Positions 1 to 64,000 are shown, numbered from the stretch's first letter. The stretch is DNA of 64,000 nt from Eutreptiella sp. 'Long Island Sound 2002' (GCA_964036045.1 OZ038378.1:20708001-20772000); one strand, 5' to 3'. Made by a program: numbers and translations. Notes: a model not told the origin generated them from the letters alone.

Positions 1-519
1 CTGGGCACCCCATGAAGCGGCGATGCGAAACGCGAAACGTGATGAAATGTACGCATTGCAGGATTGGGCACCTTGTGAGGGACCCTCTTCGGTGTTGGGC
101 CGCGCCGAAGAGAAATTGTCCATGCTCCCCCCCCCCCCCCCGCAGGGGGTGTGGGCGGCTACAACCACCATTGCATTGGTGAGGAGGTAGAGTGGAGGGC
201 TCCGTTGTTGTATGCTAACCCCTTAGGCCACCGTGTCCCTGCCACACCTGATATGTGAAACAGTAGCATCAAGTAAGCATGCAAAAGTACGTCACTTTTG
301 AGACAAACCAACCCCCAATTTCGTTCTGCATGCCCCAAAAATGGACAAATACACACTTCTGCAAATCCAAGGTAACCCCGCGCGGCGTGTTTTGGAAAAT
401 TTTAGTTGTGCGCACAAGGGGCAACCCCCCCCCTTTTTTTCGAAGTGGCGAATTTTAGGGAAAACCTCATGACTTCACATTTCGCAGAAATCCCCCCCCC
501 CTTGCACCCACACTCGCAG

Positions 520-3500
520 TGCTCTCTGCCTATCTTGCCTTCGTTTGGTAGGGCTGCTTCCATTGGTGCTGGTGCCCAACCATGCGCTCCGGCTAGGACA
601 AGGGCTCCTATACCGCTTGTACAGCATTGACCTAGCCGTGCTCGTGGCGCATATGGTGGCGGAGGAGGATAGCTAGCGAGGGGGGCAACCCTTGGGCGTC
701 CGTCTTTGGCCCGGCGTGAGGCCCAATGCTGGATGCACAAGGTGGACCGCTGGGGGCGGCTAGGCGTGGGGCTGCAGCTCAGACCGCCCATGCGGCCTTT
801 GGATGCGCCAACGCGGTTGCCGCTGCACTGGCATGGGATACAGTGTTTCTACGGGTGCTGCAATGATGGGTGGGGCCCCGACAGTGGTACTTGGGCCAGG
901 CCCAAGCCACGCACGTGGAGCTGGCTCTAGACTTCAAGCTGCACGCGGGCTGCGCCGTGCTGTGGAGCCGGGGCACAAGCTAGTTGGGCTGGTGTTGCTC
1001 CTGCGTGAGCAGGCGCAGAAGCTCTCATTGGATCACACATTGTTTTTTGTGTGCCGGTGAGTTGCTAGGAGGCCAACTGCGCTAGCTCTGCACCATGTTA
1101 GTCCCCTTGGGGGGCTATCGATGCATGGGCTACATTGAGTCGCCGGTCTTCGTGTGCCCCTGGGCCATGGTGGAGCATGTGTGCACGCTGAAGGCGCACT
1201 ATTGGGCCCTCTAGGCGCGACACATCGTCCCCCTTCCTTAGCAACTACTTGCCTGCACGGGGGTGGACAACCCGTATTGCCCTACGAGCGGGAGGAGGAG
1301 GCTGCAGCCGGCGCTAGCGCCGCCATGGCTGCCATGTCTACCGCGTGAGGTGGGACGCTTGGACCCGGCAGGTGAACTGCCGGGTGCCCACGCTCTACGG
1401 GTTTGGCTCACGGCGCCACGAGCGGAGCCGTAGCGGGCACAATGGGACTCATTGCCGCGGGTTGTGCTAAGCCCCAAGGAGCACCCATCACAAGAGGGCT
1501 TATCCGATGATGCGGCAAAGACTACGGCTGCCCGCGGTGCTGGGATGGACGGAGGAGCTGTCGCCGTCCCTCGTGGCGTGCATGTGTGGCAGTGCGTGGC
1601 TTGCCCTGTGCTGGCTACTGGGGTCTATGGGGTCGGGTGATTGAAAGCTGCTGGAGGTTCTGCACCTGTGCCTAGTCAAGTGGCTTCCCTGCTAGTGTCT
1701 GAATAATAGCCGGCCTATCCTGCTGGAGCCCTACATCTTCAGACTTGAGTCGGGGCTTGTGTTCCAGCGTATGCAATTCATAGCCGAGGCTACCGGTTGG
1801 AATGTCTTTTTGTCGTTTGCCTACCGTGCTGCCCTGTCCCCTGTGTTGTGTGCCCTGCCGTGTCGTTGGCTGGTGGCTTTTTGGCTTACCCGGCACGGTC
1901 ACCTATATGTGGGTGACTGGGATGAGAAAGATGCTTTCTGCAATACTGTCCGCCCGGGCTTGGGCGCTGTCTGCTGGTCCTTGGGTATGTTGGAGATTGC
2001 CGAGTGGGCGGAAGGGTTCTTCGGGCGCTTCCGCGTGGGGGTGGTGACCCCGTTTGGGCTCGGCCGCCCGTACCGCATGGCTCATGGGGGGGCTCAGGGG
2101 GACAACATGGGGGTGGGTCTGTACGGGTGTATGGACGGGGCCTGCTTGAGGTTCAATCAAGGAGTCGTTGATGCCGCGGTGGACCCCTCCACCTTTCTCC
2201 CGCTCGCCTCCTCCTTGTGCCTGCGTGCGCCCTGGGATGCCCGAGTGTGGGTCTTGGAGGTGTCCTTCAGTGACGACCGCCGCCTATTTGGCAAGACGCC
2301 CGACGGGCTCAACCGTGTGCTCCAAGCCAACTGCCATGCCTGCTGGGCGGCGGGCGGCACGCCTAATGCGGTAAAGCTGAAAGCTTCAGCCTCCTGTTGG
2401 AAGGTGGCAACATTCGGTATGAGCCAGGGGTTTGGGACTCCGACCTGGGTCCGGTGGAGTGGGAGAAGGAGGGCTTGTCGATGACAAGGATTCCCCTGGT
2501 GCAGTCGGAAGCCCCAACTGACAAGCTCCGTCGCATGGAGCAGCCTCTCCATCGTATCTTGCGTCCGATGCGGTCCCTCCGCCCCTCGTGGATGCTGGTG
2601 CTGCGTATGGTTGTTGCGTACTCCCTATCCTGTGCTAATTTTGTGTTCGAAGCGGTGGCTGTCATGCCTGCGTGGGTGTTGCAGACCCGGCGTGTGCTCA
2701 AGTTGGTGGCCGTGGCTGCCCTGTCACTACCACCTCATGTCCCCAACATCGCGTAGTATGGCACCATTGCGTCCTTGGGCTTTGGCCTGCCCGATGTACT
2801 CTCGCGCTTTTGTCTTCGCCAAGTGTGCAGGCTGCTCCTCGCCCTGAACAACCCGAATGCCATGGCAAGGAAACTACCCAGTCCCTCTGGTCGGTGCCCA
2901 CCTTGTGTACCCTGCATGTGTTTGACTGGTCATGTCATGTCTCGATGCCACTCCGGCGGAGTACTCTCTGTTTGCAGTGTGTGTGGCCACGCTTAGTGAC
3001 GCACCGGTGTGGTGCGAGCGCGGCCCGGCGGAGCTACACTGCCCGGTCGATGTAGTCACGGATGTGTCTCGGGATGGGGGCACGGTGGGCTGGTCGGCGG
3101 TCGTTGTCTCGCCCCAGGGTGCTGTGGTGGAGGCTTGGTCTGGGTGCGCCATGGTAGGTGTGTCGTTGTGGGTGGCCGAATGGTGTGGCAAGGCGCTGGC
3201 ACTGTGGCTCTTGGGTGAGCTGGGGGTGCCCCTGAGCTCCGTCCGCTCCTTCGTGGCGGACAACACGGGGGCCACCTATGGTGAGGACGGCGCCTGTGCC
3301 TCCCAGTGCTCGTGGGTCAACACCGTGCATCTCCGGTACGCCGCCACCTTGCCGCAGAGTGGTGCAGCGGAGATCTATGTACTGGCGCAGCATAACTTAG
3401 GGTCCTATTCGCCGGCGGCGTTAGTGCAAGCAAGGTCTAATGCTCGGGCCAAACAGGGCATGCAAGCTGCCGGGTACGGGTGCGTCCCCTTCCGTGAGTG

Positions 3501-4860
3501 GCTGGGTAGCCACTTCTGCCTCGTGTGGCTTGGCGTGCTAGCCTCCAACCCCTTGGCTGTCCTGGAGGCCTACTATAGTGAGGCTCATGTTTTTATCTCT
3601 GACGTGCAGGGTTGTCTGCTGCGTGGGTCCGCTGTGTCAAGTCTGGCCGTGTCTCACCGCAGTCCCTGTCCGCGGTAGTCTGGCTGCGTACCGCCCTCCA
3701 CCGCCACGTGGAGCCCGAGCCCGTTTTCACATGCCATTTATGCTGGCGCCCGTGCGTGAGTTGGGGGCCCCACCTGTGGTATGAGTGTCCCTGTGCGGTG
3801 TGGGGGGCTCGCTACGCGTTTGCCTCTGCTCTCACCCTGCTCCCGTGCGATGGTCGTGTGTGGCACTCGCCCTACCACTACACTGTGTACAGGAGTGATC
3901 GTGTGGTAGTTTGGGCCCTTGCCCATGCATCTGCCTTCCCGGGTCTGATGCAGTATACCCCCTGTCCTGACGTGTCTGTGACCTGGTCGGGGTTGGTGCA
4001 TTCCCCGCGGGGCCCCCCGGTCGTCCTGGCAGCGGAGAGGGATCTTACCATAGAGTCATATGTGGGGGCACTCGGCGCCTGGTTGGTGTTACCCCCGCGC
4101 CTTTGGCGCGAGCGGCTGCTCGACATGACCCCCCGGGACTGGGGTTGGCCTCATCAGTGGGTGGCGGTGGCACTGGCGGCGTCGCTTGTGCATTGTCTAG
4201 GGCGCCCTATGGGCGCGGTGTCATATGTGGCCTGGGAGCTGTTGGGAGGGGGAGCTGTCCGGTGCCCGTCGGCATGTCCGGTCCTACTGGGCTCCCCCCC
4301 CCCTACATCTACCATCTGTCATCTTTGTTGCCCCCGCCCCCTTGCAGTGCCACAATGGTGCTGCCTACACAGTGGTGCGGGTGGCTGATTCGTTGTATGT
4401 CTCGTTCCCCGAGGCTCTTCCCGCCCCACCCCTCTACTCTGCTCTGACCCTCATGGGTATGGACGAATGGTCCGACACCGCGCCGCCGGTGCCCCCGCCG
4501 CCTGATGGAGTGGACGACACAGCATCGGACTCGGGGGCTTCGTCCCACAGTGACGCTTCCTCGCACAATGACGACCCGCTCGAATGATGCCCGCCATGCT
4601 GCTTTCTCTGTCCGGTTGCTCTTGCTAGGGAGGTCGAGGGCACGGCTGTGTGTGAGCTACAGTGAGTGTGGGGCACCGACTTGAGGCCCCTGCAGTGCGC
4701 GTGGGGTGCCAACTATGGCCCCTGCGGAGTGAGTGGGGCACCGACTCTGGGCCTCTGCAGCGTGACTAGGGGGCCCACTAGGGCCCCTACTGGGTGGATA
4801 CGGGATGCCGGCTTCGGGCCCTTGGGCGTGAAGGGCGTGAACCCCCCCCCTCCTCCACCC
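520..4860 (+). mobile_element. Decayed non-LTR retrotransposon (LINE) with reverse transcriptase, RNase H and C-terminal CCHC finger; broken by stops and frameshifts
   Basis: ORF 1759-2484 has RT motifs YVGDWDEKDAF (D..KAFD-like), HGGAQGDNMG (G.PQG) and VSFSDD (YADD-like, 2266-2277). ORF 2932-3678 has RNase H-like D-V-S-R-D-G-G..GWSAVV, AEWCG..LAL and VADN. CHLC-x9-H-x4-C lies at 3732-3788. A GC-rich 3' region with ~65-bp direct repeats lies at 4660-4770. Boundaries are approximate. Confidence 0.75.
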
Positions 4861-6743
4861 ACACGGTCACAAGGGGGGGGGCAGTTTTGGGACCACCCCC
4901 CCCCTCCCCGGGGCAAGGCAAGGCGTATTTCTTATGTGCTGTTGTGAGAGCCGCAGGGAACACTGTGATGAAAGGGCTGGCGAGCCAGAGAGAGCAGGGA
5001 AGCGTAGAGACAAGCCGCGGTGTGCATGGTTCATGACTAACCGGCGCCAATGGGTGGGGGAGAGGTGACCCAGACAGCCTCGGAAACATTCGATAGCCAC
5101 CTCGTGTGGTGAACTCAAGGCAACATTCGGCACTGGTCCGGTTTGCACTCCGGTGCAGAAGGCAAAGCAATGCACAGAGAGAGTTGTGGCGATGACTATA
5201 TGCTTGTGACACGGGAGTAATATGTGAGCTGTGTATCCGTTGCTTCATGCCCGGGGCAAGGCAACGTTTCGGAGGTTTTTCCCCCTTCCCTCCCCCTCCC
5301 ACAGCTCTGCGAGGCACAGGGGGAGGAGCGCATGGAGGGGCGCAGGGTCAGGTTCCGGGCAGCCCTCCCTCCTCCCCTCAGCTGAAAGCCCTGCCTGGCA
5401 CTGAGGGTGATTGTCTGGGACAGGGTAGGGTCAGGGCCAGCCCCCCCCGCCCCCATAGCCGCGGGCCCTGCTAGGCACTGGAGGTGACAATTATGACCAG
5501 GGCCAGGGTCAGGCGGTGGGCACCGGAGCTTGGCCTCGGCGGGAAGGGAGGCGCAGGAGAGGGCAGGGAACCCCCCTCCCCCCCCAAGGCAGCTGCCAGC
5601 GGTGTGCAGACTGAAGGACTCGCCGTTGGTGTTTGGTTTGAGGACCACGTCAGAGAAGCTGCAAAGCGAGTCCGTGCTGCGGAGATCAGGTTGCCATGGA
5701 TGTATGTCACAGCCGAGTTGGCGCACACATCACTTTCTGGGTGGCTATGGTTTCCTTGTTTGTGCGATGGATCCATGATAGTCTAAGCTATTTGGTGAGC
5801 TGCAAAAATCCTGGGCAGCTCGAGCTCGGAAATCGATTTTTGCAACTCTCAACATCGAAGAGTCTTTTGTGATTGCACGTCGAGTCACACCAATCTCCTA
5901 GCATATTCATCCACTATGACCACAATCCAAAGGTTTGGGTTCCAATGACCGCCTTTCACCTAAAACTCCGTCATTTTCAAGATGCACAACGAGGGGTTTG
6001 AGAAAAGCCTTCATTTGCCTTGTTTTTGGCGGAAAAAATTCAACCGTTTTTGATCCCCCAAAGAAAAACTTCTGCGCCTTAGGCAGCACAATTTATAGTT
6101 CGCCACAGTGCCACTGCGCCCTTTCACTGACATTGCCAACAGCCTCCAAAGCCCCTCCACCACCCCACCCCCACCCACATGAAAAACAATACGTCAATCT
6201 TATTTCCATCTCCTACTGCATTGTGATTTGACCAAAATATTGGGGAAATGCGGGGTCGTAGCGGCCTGGTCGCTAAGGAAGTGGGCGTGGGGCAAAGAGA
6301 GTCTTCCACAAACAAAAGGCTTCCAAGGGTTAACACGACAATTTCTCATGAGCCTAGGCATTTTTTGCTGCAACGAGCCATGGTCACGGCTGGGCTTTGG
6401 GTGGCAAGTAGTTTTGAGATGATGTTCCTTGTATTTTTCTTGTTCGCCCCGTGTCTTCCTTTGCTTTTCCGTTGTGCCATGGGCGCTTCTGGTTTCTCCT
6501 TGGTGAGTGACGTTGCTTTGGCATGGGCAGCCATGGGGGTCGAGGCTCTCCTTAGGTGCACAGGGGACAACCAGGTTTCGTGTTGTTGTTGTTTTGTTGA
6601 TTGTATGGACGGCCCTTACTCTGGCTCACAGCTAATGGCATGGCTGTTGCACTTCATCCACGGAATCGGCGCAACATTGTGCGGCCTGTTTCTGACGCTA
6701 TGCAACGCAATTATTGGCTGCAATGCTAGCGTCTCTTCTGCAG

Positions 6744-9700
6744 ACCGTGCTGCATGGGAGGCGCGTGGCATCCCGAGCCCAAACATGCCCAAGTTCATGC
6801 GGCACGAGTGTTGGACGGACGCTGTGTTCTTGCACTGGCGATTGGAACCCGAAGCATTGCAAGCAGTGTTACCGGTGGGACTTGAACCGCACCTGGACTC
6901 CAATGGGTATGCTCATTTGTATGCTTCCATGTTTGATCGAGTCCCCACAGTATGGATGGTACGAGACGAAACCTAAGTTTGGGGACAAGGAGAACAATGA
7001 GGTACCAATCGGAGTCGATCGGAGAACCTGGTGAAGCCAGTCTCCGGGGGTCGGCGTATCTGTAAGCCTCTACAGGACCAGCTTTGTGGATCTATCGTCT
7101 CTCATTACCTTTTTCCTCCATGGTCACTGTTCTATGTCTTCCACAGCCAACCCCCAGGATAAGTGAGGACAGGAAATGGGCATGGTGTAAGCACAGACAG
7201 GGGTTGGTTGTGAAATGCAGCGCAGGTGAGGGTGTAGGGAAGGCATGGATGGAATCGCCTGTGAGGCAAGCAGGCATGGATGGCAGGGGGAGGGGGGGGG
7301 GGCAAAGGGGGGGCTTTTTGCTTGGAAATGCCCAAAGCTGGTTCAAGTGTCAGTCCGTGTGGTTCCACGGCAAATGGGTTTGGCTGTAACCAAAGCATAT
7401 GGGGGCGCCTTGAGCGCAGTGCGCGCACAGTGCAATTATTTGGCCGTTTGGTCGCACCAAGGACTTGTAGTAAGCACCTCTTGTGGGACACAATAGTGCC
7501 AACTACCACACAAAGTTGGTTGCAAAAGTGGTGTTTTTTCTTTCTGAAGGATGGTGGAGGAGGGTTGTGAAGCCGCAATCCACATTAGTTTAGAGGGATT
7601 TGTGCATTTTAGCACGGTACAAGAGGATTTTTGTTACCTTCTTGCCATACATTTGTTTCTGCATGTGTGCCTTATCAGCTTGCATGTGCGCATCAATCCC
7701 ATACTCTGCGGTATCACTGGGGTATCATTATGTATCCCACGTGTGGAGCAATCAACGAAACATGCAAGGCTGGCCCAATGCCATTGAAGCAAAATGGTGT
7801 GGGCAGGAGATATTAAGGTTCCCACATACAGGCATTTGCCTACACTGCAAGGACACTGGTCCATGGTTGATCCATCATACTTGTTCTGTTGTCTATGTTG
7901 CATGTTTTCTTGGTCTAAGGGGAAGATAAGGAACAACGGTGTGCAATTTTTGGGTGTCCACAGAACAACCCAATTTGTGTTGATTTGGAGGCTTTATCGA
8001 ACAATGTATCTTACAACAGGGCGTATTGCACGCGCATTGCTGGCATTCCGCGGATACCCCTATGCAGATGCCTAGAAGCAAAGATGATGTTGCACAAACA
8101 CCCGGCGCGTCCACTGCAGCAAACAACCATGTGACGGCCTTCGAAGACTGCAGGAAGCCGCGGCACACATGCGAGCAAGCAGCGGTATGCAACAGCTCAT
8201 GCAGCGCACAAGACACTTCTTGGAAGGAGTGACACAAAGAGGTCTGCTGGTCGGCTCGCGGACCACGTGGATCTACCCAAATGTGCCTCCGGCAGGGCTG
8301 TCCTTCATCAGCGGCTTTTTTCTGTTTTAAACAATGGACAGCCCAAGGAAGAGCCCTCGAGGCTGGTGGTGATCCGCCAACAGCTTGATGTAACTAAATG
8401 GGCATTGGTTCGTTCATTAATAACCGACTGCGGGCAAAGGTGCATGTGTCTTCTCTTTACCAGTGACAAACTCCAGATGGATTTGTTGCTGGAGGGTTTG
8501 ACATTTTGCTGTGTGTAGTGCCCGGTCGCCTTTACCATGTCAATGTGTGCATTTGTTGGGTCAAGCGTAAATCAATTTTTCTTTCTGAGGTAAAGGACGG
8601 CCCTGACCTTTGGCTCATCCCCATTGCTGTGGCAAAAGGTACAAAGATGGGGGTCGTTCTGTTGACCGCGTCCAGCTCTATATCACCACCGCAGGGACGC
8701 CTGGATAGGGCTGGTGCTGCTGACGGAGGAGGGCATTCGCCCCATCTTCTGTCCCGACGCTTGGAACTGGGCTGCGATCACCCACGAGGCCGTCAACGTC
8801 CGCACGTATGTGCGGCCCTCGGGGGGGGGACCCCCCGGCATCTACTTCCTGACGCTGGACGCCACTTCCGCCATCGCGACCCTTGGGGCGTTCGCGCTCT
8901 TCCGCCTGCCCTACCGCTTCGCACGCATTGTGCGCACGCGGCGCCGGACAGATGAGGGCGTGGTGCATCACCGCTTCACGGCCCAGAGGGTGCGGTTTCT
9001 GTGGTGGCGGACCTCTTTGCCTTCACTGGATCTTGAAGTGAAGGTTCGTGCATCGGGAATGGGATGGACAGGGGCGTCCTCAAGGAACAGGATTCCTCGT
9101 TTTCTTTTGCTCGAGGAAAGCCATTGGCATGTTGGTGGTTGATCGCTGTTGCCACGCAGCGAATCGCTGGCGGTTGACGATGAGGTGCTGTTGGTGATCA
9201 CCCGAAGGCAGTAATCGGTTGATAGACAGCTGTCCACGGCGGGTATTAGTGCTGGATGCTGGCGCTTGGTGCATGTCCGCCGTTTTAAACTGGTACCATG
9301 TCCAGCAAATGAGGGTGTTGTGTCATGTCGTGTTGTTGGTAATTTCAGGATCTCTCCCAGTACTCACTGATCAGACATTATCAGACCTGTACTTGCACCC
9401 TCTGGTCACACAAATAGCCTCAGTGGGCGAATTCAAGGCAACAAATGGTGCACTGCTAGTCTTGCACACAGGCAGTCATGGAGGCAAAAGGATGATGGAT
9501 TGCCGATAGCATAAGGGTCAGGTCATGCTGGTTCTTTTCAGACCCGTTAGGGTGACCTTTCTGGTGCACTCAGAGTGGGTGGTTTGGAGCAATGGGCTTG
9601 GGTGGAGGGATGACAGCAGGACCTCCCTCCCCTTGTCCAAGCAACGCCTATGTCCAAGCAACACTAGGCGTTCGTTCCGTCAATTTTCGCACCGTGGATT

Positions 9701-10337
9701 TTGGCGGTGCAGTTTTCAATTGGTCCTACTGTGCGGTATGTGTGCTGTCTGATATTGGTTTTGAGATGCATGATGTTCATATTTTGTGTCAAGGAGGCTG
9801 ATTTGGGCATGATGGCATTGGTAGCGTATTTTGCCCCTTGGTTTTCAGAACAGTACAGCATGTCTTTCCGCATGTACCATGCACAGTGTAACGCGTAAGC
9901 AACACCCTTGGCCATTGGTTCCGTCAATTTCTGGTCATTTACCGTTGCTTGGACAGGGGGAGGGGTTACAACCCTGGAAACGCAAATGTCCCTTGCCCGA
10001 GTTTCGCTGAAGAACACGCGTGTACCCGCTCTGTCCGCAGGTGTCAGCCAAGCCCTCAGAGGCCCAGAGGGATGTCAGTGACCCTCGCGGTGTGGCCTGT
10101 GACCCTGGCTTCTTTGTGGACCGCTACTGCCTGTACAACCGCCTGCCATTTCGCAGGGGCTGGTTCCGGGGGACCATTACCCACGCGCCGTGGGTGCTGC
10201 ATGAAGCCCATGTGGTCGCACTGCAGTCGACCTTTGTAGAGTCACATGGCCTGGGCCCGCTGCGGGAGCCCCCGGTGGTGCACTTTGGGTCTGTGCACGG
10301 CCCAATTGATTTCTTTCTGTTTCAAGGCGTGGCTTGA
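6744..10337 (+). CDS. DUF2071/YqjF-family protein, spliced, 5' exon(s) unresolved. Exons 6744-6906, 8695-9043 (alternative donor after 8989), 10041-10337
   Basis: Family motifs occur in order: WTDAVFLHWRLEPEALQAVLPVGLEP, DAWIGLVLL, VNVRTYVR..GPPGIYFLTLDA, FRLPY, FFVDRYCLY, ITHAPWVL. Intron 6907-8694 is GT..CAG and restores GG|G-GAC (NG|DAW). The acceptor CAG at 10038-10040 is phase 0. The acceptor at 6743 is phase 1 and needs an upstream exon. Confidence 0.8.
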
Positions 10338-10559
10338 GTCCGTTCCCCGTGCAAAGGCTGCGTCTGGGGGACGAAAACGGAAGAAGACCGCGGGAGGCGT
10401 CCTGGAAGACACCAAACTGACCTTTTTGCTGAGACGGGGACCAGTGTGGGATGGTCATGGGATGGTCATGGGACGCTGCAATGTTCTGGAAGCACCCCAA
10501 GCCGACGCCCCAAGCCCCGCTCCTGGCAATGTTATGGATTCCGGGAAGCGTGTGCATTG

Positions 10560-11300
10560 GTATCAGCATCCATACCTCAACCTTTTCAAATATCACTGGG
10601 CATTCTCGAAGCACGGGGTACCTTGAATGTGCTCACGAACATGGTCTGGCCACAGTCCGATTGGGGTGCGCTGGGGGGGGCACCAGCGGGTGGTCGTTTG
10701 GCCAAAAAGGCACCGTTTACACCGGGAGTGGTAATTGGACAAGACCGTGCACACTTCCGCAACTTGCCAGTGAAAATGTATGCCAAGCCCCAGATACCTT
10801 TGGCTGCCTTTGCCCAAACACTATCTACACAATGCTCAGTGCCAGCAGGATTTGCATCAGAGTGTCTGTTTTTGTGTGCAAGCCCCTGAATTTGGAGTCA
10901 GGGTGGCAAGCCACGTGCAGGTCATTTCAACGGTCGCATATGATTTTACCCTGATCGACAACTCAACACACAGGCAGAACCGCTCTCCCACTTGCCTGTA
11001 CGGCAATGGCGCAGTTCCTTGCTGCCTGGGGAAAGTACGTTCGTTTGCACCTCAGGCTTTGGCTCGGCTGTTCATTTATGCCAGCCAGTCATGGCGCTGA
11101 CAGACCACCACCCCATTGGTGTGATCCCGCAACGAACCCTGTGCAGAACTGAGCCCTGGGCCTGAACAGACCGATGCCTCCGAATTTGTGATACGCCCAT
11201 TTCTGATGCTCTGGAATTGAATGCACAAGGGCTCCGCACCATCAATGCCATCCAACCGTGAACACCGGACGTAACCTCGGACGCAGGCAACACCCATTGT
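10560..11300 (-). mobile_element. Heavily decayed LINE-type reverse transcriptase fragment
   Basis: Minus-strand pieces RSVQAQGSVL (G..QG), LA*MNS (possible remnant of YMDD), YRQVGERFCLCV and QRYLGLGIHFHW (YLG thumb motif) occur in the expected order, across frameshifts. Confidence 0.35.
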
Positions 11301-12399
11301 CACAGGCACCAAAAGTAGTCCATATCCCTATTTCTCAACCCCAAATAAGCATCCGTCAAAATTTAAGTAAAATGGTTTCTCTTCGAATACTTCGGTCACA
11401 GTTGCTTACATGGGTCCACAAATGTAACATCCGACTCTGACCATATACAGTTTGGGCAGTTCACATCAACCGGGCCTTAATAACGGTTGTGGGGAAGCGA
11501 AAGGTCACGAGGGCAAGAAAACACTGGCCGAGACATTCATTTGCACCTCCCAGTGCTGGCGAGTCTTCAGCGAGTTGTGACACCCGGGGCAGAATATGAG
11601 GCCTTCGATCAAATTTCTTTGCTGCTTACCTGTGGAGATACTACAACCTCTTGGTCGCTTTGACTTGCTGAGGAGTCGGGAAAAAGAGTTGCGCAAAAAC
11701 AATCTGCAACACTGTGCCAGGCTGCCGCCGTGCATTGGTGCAGAATCGGAGGAAGCAGTGGGGCAAGGGGTATTGGAATCTCTGGATGCATGTTCTCATT
11801 GCTGTCTTTTTGACCTCATTGCCTTCGCATAGGCCTGTATTGCTGCTTAGTTTTGCAGCACACCTCCTGCAGCAGAGCTGATTGCTTTTGCTTTTTTCTT
11901 TCTTTGCTAGAGCTCAAGATTGCCATTAACCGAATGCAGGGCGGTCTTTATGGAGCCAAGCCAATCACCTTGCAGAGAGCAAAATCAGGCATGGTTGCAT
12001 CATTGAGCAACACCACACACACCTTTTGTTGGTGCGCTCGCATATCATACCCCATATTGTAAAATCCTTCATTTGCAATATACAAGGGTTCTCTGGTGCA
12101 AACCAACAAAACCCCCGATTCCTTACCAAACCCCCCCCCCGAGGGGGTTTTGCCGTTTTTTTTTAAGGCTGCGTCGGGGGGCTTTTGGTAAGAATGGTGG
12201 TGGTGGTGGTGGGGTGGTGGTTTATTGGTATCAATTGGTGTTTTTGTGCCAACAACTGGTGGGATTTTTTTGGGTACCTTTCGTTGGGTTTTTTTATCTT
12301 TACTTAGGGGTTTTCATGGTAAACGTTGGCGTTTTGGAGCCGTATTGACCCCCCTTCCCCCGCCCTATGGGGACCTATGGGACCACTTGGTGGCCACGT

Positions 12400-12790
12400 T
12401 GACTTTTCCCCACTTTGGGGACCCAAAAGGCAGGGGTTATGTAGCCGTGTTGAGTCCTCCCCGCTTTGGGGACCCCAAGATGGCAGGGTGCGTGTGGTCA
12501 TTTTCATTCTGCTCCAGTCTGGAGCCCCAAAAATGGCAAGGGTTAGGCAACCACTTCCTCTCCACTCTGGAACCCGAGAAGGCAGGGGTTCTGTCGCCAT
12601 TTTGATTTCCTCCCCACATCGGGGGCCTCAGACGGCAGGGGTTATGTAGCCACTTTGCCCATGGGCCCCCAACACGGCAGGAATCGTCATATAGCCACTT
12701 TGCCAACGTATCGCCTTCAAGATGGTTATGTAGCCATTTTGATTTCCTCTCCCCATTAGACGGGCGGGTCAGACGACAGGGATTAGGTAG
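12400..12790. repeat. Cluster of a dispersed repeat family built on a GGCAGGGGTTATGTAGCCA-type motif
   Basis: The motif recurs at ~12431, 12674 and 12723. Related copies occur at 26930-26995 and, inverted (TGGCTACATAACC), at 53846-53975. Confidence 0.6.
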
Positions 12791-13759
12791 CTTGTTGTTG
12801 ATGGTGGCTACTTGGGCTGCTGCAATGAAGAAAGACAGTGCCCACACCCCTACCAAGGAAACACCATGGCCTGCTTCTCTTTGCGAGGGCCCTCCTAAAA
12901 CGGCAACCATGCCGGTGTCAGGTGGTGAGCACACACACCCCAGCCCCGTGTTTGTCAAGGTTGGGAAGAAGCTGTTTGAGGTTCCTGCTTGCTATGGTGG
13001 TAGTTTGAAGGATCACCAGGAGGTGTCTAATGGCAAACATAGAAAAAAAACAATGGTCTGCTCCTTGGCAGAAGCAACCAACTAATGTGGACCAAGTAAC
13101 ACAAAAAACTGCAATAGAAACAGAAACATGAACGCACAAAATCAGTATTGCTGCAACCAAAGCACAAACACGCACAAACATTGCAAACGCTTTGGTCATG
13201 TCTACTGCCACGCTCTGCCATGGCCTTTGCTGAATTGAACAAGCAGGCCAACCACTGGTGGACGGTGCACTGTCCAACGAGCCACATGTCAATTCTCCGT
13301 ATCACCCCCATTTGGCGCCAAGGGATATCTCCACGTTCATTTTGCAGGCCAATCCTGTGCCATATTCTTTCTCGATCCAGTGCCAGGGAATATGTATGCC
13401 AGCACCCCAGACACTCGCACTAGCTTTGCTGTGGTGTAGATGGCAATTGCGTGTTGTTTTTTTGTTCTTTGGCATTGCAATTTGTATGCTTCTACTATAT
13501 AGCAACATTGCAACATTGTTTTTTTACATGCTTTCGTGCGTTGTGTTGTGGTTGTTGTTCAACAATTTAGGATGCAAGGTTCATGGTATGTGTGTGCCGG
13601 CGTTTTTGATTGGTCCAATAATTCCAATAAGAATCAAGGGAGTTTTTGTAGTAAAGCTGGGTTTTCCTGGTCAGGAACTGATTTTTTTTTGGGAACGATA
13701 AGGGTTTTTTTTTGGTTTCGCTTTGGAGAGGTTTTCATCAGGAATGGGTGTGTTTTGGG

Positions 13760-15900
13760 CTGAGGGTTCGGAACCGGATTTACCAATTAATCGGAAACAC
13801 CGGTTATTGGCAATGATGGGAGGTCATTTTCAAAACAATCGGCAAAACCGGTTGTTTTGAAAACTAATTTAAACCAATTAATCGGAATGGTTGCAAAATT
13901 TTTGGGGTTCTTTTCAGCAATACATTTTGTCCAATTTCTGCACTAAAAAGAGGCTTTGGTAGCACTAAATGATGGTCGATGGTGAAATGCAATTTCTGAG
14001 GTAGTTTTGGCCACTGTGCTCCGATTTGTATGGGCTCTCTTTTGACCTATGGCAAAAATTTGCCTCGTGAAGGGCAATTAATTGGGAAAACAGGTTATTT
14101 TGAAAACCATTAATCAGCAAAACTGGTTGTTTTTTTTAAAAAAATATTTTTTAAAAACCGGTTATTTCACAATAACCATGTTCCAAACCTTCAATGGGCT
14201 TTTGGGGTTTTGGCTAATTTTCAGTTTCTTGGTATTTTCTGATGACCGATGGGTGTTCTTGGCGGAGAGTTTTTTCTTCATAAGGACAAGGGCTTTTTTG
14301 AGCGAAAAAAATCAGGCATTTTTGGTAAGGTTTGGAGGATGGTGTGGTAACTGCAGGGAAGGCCAGGTTCACAAAATGTTGGTTTCTTGGGTTTTTTTTG
14401 CGTACCGTAAGTATTTCCCAGAGATTCCAAACTTTTCTCCATTGAAAGTCCAATTTGAGGAAGTTTTGGTACACCCGTTCTTGATAGTCAAATTCAGCTT
14501 GTGAGGCATTTGGCCCATCGGACTCTGTGCCAATTTAAAAAAAGTAGGATAGCAAATCTTGCAAGAGAATTTATGATGATGCAGGCTCATGGTTTAAGAA
14601 CGTGAAAGTTATGAACACGGTTTGGAGCCCACGGACCATAAACTTCTAGACTTTGCGGCCCTTAGCATGTGGTACTATGAGCTATTTTTGCAATAAATTT
14701 TTTTGTTTGGTGACCCCTGGGCACTATTGGCAAACGTTTTGATGGGAAGCTGCACACTGCATATTTGTTTTCAAAATTTGTTTTTGTTGTCACGTCACTG
14801 GCCTTTTCTCTATAGTCTTCAGCTTTTTGCTGTTAGGAACGCCGGATTCACCACAAAAAAAGGTTTTGGACATTTTGCAAAGCAACTGCTTTTTGAAAGC
14901 TATGTTGCATTGTTGCCATGCGAGGGTGTGTTATCGAACAGTTCCCGGCCCTTTTGTGCCATACTACTTGGTGGGTTTTGGGAGACTATTAAGGACCTCT
15001 GCGAATTTTGGGTGTGCCTCATTTTCAAAAATGGTTCAGAAGCTTCTCCAATCTTGGGTTTGCGAAACTGGATTTCTCGAGCATGCCAAAGACCGATGAA
15101 TTTGGCTTAATGCGTGCCTAAGTTGGTTCTTTTTGTCACGAGTTTTTCGTGAAGAAATTCCTTTCTGGAAGTGTTCATGCTTTCTAAGTTCTAGAGGCAA
15201 CAGTTGGCAAGGAAGAGGAAACGAATAGCCAACAAGCAGTCGGGAAACGACCGATGAAGAAATTTTGAACAAAGAACAATGAATGGTTCGGATACAGTTG
15301 TGCGACGCACCAAGGGGTAGTCTTTTATTGCTCAACATTTCCCGGACCCTTCCCTTTGGCCATCCCACCATATATTCTTCCCCCCGCTCCATCATTCAAT
15401 GCCAGCAACTCCTTTCATAAACCTAGTGTCTCAAAACTTTCCTTTTTCCCATTTTGTTGGGAGAAGGTTGGCGGAAGCCACTTCCCTTTTGGCACCAATG
15501 AACCACGATTGGTATGACAATGTCTTCTTCCAAAGTCACAATGACATTGCGGACACTGAGCATTTGTTGCCTACTCACATTTTTTCGGGGCAATAGTTGT
15601 GATAGTACAAATGGTGAAATCAATTTTTACCACAGCATGGCGAAGAGGTCTACCATGGTTCGGCATTGTAGGGATGCAAACCCACAACGGCATGCGCAAC
15701 TTTTATTCTTGTGCACAAAACTTCACACAGTTTATGAACAGATCATAAAGTGTGAACCTTTGAAATGCCCAGACAATCCGACTTCAAAGAGGTTGCATAA
15801 GCTTCGGTGCCATGGCTATGCATTAGAGTGTGTATTGATTCCCCGAGCAATTTGAAAGGATCGCATGTTTTTGATAGTAGGTTTTGACGGCCACATCTTT
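13760..15900 (-). mobile_element. Possible decayed AT-rich DNA transposon (hAT-like)
   Basis: Arrays of AAAACCGGTT / CAATTAATCGG motifs at 13770-14170 resemble subterminal repeats. A minus-strand remnant MAQKGRELF..P..(frameshift)QHSFQKA near 14880-14965 weakly resembles the hAT dimerisation motif. No intact ORF. Confidence 0.25.
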
Positions 15901-17904
15901 AAGCATTTACACCGCATTTTGATGCAAAAGTGGCATTGAAACTATGCAACAGACTGCTGACCGTCTGTGATTTTACATGTTATCCGTACTTTACCAACTG
16001 TACCAGAACTCAAACAAACGAACAGGCCCAACTCAGCACCTGGCTCAACATAGGACATCACACTACCGCACAATGCAACACTCAACAGCACACTGCACCA
16101 CACTGCAACGCACTACAACGCACTACAGTGCAGTGCAACACACCACCTGGTGACAGAAACATTTCAAGTGACTGGGGAGTTGATTCTTCACCCAATTGAC
16201 GCATTTGAATTTTAAATGAATGAATTTTAAAAATCATGAAAAAGGGAGGCCAGGTGCAAAGGTGAGAGCACAGAAGCCGTGCGCTCCCTCTGGAACATGT
16301 GCCCACTGATTTTTAACGATAGCAGCTTAGAAAATGACAAAGAACAATATATGCTATACTCTATTTTCACTACTTCGATAATCTAAATGCTCAAATGCAC
16401 CTACCTCCCCCCCCCCCCTGTCATCTTCCCCCAGTGTCGTGACGGTTCCCCCCCGAAGGGGGGGGGGATTGCACCACCAAACTGTAACACTTCAAAACTG
16501 CAGCTGTGCATGCACAACACCGGTAGTGTAAAAGCTCTTCATTTGTCCCTCTAGAACGGCATGAAAAGTTTGCACCCCCATTTTCCCTCCCTGCAGAGGC
16601 CTACGAAGGGTAGTATGATTAATTATGAGACCGTTTATTTTCAATCCGCCGCTGCCCCTGCACCAAACATTGAAGGATTCCCCTGCTGACAAAACGATTT
16701 CAGGAGTTTGGGAGCTGGTTCTCAATTCATTTTAATAGTTTGACCACTGTAAATCTTAAAACATCGAGCCATCCACCTAAAGATTGATGCTCAAAAGGTG
16801 ATACACTGTTAGGTGCCGCCTCAAACCAAGGACTTGAACACGCTAGCTTCTCGAGCCAACGCCATGGGCCCCTGTTTTTTTTTTTACAAGCAAGACCTGC
16901 CTGGTTTTGATCTAACAACCACTGTGAGGTTATTTTCAGCCGACGCATGCCAGCCAGAACGGTCTTCACCACCAAGGGCCCATACGGGGGGGGGTTTACT
17001 CGGAGTTCGGACCTGAGACCCCTGCCATGGGGGTCCATGTACAAGAAAAAAGTTGTTCAGGACCTGGGCCTAAATCGATGCACAGTGGCCAGAATACACG
17101 AAAAAGTTTTTGACCCTCCATCCCCCCGGTCCCACCCCTACCCCTTCCAAAAAAGTGGCACCTACGTAAGGGGGGGGGGGGGGCAAAATCGAAAAATTCA
17201 GTTGGGGCTCATTTCGTCTCCCAAAATGATGATTTACAAGGGGTTGGACATCTGATATCATACCTTGCTGTAGGCTCCGCAAATGACCCCAGAATAGGGT
17301 GGTATGTGGCGCCTGCGCCTGCGCTTGATCTAACAACCTTAACACTATCTGCGCCCCCCCTCGATTCAGCAGAATGGCAGAAGGGCTAATCCAAATGATT
17401 GATGAGAGACTGAGATAACAAACTGAACAGCAAAATCAGCAAAGAAAGCACATGAGAAAAGGGCGGTACTCCCGCGCGACGCACCTTGAATTGATGATCA
17501 GCGCGTCGTGGGCCCGTTTTGAGGTTTGTCTTCGGGGGTACCCATCCCCCCCCCACCCCCTCTGGGGCCTTGGCTGTGATCGAACCCCTCAATGCACAAG
17601 ATATTGCACCTCTCCTGGGCACGGCAACCCATGATGCATTCCGCCTCACATTTTTGCAATGGGTTGAGGGATCAGACCAGGCCCGCAGTTTTAGGGGGTG
17701 TGGTGTAAGTGGCTGATGCTCATCGTATGGAATTTTGGTCCGAGCTAAGGATTCTGCATCACGTTTGCATCAATCATGTCTCTTATGTCCTCTTGCAGGG
17801 GTGCTCTTTTTTTTGGGGATGTTCAGACCGGTGACAGGGGTTGCCCAAGCACGACAGTAAAGCTCCACCCCTTCGTCCTGTATCGCACCAATCACCACTT
17901 CGAG

Positions 17905-20900
17905 ATGCACGCAGCGTGGCCTGAGGGCGTTTTGCACTGCATCGCCTCGTTCCTGACTGACGAACAACGCGTCGCCGCATTGCAAAGTGTGTGTAGAAGT
18001 TGGCGGCAAGTCGTCATCAAAGGCACCAGAAAGCGTAAATATCAAGATGCTTTGTGCTCAGACAGTGCCTTGGGTCTGTCCGATGACCCGACGTTTGTAG
18101 CGTTACAAATGGAGCGGACACGTCTTTTGAAGCAAAGGTGCAGTTGCTTTCACGTGCCCCAATTGCCCCATTTTGCGGATTGCTTACCGTGACTACACCA
18201 CTGATCTCCGTGCGTACAGTAGTTACAGAGTAGTTACATAGAGCAGCCGTACTGCAAATCAGCGTGCCGCAGTGCGCAGAGTGCCCTCGTTGCACCATTT
18301 TCCGGCCCTCTGGGTGAACTTTCGGTTGGGTGGGAAGACCACCCTCACCCCACACTCCAATCTGCTTAAGCGAGGGATGGGTTGAAAGTGCCCACTGGTG
18401 CCAGTTGGACGTGGGCGTCATGTGGGTAGAATGCTGCCATGGCTGCTGAGCCGTGGCACTGCGATCCGAGGCAGAGCAGGCGGTATGTCCCTTTGGTTGT
18501 CCGACACACCCCAAGCATTGGCCAGATTTTTCACACCCTTTGATGATCTCCCACGCCCGCAGGCACATTTGGCGCCTGGTTTACCACTTTTGATCCATTG
18601 TATCACTTTACAGGGGAAGGGAAAACTCGGGCGGGATATTTTCGTGGGGAAATTCCGTCTTTAAGGAAGGCGACGCGATTTGCCCCTTTATGGGTATCGG
18701 CAGGGCTGTGAAGATGCCAATGGTACTGCATGCCTGGGGCCCATAGTTTTTGGGCAAGTGTTTTGGAACAGCAGATTCTTTCAGAAGTGAACTAATGCTG
18801 CTTTCAGTGGCCATTTGATTTGCCAACCGTTCTGCCTCTGAACGGGGCATGGACTTGCACGTGAAGGTGTGGGTGAGGCACTTGAGGAGCTTTGGAAATT
18901 CCAAGGGTGGCGAAATTTTCCCGGCGAAATGATTCCCGTGCAAAATCCCCCCCCCCCCCCTGTAGTGGTGGCAGGCGCGGTTGGAGCTAATTGCGGAGAA
19001 GCAAATCTGACCCATTGTGGCCCCCCTGTAGACCTACCCCCGCAGAACATTCCAGACATGTCGGCTGCCCCTCTTCCACTCGCAGGGAGTGGCCCTGGGC
19101 CAGTCCATGGCTTGTCTCTGTGAGGATAGAGGGGAGGCTGTTCCAACCATTTTCTGTACCTCAAAGCATCTGTTCATTGGGCCTGTGAAGCAGAGTCTCG
19201 CACTGTCTCTCGCCGCATGACAGTGTCATGCCACAACAGCATGCATCAGAGGTTGCATGTGCACCTGCCCCAAGCGTTGGGCACTCTTTCCGCCGTGGAC
19301 ATACCATACACATCGTTGGGTTGCATGTGGAGTTCGGGAACTTGTCCTGGGGGGGCGTACTGTAGCCTACGGGTGGTTCGGACGTGCGGCCTGCAAGAAA
19401 AAGAAACGCAATCTCGCCCTCTACCTCAGTGTAGTTTACAAAGTACAGACCTGTGCAGCACATCACACCTTTTACAAAGCTCAGCACCATCAACACCAGC
19501 AACACCGGCTCCTTTGGAAACCGGTGCACACGTGTGGCGGTGTGAGTTTCGGGGCAGAGGAAAAGCATCTCCGCACAGTCACTGTACTCACCCCGGCGGG
19601 CTCCCCATGTTGAGACGTGGCATATTTTTTCATCACTGCGCTCGTTGCCGTCAGGGATGAGCTGAAGGAGCGACTCGGGTTGCTGCTGCCGAAGATCCAT
19701 CAGCAGCAGCAGGTCCTGCGAGATTCCTCAGCAATCCGTCTGGAGGAGCACCACCGCCAATTGAAGGAGCTTAGCTCGGTACTGTCGGGTGATGAGGCGG
19801 GAGTGTGCAATGACATTCTGCACTGCATCGACACGCTGGCGGACGTGCAGAAAGGCTTTCTAGGGCTGTTGGGGCAGGCAAAGGCAGAGAAGGACGTCAC
19901 GAAGATCCGCTTCATGGGGGCGCAGGTGTCTCTGCAACTCCATCACTGACCATGGCCCAGGCCACATGGCAACAACAACCGCCTTGAGTAGCTGCTGTCA
20001 CGCCAAGCATAGAAAGCAGAGGACAAAGGGGTCAATATTGATCATGTAATGAGAATCGTGTGGAAAGGGGTAAGAGAAAGGGTGTTTGGCAGTTATTAAT
20101 CGAGGGTTGGCCAACACAGTTGACACACAGTCGTGGTGCAGCCACTTCACACACGTCATCCCCACTTCAGCCCATTTGCACCCAGAGCCACCAAATGACA
20201 TCAGCAACCAGGTAACCAGTGCCGGGAAGTGCTGCATTTTCTGCTGCCGTCATCTGCCACCCCATGTCCTTGCCCTGACACCCACACTGGACACTCGTAG
20301 CAATGGCCAATGGCAGCCATTGGCCTGAGGCAATCTTGTTGCGCTGCGTGGGCACTGCATGCATAATTGGAAAACCCCACTCGATAGGAACCCCTGTAAA
20401 ACCACCCACCAACTCTGTACAGCAGGCAATGTAGCACACAAGCAGGTACAAAACTCTGCTGTCTCCAAATGTGCAACTAGGTTCTCCACCCGTGCATGAT
20501 CTCTCGATAGATATCCAGTCATACATCCTTAAGACTGATACCAATGCCCTCCCGAGCACGGGTCAGTCTTGTCATGCATGACGAGCTGGCTGTAGATGTT
20601 CATTGCATCATGAATGTACTAGTCGCCACATGATTCCCCATCTTGGATTGGGAAACACCGGCCTGAAGGCCTGCACAATGTGAAATCGGCCAGTTCAGCG
20701 ACTCGGCCTAGCACCAATATGTTTCTCCTCTCCGTTCCGTCTCAGCCAAAATCTGGTTTGGTTCATGCGGTGCTGTCTGGCCAACGTGCATCCCCATTCC
20801 GATGTCGAGGTGCTTTTGGCACGAGACGCACGGCGTGCCTACACCCATGTTTTTTTGGCTAGTCCCGGTGCAGAATGCCATCGCACAGCGACCGCCAGCG

Positions 20901-22613
20901 TTGCATGCCCTTTTCGTAGGTAAATTTGGTGAAGGCCGACATCGACGGGTTGCAGAAGCTCCGCAAGCAGATCACAGGAAAGCAGCGCAAGGCCCAGCGG
21001 CTGACGACCAATTTGCGTGCGGCGCACAGCATCAAAGAGGTGGATCCCAAGGACCTCACGGACGTCCCACCGTCTGCCGACGGCTATCAGAAGATCATGG
21101 ATTTCTACCGCTTTACGGTGTGTCCACTCGGAGTGTGGCTGCGTGCAGCCGCATTGCTGTATGCGGTGGGCGATGGGTTCTGAAGGCAGAGTTTGCACGC
21201 AATCCGCGGACTGCCTCGGTCTGTCTACGGGGTCACTGCCAATGCCCTGATGCCCAGGAATTTCTCCGGAATCCAACGTAAGTTGTGCAGAATGCCAGCC
21301 CCATACCCGAGCTTGATCGGATTAGGGCCCACGAGCTCCTACGCCCACCCAACAGGGCGGTCCTTTCACAACGATTTTTTTTTCCCTATCCACTCTGTAC
21401 CGCCCCTTAAGGACCGCCCTCTGGGCTGACAACGTTGATCACCAACTGCCGGCGGTTATTGGCCAAATGTTTGCCCATTTAGTACCGACTGTGGAGGTTC
21501 ATGTGTCTTCTCATTGACAATGACAAACTGTGGATGGATGTACGCAGGTGTACGTAGGTGCTATCGACAACCTGACGCAATCCTGTTGCTACTGTTGTCA
21601 CCCTGAGGGTCCTGTTGTCCTCCTGGTGTTCTCCTGTTCTTCTCCTGTCGTTTTAGGGGCCAAACCCTGTCATCTTCCTGTCGTCATCCTGTTGCTTAAA
21701 CTGCTTGCTGTCTTCCTGTGGCGATCCTGTTGTCATACTGTCATCGTACTGTTATCCTGTCTTCCAGCAACAGCTACATTGAGCTACCCCCGTATTGTAA
21801 CTCACCAAAATGCTTTCGAACATGAAAACCTTCTTCCACATTTAATCTGTCATTTCCTCTGACCAATGCCACTGTTGTAGAATCAGATATTTGAAACGCC
21901 TTGCGCCGCGTCTGTCCCAGATGCACCTCTGCAGCTCCTGCACAAAACAGAGGCACAAACACGGACAAAAAGCGGAAATGCGTGGCACTGTGGCGCGCTG
22001 ACTGGCGCGACGATTGATCTTTGGCTCACGGGGCAATACCCGTTTGGCCAAGCAGCACCTGGGAATCCAGCAGTACTCCGGTGGAAGCCTGGCCCTCACA
22101 TCCAGCCACTTCTAGCTGCCTTTTCTGTCACCATGGTGATCCAAACACATCTTTGCTGCTTCTGGTGCTGATGAAGTGCCTGAAGCAGCCACCGATCTCC
22201 AGCCTTGGGCACGAACCCGCCACCTCTGGGTTGGCTTTAGGGCGGTGTTCAGGGCCCTTGGCTCGCTCTTGGCGCCGTGGAGTAGCTGTTCCTGGTTCAG
22301 CACGTAAGGTGCGCGCTGGGCGCGTGCTGGGGCAAACACCCCCCCTGCTGGTTGAGTGGTCATAGCACCCAGCTCCTGCGGTGCTCCTGTGGTGGTGGTG
22401 TGTGTGTGTGTGTGTGCGTGTGTGTGTGCGTGCGTGTGTGTGTGTGTGTGTGTGTGTGCGTGTGTGCGTGTGTGCGTGTGCGTGTGCGTGTGCGTGTGCG
22501 TGTGCGTGTGTGTGTGTGCGCGCGCGCGTGTGTGTGCGCGCGCGTGTGTGTGTGCGCGTGTGTGTGTGCGTGTGCGTGTGCGTGTGCGTGTGCGTGTGTG
22601 TGTGTGTGTGCGT

Positions 22614-22651
<38 letters not shown>

Positions 22652-23703
22652 TGGTGTGTGTCCTTTTGACAGCACACCTCATCCCGCACCATCATCGTGT
22701 GTAGTTGTGCAGCAGCCGTGTTGGTTGCATCAGCAGTGGTCCGCACGAGGGGGAACGTGCTCGCGGGGTCCATAAGGGGGGGCAGGGCCGTTGCCTCATG
22801 TATGTGACAGCCGTGCTGCGTGCACCAGCACCACCTGAGGCCAATCACCGCATCCAGACAAGCAGACGCGGGATGCGCTCTCAGGCACAACAGCGTCGGG
22901 GGCAGCAGCCACTCTCAGGGGCATGGTCCAGCCTCTTACCCTCTGAAACCTGTGCACAATCCCGTGGTCTTCGGGGCTTGCCTTCTTCACCAGAAAGCCT
23001 CTGGTCAGACAAAACGATGGTCAGACAGGGTCGCCGTGCCTACACAAGGCCCAGGCAGCAAGAGGGGGCCCTAAAAGGTGCGGTGCCGCTGTGCCCATGG
23101 CCCTCAACGCCCGCACAATTCGTCCATGTAATCAGGCACTACACACAGCAAAGTGTCACATCATCCACTAACGACACCGAACTATCGTCTGCTCAACGTC
23201 CGCAGGATGCCGCACTGTACAATTTCGGCCGTGTCTACTCGGGCCCCAATTTTTTCACCGACGTGAAGAGCAACGTTGCGATTTTGGCGGTGTACAACGG
23301 CGAGGCCCAGGAGCTGTACAGCGGCTACGCAGTCAGCGGGGATCGGAACTGCCCTGGCGTACAGCTCACGGCCGGCGCATTCTTCGACGCCATCGAGGCC
23401 ACGGACGGCCTTGGGGAAACGTACTCCCGCACGTTCGACGCGGAGTTCAAGCTCCTCACGGACTTTGCTTCGCAGCACACGGCAGAGCGCTGGGGGGACT
23501 GGAAGGCATGCGGCCACGCGGTGCTGTGGTCGAAGAAGCCGCTCTGCGAGAGCTGCCACGCAGTGGTACACAAGCAGTTCCCTCGGCGCTACCCCAACAT
23601 CGTCCTGGAGGTCATTGTAGGGGATGAGGCGGAGGCAAAGGCGGACAGTGCACCGGTGCCGGACCCCGCCGATGGACATGCGACGTGCGATCATATGGCC
23701 TAA
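17905..23703 (+). CDS. F-box + helical/coiled-coil + BURPS668_1122/SsdA-type (PF14424-like) deaminase protein, ~399 aa. Exons 17905-18137, 19655-19925, 20920-21117, 23206-23703
   Basis: Exon 1 encodes [33 protein letters not shown] (F-box pattern). All three introns are GT..AG with matching phases (2,0,0), and the exons sum to 1200 nt. Exon 4 encodes [45 protein letters not shown]. The start codon is uncertain because the frame is open upstream to 17776 and there is another acceptor at 17798. Confidence 0.8.
22397..22650. repeat. Compound (GT)n/(GTGC)n/(GC)n microsatellite, ~250 bp, in intron 3 of the F-box-deaminase gene
   Basis: Directly visible alternating purine-pyrimidine tract. Confidence 0.98.
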
Positions 23704-25401
23704 GGACGACATGACACATACAGAGGGCTGGGGATTGAGGAGGCGGGGGGTCATCGGTGATCAGCCCGACACTCAGCCAGTGCCGCACGCCACGTCCGCA
23801 TTACCAGAGCGGAGGATCCCGGACAACGGATCAGGTATCCTCCGATTTGGGGCTGACCGCCATCACGAGTGGTGCATCAGCAATGCCCATCTGAGCAATC
23901 ATCTCTGGGGCGGACAGGGCACACGTGGTGCAAGGCAGCAGCGGCCGGAGGGCCACCAGATGGCGGGGTGGCTGTCGCTGATGGCGAGGGTTGAGATTGC
24001 AGGGTCCCTCCTAAGTAGCCCAGGGGGTAGCCCAGGCACCAGAGCGACTTGATCCTTCCTAGGCTCTTGCGCCTGCATATGGTTCCCCCCCACAGAGCGC
24101 GCGCGCGTGCACACACACACAACAGAGGCCCAAGCAGCAGGGTCCGTACAGCCTGGGGCAACTACCTGAAGCTGTGCATGGACAAGGTCGGTCTCGGCAC
24201 TGTCCGTTTGCACGCAGTCTCAGCCCTGACTCGAAAATTTGGTGGTCGTTGCATTGGATGTATATATCAGCCTCTTCTTATGCCCTTGTGGACCAGCGTT
24301 GTTTCTTCGTTTGGGGGGTACCGTAGGGGGTGAAGTCTGGCTGCAACTGGGTTCCGTGCAGGACACTAGTGGCGTGTCTCTCCAGGCGTTCCCACGTTCC
24401 CTGGGAGGCCTGCACAACACATAACCCCCCGTAACCCTCCAAACGCCCACTCCTGACCATCCACGCCTTGCGAACCCCCTGCCCACGTCCCTCGATACCT
24501 AACAAACCCTCTACGAACCCCTCCAAAATCGCGGCGGTTCTAGTCTGCCCTGCGGTTGCGCCCTTCCCCTTGGCACGGGAAAAAAATTTATGTTTGTGGG
24601 GGCGGGGGGGGCTCATTTTCCGGCCCCTCGCCCCTCAAAGGGCTCCGGTAATTGAGGCCCTTTCCGAGCGGCCCACAGGGTCTGTCAGCGGGTTCGGGGG
24701 GGGGGGGGGGGTTACCCCAGCACAACCGTGTCCCAAGGATTCCCTACAACGCACGGATCGTTTTCCAAACAGGCTGCCGTTCTGAGTCAAAACATGCGTT
24801 TGGGCACGGGAGCCCCTGTCCAAGCCCCATACCCCCCCATCCCCCCCGCCCCCATTTGGAGCTACCCGAACGACCCCTCGGCCGTGGGTATTGTTTACCC
24901 GCCCTTATCCAAACTACAGTGCACTTCCGCATTAATACGGCCGCTACGCCGACGGGCAACTGACGTACACCACCGTTCCCGATGGGCATGGGCGTCCTCC
25001 TTCACGCCCATGGGCTGATGTCAGGGACCTGAAGCCTCCGTCAAAGTGCGGTACGTCCGGTCCAACGCCTTTGCACCGTCACTGATACCACCGATGCAAT
25101 TTCCGACCATCAAACAACAGCACTGAAGTGCCTTTGGAGGTCATACTGTGCTGCACACACTGTGCGACAGGCAATCTCTCTGTGCTGCCCGATGCTCCTT
25201 GCGCTCCACATGCACATGGTCGTACGCACTGCGAAGGCCTGGGACTACGGTCTGGAGACATGAGCAGAGGAGGACGTTGTTCCGAGGGACAAAGGACGTT
25301 TCGGGCCCCTTGATAGTACTCTCCATCACCGGCTGCAGCACAAGAACGGTCGCGCCGGCAACCGGGATCGCCGCGATTTCTGGCACAATCTTGTCGGTCC
25401 T

Positions 25402-26499
25402 TCACTCTATGCCAGTGGGTTGCCACCGCAGATGTCGCGTGTGCAAAACGGAGGGCGGTATTGGTTCAGTAGGGGCGCAGGGCGACGAAGTGACTGGACC
25501 TGATTCCCCTGCTGCCGCCGCTTCTGCCCCAGGGCTCTTATTCAAGGCGCCGGGAATGCCACCCGCTGAGGAGGCACCCGCCGCGGCGTCGGCCAAACTG
25601 CTGCACAGAAGCACATGGACGCGTGCAGAGCCTCCCGCTTCTGGCGGAGACCCCCGGCGTTGCCTCCGAGGCAGCCGACGGTGGCCGCAGTGTCTTCGCA
25701 GGGCCGTGGCACTCGTCGCCATTTGTCTCATCGCCGGCACGTACGCCGTCCCCTCAAGTGCACCGTCGAGGCCGTCCTCATGATTCGTCTCGCCGCAGAA
25801 GTCACCCGGAGTGCGGCCCCAAATCGCCCGCAGACACCCCCCCGGCCTCGCCGTTCCGCCGATGGACCGCCCCGTGGGCGCTGGGGAATGCATCGCCCGG
25901 GACGGCCTGTGATTGGGCTCGTTGCAGTGACGGCACTCTGAGCGAACTTCGAAGTTACGATAGCCGCAGGGGCACATCCGATCTCGGCGGTCGCGTCCAA
26001 ACACGTCCACGGTCATGATCTCTTGTACTCCGTGCCTCAAGCCATGTGAGAGGGGCTGCAGCTGTAGATTCACACTGTTGTACGTGATCTTGCAAGTATG
26101 AAAAGTGGGGGCGGAGGCCTGTTTTTCATGCAGCAAAGACGGTGGTTGGATGTCTCGTAGCAGTGGGGGCGCAGGGACTGACGGAAAATGTTCGCACTCA
26201 AAGAGATCCATACTTGAGGTACTCGAGCTAATCAACACGGGCTGAGCTTTGCTGTTGCGCATCCTCCGTGCAATTGTGTTGGTGGACATCTTTTGAGTTC
26301 TCATACGGTGAGATTGCGAGGGCGGCAGCAGTGGAAAGGCGTTTGTGTCCATCAGGTCTACTGAGTCACTGTCTGTAACTGGGCCGCTAGCACAGTTGGG
26401 CAGCACAGTGTGACAGTGGACATCAGACTTGGAGCGTGAAAAGAGGAGACGGACATGGCATTGCTTTCTTCTGCGCACCTTTTTACAGCGAGTCTTCAA
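25402..26499 (-). CDS. Putative ORF or relic with a RanBP2-type zinc finger and a Pro/Arg/Gly-rich disordered tail
   Basis: 365-codon open frame containing DRMCPCGYRNFEVRSECRHCNEP at ~25915-25983. No other recognisable domain and no splice model. Confidence 0.35.
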   Translation of the reverse strand: MKTRCKKVRRRKQCHVRLLFSRSKSDVHCHTVLPNCASGPVTDSDSVDLMDTNAFPLLPPSQSHRMRTQKMSTNTIARRMRNSKAQPVLISSSTSSMDLFECEHFPSVPAPPLLRDIQPPSLLHEKQASAPTFHTCKITYNSVNLQLQPLSHGLRHGVQEIMTVDVFGRDRRDRMCPCGYRNFEVRSECRHCNEPNHRPSRAMHSPAPTGRSIGGTARPGGCLRAIWGRTPGDFCGETNHEDGLDGALEGTAYVPAMRQMATSATALRRHCGHRRLPRRQRRGSPPEAGGSARVHVLLCSSLADAAAGASSAGGIPGALNKSPGAEAAAAGESGPVTSSPCAPTEPIPPSVLHTRHLRWQPTGIE

Positions 26500-27239
26500 T
26501 GGTGTAGGGTGGGCCTAGCGAATGTGAGCATGCAGTTCAAGAAGGAGACAACCGAAGCAGCCCAAGAGGTAGAGGAAGGACTTCCACTCGTACTTTTCAT
26601 CGGTGTCAACTGGGAAGGAGTTCACAGGACGCAAAGGATTATTTGGCATACAAGATGTTATTTGCCTCTGTGGCGTTGCATCGACTTGTAGTTGTCTTGC
26701 TTGTGCATCGTTTGCTCGCGGCTGTCGGGGGAAGTCCTGGATGTCACACAGCAGTACTTGAAGTTCATGCACGGGGGGGACGTCTCCTTGGTCCCGGTAC
26801 GCGACTCCCCCCCCCCTCCCGGCCCTCCGGGCCCACTTAGTTACCAAGGGTCAATGGCTATGGGCCATACATAGGGTCGCGCCAAAGGCGCCCAAAAAAT
26901 TTGTCCACTTTGCTGGGGACCCCCGAGAATGCAAGGGTTAGGTAGCATTTCCGCCCACTTGCGGGCCCCCAAGAAGGCAGGGGTGAGATAGCCAATTTTG
27001 ATTTTGGGGTGGCCACTTTTGATCAGAGCTTACGAGCGCCAGATATCGCAAGACGAGGCGCTATACAAATGTCGTTTGTTGCGAGGTGCTTTCAGCGGAG
27101 ATGAGCAAGACAGGCCACTATACAAATGTCGTTTGTTGCTAGCTGAAGATCCTGCATTCGGAGCAAACCCCAGCCCGAGTGTAGCGCCAATTTCTTTCTG
27201 GGGCGAACACATTTGTTCAAACTTTATTTCTCTCTCCAA

Positions 27240-29236
27240 CGCTTTGTTGCGTGGCCCCTCGGGTTGGGGTTAGGGACTCACAATCCACGCTTCGGTGTGG
27301 CTCCTCGAGTTGGGGCTAGGGATTCACAATCCACGCTTTTTTGCTACGCCCCTCGAGTTGGGGTTAGGGATTCACGATCCACGCTTCGTTGCGTGGCCCT
27401 TCGAGTTGGGGTTAGGGATTCACCATCCACGCTTTTTTGCGTGGCCCCTCGAGTTGGGGTTAGGGATTCACAATCCACGCTTTTTTGTGTGGCCCTTCGA
27501 GTTGGGGTTAGGGACTCACAATCCACGCTTTTTTTGTGTGGCCCCTCGAGTTGGGGTTAGGGACTCACAATCCACGCTTTTTTGCGTGGCCCCTTCGAGT
27601 TGGGGTTAGGGGCTCACAATCCACGCTTTTTTGCGTGGCCCGTCGAGTTGGGGTTAGGGACTCACAATCCACGCTTCGGTGTGGCCCCTCGAGTTGGGGT
27701 TAGGAACTCACAATCCACGCTTTTTTGCGTGGCCCGTCGAGTTGGGGTTAGGGACTCACAATCCACGCTTCGTTGCGTGGCCCTTTCGAGTTGGGGTTAG
27801 GAACTCACAATCCACGCTTTTTTGCGTGGCCCCTCGAGTTGGGGTTAGGGATTCACAATCCACGCTTTTTTGTGTGGCCCCTCGAGTTGGGGTTAGGGAT
27901 TGACAATCCACGCTTTTTCGTGTGGCCCCTCGAGTTGGGGTTAGGGACCCACAATCCACGCTTTTTTGCGTGGCCCGTCGAGTTGGGGTTAGGGACTCAC
28001 AATCCACGCTTCGGTGTGGCCCCTTGAGTTGGGGTTAGGGACTCACAATCCACGCTTTGTTGTGTGGCACCTCGAGTTGGGGTTAGGGCTTCACAATCCA
28101 CGCTTCGTTGCGTGGCCCCTTCGAGTTGGGGTTAGGAACTCACGATCCATGCTTCAGTGTGGCCCTTCGAGTTGGGGTTAGGGACTCACAATCTACGCTT
28201 TTTGGCATGGCCCCTTCGAGTTGGGGTTAGGAACTCACGATCCATGCTTCAGTGTGGCCCCTCGAGTTGGGGTTAGGGACTCACAATCCACGCTTTTTTG
28301 CGTGGCCCCTCGAGTTGGGGTTAGGGATTCACAATCCACGCTTTTTTGTGTGGCCCCTCGAGTTGGGGTTAGGGATTCACAATCCACGCTTTTTTGTGTG
28401 GCCCTTCGAGTTGGGGTTAGGGACTCACAATCCACGCTTTTTTTGTGTGGCCCCTCGAGTTGGGGTTAGGGACTCACAATCCACGCTTCGTTGCGTGGCC
28501 CCTTCGAGTGGGGGTTAGGAACTCACAATCCACGCTTTTTTGCGTGGCCTCTCGAGTTGGGGTTAGGGACTCACAATCCACGCTTTTTGGTAGGGCCCCT
28601 TCGAGTGGGGGTTAGGGACTCACGATCCATGCTTCAGTGTGGCCCCTCGAGTTGGGGTTAGGGATTCACAATCCGCCCTTTTTTGCGTGGCCCCTCGAGT
28701 TGGGGTTAGAGACTCACAATCCACGCTTTTTTGCTACGCCCCTTCGAGTTGGGGTTAGGGATTCACAATCTACGCTTCGGTGTGGCCCCTTGAGTTGGGG
28801 TTAGGGACTCACAATCCACGCTTCAGTGTGGCCCCTTCGATTGGGGGCTAGGGATGCACAATCCACGCTTTTTTGCTACGCCCCTCGAGTTGGGGTTAGG
28901 GATTCACAATCCACGCTTTTTTGCGTGGCTCCTCGATTTGGGGTTAGGGATTCACAATCCACGCTTCGGTGTGGCCCCTCGAGTTGGGGTTAGGGATTCA
29001 TAATCCACGCTTCTTTGCGTGGCTCCTCGAGTTGGGGGTAGGGATTCACAATCTATGCTTTTTTGTGTGGCCCCTCGAGTTGGGGTTAGGGACTCACAAT
29101 CCACGCTTCAGTGTGGCCCCTTCGAGTTGGGGCTAGGGATTCACAATCCACGCCTTTTTGCTACGCCCCTCGAGTTGGGGTTAGGGACTCACAATCCACG
29201 CTTTTTTGCGTGGCCCCTCGAGTTGGGGTTAGAGAC
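27240..29236. repeat. Tandem satellite, ~48-bp unit, roughly 40 copies; consensus CGAGTTGGGGTTAGGGA(C/T)TCACAATCCACGCTTTTTTGCGTGGCCCCT
   Basis: Directly visible head-to-tail array with a period of 47-50 bp and no unique spacers. Confidence 0.98.
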
Positions 29237-32200
29237 CCAGAATCCCCCCCTCCCTGGGGGCCTTCGGCCCACTTCTACTATGGGGGGAGGGGTCGCGTAC
29301 AGAAGCGAGGAAATGTCCCCCTCCGTGAGTGCATGGTGTCTGCAAACAAAGGCAGCAAGGTCGTTTTTCAGGCGCTCAGAACAAGTTTCAATGTAGTCTT
29401 GGAGTAATTGTTGTTGAGGTCTTAGTGCCGACGGATTCGTAAGTTGCAGCGGGATTGGTCTGCTGTCTCCTGCAGAGGACAGATGAGGTGCCGCGCCAAA
29501 GCGGGCAAATTGAGAATTCCGGCTCATTCTGGAATTTAGGGGGTGGCTGGCTTATACGCGCAAATTTGATTCAATTTAATTTAATTCGATACATTATTGT
29601 AGTTTGTGCCACAGATGATGAAAGCGCGACCAACAACATTTGGACAAGATTCCAGGAGAAATTCAAAACCGCGAATCTATGAACCAGTAACCTTCCAACA
29701 AATGCTCACTACAAAGAAGAGAGCATTATTGAAACATAGGATTAGACTCCAAGGTCTAACTCCTTATAGCTTCTTTACTGTTAACCGGCCAAGTGACTAC
29801 ATGACCGAGTGGTATTCAGGGCCCATAATGTACATCTCTGGGACCATGTAAAACCACTATCCTATACACTTGGCAAACTTGGTTCCAATGGCTTGGATAG
29901 GTTATAGAAAATACCAAAACAGGTTTGAATACCCGAAGTATAATCATTGGGGAGGTCTTGGTTCAAAGACCCAAAAGAATCAGCTAGATGAAATGAGCAC
30001 ACAAAATTTGAAATCTGCAAAAAGTTATAGAGAATGCAATGAAGAATACAAAATTTCATGTGGTCACCTCTGGGCCACGGCCAAGGTACGCCACAGGTCA
30101 GTTTTGGGCAAATCGTTTGTCCATGGCATGGCACCAGTGTCTACGTGTCATATTTGGGTCATAGGACTCTTGGCCTATCCTTGAAGGATCGGTCCAAGTC
30201 CATATATCAATTCAATTTTGACCTCATTTCTGAGTCCTGAATGTATGCATCAGACCTTTTTGAGGTCTCCAAAACTGACCTCAAAAATCGGGTATTGCTC
30301 TTTGCTGCCTTGCTCCAACCACAGGGGGAGGTGGTTCCAAGTCTTCAGTGACAATCATTTCTTTTCGGAATCCTTGGTGCATGCACTTCCTTGGACCTTA
30401 GGCTAAGCTTATGTTGGAGTTGTTTGAAGTCTTTTTTCTCTTGTTTTTCACATATGCGACTTTCACCAAAGTGCGCAGCCTACCAGACTTCTTACAGTGT
30501 CATGACATCGGAGAGACAGACTCGGATATCCGGTTGGCATAATGTTGGACTGATGCTTTTTAATTGGATGTGCATGCATGGAATCCTTCGAATCCCCTGT
30601 GCAACGGCGGGAGAAGTGTTGAAGTGGATAACCTCTGATTTTTAGTTTTGCCTATTTTTGTGCCTTGTTTCCATGCTAGGTCTCAAAGCCCGGAGCCCGT
30701 GTGGAGTTGGGTCATGCCCCTCTACCTGTGTCATGGTGAAGGTCTTGGCTACCCTGAACTACCCTTGTTTCGTTTTGGGATATGGGATCTTGAGGTTGTA
30801 GGGGTGATATACCACATTACCCCCCTGTCAACAGAATTTCGGGGGCCTAAGTCTTATAGGCACCCGGGACCACCACCACCCCTACGGTGGTGTGGTGGGG
30901 CTATCTCCTCATCCAAAGAAAGTTGATTTGGGACTGTTGGGCAGGATGGATAATGAGTGTGTAGGCACTAGATTCCCACTTCTGGGATATTGTAGTGCCG
31001 GAGGTGGAGAGTAACAACCCCATCCGACAGGATAGGCGTTGACAGCCAATGAGCCTTACCCATGTCTTGTAATTTTGAATGTTTTATTCTTCCTCTCTGG
31101 GGATCGTGAATCAAGCTACCCAGTATGTGCTGAGTGGGAGAGTGGGCTCCCTTTGCCCCCCCCCTCTCCTCCTTTTGATGCCTCTTCTTTTTGTCATTTC
31201 TAATTATTCTTGTACCTTACCCTAACCAGGATATGGTTTGGAGGTTTTACATATCTTTGTGTCCATACTTTGTTCACACTGCTTTAGACCACAAGGGATC
31301 TGCTTTCAACTTGCAATCCCGATGGTTCTTGTTCATGTTTACTTTGACGTGACGCGGATGTGATCGCGTTTGACTTGTGCATGCGCGTGGAAGGGGAGCT
31401 GAGAGGGTCAAAATGTGGCAACGGGGCCATCAATCAGTCGCACGCTTAGTTGTAAAACGATTTCAGTTGTAGGTGAAGTTGTACAAAAGTTTTGATTTAT
31501 GCACTGTGCTACAACACTCTCTATAAGCGCCAAAACAATAGACACCCTCAAAGTGTGCTGAAAATATTCAACATTTTGAATTCGTACCTATACAAAAAGA
31601 ACGGACATGGTATCTACTACTGACACAAACAGTCTTTGTTTGTTTTAAAAAAATCAGCTCGTTGTTCCAAGGGCTTCCAAAAGCCCCACTGCAAAGAGTG
31701 TTTACAAAACAGAATATGTCCTTGAAGAGCCTGGCAGGCTGGGTGGCACACATCAGAGCAAAAGCACTAACCAGAATATCTTTCACCGAAGGAAACAAAC
31801 TCACTGCAAAATTCACCTAGTATGTACAAACCTCAGTTTTGTGAATAGTGTAACTAACTTCATTCATGCTTATTCGCTTAGTTCTCTGAAATCTCCAGCC
31901 CAAAGCACTGCACAGTTTTACAAATAGGACAAGGGGATTTGCAAATCATACATAGCACTATATGCGCATTCATATGGCTCCAACAACTGCAAAGCAGCAC
32001 ACGAACGCAGCAACAATTGGTTCCGGCGAACGGTGAAGCGCTCTCTGCAAAAATATGTCATATATCATGTGTTAACCTGATGTTTCAAAAATGCATACGG
32101 TCAACCAATCTACACGAAACCAAAGCAAACCCGTCAACCAGAGCCCAAAGCAAAACAACTCTAGTGTGTTGCATACAAGTTTTGGGACGAATATGTCAAT

Positions 32201-32249
32201 TTGACATGCGTAATCATTCAGTACATGGCCGTCTCATCACACACAAAAT

Positions 32250-33166
32250 AAACAGTTACTTGGCAAAACAGCTCCAAGACACTTTTCAGCTGCCGAATCG
32301 AGGATGCTTCTAGCTCAACTCCAGGACGCAGTGCATCTATCCGCACCATGGCCTCTGACAGCCCACTTGATACTGCCGCCGAGCCAAGGACACGAAGACA
32401 ACACCAAGAACTCCGTGATCTGCGTCGTCCCCCAATCCCACTCTTACATCTCACTTGAGTGCACTCGAAGGCAACAGACCTCAGTGTTTGCACCGACGCA
32501 TCCATTTCACGAATGCCACGAACAATTTGAACTTCAACATCCACTAAAGTGTTTGCCGAAGCTCTACGAGCGAAAGTCTGCACAAACTTGATGAGAGAAA
32601 AAACAAACGCGAGTGTAAGATGGGCGTTAGTAGCGTTGCACTGCGCCAACTAGCAATCCTGCCGACTTTGACCCCGGCGTGTCTTCAAAATGCTCCTTGG
32701 CCCGCAGCGCTTGATCCGACTGCCTCCGGCAATCCTTCAAGCTCTCGTGCTCTTGCTGCAACGGTGTCGCAAGTTCAGTGACTAAACCTTGGAGTGTGAT
32801 CCTCCTTTTTGAAAAGCGCGCCTCCAACACCTTTTAACTCCGAGCATGCTCCGTATTGCATGCCGCACCATCCTGCTGCAACATTGCAACCCGAACCGAT
32901 AGTCGCTCACGTTGCTGACCCGTGTGATTCAGCCAAACCTGTACCTTATTGACACAAGCACACGCACTCGCAGTTGTTGCATTGTCACAAGTTTTCTGTT
33001 CATTCAGAAAACCATTGTCTTTCTGCAAACTCTTCGTAACGTGCTGCAATTCGTTCTTCAAGTCCTCACGCTGTCGCCGATGACGGCGACACCTTTCGAA
33101 CACCTTGGCAGCACTCTTTTTCCTGTCTGTGTCGCTGTTGAAGAATTCATAATTCATGGCGGGCAA
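32250..33166 (-). pseudogene. Fragmented coiled-coil-like coding remnant
   Basis: ORFs 32834-33166 and 32627-32830 are the same frame, separated by a single TAA. Further exon-like helical text lies at 32250-32580, with plausible GTGAGA and GTAACT donors. No family recognised. Confidence 0.3.
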
Positions 33167-34267
33167 CTAGGCTCAAACGAACAACACAACGAGACACACA
33201 CCCACCAACTATACGCAAACTTCAGCAAATGCTGATGGCTGCAATCTTGTAATGATGGTAACTCCAAACCCAAATCCCACTGAGCTAAAAGAACTTCATC
33301 TCCATGGGGATTCAATCTCAGCCATAGTGTGAGATTGTAATACATCTGTGGAACACAGAGCGTGCAATACAATACAATAGACTCAAGCACTTTTACTTCA
33401 TAAGAAAGCACGTGTAAGTTGTGCTCTACCTATCTCGCTGCACGCATGTGCTCAGTTCGAATACAGCTCCACAGCCGGATGCTCTACGATGACTTTGTAA
33501 AACAAAGTTGTGGTCCGTGTTGAACAAGAATGGATTGGTAGTGCAGGCGGCTCCAGCACAGTTGCATTAAATTCCACTAAGACCTTGTTTAACATAATTT
33601 TGGGAGGGAGTTCGGAGTAGGGGAGAGGATTAAGGGGTACCCACCATAAACAAAAATGAGGTCTCCCACATTGAAAAAGGGCCATTTCCATTACAACAGC
33701 CTCATTGGGATACACAACACAAGCACAACATAAAAAAGCCAAGACCAACTATGCACAGCACACGTACATGTGGACCCACTACGGTCCTACCGATCACACC
33801 TCTGGGACCGCTATCAGTCAAAACCCAGAGGGTGGGTATAAAACTGCAGGCTGTCAATCACAGTAGGACCATCCAATACCCCCCCCCCCCCTTATCGAGC
33901 CCTATTGGGGTCTCTGGTGTCAAGAACACCACCGGGTATTGGCCACGCCGGCCCATGCTCTGTCCCGGTGCAGTCCCCCCCTACTTGTGTCAATTAAAGG
34001 TTGCAATGAAATGCCTTCAACCCCCCAGCCCCAAAACCTCCGGTGCCGACAGGACCAGGCTTCGTTTGTAAGAGGGGGGGGGGGGTGTTTTGGACAAGAC
34101 CCACCCACCCAACTTTGGACCCACCCAGACCCCCCCCCCTCTTATAATTCTGTGGGGAGCAGTTTTTGTAAACCAACTTGGCTACATGACCCTGCCTTTG
34201 CAAATTAATTTCATGATGAGCCATGGGAAAAAAAGGGGGAAACAGCTCCACCGCTTTTGCGCAATGA

Positions 34268-34352
34268 CAGGTATATGCCAACCAGAGGAATTGAACCCAG
34301 GATCTTTCAGTTGTGCATCAGTGTTCCACCAACTAGGATACTGCACATCTTT
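34268..34352 (-). repeat. tRNA-derived (SINE-head-like) relic
   Basis: The minus strand reads GTATCCTAGTTGGTGGAAC (A-box-like) then GGGTTCAATTCC (B-box), but the stems do not pair as a full cloverleaf. Confidence 0.4.
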
Positions 34353-36361
34353 GACAAGCACACGGTCAGAAATGAGATAATTATTTTGGGATGACTGGAA
34401 AAATGCCCATTTTTGTGCATTTTTAAATTCTCCTGAAAATTCGAAGTATATGGAGTATAAACACATGGAATTATAAGAGGGGGGGGGTCCAAAGTTTTAG
34501 ACCCACCCACCTGGCTGAAGACCCACCCACCCAGACCCCCCCCCCCATTGCAACTTAATTCTTATAAACGAAGCCTGGACAGGGCCCACCCCTTGCGGCA
34601 CGGCCGTGAGTCAACATGGCCCATGTTCGGCCCCAATTTAGGGACCCCATCGCCCCGCTCCCACCCACACCAAGCCCTCGAGCTGAGCCAGCCCCAAAAT
34701 GCGGGCCAAGGGGTCTTGAAGCCCGAGGATGTTCTCAGGGCCTACAAACCCCTGCCCCATCCCCTCGCCGACCATGCCCCACCACTGCCTTGTCCCTGTC
34801 GGGATCCCGAATTGAGCTAGACACAGTCTGGCCATCATTGCACGCGGCCCTTGCCCATGGTTGCGTAGGAGGCCTACCGGTTGCTGCTGGCTAACCTCAC
34901 CTCACCCCCTGTGCAGGCACTATGTTGTCTGAATGACACCGGGGGTTCTCGGAAAGCCCCAGATATGTGCACGCAAGCGAACAACACGACAGATGTCCTG
35001 TGAACGAAGGGCTCTTTGTACATTTGAGTGGTCAGTCATGGTCAGAGGCATAGTTTGTCTTTCGTCTACCGAGTGGGAACTCGGAAGCAATAATTATGGC
35101 ACAACACAGAACGGCCTTCAGGAAGTTCATCAGCCCGTAGTCTTGTTCAATAAGGCGGCTGCAATCGATTGCAGTAATGAGGGCCGGGCAGGCAATAAGG
35201 ACGAAACAGAAATAAATATGCTCCATGGGCATGGGCAATTGGTGTTTGCCGAATGATGCTTCAGGCAGGTCATCGGCATGACGGCTGCTGATATACAGTA
35301 TGGGGGTTACTGGGGGTTTCGAAACCCAGAACATGGGGCTAGAGCACAGGGGGATATGGGCAGGAGATAGAAGCGTAGGATGTGGAGGGTTTGGGGAACA
35401 GGTTATGGTAACTACCGGAGGAGAAGTCTGTGCGACTGTGTGTTGTTCTTTTTTTTTTTTAGCAGGCATTGGGGGATTTGGAGTGCGACAAGCGACTCGT
35501 GGCATCGACCACAGCACATCTTGCAGCGCTGCCACTGGCAGTCGCCTGTCGTGGCTCGTCATGGGCAGGGCAGCGGTATGAGGTCGCTGCACGGACCTTT
35601 ATGAGGCGTCGGGGGGGTGAGGGGTTCATAGAGTAAAACAAAACCCCCGCTCAGTGTTTCCCCAAACTTCCGCAGACACCCCCCCCCCCCCGCGCACACA
35701 CACACTCGCCCCCCGGGGGCTGTGAAAAACATGTGAAACTTGGACAGACGTACAGAGCCACACCCATTCTACACAAAAAGTCAGCACCGCCAGGGATGCG
35801 GCCAGACTTTCCTGAACACTGAAGATTGAAACAAACTCCGGCTTCAGATACGCTGCCGCCCAGAAAAGCCGGTAGTCGAATCCACCAACTGGCCTCAAAA
35901 TACCGTCGTTAATCGTCCAACCGCAATTCAATGGCGGTCTGCAAATGGCAAATTCGCAATTGGCCTTACGGCTAATGGCCAACGGACAGCACTTGTTGGC
36001 GGTCTTTCTGTCGATGGGCGTAAGTTGCCGATAGTTCCACCTGCAGTTCAAGACCCCCCGTTGGTGTGGCGGGTTGAGGTGGCCCTCATCCAACAATCGA
36101 AAAACAATTGAGGGACAGCCCTGCGTCGTGGGCAGTGGAAGACGCAGAGAAGGGGGAAGCGCAGACAGGTACATGCAAATATTGGGGGAAGCAACGCGCG
36201 GGGAAGGGGAGGTAGGGGGGTCACAGACCACACTGGCCTGTTGTGGAGCAGGGGACACCACACGTGGGCGTACCGAGGGTCAAGAAGGCAGCGTAAAGCA
36301 CCAGACAGCCGGTGCGCGACAGCGGTTCAGCGATGGCTGTTGGCACTTACCCGACGGCGGT

Positions 36362-36683
36362 TGGCAGACAGACAGACAGACAGACAGACAGACACAGACA
36401 CACACACACACACAAACTCTCTCTCTCGCTCGCTCGCTCGCTCGCTCGCTGTCTCTGCACACAAAGGTGCGGAATAGCACGCAGAGAGCAAGAGCCATAA
36501 ATGAACTGAGCCTTCGTGCGCGCACGCGCACGCTGAAGGCCGCAAGAAACGCCAACAAGAGCAAAAAAAGCCGTTGGAGAGAGAGAGAGAGAGAGAGCGT
36601 ACAGGACAGCCCTGGACGTGTCGCGTTAAAACAAGTAACCACTCAGAAAAACGCACACCCACGAACCCGCACCCACCCACCCA

Positions 36684-36723
<40 letters not shown>

Positions 36724-36730
36724 AAGTGTG
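36362..36730. repeat. Compound microsatellites (CAGA)n, (CA)n, (CT)n, (CGCT)n, (GA)n
   Basis: Directly visible at 36362-36450, 36575-36600 and 36670-36730. Confidence 0.95.
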
Positions 36731-37015
36731 TGTAAGTGTGACACTCAACAGCAACAGGCTGCCCCACCAAGTGCTCGCCAAGCGCGAGCAAAATCAGGTA
36801 TCGGGGGCGCGAGGGAGAGCAATGCACGGAGGTTAGAGAATGTCAGATAACCGCCGCCTCTCAATAGCTTTGATGACAATGCCAAAGCGCTGCAGCTTCG
36901 GGAAACAGGACGGGGACTGGAGCGGGTGACGGGAGGCAGCAGATTCGGGGTCTGTGCTGCGAGGACTTGACGCGGCGGCCGCCCTGGCCCCCACGACCGC
37001 AGTGCAGGACCCCGG

Positions 37016-40000
37016 CTACGCCTCCCGCATCGCGTCATCAAGGGACTGGAGGGGGCTGGCGAAGGGGCTTGGCGGCACGGCCGTCCTGATATTGGGGCTG
37101 TGGGTCAGCAGGTGGGCCTTCTGGGCCTCCTGCTGCATCTCCATGATCTTGTCGTGCCACACCGCCAGGGCCCCCATCGAGTACGACATGATGTCCATCA
37201 GATCGGAGCTGATGGCGGTGCTGCGGTCCTTCTCCTTCGCCCCCGGAGGCAGGGCCACCAGGCGATTGGTCGCGGGGCCCGGGGGCGGGGCCTGAGGCCC
37301 GGGATCCATCGGCGCCAACCGCGGCAGAGGCCCACTGGGCGCCGGGCGCCGCCGGGGGCCCGTGGGGCCCATGAACCGCTGCTGCCGATCGCGGGCGGCG
37401 ACCGACCAGTGCGGTCCGGAGTCCAGCGGCGACGGCGGCCCGGAGCCCATGCCGCTCGGCAGTGAGGGCAGGCGGGGCCGCAGAGACTTCAGCGCCCCGT
37501 CGATGCGGCCGCTGTCCAGGACACTGTCCAGCCTCGAGGGGGGGTCCCACGCGCCCATCCGATGCAGCTTCGTGTAGATCGCCGTCCCCAACTCGTCGAT
37601 GATGTCACGCAGGCCCGAGAACGCCTCCAGCTCAATGCTCGTCCGGGCCTCGAACTCTTCCTCCGGAAGCTCCGCCAAAGCGATCTTTGCGTTCACATAG
37701 GCCATCTTCATGGGATCCGCCACGAGCCTGTGCGATCGGAGGGAATCAGCTGCGGCCGCCCGTCACACTACGGAGTCTTAATACACGGCGTGCTACGTGC
37801 CCGACGGCTATTGGCCGACGGCGGTTGGCTGGTCAGCAACGGTGGGGCAACGCAACCGAACGTGGACCCAACCTCCAGCGGGTTGAATGCCTGGGCCCTA
37901 TTGGGGAAGCGGGGCGGTATCACGACCATTCAACCAACTGGTACGGCGGTGCAGATTAGCCGATGGCCGTTGGCACTTAACCGACCGTTGGCGGTTAGCC
38001 GGCGGTTGATACGGAATGTGGCAGGATGGGCTGGAATCAAACGGCCTCCCGGGCGCCCATTCAACAACGAACTACAGTGTCTGGGGAACGGCGGGAGGGA
38101 GTAGGCCACAAGGGCCAGAAGGGAAGCAGGGAAGGCAAGGGCCAGAGACCTGCTGTTGGACAGCGACGCCTCCTCCTTCGTGATATCATTGGACTCGTTG
38201 AGGCTGATTTGGCTCAAGGACAACTGGTCTTGCCCACTGGAAATGGGCGTCAGTCGGCCTGAGGCCGGACGCCCTGCCAAGCCCCTGGCCCCCTTCAGCG
38301 GCGGGGGCTGCGAGTGTAGGCGGCTCAGCTCCGCCCCAATCGCGTCCTTCAGATACTCACGGGCCTGCGTCTGCATCATCGTGATACCGGTCCGCTCTGA
38401 GGCTTCCGCGCGCACCAGCAGCTGCAGGGAGAGCTCCTTGCGGCCCTCCACCACACGGACCATGAGCTGCACGGTCTCATCGCCACACGTCAGACTCAAC
38501 GTCTCCCGCGCCTGTGCAAGACATTAGGGAACGTAGCACACCGCCACGCCGTTGCCGTTGGCTTCGGCTTCGAGCAAGTGCGCACGCGCGCGCACAGTGC
38601 GTGGTCCACCCAGTGGGCGAAAACTGAGAGTCGCGCCGTTTACCAGCCCCATTCAGACCTCATGGGCGAGGCTGACACCTGTTGCTCAAGGGATTCCAGC
38701 TGCTGCTGCTCCTTCCGCTGGATGCGCTGCGCAGTGAGGACACCCGACTCCATAAATTGGGCGTGCACTCGGTCTTCGTGGCCCCGCAGGGCCTGCCGCT
38801 CGGTGTGCTCCAGGTCCATCAGGGAGTTGTACTCGGTGTTGATCTGTGCAAAACTCTCCATCGTGAGCACTCGGTACGTCTCGCTCTGCTCCAGATACTC
38901 GGCGTAGAAGGCATGGTCCTGTGAAGGAGGGAGGGGCTATTTGGGAGAGAGGAGCTGTGAGATAGGCAGGGCATCTACATCCCCACCCACCCACCCACCC
39001 ATCCGGCGACCGACCACCCCCTCGGGGGGCGGGGGTTGGGCGGGTTGAGACAACTGATGTGGTTTGTCTCACACGTACCTGCCCTCACGACGAGACCGAA
39101 AACTGTTTGCCACCGTCAGACGAAGGGTCTGTGTGAAGGGCAAAGGCTGTGTGAGAGGCAGGGGCACTGCGAGAAGCGGAGCTGTGCCGAGACAAGTGTG
39201 AAAGAGGCTGCGTGAGATGCACCTGCTATGCGAATGGCACAGGCTGTGTGGGTGTTGGCACCTTGTGCGCCACTGCACAAGACTGCCAACGCTGTGCCGG
39301 CATTCTATGCCCACTACACGGGACTGCTGCTGCTCCGCAGGCTCTTTGCCCTACTGCACAGGGACGCCTCCGGCCTGCTGGCACCCTGTGTACCGGCACA
39401 GGACTACCACCACCCCGGGGTATCCTGAGCACGCCTGTATATGGGTGTGAGATGCAGAGGTTGTGTGAGAGGCAGAGGTTGTGTGAGAGGCAGAGGTCAT
39501 GTGACAGGCAGGGGCTTTGCGACCTTGGCAATGGCGTCCCATTCCTTCTGCTCTTCGCTGAGGGTCTGTGCCCGGGCAAAGCTCTCCATATCCTCTGTAG
39601 ATCTCTTCTGCTGCACGACCTCCTCCAAGCGACAGCTCCGCATGAGAAAGTCAATGTGCTTCGTAAGGAGGAGGTTGTGGGTCTCAAGGTCCGGGGAAAA
39701 GAACTCCTCGTCCACCAGCTCCCTCAGCGCCATCTCCTGCATCTCCAGCGCCATCAGCTGCAGCCACAGCACCTCCCCGCCCGCCTTCCGGAACTGGTCC
39801 ATCAGCGCCCCGCGCTCGCCCTCTTGCCGCGCGGCCACATCCTTGCGATACGTGCGCTCGTCCTCCGCCAGGCCCTTGCAGTTCGCCATCCACTGCATCG
39901 TCGTGCGGTGCCGCCAGGTCCTCTCGGCGTCCAGCATGCACTTGCGCCGGGCGCACCGCCGCCGGCCCATCACCCCTCGCCACACCCTCTGGACCTGCAC

Positions 40001-41551
40001 GGCCGCTCGGTCCTGCATGCTCAGGATCAGGCGGTGCGCCCGCATGAAGTAGGCGGCCCACAGCTCCGCGCGCAGCCCCGCCTCCGCCACCACCACCCGC
40101 GCCCTGGCCTCGCCCTCCCAATGCTCCTGAAGGGCTCGCTCGGAGGCCAGCGCCTGCGCCACCACGTCGACCCACGCCGCGCCCTCCTCCCGCATCCGCT
40201 GCATCCGCTGCTCCTTCTCGCGCTTGGCCACGACCCAGCGCTCCCGCACCCCAAGTTCCGTGGACCACTGCCGCAGCAGACGGCCCCGCTGCTCGTCCTC
40301 CAGGCGCTCGAAATCCTGCCGCTCCTCCGCCTCCGCGACCTGCGCCTTCGCCCGCCGGGCCTCCGCCAACCGGGCGGTCACCGCCAGGACCTCGCGGTAG
40401 AGCGTCCGCTCGGTGTTCGCGATCATGTGGAACACCGTCTCCTGCTCCTCCTCCAGAAGGTCCCGGAAGTCCTGGTCCTGCGCCTCCAGAAGCTGCGCCT
40501 CCGCCTGCACGCGCAGGCCCAGGGCGTGCGGGGCGAAGTCGCTGTGCCAGGCCGTCAGCTGCTCCAGCACCACCGCCTGACGGGCGTACAACTCGTACCG
40601 CTCGAAGGTGTACAGGTGCCACTGCTGGGCCTCGCGCGTCAGCACCGCGCGGTCCTCCTCCTCCTGCTGCATCACGCCGTACAGCCGCAGCGCCACAAGC
40701 CGCGTCCTCAAGGGGGCCTCCAGCTGCTGCCGTTGCTCGTGCTCACCGGCCGCGATCTCGTCGCGGATGTCACTCTCCAGATCCGAAAGCCGCTTCGCAG
40801 CCCGAGAGACCTGGCGGTCGTTCATGGCCATGAGGAGCTGCAGGAACTCGTGCTGCATGGCCTGCCACAGCTCCTCCAGCTCCAAGTGCCGCTGGTACTC
40901 CAGACTGGCGCGCGTGCGCCGCTCGTTCCCGACGGCGGCGCGGTGCAGCGCCGTCTGGAACGCGTCCATCTCCCGGTCGGCGATCAGCAGCAGGTGCGTC
41001 TCCTGTTCCCTCTGGACCCGCGCCCGCATCTCGTCCTCCTGGTCGATGACCCTCTGCCGCTTCTTAATCATGTCGGCGCGGCGGGCGAGCGTCGTCCGGG
41101 TCCACTCGGCCGAGGCCTGGGCCTCAAGGTCCAGGTGTTGTCGGGCGACCCACTCGTCCCTCGCGATGGCGTCGCGGCAGAGCTGCGCGTAGCTGGACAG
41201 CTCGTGCACCTGCTCGGGCCTCAGGCCTTGCGGCGGCTTCTTCAGGGGGTCGGCCTCTCTGACCCACTTCGGCGTGTGCGCGCGGCCCCGCGACCCCGGC
41301 CGGTCGTCGGCGGGCTGGGGGGGCCACTCCGGGAAGCACAGCCCGCACTCGGCGGTCTGATGCGCCGGGGGGGGCGCATAGGGGACCGGGGCGGCGGCGT
41401 ACCCCGGGAAGACCAGGGGGTTGGGGGTGGGGCCGCCTGCGTTCCAGTGGTACTCCTGGAGGGTCTTGGACGGCTTGTGCACGGGCTCATACCCGAACCC
41501 GCCCTGCTCGCCGACGGCGTGCCAGAACTCGTGCGTGTTGAAGTCCGCCAT
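37016..41551 (-). CDS. Large coiled-coil protein with IQ motif, ~1113 aa. Exons 41551-39524, 38918-38679, 38511-38150, 37727-37016
   Basis: Three GT..CAG introns with matching phases (0,0,2); exons sum to 3342 nt, ending in TAG at 37016-37018. Long E/Q/R/A-rich heptad regions, an IQ-like AAVQVQRVWRGVMGRRR segment and strong GC3 bias. Confidence 0.85.
39440..39510. repeat. Short intronic tandem repeat, 18-bp unit GTGTGAGAGGCAGAGGTT
   Basis: About 3-4 visible copies next to the exon-1 donor of the coiled-coil gene; a related copy lies near 39125-39165. Confidence 0.7.
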
Positions 41552-43587
41552 GAAGTCCGGTCACATGGTGATTGCTGCACGGCAACGCGGGGCAGGGGGA
41601 GGCAACACGGTAGCACGCGAAGGGGTCGTTCGGGATGGGAGGGTGTACCCAGCCCTGTACTCGGCTCATGCTGTTGCATCTGCTGCTGCTCCTGCAGCCC
41701 GACACACGACAAAGACTCAGAAAGTGAAATGCTCGATGCACCCCACATCCCTCTTGCTTGAGCACGGGCCTAGGCCAGGGTAAGCGACGGTCAGAGGGGG
41801 CATTTTCGTGCGCACAGCGCCAATTATTACGTTGTTTATCCCGGGAACACCCCTGAAAACCACCCACCCACAGAAGGATGCATGATCCATTCAAAACAGC
41901 ATGCGGTGCAGAATTCAGGACCCTGGGATCCGTGGCAAGCATTAGACTAAAAAAATAAACCCTGGTGTACCAGGATCCGTGTCTACCGGTGGTGGAAAAC
42001 AGCCGACTTTTCGCACAGCGTGCGCACAGCGCACGGTGTGCTCCCAGACGGGGATCCTGCGCTTGGACAAGGCCAGCACTGGGGCGGGGGTGTGGTGGTG
42101 CAGTGTGATATGTTGCACACCTGAAGGGGATGGGTGGGTTGGGATGTGTGCGCAGACATGGATGACGGACAGCATTGTTGACACCAGCCCAGCGACCCGC
42201 CGAGCGACCAGGCCAACCCAACCATCAACCAATGGACCGCACACAAATTTGCACCAAATTGCCGATTTGCACCACAAGGTTCATGCATTTACTTTTACTT
42301 CTACTTTTTGCACAGAAACCAGTGGCATCTTCACACCGCTTTTGCGAAGCATGTCTTGCACAATTCCTTTTGCTGGTGCACAACCAATGTGCGCCCTTGA
42401 GCATCTGATGTCCAATGGTGTGTTGGTATGAAGCGGGTCATGGGTCTTCCCCTCCCAGTCTTCCCCTCCGCACAATAAAACAGGGCGGGCATACTCCTTC
42501 CCAACAGCTGTGCCGTTCGTGCACCGCATCCAAGAGAAGAACGACGGTGAGTGCTTGCATAAGAAAAGGGTAACAGAGGGCGATCCAAAGACGTGAAACC
42601 AGTGACCGAGGCAACCGGCGGAACTGAACCGTGGGAAATGCACCTGCCCATGGGGCGCCAAGGTGCAGCCCTTGACCCCGACATCCTGTCAACATTTTGG
42701 CCCCCTGAAGTGGGTGCGGGGAGCCGGGCTGGAGTCCCGGGTACCCCAACATACATACCTCAAAGTGATCCCCTCGTCGCACTGCTTATTTCGAACATAC
42801 AGGCTGCAAGATTGGCAAAAGCTGAAAAAATATGTTCCCAACAATACGCATGGTGATGTCTGCCCAAATGGGGTTCCAGCCCTGCCTGAAAAAGACAACG
42901 CAAACGACGATTCGGAATAACCGTGTATGACATGTTCAGTGCATGTGTGCGTGCCGCCTTTTAAGCTCTGGTGCTCAAAAATGCGACCACCTACCACCTA
43001 ACACCTACCACCTACCACCCCCAACCCACACATTTCTGAAATGGCCTTTTCGCACAGATTTCAAAAAGTTTACACATACCCCCCTCTACGGAACGAAATT
43101 CTGGTGCATGGGACAAAAAATTGAAAACCCCTGAAAAAGTGTGAATTTGCCCCGCGTTGGCATATAACGGATGATCCCGAGAGATATGTGGGGCCGCAAC
43201 AGGTCATCAAAGCGCTCCACACATGCACACCCTGGTATGCATATGCAGCAATATTCGGCAGTTCCTTTCAGATGCTGTCCGTCGACGGGCTTGAGCATCA
43301 GTTAACCTACTGACCTTTGGCCGATTGGGTGCCAGCCTCAGAGCAGGGTCCTCAGGTGAAGCTGAAGCGGCCTCAGTATTGTGGAATGTAGGCTAGAGGT
43401 CTTGGCCGACAAAACACGGCCAAACAGGGAACCAGGCAGAGAAGGTTGGTCAGCCTGTACATACAGGGGGGGGAGAGGAAAGAACATCTCTGAACTTATA
43501 CCATGGTCACCTCAAACCAGACATTCCAGTGCAGCAGGAGTCAGGGAGAGAAAAAAATAGACAAGAGAAAAGAGAGCTGCCGGCGCC

Positions 43588-43672
43588 ATAGTCTACACGC
43601 CGGGCATCGAACCTACGCCCTCCGGGACGAAGCCCCCGTGCACTTCCAGTATACTGCGCTGCCGATGTGCTA
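43588..43672 (-). repeat. tRNA-derived (SINE-head-like) relic
   Basis: The minus strand reads GGCAGCGCAGTATACTGGAAGTGC..CGGGGGCTTCGTCCCGG..GTAGGTTCGATGCC, giving an A-box-like segment, a short hairpin and a B-box; the T-stem is degenerate. Confidence 0.4.
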
Positions 43673-44569
43673 CAGATATCTCTCGGGGACGTTGCCGAAC
43701 CTGCCAACTTTCTGGGTTTTCGGGGGTCGGTGCCATTGTTGCCTCATTTGTGCCCACTGAGTGTCCGGAGGTAGGGGTATGTGGGGTATATTCGGAAAGC
43801 CCTTGAAAAGGGCTATTTGGAACACCTGGGTCTGCATGCTGTACTGACAACATCTTTAAGATTTTTGTCCGTTTCGGACGGTGCATGTGTTGCTTGCTGC
43901 CTCTTTTTTTCAACAGGCAGCTGCCATGTCTTCATACAAATTCACGCCACGGGCTGCTGCTTCCCCGGATGCACCACAAAAGCCGCTGACGCGCAAAAGG
44001 GCTCGCTCTGGGGGTGCAGAGTGGGTGCAGGTTGCTTGGCATGAGCCTGGTAGCCGGGCAAAAAAGCCCCGTACCTCCCGCTCACAGCCACCCGCATGCT
44101 CCCACAAGGAGCATGACATTTCTGACGCCCGCTGAGGCCACCACTTTTGTTGCCCAGTTTTGGGATCGAAAGACGCACCCCACCAAGGCCTCGCAACATG
44201 AAATTGAAATTGAAGAAATATGTCCCTGTCCACAAACAGGGGGACGTCTGCCCTAATGGGGTCCCCGCCCTGCCTGAAAAAAGCAATGCTGACAGTGACA
44301 GTGATTCTGAATAAAAATGGATAAACGGTGCAGTGCCGTGTCTGTGTGCACCGTCCCATGTGTTGTGCTGCGCTGAAAAATGTCAACCCCTCCCCCCCAA
44401 ACCCATACATTTCTGAAATGGCGTTTTCTTGCAGATTTCAAAAAGTATACACATCCCCCCCCCCCCAGGTGACGACATGTTTGCACACGGAAGCAAAAGG
44501 TGTAGAAGGTGCCGAAAAGTGCCAAAACCCAGAAAGTTGGCAGGTTCTGAATGTCCCCGAGAGATATGT
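43673..44569. mobile_element. Non-autonomous inverted-repeat element (MITE-like), ~900 bp
   Basis: Left end CAGATATCTCTCGGGGACGTTGCCGAACCTGCCAACTTTCTGGGTTTT matches the reverse complement of 44523-44569 (CATATCTCTCGGGGACATTCAGAACCTGCCAACTTTCTGGGTTTT). A related right-end copy lies at ~43020-43190. Confidence 0.65.
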
Positions 44570-47276
44570 GGGGGGGGGGGGCTGCTGAAAAACAAATTGT
44601 TTACCCCCTGGGGGGTCGGTCCGGTTCCAGCAGCCAGGTTTGGGGGGCTGGATGGGGGAGGTCAGGGATCAGAAAACTGTTTCATGTTTGGGATACATAT
44701 TTGGATTCCCCATGAAATTCTGAGCATTTTGAGTACACACACATGGGGTACAAACAAAACGTTACCCCCCACAAAATGTAAGGAAAAAATTTCCAGCGCC
44801 TTTGGCACCAAATTCGGACCAAATGTTGTTGGGACCTTCTAAAATTGTGGCTATTTTGAGGGGACGGGTCAAGGGCTGCAGCTCAGCGCCCCCCTGCACC
44901 TGCCTAAGAAAAGTACCACTAGTGGTCAGCCCAGTGCCAGAGGACTGGGCTGACCAGACTGACCCCCCGTCCCCCTCCGAAATGGCAAAGGCACCAAACG
45001 TTGCGGAAATCACCCCCGGTGGCGTGTGGACTGCGCCGTGGTCTGTACACCACCGGCGCACATGCTCAGGACCTTGTGCCCAAAAATGGACGATTTGGTG
45101 GGGCAGCACAGCGCCCCTGCGGACAGCCCAAAGCCCCGCCCCCCCTTGTCTAAGCTACTCAAAAGTACAGAATTAATACAATCCCTACGCCTACTGTAGC
45201 CTAGACAAGGCCGTAGCTTGCACGCGACAAATACAACTATCAGCACACACGTGCGTGCGTGCAAGGTATAAGTGCACCTTAACTTCCACCCACATTCCCA
45301 AAGGCATGCAAACACAAGAACGTTTTTGGAACATGAAATTTTCAGGTTCACACCCATGTTCTCACAAGCAATTAAGCATGAGAAGCCTACAAATGTTCAG
45401 CTCGGAAACCCTTCTTGTGATCATACACCATGCGGAACAATTGCACATGCTCACCACTTGAAGATGCCTTTAAAGATGCCTTTGAAGATGCCTTTGCCCG
45501 AGGTTTAGGGGCTGGTTTGGGCTTACGCAACTTCAAATTCTTGGGAATGAAATTGCCTGGCATGACTCCATGTAATTGGCAGATTTGTTACCAAAGCCAG
45601 GTCTTATGCGGTTGCATTACATTTCGTCCCGAATTAGATTAGGTACGGAATTAATATGGCCCCTACGCCTGCCGTAGCTTGGACAAAGCCGTAGCTTAGC
45701 CATAAATCAACGATGGTCATCACCCTCCGGAATGACTCCGGGAAATCTCTCAGTTCATTGTCACGAATACGGCACCGTAGCTTAGACAAAGGGGGGGGGG
45801 GGTACAGATCGACACACAAGCCCATCTTCCAACCGCATCCCATGGCTCACTCGCTGTTCCAAATCCCAACCAAAAAGGGGGACCACAAAATGCAGGTGCC
45901 CTTGGTGCCACTTGGACAAGGCATGGTTGGCACAAGGCGGGTGAGGGGGTGTGACAACAGTGCAGTGAAAGGCAGTGCAGTGCAGACAATGGTCGTATGA
46001 CGGGCAACAGGTCAAGACGGTTGGCTGTTCGATTAGGGGTAAGGGCACCATTCAAAGCCCAGGCCCGCAATGGCCTTGGGTGGGTGAAAAGGAGAATCTT
46101 GTCTCTGTCCAAGGCTCTCAATAAACGAACAGTGCCCGGTGCGCAGTAGGCTCGCACCTCGGGCGTGCAGAACTCCGCCTCAGGCGGCACCTCAGGAGGC
46201 AACACCAACGGATCCAAACAATCCCCTGAAGACGCGTGCTGCGGCCATGGCAGGGGGGACACGACCCGGTGTGCCAACCAGCCACTGGCAGGAGGACCGG
46301 CCGCGGGAGATCCGCCATCGCGGGGTGCAGGTGCCACGGCAGACGTGTACTTCGATGTCGAAGAGGTATGCGGGTGCAAGGAGCACGGATCGCGACCCTC
46401 GGCCCGTGGTACGCGGTACACTCTCGCCACCCACCGCAGCACCACGACCACCGTGTCCTCATGCGAGAACAACACGACAGCTATCATTTGGGACAGCAGG
46501 GTCTTGACCCTCTTGGGCCATCCACCTGCGCGGACTTCATTCGATGTGATGCAAAAACGGCCGTGCCTTCCGTGCTCTGTGATATGCCAACTGCGGCGGT
46601 CTACCCCTCCACAGCTGCGGCGGTGGAGCACTTTTGCGGGGCAGGGGACCACAAAACGAGGGGGGATGGGGCGGTGGCGGGCATTATTGGCCAGTCCCAT
46701 TGAAGGCTGCATTCATGCCCCCATGACAATTCCACGTCTTTGCCCGACCACCGACTGCGCCCTTTGCTGGCGACACGCCAAGTGCGCCCCACATGCCTCT
46801 GCACAGACCCCCAATCTGAGAGTCACATGCTGCACAGTAACAGCTACAAGTCACAGCCGGTCACCACAGTGACAGCTACATCCTTCCCTAAGGGGCTGGG
46901 GTCCACTGGTGGTGGTGTAACACTCGCTCATGTTGGCCTTCTTGACTGTGTCTAACCTGAAACACATGGCACAACTGAGTCGAGAGACTGCAGTGGGTGA
47001 GTTTTGAAGAACAAGATCCAGTTACGACCCTCCATAGCTGCGAGACGCCTGTTGGGTGGTCATGAGCTGGCTAAGCAAACCATGAGGAAGTGAGGAGGGT
47101 GCACTGTGAATTCAGTCTCTTGTGGTGGCCGGTTTCTGGAGAGCTTGGCCTGCAGTGGGCTTGATAGAAGCGTTTGAACAGCACAGCACATGAGCACGTA
47201 TTCCCAGGTCAGAGAGATTTAGGAGTTGCAGAAGCCACCCAAAGAACATAGCACCTTTGCCTCGTGCATAGTAAAA

Positions 47277-47477
47277 CTATGTATGCTGTAACCATACATG
47301 CTGTAATCATACATGCTGTAACCATCTATGCTGTAACCATACATGCTGTAATCATACATGCTGTAACCATACATGCTGTAATTGTGCATGTAGCAACCAT
47401 GTATGCTGTGAGAATGCATGTAATCACCATGAATGCTGTCATCCTGCATGATGTGAACATACATGCTGTGGCCATGC
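47277..47477. repeat. 15-bp minisatellite (CCATACATGCTGTAA)n, ~13 units
   Basis: Directly visible; a more decayed relative lies at ~48240-48365. Confidence 0.85.
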
Positions 47478-49157
47478 GAGCTGATGCAAGCTGGAGCTCT
47501 CAGCGATGATACGGTGGGTCTGAACCCCAGCACAGATAAATGAATGAATGTTTGCCCAATTGTTGTCACTGGCAGATCTTTCAAAGAGGTTCGGAAGAAA
47601 CTGCAAAAGGGAGCGTTGTGGGCCCTGGGCCAAAGAGCCCGCATTCCAGAGGGAGGGAGAGGGGCTCCAAAAGGGTCCGGATGGGGCGGCAATACCGTTT
47701 CCGTATTTTGTGCTGCACATTTTGAGCTGTGATTGAAAGCCTGGCCAGTCCGAATGCCGTGCTCCCCCCATAGTGCCTTGTTACCCAGAGGCATACACAC
47801 GGTGCACACAGAGTGCCGCCTCGCGTTTTGTACCGCAAGCCCCTCCCCCCCCACTTATGTGCCCCTTGGGCGAAACTTGGGACATGTCATGCCCCGCCAA
47901 TGGCGGCTGCAGGCTGCCTCACCCGGATCTCCCTCACCTCCGTGTTGACTCTGCCAAAGGTGGGACCCTCTCCAAATATACAGCAGCACCACACATGTGC
48001 AGGGTTGCCAAGAAAGACCCATACCCCACCTGCGTGGCTGGGCCTGTGACAGCACATGGCGCCTGAACCAGTGGCTCTCTGGGTTAGCCTTAGGTGGGGC
48101 ATGAGGAATCCACCGTTCTGGGTGCTCGGGTGTCCGTGACACTGCCACGCAGACGGGGCACTGCACGGGATGAAGGGGACCATTGTTTTGGCGTCCGGGT
48201 CGCTTGGGACACCTCATCCCCAGCCCCCTCCCCCGCACGCGGTAACCATGCATCCTGGAACCACGTATACCTTTACCATGCATGCGTGAACCATGAGGCT
48301 GGAACCATACACGCTGAGACCATGCGTGTGGTAACCATGTATGCTGCAAACATAAATGCTGTCAATTTGAAGGCTGTGGGGAGCATTCAGTGTGTTAGGC
48401 CCTCCTGCATGATTGCACAGATTGCTGTTGCTGTGACTATCCACTCCCCAGGCCTTTTTTCTGAACCCAACGAATCTGGACAGCACGCCACAGCGCACTT
48501 TCCAGGGTAACAGTGAAGAAATTTAAGAAAATCTGAGAATTTCATGAACGTTCTTGCGCACCCTCTACCCCATAGCCACCTGCTGCAGCACCCTTTGGTG
48601 ACATTTCTGGTGCTTTTGGGTAGCACTACAGCTACACTCATGTGCTTCCCAAGGTGTGATCGCACACCATGCGGCGTCTCCCAAATGTGAATCATAGATG
48701 ACTTGTGCGGCCCAAGTATGCACCTACTCCATAAATTTGTGTATCGGATGGAGTCACCCAATGGGGGCCACAATAGGCACATCGCGTTGCATCATGCATG
48801 TATTAGTCATTGGGTGATTCCCCATCATTCTAAGCAGATTTCCACCTAAAAGGGACAAGAAGGGGCGAAGCTGGTGACAGGGGTGAAAGAAAATGAAGCC
48901 ATATCAAATTTTTTTCAATAAGTGACCCCGAAGTAGGTGGTACCAAACAACAACAATGCCCTATTACCACATAATAGGTGTCTCTGGCATGGCGAAGTAG
49001 GAAAATGCGCACAGAGCGCACTGTTTCCCCTTCAACCCCAAGAAGGGGAACCCAGCCTATGCTTTGTAGTGGCTTAAAATCGGGGCCGACGTCGGGAAAA
49101 ACAGCCAACGTGCACCCGTGGCCGCACTCCCCTCACCGAGATTATGATGCCGTGATC

Positions 49158-52100
49158 TTACAGCCAATTCGAATTTGCAGGCTGCATTGCCTGGGGCGGT
49201 GCTGGTGCATTCATGGACTGCGGGGGAACATTGTATGCCGTCGTGGACTGCATTGGAACACCATATGTACCCATAGGTTGCACAGGCACGCCGTAGGCAT
49301 CCATGGGCTGCTGCGGCACGCCATACGCATCCATCTGCTGCGGAGGCATGCCATACGCATCCATCTGCTGCGGAGGCATGCCATACGCATCCATCTGCTG
49401 CGGAGGCATGCCATACGCATCCATCTGCTGCGGAGGCATGCCATACGCATCCATCTGCTGCGGAGGCATGCCATACGCATCCATCTGCTGCGGAGGCACG
49501 CCGTAGGCATCCATCTGCTGCGTGCCATCGTATCCGTCCATGGGCTGCGCCATGGAATAAATCATCGGGTCAATGTACTGCGGTGCCGCAGATTGATTGG
49601 ACATGAGGTCTGGGTTGTCGTGCACATTGCCGGGTGCCGAGGAGAAGCCGAACGCAGTGTTGTAGGGCGCGCCGTTCTGAGGCTGGGGCATTCCGTAGCC
49701 CGGAGCGACACCGTCGTCGATGGGGACTGGGGGGTCACTTTCAAGCTCAAGGGTCTTGGGGGCAGGGTCTGCTGCAGAGGCCTCCTTAAAATCGAGCTCA
49801 GGGTCCGGGCCTGGGGGCTCCTCCGGCTCCAAATCTGCAGCTGCTGGTGGCACTTCCGCAATCATCTGCCTGCGCTTCTCCTCGTGCTTCACATACAGAT
49901 AGACCAGACAGGTGCACAGGCAGCACAGGGGAATTGCAAGCAGGGCCAGCAGACCCCAGAGACTTTGGTTGCTCTCGTCACCACTTGGCTCGAGACTGGG
50001 ACTGGGACTGGGACGGAGATTGGGACTCGGGCTCGGGGTTGTCTCTGCCGCGTCAAAGACATGCACGCCAGCAAAAGCCGAGGTGTGGTTGGCAACGACC
50101 AGGAAATCCCCATCGGAGAGCCGTACCACAGACCCGCCCTCGCGCACCACACTCACCCCCGGAGAGGACGTGTCTGTGTACGAATACACCTCCAGAGAAG
50201 TCGCGTTATTCCCCGGCACGCGAAACGTGATGTTAGGAGTGTTGAACGCCGTCAGTATGAAGAAGGTCATGTCGGGGTCGCTGCCTGCAACCATGCGGTC
50301 CACGCACATGAGGAAGCTGTAGCGCTTGCCGTCCTCCGGGGTGATCCCGATGACGTCGAACGAGGCGGGGTTGGGGAAATACGCCGTGACCGCGGCCTTG
50401 GTCACCTTGTCCCCCCAGTCCAAGAACTCCACCGCGGCATCGGCGCCGTCCCAGGGCATCAGGATGGGCATCTGGAACCCCGCGGCCGAGGCCGTCTCCA
50501 CGATCGCCTGGTGGTAGTCGGGCAGCGACAGCAGGTCGGTGACGCCACTGGGGGGCGCGTCTGTCAGGCCCATGTCGCCGTTGTAGACCAGGGACGCCAT
50601 GGCCTGGCAGCTCATGTTCTGCACCGTGTGCAGCGCGAAGGGGAAGGCCCCGTACTTCGACGCCCAGTACGCGATCTTCTCCGCATCCGTGGCGCCGGCG
50701 TCCAGAGGCCCCCCGGGCAGCCCGATGGTGTACTGCGTCACCGCCCACCCCAACGCCTCACAATCCGTCGCCAAGAGCTTCCCCGCCTCCGCCCCACTCA
50801 AGTACATCCCCACGCACTCCATCCCGGCCGCCGGCTGCCCCGCCGCCCACAGCGGCCGCAGGTCCTCGAGGCTGACACGCTCCCCCAAGACCCCCTCGGC
50901 CTTGAAGTAGTACCACACGCCGGCCCCGAGCTGGCGGACCCCGGTCCATGCGAACGCCGGGGCCGTCCCGACGCCGGCCGCGGGGTCCGCCACGAGGGCC
51001 TGCACGGCCTCCGCCACCGCCTGGAGCTCCGCGGTGGCGTCGCTGTAGAGGGGCTCTCCGCACGCGTAGACGTTCGCGAACGTGCACAGCCACCCCCGGC
51101 CGTCCAGCGTCCGGAGGTTCGTCTGGAGGACGTCCACGACCGTGGCGTTGGCCCAGGTCGTCAGCTCCGGGACCAGCTCGTAGAACGCGAGGGTCTCGTT
51201 GCGGGCCCCGAGGGACTGGGCCTCCCCCGCAAAGAGGAACCGGCGGCAGTACCACCCCGCCACGTCCGCGTCCGCCAGCGGCCCCACCGACTTCACGTAC
51301 CCGGCCCGGCACACGCACTTGCCGGCGACGCACTCGGCGGTGTGGTGGCACGTGAGGCCCCCGCAGACTGTCTCGTTGGGCGGGTTCGTCACGGTGTCGT
51401 TGATCCACTGCCCCCAGTACGGCACGCTGGTGTAGTACTGGGGGATGTACGCGTCCCCGCAGCCCCGCGCGTGCGACACGAGGCCCACCTGCTCGTACCC
51501 GACGGGCGACGACGCGCTCGGCAGCACGATGGGCCCCCCGCTGTCGCCCTGGCAGACGTCCGGCTGCGGGTATGAGCCGTTGGAGCCGGTGATCACGAAC
51601 GCCTCGTAGTTGTATACGCTGCGCTCCGTTGTGTCCTTGGGGTAGCACGTGGGGACCTGGGGCTTGCGGGCGTTGTACCGCTCGGCCGTGGCGTCGCTGA
51701 TGACGTGCACGGTGGCCTCCTGCAGGTCGTCCGGGAGGGAGAACGGGGGGGACGCCTCGTTGAAGGCGTACGCGGTGGTGGAGCCCCAGCCGGTGATGCG
51801 CAGGGCCGTGCCGGCGGAGGGGCGCGCGGTGGCCAGAGGGATCGCCGTGGGGCCGTACGGGCCGAGAGGCAGGGGGGACTCCAGGAACAGCAGGGCGATG
51901 TCGACGCCCTCCGACAGGGAGATCACCCCGGCCCACTCCGGGTGGACGTAGATCTGCTTCACGTAACGCACGATGCCGGGGCCGCGGGTCGCGTTCGTCT
52001 CGCGCTTTGTGGTGTTGGCCCGGACCCATAGGGGCTGGGCCGCGATGCCGGCGTTTTGGATGCAGTGGGCGGCGGTCAGGACCCACTCAGGCGCGATGAT

Positions 52101-52253
52101 GGAGCCCCCGCAGCCGGGCCACAGGAAGACCTGGTACGGTGTGTGCACCGCGGCGGTGCCGGCAATGACCCGCTCTGTGGCGTGTGGACTCACGTGCGGC
52201 AGCCACAGCCCTATCAACAGCACCCACAGCGCTGAGGGACGACACCATGCCAT
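49158..52253 (-). CDS. Intronless type-I membrane trypsin-family (S1A) serine protease with EGF-like and C-type-lectin-like modules and a repetitive cytoplasmic tail, 1031 aa
   Basis: Signal peptide, R|VIAG activation site, catalytic motifs LTAAHC, DIALL and DVCQGDSGGP. Then C-x-C..C..C-V-C..GY (EGF-like) and AWTG..W..W..GQP..CV..DC (CTLD-like), a PS-rich stalk, a hydrophobic TM at 49890-49961 and PPQQMDAYGM repeats. Confidence 0.93.
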   Translation of the reverse strand: MAWCRPSALWVLLIGLWLPHVSPHATERVIAGTAAVHTPYQVFLWPGCGGSIIAPEWVLTAAHCIQNAGIAAQPLWVRANTTKRETNATRGPGIVRYVKQIYVHPEWAGVISLSEGVDIALLFLESPLPLGPYGPTAIPLATARPSAGTALRITGWGSTTAYAFNEASPPFSLPDDLQEATVHVISDATAERYNARKPQVPTCYPKDTTERSVYNYEAFVITGSNGSYPQPDVCQGDSGGPIVLPSASSPVGYEQVGLVSHARGCGDAYIPQYYTSVPYWGQWINDTVTNPPNETVCGGLTCHHTAECVAGKCVCRAGYVKSVGPLADADVAGWYCRRFLFAGEAQSLGARNETLAFYELVPELTTWANATVVDVLQTNLRTLDGRGWLCTFANVYACGEPLYSDATAELQAVAEAVQALVADPAAGVGTAPAFAWTGVRQLGAGVWYYFKAEGVLGERVSLEDLRPLWAAGQPAAGMECVGMYLSGAEAGKLLATDCEALGWAVTQYTIGLPGGPLDAGATDAEKIAYWASKYGAFPFALHTVQNMSCQAMASLVYNGDMGLTDAPPSGVTDLLSLPDYHQAIVETASAAGFQMPILMPWDGADAAVEFLDWGDKVTKAAVTAYFPNPASFDVIGITPEDGKRYSFLMCVDRMVAGSDPDMTFFILTAFNTPNITFRVPGNNATSLEVYSYTDTSSPGVSVVREGGSVVRLSDGDFLVVANHTSAFAGVHVFDAAETTPSPSPNLRPSPSPSLEPSGDESNQSLWGLLALLAIPLCCLCTCLVYLYVKHEEKRRQMIAEVPPAAADLEPEEPPGPDPELDFKEASAADPAPKTLELESDPPVPIDDGVAPGYGMPQPQNGAPYNTAFGFSSAPGNVHDNPDLMSNQSAAPQYIDPMIYSMAQPMDGYDGTQQMDAYGVPPQQMDAYGMPPQQMDAYGMPPQQMDAYGMPPQQMDAYGMPPQQMDAYGMPPQQMDAYGVPQQPMDAYGVPVQPMGTYGVPMQSTTAYNVPPQSMNAPAPPQAMQPANSNWL
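49261..49530 (-). repeat. Coding 30-bp tandem repeat (PPQQMDAYGM)
   Basis: Six near-perfect copies at 49321-49500 plus degenerate flanking units, in frame in the protease tail. Confidence 0.97.
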
Positions 52254-54599
52254 CTGAAGACCAGAGGAGAAAGGGGGAGCAGCAGCTCTGTCCCGTTCGA
52301 CTGCTCACGTCTGACCTGGCAAACGCTCGTGGCAGGTCTGTTTCGAACGTGCGGCCCAGGGCCGCTATGGCGACGCTGCCGTTGCTCTGCCTCTTGTTTG
52401 CATGGCAAGCGGCGGACGAAGGGGTCTTCTCAGCCAGTATTGTGTGAAGGGGGCCATGACGGGGCCAGCCTCCTCCCATGCCCATGCCCCACGGGGAAAA
52501 AGCAGTTTTAAATGGTGGGAGTGGGACCGATGGTCCTCTGCTCACAAGCATGCTTCCGCCAGTCCTCAGCGCTTGGCATGCAGACAAACCGATGGTCAGC
52601 ACCCATTTGGATTGGACGAATGCAGTTTGGAGAGCACGAAAGTACCCCCCCCCCCCTTGTCGTTCCCCACCCCAGGGAAGACGGTCCCCCACCCCCCCCT
52701 GGGGGACCGCACCACCACCGTACGCGCACATTTGCAGGCACAGAAATTGCAGCACGGAGAGGCGCCGAACAGACGCACGGTCGTGCAAGACGGTCTTGCC
52801 ATCACGGTCATAAGTGATGCGGCGATATGCATCAGCGTGCTCCGAATGTCCAACGACCTGCGCCAAAACAGGTTCCTCCTCGGAGCGGATGAACATCACA
52901 TTTGTCCCAGGGGGAAACATGGTTGTGTTGTCAAGTTCCATTTCAGCGAAAGTGAGCAAAATGTCCTGCCATGAGTGCAAGGGATACAAGTGGCAGTGCC
53001 CCACAACACAGTCACCCAGACAACGTGACAATGAGCCGCAACGAAAAATTTTGGGTTGACCAAGTGACCCCCCCAGCCCCCCGGGGAACAACAAGGGGTG
53101 GGGAACGACAAAGGGGGGGGTAACATTATGATTCCATGGGATGGAGGACCCTGAAGCAAATTCATTTTTTGAATTTTTGCGACCCCCCCCATTCTGCGAA
53201 AGCAATTTTTGGTATAAAGCCTGCAGACTGTATCTACTCTTTTGCTATTATTTTTTGTCCAAATGTGATTGTGTGTGGATCAATCTTTGCTCAGTATTCC
53301 TTGGAGCATTCACGATGAACTGGCCTAACAACCTGTGTGATCAGCTTTGGCCAAACCTCCTCAGTGTCAACCTGCTCCAATTGCTGCCTTTGCCATTCAA
53401 TATCCCCCTTCGAGGGAAGAGTTGGAAAGAAAGAATGCAATTAGAACATTGTCATCGCACCAAATAGGGCAGATGGGAGGTGGAACAAGGGTGGATGCAT
53501 TGGGCATGTAATTGACCTCACCTACTTTAAAACACCCAAACTCGCACAATTCATGAAATAACCGAGGAGCACCAAGAGCGGGGAGGGGTTGCGCTTAGTG
53601 GGACACATAGACACAGGCAATTGGTGGTGTTTGAGGACGCTTAGTGGGACATAAAAGCACAGTGGATTGGTGTGGTTTGAAGGCACTCAGTGGGACACAA
53701 AAACACACTTCGTTACTGGGATTTCTGGTGACTGGGGCTGGGGATGCTAACCTTGCAGGATTTCTCTCGTGCTTCTAATCTTGGTCTATAGTGCTTTTCC
53801 AATGCCCAAAGGCAAGAAGAACGGCCCAAAGCGGGGAGGAATCAAAATGGCTACATAACCGCTGTTGTCTTAGGGTCCCCAAAGCGGGTAGGAATCAAAG
53901 CAGCTACATGACCCCTGCCATCCAAGGGTCTGCAATGCGGTGAGAAAAACAAAGTGGTTACATAACCCTTGCTGTATCTAGGTGGTGAAATGAAATGGCT
54001 GTCATTTGGCGCAGTTCAATTCAATTCAAAAAGCCCATGTGAATTATTTGAATTGCTACAGCAATTCTGAGCATTTTGAGCACAAGTGTATGGCCCCTAT
54101 GGGAGGAACCAAAAGGTTTCAAGCACCTGTGGCGCTCTGGGTTTGGCCAGCAATGGTTGGGGCCAAAGTGGTGGCTAGAGACTCTGAAGGGGTGGGTGGG
54201 TGGTAGTGGTAGTGGTAGTGGTAGTGAGCCCGGGCGTGTACGGGCACCGCATAACAGTTGCGACCAGCCGCCGGCAGCGACCTTCCAGGACAGCAGCTGT
54301 GACCCGATTCCCTGGCAGACACGCATGTACAGGGGCCGGGGCATGCCTTGAGGACTCCCAGGCGTTTGTCACATGCGTGGTACAACCTGTGGTCCCTGAT
54401 GCCGGGTGAGAAAGGATAGTAGGGGGCTGGACAAAGAGCTCGGACTTCCGGGCGTTTGTCTCAGGTGAGGTACAACCTGTGCTCCCGGGATTCAAACTGG
54501 GGGTTCTTGGGGGAATGTTTGCCCGGCGCGCGCCCGGCGCGCGCCCTGCGCGCTACTTTTAGACTATGTTCCCCCCGAAGAGCCCCCAAGCACACCCCT

Positions 54600-54815
54600 T
54601 GGAAACGCCCTTAGAATTAGGTGACCCAAACTGCCCCAGCTCAAGAAAGTTGCAAACTGGGGTACACAGTACCACTCTCGCTCCTTTAAGGGCGATCTTG
54701 GTCAACACCTTAGCAAGTTGGGAGAATGGGGGGTTAGGATAGCACAACCGCATCGATCTCCAGTAGAAGCGATAGGCGTTATTGAGGTATCGCGAACAGT
54801 AGAGCTGCATCATAA
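54600..54815 (-). mobile_element. Remnant of a DIRS-type N6-adenine methyltransferase (Dam-like) domain
   Basis: MQLYCSRYLNNAYRFYWRSMRLCYPNPPFSQLAKVLTKIALKGARVVLCTP matches the pattern Y.S...A....W....Y.NPPF....VL.KI....A.VIL..P of the DIRS MT domain. The upstream DLFA motif is missing. Confidence 0.6.
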
Positions 54816-54944
54816 CATTGGTCCCACAAGTGTGGGTGTCAATACATTCAGTACAATAGTGCTCCTTACACTCACCACCATCTGCGACGGTGGAGCGATC
54901 TGGCAACACAACACACACACTTCTGCCTCATCCTCTGCCTCATC

Positions 54945-55251
54945 TTGCGTGCCACAACCGAGCAAACGGCTGCTCAATGCGTGCCCTATACCACCCGTGC
55001 ACGTCATTGTAACATTGTTGGCGGGATGTTAAAGTGCCATTCTTTCTTCAAATGAATGGCACAATGACATGAATCCGGCCCTTATAAGCACCATCATGGC
55101 CCCCAACTTCGAAATCAAAGAAATCACCTCGGGTACAAGAAGGTCCATACCCATCCAAAATCAAAACATCTGCTGATGTCCCGGGGGCCAAGGGGCAAAT
55201 CCATATAATGTTGCCCAACATATCAACGGCAACAGTCCACCGGTAGGGCAT
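54945..55251 (-). mobile_element. PIF/Harbinger (IS5-related, DDE_Tnp_4-like) transposase pseudogene fragment
   Basis: YRWTVAVDMLGNIIWICPLAPGTSADVLI..GHDGAYKG..VIVPFI*RKNGTLTSRQQCYNDVHGWYRARIEQPFARLW contains the second D, the DxxY motif and the final N..R..IE..F motif; one in-frame stop. Confidence 0.7.
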
Positions 55252-57663
55252 GGGTCACAAAAGATGCCCGGCGCGCGAACGTTCCCCCCTTGCATGCGTG
55301 GTTGGATGCATAACCACTCAACCACGGGGACCCGTGCTGGGAAACGGCGCGGGGTAAACCGGGACTTCCTGGCGTTTGTCTCGGGATGGGGTTTTACCTG
55401 TGATTCCGGGACCGGTCGAGGCCTTGCTGCTGGGGGGGGGGGCGCCCATCCGTTCTCCTTGGCCTCCCCTTTCCCGGGGGGGGGGGGGAGCAAAAGCCTG
55501 CCGCCCCGTTTCCTGGCTCCCAAAGGGCGGCCAGCCCACGGCCTGCACCCTCGCTTTGTGGTGGCTTAAATTTGGGCCAACAGAGAGGGTTGGGGGGGGG
55601 GGTCCGGAATCTGAACAGACACCCCTCCCAGGCCACATTGCAGGATGGCATTTCCATCAGGAATTGTATTTGTTGTCAAAGAAGATGAAATAAGGTGTGC
55701 ATGTTGTCAAATCTGCAACATCAACTTATTCGGACCGTACACTGTAAGACTCCCTCAACGTGCGAAATGAGACTGAGTCCCATGCTCTGTAAAAGTCGAG
55801 AGAGACGGGACTTGGTCCGGTAGGCACTCTGCCCCTGCCCGTGCAAACACCAAATGATCACCCATCCGCTTGCCAGGCAGGAACCAGATTTGGTTTCAGG
55901 GATTGCCTGAGGCTGGACATTTGTGAGCTGCACCACACTCATTGTGCAAATCTACTTCATATAGACCTCCTACGGTGCTAATGGTCGCATATCTTTGGCC
56001 TTTTCGGCACCAAAAAACTTGGTTAGGCAAGGAAACTGACGATGAATTTGGCACGCACTCCTCCCTCAGAAACTGTTCCATGGCCGCCTTCGACGTTGGA
56101 GTAAACACCAATGGGAATGCCTGGAAAAGCTCAGCTGGTACTCGACAGAGCCAAATGCACCCTGGCTGGGGATCAGCATGGCACGCACAAACGCCGATTA
56201 CAACATGAAGACAAAGAAGCGGAAAAGACACAAACAAGCGCAGATGTGAAATGCGGCTCTGTGTACCGCCTCACAATCGTATGTACATAGTGCCTGCACT
56301 GGCCCTACATGTGTACTTACTGACCCAACATCCGTCTGTACATGCACATGTGCATGCTAACCTCCCCATACACACGGCATTCCAATCGCACTTCAACCCA
56401 AGAAGGAATGCGGGCCTATGGAGACCAGGTTGCACATGCTCCAGACGGCAGGCACCCACTTGTAGTTATGAAGTGGAAAAACAAATATTCGTACTGAACA
56501 ATACAAATGCAACTCCGCATTACACCGCCGTCTCCGGGCTCTGCTGGGTGTTATGCGCTCCTAACGGAGAGCATTCACAGCAGAACAGCAGAGAGTGGCA
56601 CGCAAGCCCATGCACATGTGATGCAATGCTCAAAGGGGCTGGGTTGCATGCTCCCTTCGAAAAGGCAGCGGCTTCGGAATGAAACCTGCAAGATTGTCAG
56701 GCTACGCCATTGCCCCCCCCCCCCCCCCCCATCCGCACTCACCCTTGTCCCGGACTCTGCCCGTGCCCATGCCTGTGCCCATGCCACTGGGCCTGCTGCT
56801 GCCACTTCGCATGCCCCAGCTGTCTTGCCCCGAATGACGTGCCCGTGCCCATGCTCGTGCTCGAAAAAGAAAAGGCCTGGGGCGAATATATACATCCCAA
56901 ACACGGATTTGATGAAAAGCCCAGGCCGATGTGCGCCTGCTGCTCAATGCGTCTGCCCTTTCCTTGACACATTGCCTACTCGCCCCAGTTCCTTGTTCCC
57001 CAGATCCAGGCCCACACAACGTGCAGGAGCCAGGATACCCCCAACAGAAGGAACACACCGCTCTCCCCGCCTCTAAGACGCAGGCACCAAATTCATACAG
57101 TTGGGGAGGCCTGCACGGAGAATTCACAAACGCGACGTTTTGCAGTTTTTTTTTGTGGGTGGGTCGTGAGGGGATTTGGCTCTCTCCAACGCTCGGGTGG
57201 CTGTACACAATGCAGACAATTGCATGGTATGCTTACCGCTTCACCAGCGGGTGGTCGTTGGACAGGGCCAAAAAAGCGCCGTTTGACCAGTGCGTGGTGG
57301 TTGTTGCGCAACAGGGGGGGGGGGGGGGGCGGGATTAACGTGCATCGCCGGGCCTCGCCTCCCACAGTCAAAGAGCAGGGAGACTGCATCAAGAAAGCTT
57401 CAGCGAATGACATTTGAGGTCTGATACAAAGGGATGGGATGGGCACCGCCCAAAACGACTGCACAGCCAGCGGTGCCCTACGGGTGGAGCCGTACCAACT
57501 TCCGCAGTCCGTCGAATGAACAGCCAACCCCAGGCCGCCCCCCCGCCACTCACCCCCCCGCCCCCCCCCCCCCCCCGGCCCAGCGCTGGAAGAGCCATCG
57601 GCCCCGGACGTTCCCCCTTGTCCTGTTCCCTGCGCTGAGGCCTCTGCTGTGACCGGGAACGCC

Positions 57664-60600
57664 TCACATTCCCGGACTGACATCCATCGACGTTGCATCG
57701 TCGACCTTGTGGTCCTTCACGTTGGGGGCGGACTCGTACACCGTGTTCATGATCACCTGCTTTGTGGTCACTCTTGTGGTCTCGCCGCGCAGCCCAATGA
57801 AGAAGATCGTGCTGATGTCGGCCCCGAAGTTCGACGGGAAATGGAGCGTCAAGCTGCACACACTGCTGAACTTAGAATACTTTGTGGTGTACTCCAGCTT
57901 CCCATGTTGGCTGTTCTCTACCAAGTCCCACTCTTGCAGCGCGACGGAGTTGTTGGCTCTGAAAATCCAGCAGAATCGGGTGTTACTCAGTGGTACGGAG
58001 GTGGTAAGGAGTGATAGTGTGGCATGATGGGAAAATGCGATGGCACACAGCGATGACATACATTGATGGTGTGGCGTGATGGTGGGCAGTGGCACACTGG
58101 TGGTATGGCATGGTGGCAGGAGGTGAGGCTACAGCCATGGCACACAGTGGTGGTTTACAGTGATACCATACAGTGATGGCATGGAGTGTGAAAATACAGT
58201 GATGGCACACAGTGATGGACACAGTGGTGGCATGCAGTGATGGCACACATTAATGGCATACAGTGATAGTACGCAGTGATGGCACACAGTGATGGCATGC
58301 AGTGATGGCACTTACTAGCATGCAGTGGTGGCATATAGTAATGGCACACAGTGACGCCATACAGTGATAGCATGGAGTGCAGGCACACAGTGATGGCACA
58401 CGGTGATGGCACACCGTGATGGCATGGAGTAGTGGCATACAGTGATGGCATACAGTGATATGATACAATGATGGCGTAGAGTGATGGCACACAGTGATGG
58501 CATACAGTGATGGCACACAGTAATGGCATACAGTGCGATGGCATGCAGTGATGGCACGTAGTGATTGCATGCAGTGATACTATGCAGTGATAGCAGAGCG
58601 ATGCCCTGGAGTGCTCCCGGACAGTGATGCCCTTCATCAATGCCATACAGTGATGGCACCCAGTGATGCAATACAGTGACTGTCTGCTGGTGTGCAGTGT
58701 TGAGGCTACAAAAGAAACATGCGAGAAGAAACATGCAAATGGCAGGATTTGGACTCGGCCGAAAATTTGTTGGATGATAGCTACGGGTGTGAAGTATCAT
58801 CCCACAATGTTTGAGCAAGAAACTCAACGGTGGTGACTGGGAACGGGCGTTGCAAGTGGCAGACCTAGGTTTCAGAATCTGTCAAAAATAGCAAAAAAAA
58901 TGCCCCTCTTTGGGCAGCTTCGGTATCTAGCATGTCATGCAGGGGGCAATTTGAATTGAAACCAACCTAGATGGCTGTCTAGTGGGTTTTACACCCGATC
59001 CATGCGCTCAACAGCCCCTTTTTGGGCCCAAAAATACCGCAAAATAAGCCTTGAAAAGCACCTTTTTTGCATACTTTTTCTTGTGCTGTGTTTGCCTGCC
59101 ATGGATGGTGTTGGGCACCCTTGCGGTGACAAATAATGATGCAGGGGATCACTTGCAAGCTATTTCCATGCTGTCAACATCCTTCGATGCTCTAGTGGCA
59201 CCAATAGCATGCAAGGTGCACGTGCTAGGGTAGGATTATGGGGGGTCACCTCTGCTTCCAAAAGTGGTCAAAATATTTTTTTCCAAGGTTGTTCTTGGAC
59301 CACAAGCTCAAACAAGTGCTTTAAGGCCATTTTGAGCCACATTTGGCCCATATCAGCCCATACTAGTTCCCAACAACTCTTGAAATGGGCAATTTTAGGA
59401 CATTGTAGTTCGGGCTAGGACAAGGCTAGGGGTTGGTGTTAGGGATAGGGATGGAGAACACTTTTTGCGTGCTGCAGGCGCGCCGCAGGGTTTGAGTTTC
59501 GCGGTTCCATTGCATAACAACTAAGTCAAATGAATCACAAATGATGTCCGCCGGCAAGGAATTGATTAATGGCACGCATGTTATCTGGAGCATGTGAGAG
59601 AAGTCATTTTTAAGGTTAGTGTCTGAGCGGGGTTTGGCTTTTGGCGTGCCGCAGGTGCCGCAAGCGCCGCAGGAAAAGCGTTCTCATGGGGTTAAAGTGA
59701 GTGTCGAAGTGCAAAATGGACAAAATTTTCCTTCGGGCGCCTTTGGTGCCCGTGGACCGTCGAGCGCCTTCGGCGCCTATGGACCTTGTAGGCCACTACC
59801 TGTAGCAACTAATTGTTGGCCGCCTAAGGGGGGGGGGGGGGTAGTACCTGCGGAGCCGGCCCGTGTGGGTCTACATGGATGGTGCTACTGTTTCCGGAAA
59901 ACGTACTGACGTTTGGCATTGTTATGATGTCTAGCATTTCTGGAGGATGCCGAATGCACCACGTTTGATGTAGTCTTACATGTTCACAAAAGTATCCGGT
60001 CAAAGCCATGTATTCGTTGTCATCCTCCCAGAGTCCCTCGACGAGACCCCGTTATCTCATGGTTGCGTGGCGCTTAGGTCAAAGGGGGGGAGGGTGCAAA
60101 ATGTGAACCATGAGGCCTGGCGCAGAATTTTGAAAGTTAAAAGAGGCGGGGGTTTACTACCCCTTTGTGGCGCAAATGTTTTTGGTTGTGTGGGCCATTG
60201 GTGGTGACCGTGAAAGTGCGAACACGGGTGTCTCCTCATTTGACCATCATGGCCACACATCCTCCATCATGGGGCTGAATTTAGGTCATCTCAATAGGAA
60301 TTAGAGTCACCATGTACAACCATGTGGCAAAAACACCATGCTTCTAATGGCGAAAAACCTAGCCGCCGAAAAAAGGGGGGGGGGACATGCGAAACCCTCA
60401 TCGTGTGCCTCCCGGTCCCCCCCCCATGGCTCAGGTTCTAGCTACAGATGGTGTGTTGGTAAACTGGTGGTAGAAAAGTGGTTGGGGTTGGTAAAAATAC
60501 GGTTGTGGAACCTTTGGGGATGAACAACAGCGGTCACATCTGATGGCGGGGGTTATGAAGCAATGGATACTTTGCTACCAAACGCCCCGTTGTTGTAGGC

Positions 60601-63600
60601 GACCGGTCACAGCTCACAAATGTTCCGCTACACTGCAATACCGTTCATGTTCATATATTTGTTCTCTAACATAGCAAACTCAGCTTACTCCCCCCTACGG
60701 CCCCGGTCGGAAGTATGTGCAGTCCTCATGGCAGCTTCACTTGCACCCTCTTGTACTCATGCATACCGCCTCTCACACCGCAGGGTACACAATAAAGTGT
60801 ACAACAAATGTACTGCATCACTGGAGACAAGATCCCGTTGTCGGAAGAGGGTCCGTTGAAAGAGCCTTGGCAACTCAGGCTGTCCCGCAACCACACATCA
60901 AAATAATCATGAGACCTGCCTGCCGAGGAAGACACCACTTTATGCCCACTTGCAGTGGGGGGACCAACAGAAACGCCTCCCAATCAAAATTGTGCAGATG
61001 CCCAAATCCTTGCGACGCCACTGCACTTGCATGTTCGCACAGCATACGCCCCCCCCCCCTCCCAGGTTGAGAGCTGAACCCACACCCGTGGATTGCGACG
61101 CCATTGCATGGCATTGAACAAGTTGAAAGAGGCACCCATCGCCTCGTCCTCTACCTCCCGCATGCGTTGCAGAGTGTGTATCTTGAAGCGCTGCCACACT
61201 TGCTGTGTCTTGGGCGGCTGTTGCGGTCACTTCAGCGGCATGAAACCAAGGGCGGGACACTAACAAAGCACATATCACAAAAGACTAGGGCAAGGATTGA
61301 TATTTTGGTCGCCCACAATTGTGCAACTTCAATGGTATAATGCTGAAGCGGGATCCGCGACAAGACACGGATCACATCCATGGAAAGCAAAAATTACCAA
61401 ACGCCAAAATTAGCCAACAAACCCCAATTTTTTGGCAATTTTTTTTGTAATTTTGTGGTACCGCAGCAAAGAGGCCGCCCTTCCCTCCCACAATACATAG
61501 CAAAGGGATAAACCAATTTTGATTGTCCAATTGATGAGTTGATGCTTCGTTTGAAAATATGCACCATTTTGCTAGAAATACTTCAGCCACCCATAAATTG
61601 TCTGGTAGCTCAGGTTGTGCTCCGTCTCATCACCCTTTTGATGTTGCTGCACAGCCCCAAGAACCCCATGTTGTCGTGCCCAGTCATTAATTGGTTTGAT
61701 ATACCCATCCTTCCAATTGTTCCGGGGAGCTGGCCTGGTCCTGTATGCATCCACCACAATAGCGGGAACAACATGACAGCCCATGACAAAAGAAGGACAA
61801 ATAAGAAATAGGGGCCTGCAATGAATTAAAAGAAAAATTGCCAAAGCGACCTTGATTGTCTGGTATTTTTTTTGGGCAATATTTTTTGGGGTAATATTTG
61901 CCTTGGGTAATTTTTGCCCGGACAAGAAAACTAAAGCACGTTCTCCAAGACTAAGTTGCATAACATCAGCCCCCCACCATGCACCATTTGCACAAAATGG
62001 TGCATCCACCAATTTGCCGCCCGGATGGGAAGGGAACACCCCTGAAGGGCACCCACTCTATGTGGACCACAACACCCAAACAACGCACTACGGGACTCAA
62101 ACCAAGTCCCTCTAGGCCGCAAGGCCGGGTGTGTGACCACTCTACTACGACGATGCTTTCATAGCCCTATCCACGCAATCCCCCAACCCTTCCAAGTGAG
62201 AACTCCGACAGCCCGCCGACCGTCTTTCACCCCAAGAAATTGCGTGCACACTTTAGCCCGCAGTGCCCCTCCACATCACTCACCTCCGTACTTGGCCAAG
62301 AGAGCTCCCTCCCAGAATATCCACTTACCAGACTCACGTATAGCGAATGATGCTTCCTGAGGCGTATCCGGATGCTTCGCTGGAGCACCTGGCCCCTGAA
62401 GCCGTGTCCACCTCATCTGAAATCTCCCCCCATGCCGCATCAAACCCAAACTCCATTAGCGACACTGTGTCGCTGCCTTCACCCAACGAAACTGACAGCC
62501 ATACCAACTCCGGTCCCAGAACCCGGCCCACCAAAAGGGGAGGGCTCCGCCCTCCCACTCACCAGCCCCCAGAGAGGGCTCTGGCACATACCCAATACCG
62601 CCAAGCTGTTAGCAATTTCGTTACCTTCTCAGCCCATGCGCCCTGATCCACCTCACTCTACTTGCCATCAACGACAGTAACCCAAGCAGTTCTATCCACA
62701 ACCTCATGTTCCACAACCTCATGTTCGACAGCGGTCCCCTCAAGCCCACCTACCCATTTGACTGCCTAACTGGGTGGTGGCCGGGGGGAGGGGGGGGCGG
62801 GGGGGGGGGGTAAAACCGTTCCTCCCGTTCAAGCGCATGCCGGGGGGTAAAGGAAGGGCGGACCATTACGCTCAGGAGAGAGTGCATGTGCAGGTAGTGC
62901 CAACCGTGGTCTTGCTGAGCACCATCCAACAGAAGACCACAGTTTCGCATCACCTGCAAATCTGCACCATCTGCTGCCCTCAGTCTGTTGTGGAACTTCT
63001 CATCCCCGAGCACCCATCCTCAGCCAGCCAGCTTTACCCCTGGGCGAGTTGCCAGCCCCCCCCCCCCCCCCTCTGAAGGCCCCCACAGAAGGCACCTGTG
63101 CCACACTGAAGAAGCAATGCGATGATACCACATGGAACACAGTCCCCTGCCACTTGAGCTCTGCACAACATTCACCGCATGTTGTCACGCATGGGTCAGC
63201 ACAGCAAGACACTCTGTGTTTTCGAGTCATGCACATGGGCGTGGGAGGCAGCACAGTGCAATAGGTTCCCGGAAGGATTTTAGGACTGTGCTGGCAGGCA
63301 CAGGGCCCCAGATGAACCCCAGACCGTCCACGCCATCAGCCTCTGCAGAAACCGGAGAACTCGTCGGCTGGCAGCCCCCCCCCCCCCACCCACCCCCAGA
63401 GGACGTTCTGTTTAGGCAACCACTTCTGCACCTCCGCCTTCAGATACGCACCCCCTCGAGCACATCCCTGCCCGGCCCTCCCTCTCAAAACGAAAGCCCT
63501 ACTATCACACCGGTCGAAATCCACATCCTCGCGATTGATGAACGCCCGCATTTTGTCAGGGGCCTCCCCGTTGTCGCCGCCAATGATCACGATGGACCGC

Positions 63601-63746
63601 AACTTGACAACTTCGGTGAACGGAATGTAGATGATGAGGTCGGCGTCCACGTCAGAGGACATGTACTTCTCGGTGTCCAGCTTTTGGTGCCAGGGCTTGA
63701 TGACGTCCTTGCAGGCGTCGTGGCGGTGCTCATTGAACGCCCGCAC
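57664..63746 (-). CDS. PITHD1: PITH-domain protein (PITHD1-like), 3' part. Exons 63746-63511 and 57958-57664; upstream exon(s) lie beyond the window
   Basis: SSDVDADLIIYIPFTEVVKLRSIVIIGG..EAPDKMRAFINREDVDFD joined to QEWDLVEN..LEYTTKYSKFSSVCSLTLHFPSNFGADISTIFFIGLRGE..VYESAPNVKDHK. The GT..CAG intron 63510-57959 has matching phase 2. Confidence 0.9.
58010..58690. repeat. 13-bp minisatellite (CAGTGATGGCA(C/T)A)n inside the PITH-gene intron
   Basis: Directly visible degenerate array of ~680 bp. Confidence 0.93.
62011..62091 (+). pseudogene. WW-domain-like relic antisense within the PITH intron
   Basis: NLPPGWEGNTPEGHPLYVDHNTQTTHY versus the WW consensus LPPGWE...TPEG..YYVDHNT.TT.W: one residue short, second Trp replaced by Tyr, stop shortly after. 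Confidence 0.55.
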
Positions 63747-64000
63747 CTGCGGTGTGAACAACCACAAATGCCCCCAGAATCCGATCAAGAAGCCTGACCA
63801 TCATCATGCCCCAGCCAAATGGATGGGGCGTTGCAAGACCATTGCGTCAGGGATGAATACAAATGCTACGGCAGGTCCGGTGCTACTACCCACCCTTTGT
63901 GTCACGTCCTGTGCCATCGCATTCATGTATCTGACACTGTAAGAAACCCGCCATCAAAGACCATCGACACCTCCAATCCCCACCCCCATCAACGATGAAG

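Follow-up and report, generated by a model that had tools for sequence, protein, structure and literature searches.

A PF14424-type deaminase with an F-box-like N-terminus in Eutreptiella and its relatives among protists

To ask what a gene that joins an F-box-like motif to a deaminase domain of bacterial-toxin type might do in a eukaryote, we analyzed a locus of Eutreptiella sp. 'Long Island Sound 2002' in a window of 64,000 nt (GCA_964036045.1, OZ038378.1:20708001-20772000). An earlier note had read the locus as four exons encoding an F-box protein fused to an apparently active deaminase of the BURPS668_1122/SsdA type. The phase-consistent exon structure is upheld (Table 1): the joined exons form an open frame of 399 aa with no internal stops and one terminal stop, the three introns (1517, 994, and 2088 nt; phases 2, 0, and 0) are all GT-AG, and a homologue of 386 aa from a Euglena mutabilis cluster, P0006, is colinear with all four exons, with identities of 24/74, 41/89, 45/66, and 90/137 in exons 1 to 4. 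GC3 in the same order is 0.57, 0.77, 0.80, and 0.80.

Table 1. Features of the locus, in positions counted from the first nucleotide of the window
Feature	Position	Strand	Remarks
Exon 1, aa 1-78	17905..18137	+	F-box-like motif and basic patch; helical bundle begins here
F-box-like motif, aa 6-37	17920..18015	+	PF12937; first half kept in P0006
Basic patch RKRK, aa 42-45	18028..18039	+	Candidate nuclear localization signal; loose pattern only
Intron 1	18138..19654	+	GT-AG, phase 2; high-copy dispersed repeat near 18670-19030
Exon 2, helical bundle	19655..19925	+	41/89 identical in P0006; long helices in P0006 AlphaFold model
Intron 2	19926..20919	+	GT-AG, phase 0
Exon 3	20920..21117	+	Final bundle helix; family linker, first half
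Linker motif GY-x-x-I-x-D-F-Y-R, exon 3	21082-21114	+	Sequence motif
Intron 3	21118..23205	+	GT-AG, phase 0; GT/GC microsatellite at ~22386-22663
Exon 4	23206..23703	+	Remaining linker, PF14424 deaminase domain, short acidic tail, stop
NVAI	23272-23283	+	Motif position in exon 4
RxxDxExK (RTFDAEFK)	23428..23451	+	R309, D312 (predicted zinc ligand), E314 (predicted catalytic residue), and K316; no variation of R, D, or E in 55 aligned rows
PLCESC	23539..23556	+	C348 and C351, predicted zinc ligands

At 90% clustering, P0006 groups with P0002 (EP00669 P003733; Trinity), a transcript protein of E. mutabilis. The N-terminus that P0002 does not share with P0006 is a +1-frame reading of P0006 81-120, matching at 39/39 residues (shuffle control: mean 8.4, maximum 17), and the E. 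mutabilis transcript therefore spans the positions of junctions 1/2, 2/3, and 3/4. By homology, splicing as modeled is very probable. Among eight of ten listed read runs compared with the window, no joint crosses any of the three introns: runs X2 to X7 cover the introns and behave like DNA, X8 gave no match to the window, and the RNA run X1 (share 0.15) gave one 150-nt piece in exon 4 (23557-23706) plus intron-repeat pieces, which are no evidence of expression. The start codon in exon 1 is probably placed correctly; single-nucleotide differences from a second strain are non-synonymous in 5/5 cases upstream in frame versus 4/8 within exon 1. A database gene call, P0001 (301 aa), reads through intron 3 and was rejected because its N-terminal part is without counterpart in the homologues, which run on into exon 3. 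With exon 3 as the query, BLASTP matched 55 proteins.

Membership of exon 4 in PF14424 could be confirmed, with 45.3 bits against a curated cut-off of 29.6 (E 1.3e-11) over profile positions 74-143 of 146 only, and the RxxDxExK and PLCESC motifs are found where they had been reported, with Asp, Glu, and both Cys residues intact. The BURPS668_1122 clade is described as carrying RxxDxExK in helix 2 and CxxCxS in helix 3 (PMC3239186, Table 1); here, the CxxC is present (23545-23556), and the Ser of CxxCxS is Ala. In the AlphaFold model of exon 4 (pLDDT 85.7), helix 79-90 follows RxxDxExK, some 35 residues inserted between strand 36-43 and this helix fit the strand 2-helix 2 insert of the clade, and the domain stops after one strand beyond helix 3. 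The role of Asp as a zinc ligand is a prediction. Conservation of the motif, together with the activity reported for other PF14424 members, makes it quite likely that the enzyme is catalytically competent.

The SsdA part of the name, on the other hand, has to be dropped. SsdA (BaDTF2) is DYW-like, with an SGW motif, and is placed in a clade apart from BURPS668_1122 (PMC7901873); it has its own Pfam family, PF24120, and DddB (BaDTF3) falls in a Pput_2613-like subgroup. Neither is a PF14424 protein; the deaminase fold is shared with the exon-4 model. Exon 4 has S-G-D instead of S-G-W, no SsdA_C or DYW match in Pfam at E<=1, and no APOBEC match in Pfam. Structural comparison aligned the model with DddB (9k3e; Z 9.5, rmsd 2.4, 88 aligned), APOBEC3H (Z 9.2, rmsd 4.2, 99 aligned), and the Pseudomonas syringae T6S deaminase 9c63 (Z 7.3), and DNA or RNA deaminases make up 49/50 among the matches listed; Z values of 7 to 9 do not identify the substrate. 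Foldseek returned nothing at E<=0.001, PDB sequence searches found neither a relative nor a solved PF14424 structure, and NCBIfam and PADLOC gave nothing relevant.

How, then, does the protein relate to known deaminases? Motifs, cut-off score, and modeled fold are shared with the BURPS668_1122 clade (PF14424; Iyer et al. 2011, PMC3239186), whose described members comprise secreted bacterial toxins that carry delivery domains and have immunity genes, and two Perkinsus proteins which are, in line with the earlier note, described as apparently inactive. These two are the only eukaryotic members in that account, the supplements of which may list more. In contrast, the source-organism gene is intron-split, its motif is intact, and it has its own linker and bundle; exons 1 to 3 contain no secretion or delivery domain detectable with Pfam, and a polymorphic-toxin context is absent, the neighboring genes identified being those for DUF2071, trypsin, and PITH proteins. 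By its domain it is a PF14424 member, not a toxin system. AID/APOBEC and DYW are also toxin-derived deaminases taken up by eukaryotes for defense or editing (PMC3239186, PMC3417536), and APOBEC3 and DYW are among the closest solved folds, but they are separate clades with HxE motifs and 6-16% identity in structural alignments. The HxE, Helix-4 division fold, and C-terminal helices of AID/APOBEC are not found in the source-organism domain, which has D-x-E, and the PPR array and DYW domain of PPR-DYW editors are likewise missing, with no PPR or DYW Pfam match in any exon. The PF14424 protist family would be a recruitment independent of both.

What the first reading had missed is that intact eukaryotic copies are widespread and that helical bundle, linker, and basic tail are conserved in them. 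The same bundle-linker-deaminase architecture and intact motif occur in E. mutabilis (P0002, with its cluster member P0006), Diplonema papillatum (DIPPA_01759, P0011), Artemidia motanka (P0013), and Gymnodinium catenatum (P0024), all unannotated or hypothetical; exon 4 identity is 65% to E. mutabilis and 43-48% to the other three, and 38-53% to non-euglenid matches among the best 45 rows. Bundle, conserved linker, and intact deaminase, without the F-box, define a family that recurs in unrelated protists, namely euglenids and diplonemids, a dinoflagellate, and records labelled as diatoms, as well as in Endozoicomonas. The motif is intact in 39/46 linker-bearing proteins; of the remaining seven, six retain the D-x-E half, with the sequence stopping or shifting frame before CxxC is completed, and the seventh, P0065, has lost it. 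No match to linker and bundle was seen in 22/22 bacterial toxin rows checked, and the family separates from the bacterial toxins in the tree (99% SH-aLRT). The proposed domestication of a bacterial-toxin deaminase is supported. Endozoicomonas falls within the protist sequences in each of two quick trees, but protist monophyly without it is not rejected (AU p 0.276), so transfer may have gone in either direction. In the ESM Atlas, the P0011 domain retrieved bacterial PF14424 clusters and P0006 gave no usable match; locus scans of genome contigs and viral contigs and a first metagenome scan gave no match, and a search of 17 loci found no dinoflagellate spliced leader in their initial 80 nt.

The F-box is a separate matter. 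Exon 1 passes the curated cut-off of PF12937 (F-box-like; 26.7 bits, cut-off 24.3, E 4.8e-6) and stays below that of PF00646 (18.0-19.5 bits, cut-off 20.5, E 0.0027), so that the F-box-like N-terminus claimed for it stands on the first of the two profiles. As the defining feature of the protein it does not hold, since no relative checked scores as an F-box by profile and P0006, the only named protist relative with any part of it, keeps the first two helices and not the third. The resemblance to P0006 1-50 outscores 5000/5000 shuffles, and the F-box-stretch ORF is the top match to that query among 1833 window ORFs; the N-terminus of P0006 has no Pfam F-box match at E<=10. Exon 1 and the N-terminus of a dinoflagellate-type subgroup were compared and are not homologous (hhalign probability 0.3). 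The F-box appears to be a local add-on in this euglenid lineage, not the core of the family.

Whether this add-on works is close to an even question. SCF machinery is described in Euglenozoa (PMC12816148), and an F-box gained in the source lineage would bind Skp1, by which SCF would keep the enzyme scarce; we give this prediction of dose limitation an even chance, and no other step of our best explanation requires it. It is almost as plausible that the F-box is vestigial or incidental and that the protein acts as the rest of the family does, with no SCF link, a reading that is compatible with any substrate. The lack of F-box matches among relatives, the low confidence of the P0006 AlphaFold model over the region that has lost the third helix (pLDDT 49-58), and a margin of 2.4 bits above the cut-off argue for it; against it, the motif is complete by HMM across PF12937 positions 5-35 and is kept in the second-strain copy, P0108, with three synonymous and one conservative change in codons 1-40. 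Catalytic domains do share a chain with an F-box in the nuclear enzymes FBH1 helicase and KDM2A/B demethylases, for which Skp1 binding is demonstrated; their catalytic domains are unrelated, and Skp1 binding here is a prediction. The usual layout of F-box adaptors, with the F-box N-terminal and the binding domain C-terminal, suggests that the protein might instead be an SCF adaptor in which the deaminase fold binds nucleic acid or protein, the F-box recruits the ligase, and catalysis is secondary. Inactive eukaryotic copies of the clade have been proposed as RNA binders (PMC3239186), but the catalytic residues are kept family-wide, even in members without F-box, which makes an adaptor very improbable.

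Where the enzyme acts is suggested by the N-terminal tails. K[KR]x[KR] occurs in the tails of 11/31 proteins (1000 shuffles: mean 0.93, maximum 4), and because of this family-wide enrichment we treat the RKRK patch as a candidate nuclear signal, though it fails the strict pattern. Nuclear import through the basic tail is likely. The competing view, an organellar RNA editor of PPR-DYW-like kind, draws on the predicted transit peptides of the Perkinsus copies (PMC3239186), the PPR fusions in the clade, and an account in which the enzymes of dinoflagellate editing are unresolved (PMC12787238). We find it highly unlikely: the N-termini are basic tails, preceded in the source-organism protein by an F-box; DIPPA_01759 is absent from Diplonema mitoproteome tables in which two control deaminases are present; and mitochondrial deamination in Diplonema has been assigned to PPRD1 (bioRxiv 10.64898/2026.09.04.749523).

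The family probably acts in the nucleus, where it would edit or mutate DNA. Our best explanation, offered tentatively, is a nuclear, zinc-dependent C-to-U deaminase of single-stranded DNA (ssDNA), probably directed against viral or transposon DNA. The protein would enter the nucleus through its basic tail, and the PF14424 domain, with its motif intact, would use zinc to deaminate C to U in the ssDNA of invading viruses or transposons; by prediction, the first helix and a loop shaping the substrate pocket come from the family linker, and the helical bundle would serve as a partner-binding or restraining arm. The bundle has no matches beyond three-helix bundles of generic type, among which a designed protein ranks best (Z 11.2); with SPX, BAG, spectrin, and CNOT3-N each at Z 9-11, no identity is claimed, and MLKL_N was rejected, its matches being weak (E 0.2-0.6).

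On the substrate we lean slightly toward ssDNA rather than RNA. The main rival is a site-specific nuclear RNA editor performing a housekeeping C-to-U edit in tRNA, snRNA, or mRNA, in which the aromatic linker would read one RNA structure. Linker and pocket are strongly conserved between distant lineages, P0043 and P0065 of the same clade carry PPR repeats, which are RNA-binding modules, and the related DYW clade contains RNA editors as well as a DNA enzyme (PMC7901873). We nevertheless consider RNA editing unlikely, as ssDNA is the substrate of the only PF14424 activity for which a test was found: unnamed members, which the supplements may name, deaminated ssDNA cytidine in a rice base-editor reporter (bioRxiv 2023.05.21.541555, section 6). 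In addition, the patchy distribution, with the euglenid copy apart from the diplonemid ones in the trees, is more readily explained by transfer than by an old housekeeping function.

The defense component has evidence against it too: the family is well conserved, and defense mutators evolve fast. The 40 second-strain differences listed comprise 21 transitions and 19 transversions, with no C-to-T skew. A further alternative is that 5-methyl- or 5-hydroxymethylcytosine of the host genome is what the enzyme deaminates, with the products entering repair or a hydroxymethyluracil pool. The window is CpG-poor (odds 0.70; 0.62 in introns) with TpG/CpA in excess, the tails are of nuclear type, and hydroxymethyluracil-derived bases are present in euglenozoans and dinoflagellates, which are rich in the family. 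Spontaneous decay of methylated CpG already predicts CpG loss, however, thymidine hydroxylases already account for hydroxymethyluracil, and members of the family also occur outside these two groups, all of which render such a role in base modification improbable.

A broader picture can be drawn only as speculation, and as a whole it is rather improbable: a nuclear DNA mutator of marine and freshwater protists, derived from a toxin independently of AID/APOBEC and DYW, would have spread among euglenids, diplonemids, dinoflagellates, and other algae. In this euglenid lineage, the F-box would be a tripwire that holds the enzyme in check through degradation; a virus that hijacked or saturated SCF would let it accumulate and hypermutate the invader DNA. 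The PPR-fused, dinoflagellate-type branch would open a second path to RNA editing that does not depend on DYW.

That dozens of protist copies are intact and conserved and have nuclear-type tails suggests that a toxin deaminase was domesticated once more, in groups for which little is known of antiviral defense or of RNA-editing enzymes. D. papillatum, which has DIPPA_01759 and in which gene silencing is practiced (bioRxiv 10.64898/2026.09.04.749523), offers a direct test of the family, and a deaminase with a predicted Asp ligand that is adapted to eukaryotic nuclei would be a candidate for base-editor mining.

The chief interest of this locus is a widespread, catalytically intact and probably nuclear protist clade of toxin deaminases rather than the F-box fusion stressed in the earlier note. 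The deaminase gene is real, with its anatomy as first described: four exons in consistent phase, separated by three GT-AG introns (1,517, 994 and 2,088 nt), join into 399 amino acids with no internal stop, and both motifs lie where they had been placed. Exon 4 matches PF14424, the Pfam BURPS668_1122-type deaminase (Toxin-deaminase), over profile positions 74-143 (45.3 bits; cut-off, 29.6), which bears out the proposed family. The accompanying SsdA label is wrong, because SsdA belongs to the DYW-like subgroup BaDTF2 (PMC7901873, available part).

Deaminase gene model and catalytic motifs in the window
Feature	Position	Strand	Basis
Exon 1	17905-18137	+	gene model
Exon 2	19655-19925	+	gene model
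Exon 3	20920-21117	+	gene model
Exon 4	23206-23703	+	gene model
RTFDAEFK motif	23428-23451	+	sequence
PLCESC motif	23539-23556	+	sequence

Splicing was looked for in eight of ten listed sequencing runs: six were DNA-like, one had no matches, and the one RNA run matched a lone 150-nt stretch of exon 4 along with intron repeats. The introns hold dispersed repeats (window 18670-19030, 20330-20650 and 22950-23170), the first with a summed contig depth ~100x that of its flanks, and intron 3 carries a long GT/GC microsatellite (22386-22663). Sequence homology fills most of the gap that transcripts leave in joining exons 1 to 4 as one gene. P0006, a 386-aa relative from a 1570-nt JGI contig, aligns end to end with the gene model, with identities of 24/74, 41/89, 45/66 and 90/137 across exons 1 to 4. 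Exon 1 alone has no BLASTP match among stored proteins at E≤0.01; its F-box stretch scores against P0006 residues 1-50 above all 5000 of 5000 shuffles, the corresponding ORF ranks first among 1833 window ORFs with that query, and the remainder of the exon is not significant by itself (1352/5000 shuffles). From the same cluster comes P0002, a Trinity protein of Euglena mutabilis (EukProt P003733) that shares 65% identity with the exon 4 product; this closest relative makes a euglenid source probable. Read in the +1 frame, P0006 81-120 yields the 39 N-terminal residues of P0002 (39/39). This named transcript thus spans the exon 1/2 junction position, and the protein as deposited appears to carry a frameshift and an incorrect N terminus. 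A second strain (proteins P0108 and P0008; SNPs in sequencing run X4) keeps both gene ends and unchanged catalytic residues, with synonymous changes (4/8 in exon 1, 1/5 listed in exon 4) too few to show selection.

Exon 1 passes the Pfam F-box-like profile at residues 6-37 (26.7 bits; cut-off, 24.3) and falls below the cut-off for F-box (18.0 bits; 20.5). Among relatives, P0006 is the only one to show the F-box-like part. Profile scans listed no F-box family at E≤0.01 in 94 proteins (among the best five families for 6 of them), at E≤10 in six further cluster members and P0006 1-80, or at E≤1 in 12 of 17 metagenome-locus ORFs scanned. Many relatives are fragments, yet 30 have at least 190 residues ahead of the linker. 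The fusion is real, though marginal and limited to one lineage; a vestigial F-box, compatible with any reading of substrate or role, is a distinct possibility though not one we favor. The feature common to family N termini is a basic cluster. The classical nuclear-localization consensus, K[KR]x[KR], is found in 11 of the 31 N-terminal tails (mean under shuffling, 0.93; maximum 4 in 1000 shuffles). A looser pattern, picked with the sequences already in view, matches 18 of these 31 tails, with 2.1 expected under shuffling; RKRK in the window fits only this looser form. A Cul1-type cullin is reported in Euglena gracilis and SCF in trypanosomes (PMC12816148, available part). A role of the protein as SCF adaptor is one of the less likely readings.

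Exon 4, searched against 1.84 billion representatives, matches 90 clusters at E≤0.001. Eukaryotes named among the members include E. mutabilis, Diplonema papillatum (DIPPA_01759), Artemidia motanka and Gymnodinium catenatum, with further clusters labeled Thalassiosira gravida and Proboscia alata; the named bacteria are Endozoicomonas lisbonensis and E. euniceicola. Clusters named an organism for 8 of the 25 family proteins looked up; the tree and transcript-like contigs suggest that most remaining members are protist. The common architecture runs from a long helical region through a linker (GY-x-x-I-x-D-F-Y ... F-G ... G-P-x-x-F-x-D ... N-V-A) to the deaminase, whereas bacterial toxin rows match the family profile in the deaminase part only (22/22 checked). 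A quick tree of 68 domains, from which 26 of 94 were dropped for want of the full motif anchor, splits 45 family rows from 23 bacterial toxin rows (99% SH-aLRT), and a 31-row tree agrees; euglenid copies do not group with diplonemid copies. Endozoicomonas is nested inside the family clade, with the alternative not rejected (AU p 0.276). Its members P0061, P0106 and P0050, from host-associated bacteria, have the protist-type bundle-linker-deaminase and a Ser/Thr-rich N terminus. Seventeen further loci came from a metagenome scan; 13 span 1.2 to 2.3 kb and are mostly a single uninterrupted ORF. L012 (2208-3731) and L013 (3743-5164) are intronless genomic copies from contigs of 67% GC, and their deaminase domains contain long low-complexity inserts.

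Of the 46 proteins with the linker, 39 have the catalytic motif complete; another six stop or shift frame ahead of a complete CxxC, and P0065 has lost it. The BURPS668_1122 clade is defined by RxxDxExK (Iyer et al. 2011, PMC3239186), the available part of which lists Perkinsus as sole eukaryote, with two apparently inactive proteins, their inactivity being in line with the earlier note. A Yersinia CdiA toxin has a predicted PF14424 domain (PMC9424206, available part). Eukaryotic recruitment of toxin deaminases is a known kind of event; the present instance and its architecture appear undescribed, a literature search with most subscription papers outside its scope having returned neither an active protist PF14424 clade nor an F-box fusion.

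The AlphaFold model of P0006 (pLDDT 80.9) has low confidence over the N-terminal 70 residues, then a helical bundle (~77-218) matching only generic three-helix bundles, a linker and an alpha/beta domain. Foldseek gave the exon 4 model (pLDDT 85.7) no match at E≤0.001, with AID/APOBEC chains heading the list. Structural realignment ranked DddB first (Z 9.5, rmsd 2.4 over 88), followed by APOBEC3H (Z 9.2), APOBEC3G (Z 8.4) and, lower, the OTP86 DYW domain (Z 7.6) and a Pseudomonas syringae T6S deaminase (Z 7.3). These model-based matches show the predicted fold, not the substrate.

The most likely mechanism is that the basic tail would bring the enzyme into the nucleus, D312, C348 and C351 would bind zinc, and E314 would deaminate cytosine in exposed single-stranded DNA. 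Unnamed PF14424 members deaminated ssDNA cytidine in a plant reporter (bioRxiv 2023.05.21.541555, available part). By analogy to APOBEC3, defense against viral or transposon DNA would be the most economical use. Two observations weigh against this mechanism: the family shows conservation instead of rapid evolution, and C-to-T changes are not in excess among the strain SNPs. The F-box may link the enzyme to SCF and so limit its dose, an accessory control absent from the remaining family. Site-specific RNA editing, the main rival, draws on two PPR fusions within the clade, and we consider it unlikely but worth weighing. P0043 (310 aa, 953-nt JGI contig), in the Gymnodinium subclade, joins PPR repeats to a deaminase with the full motif; P0065 (902 aa, Logan) combines eight PPR stretches with a degenerate deaminase and one more domain. 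Such fusions are possible analogues of PPR-DYW proteins, and dinoflagellate editing enzymes are described as unresolved (PMC12787238, available part). Organellar editing is less likely: in Diplonema, PPRD1 is the enzyme assigned mitochondrial deamination (bioRxiv 10.64898/2026.09.04.749523, available part), and DIPPA_01759 is absent from three mitoproteome supplement files (PMC12699882; one in part) that hold two control deaminases. Modified-base metabolism is likewise less likely.

Elsewhere in the window, a split gene (8675-10202, +) carries a DUF2071 (COG2071) domain (Pfam E 3e-18), a mostly bacterial family. A trypsin-like protease (50196-52241, -) has a signal-peptide-like start, a long C-terminal extension and a frame in pieces, with in-frame stops at ~52001, 51788 and 50918 that may reflect a pseudogene, small introns or read-through. 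Stop-interrupted high-GC3 frames (700-4200, +) resemble a decayed retroelement, with no Pfam match in two pieces scanned, and a large coiled-coil gene (37016-41560, -) has none in three. A PITH-domain gene (57664-63800, -) is split by a long intron. Odds across the whole window are 0.70 for CpG, 0.58 for TpA and 1.33 for TpG/CpA, a pattern expected under CpG methylation.
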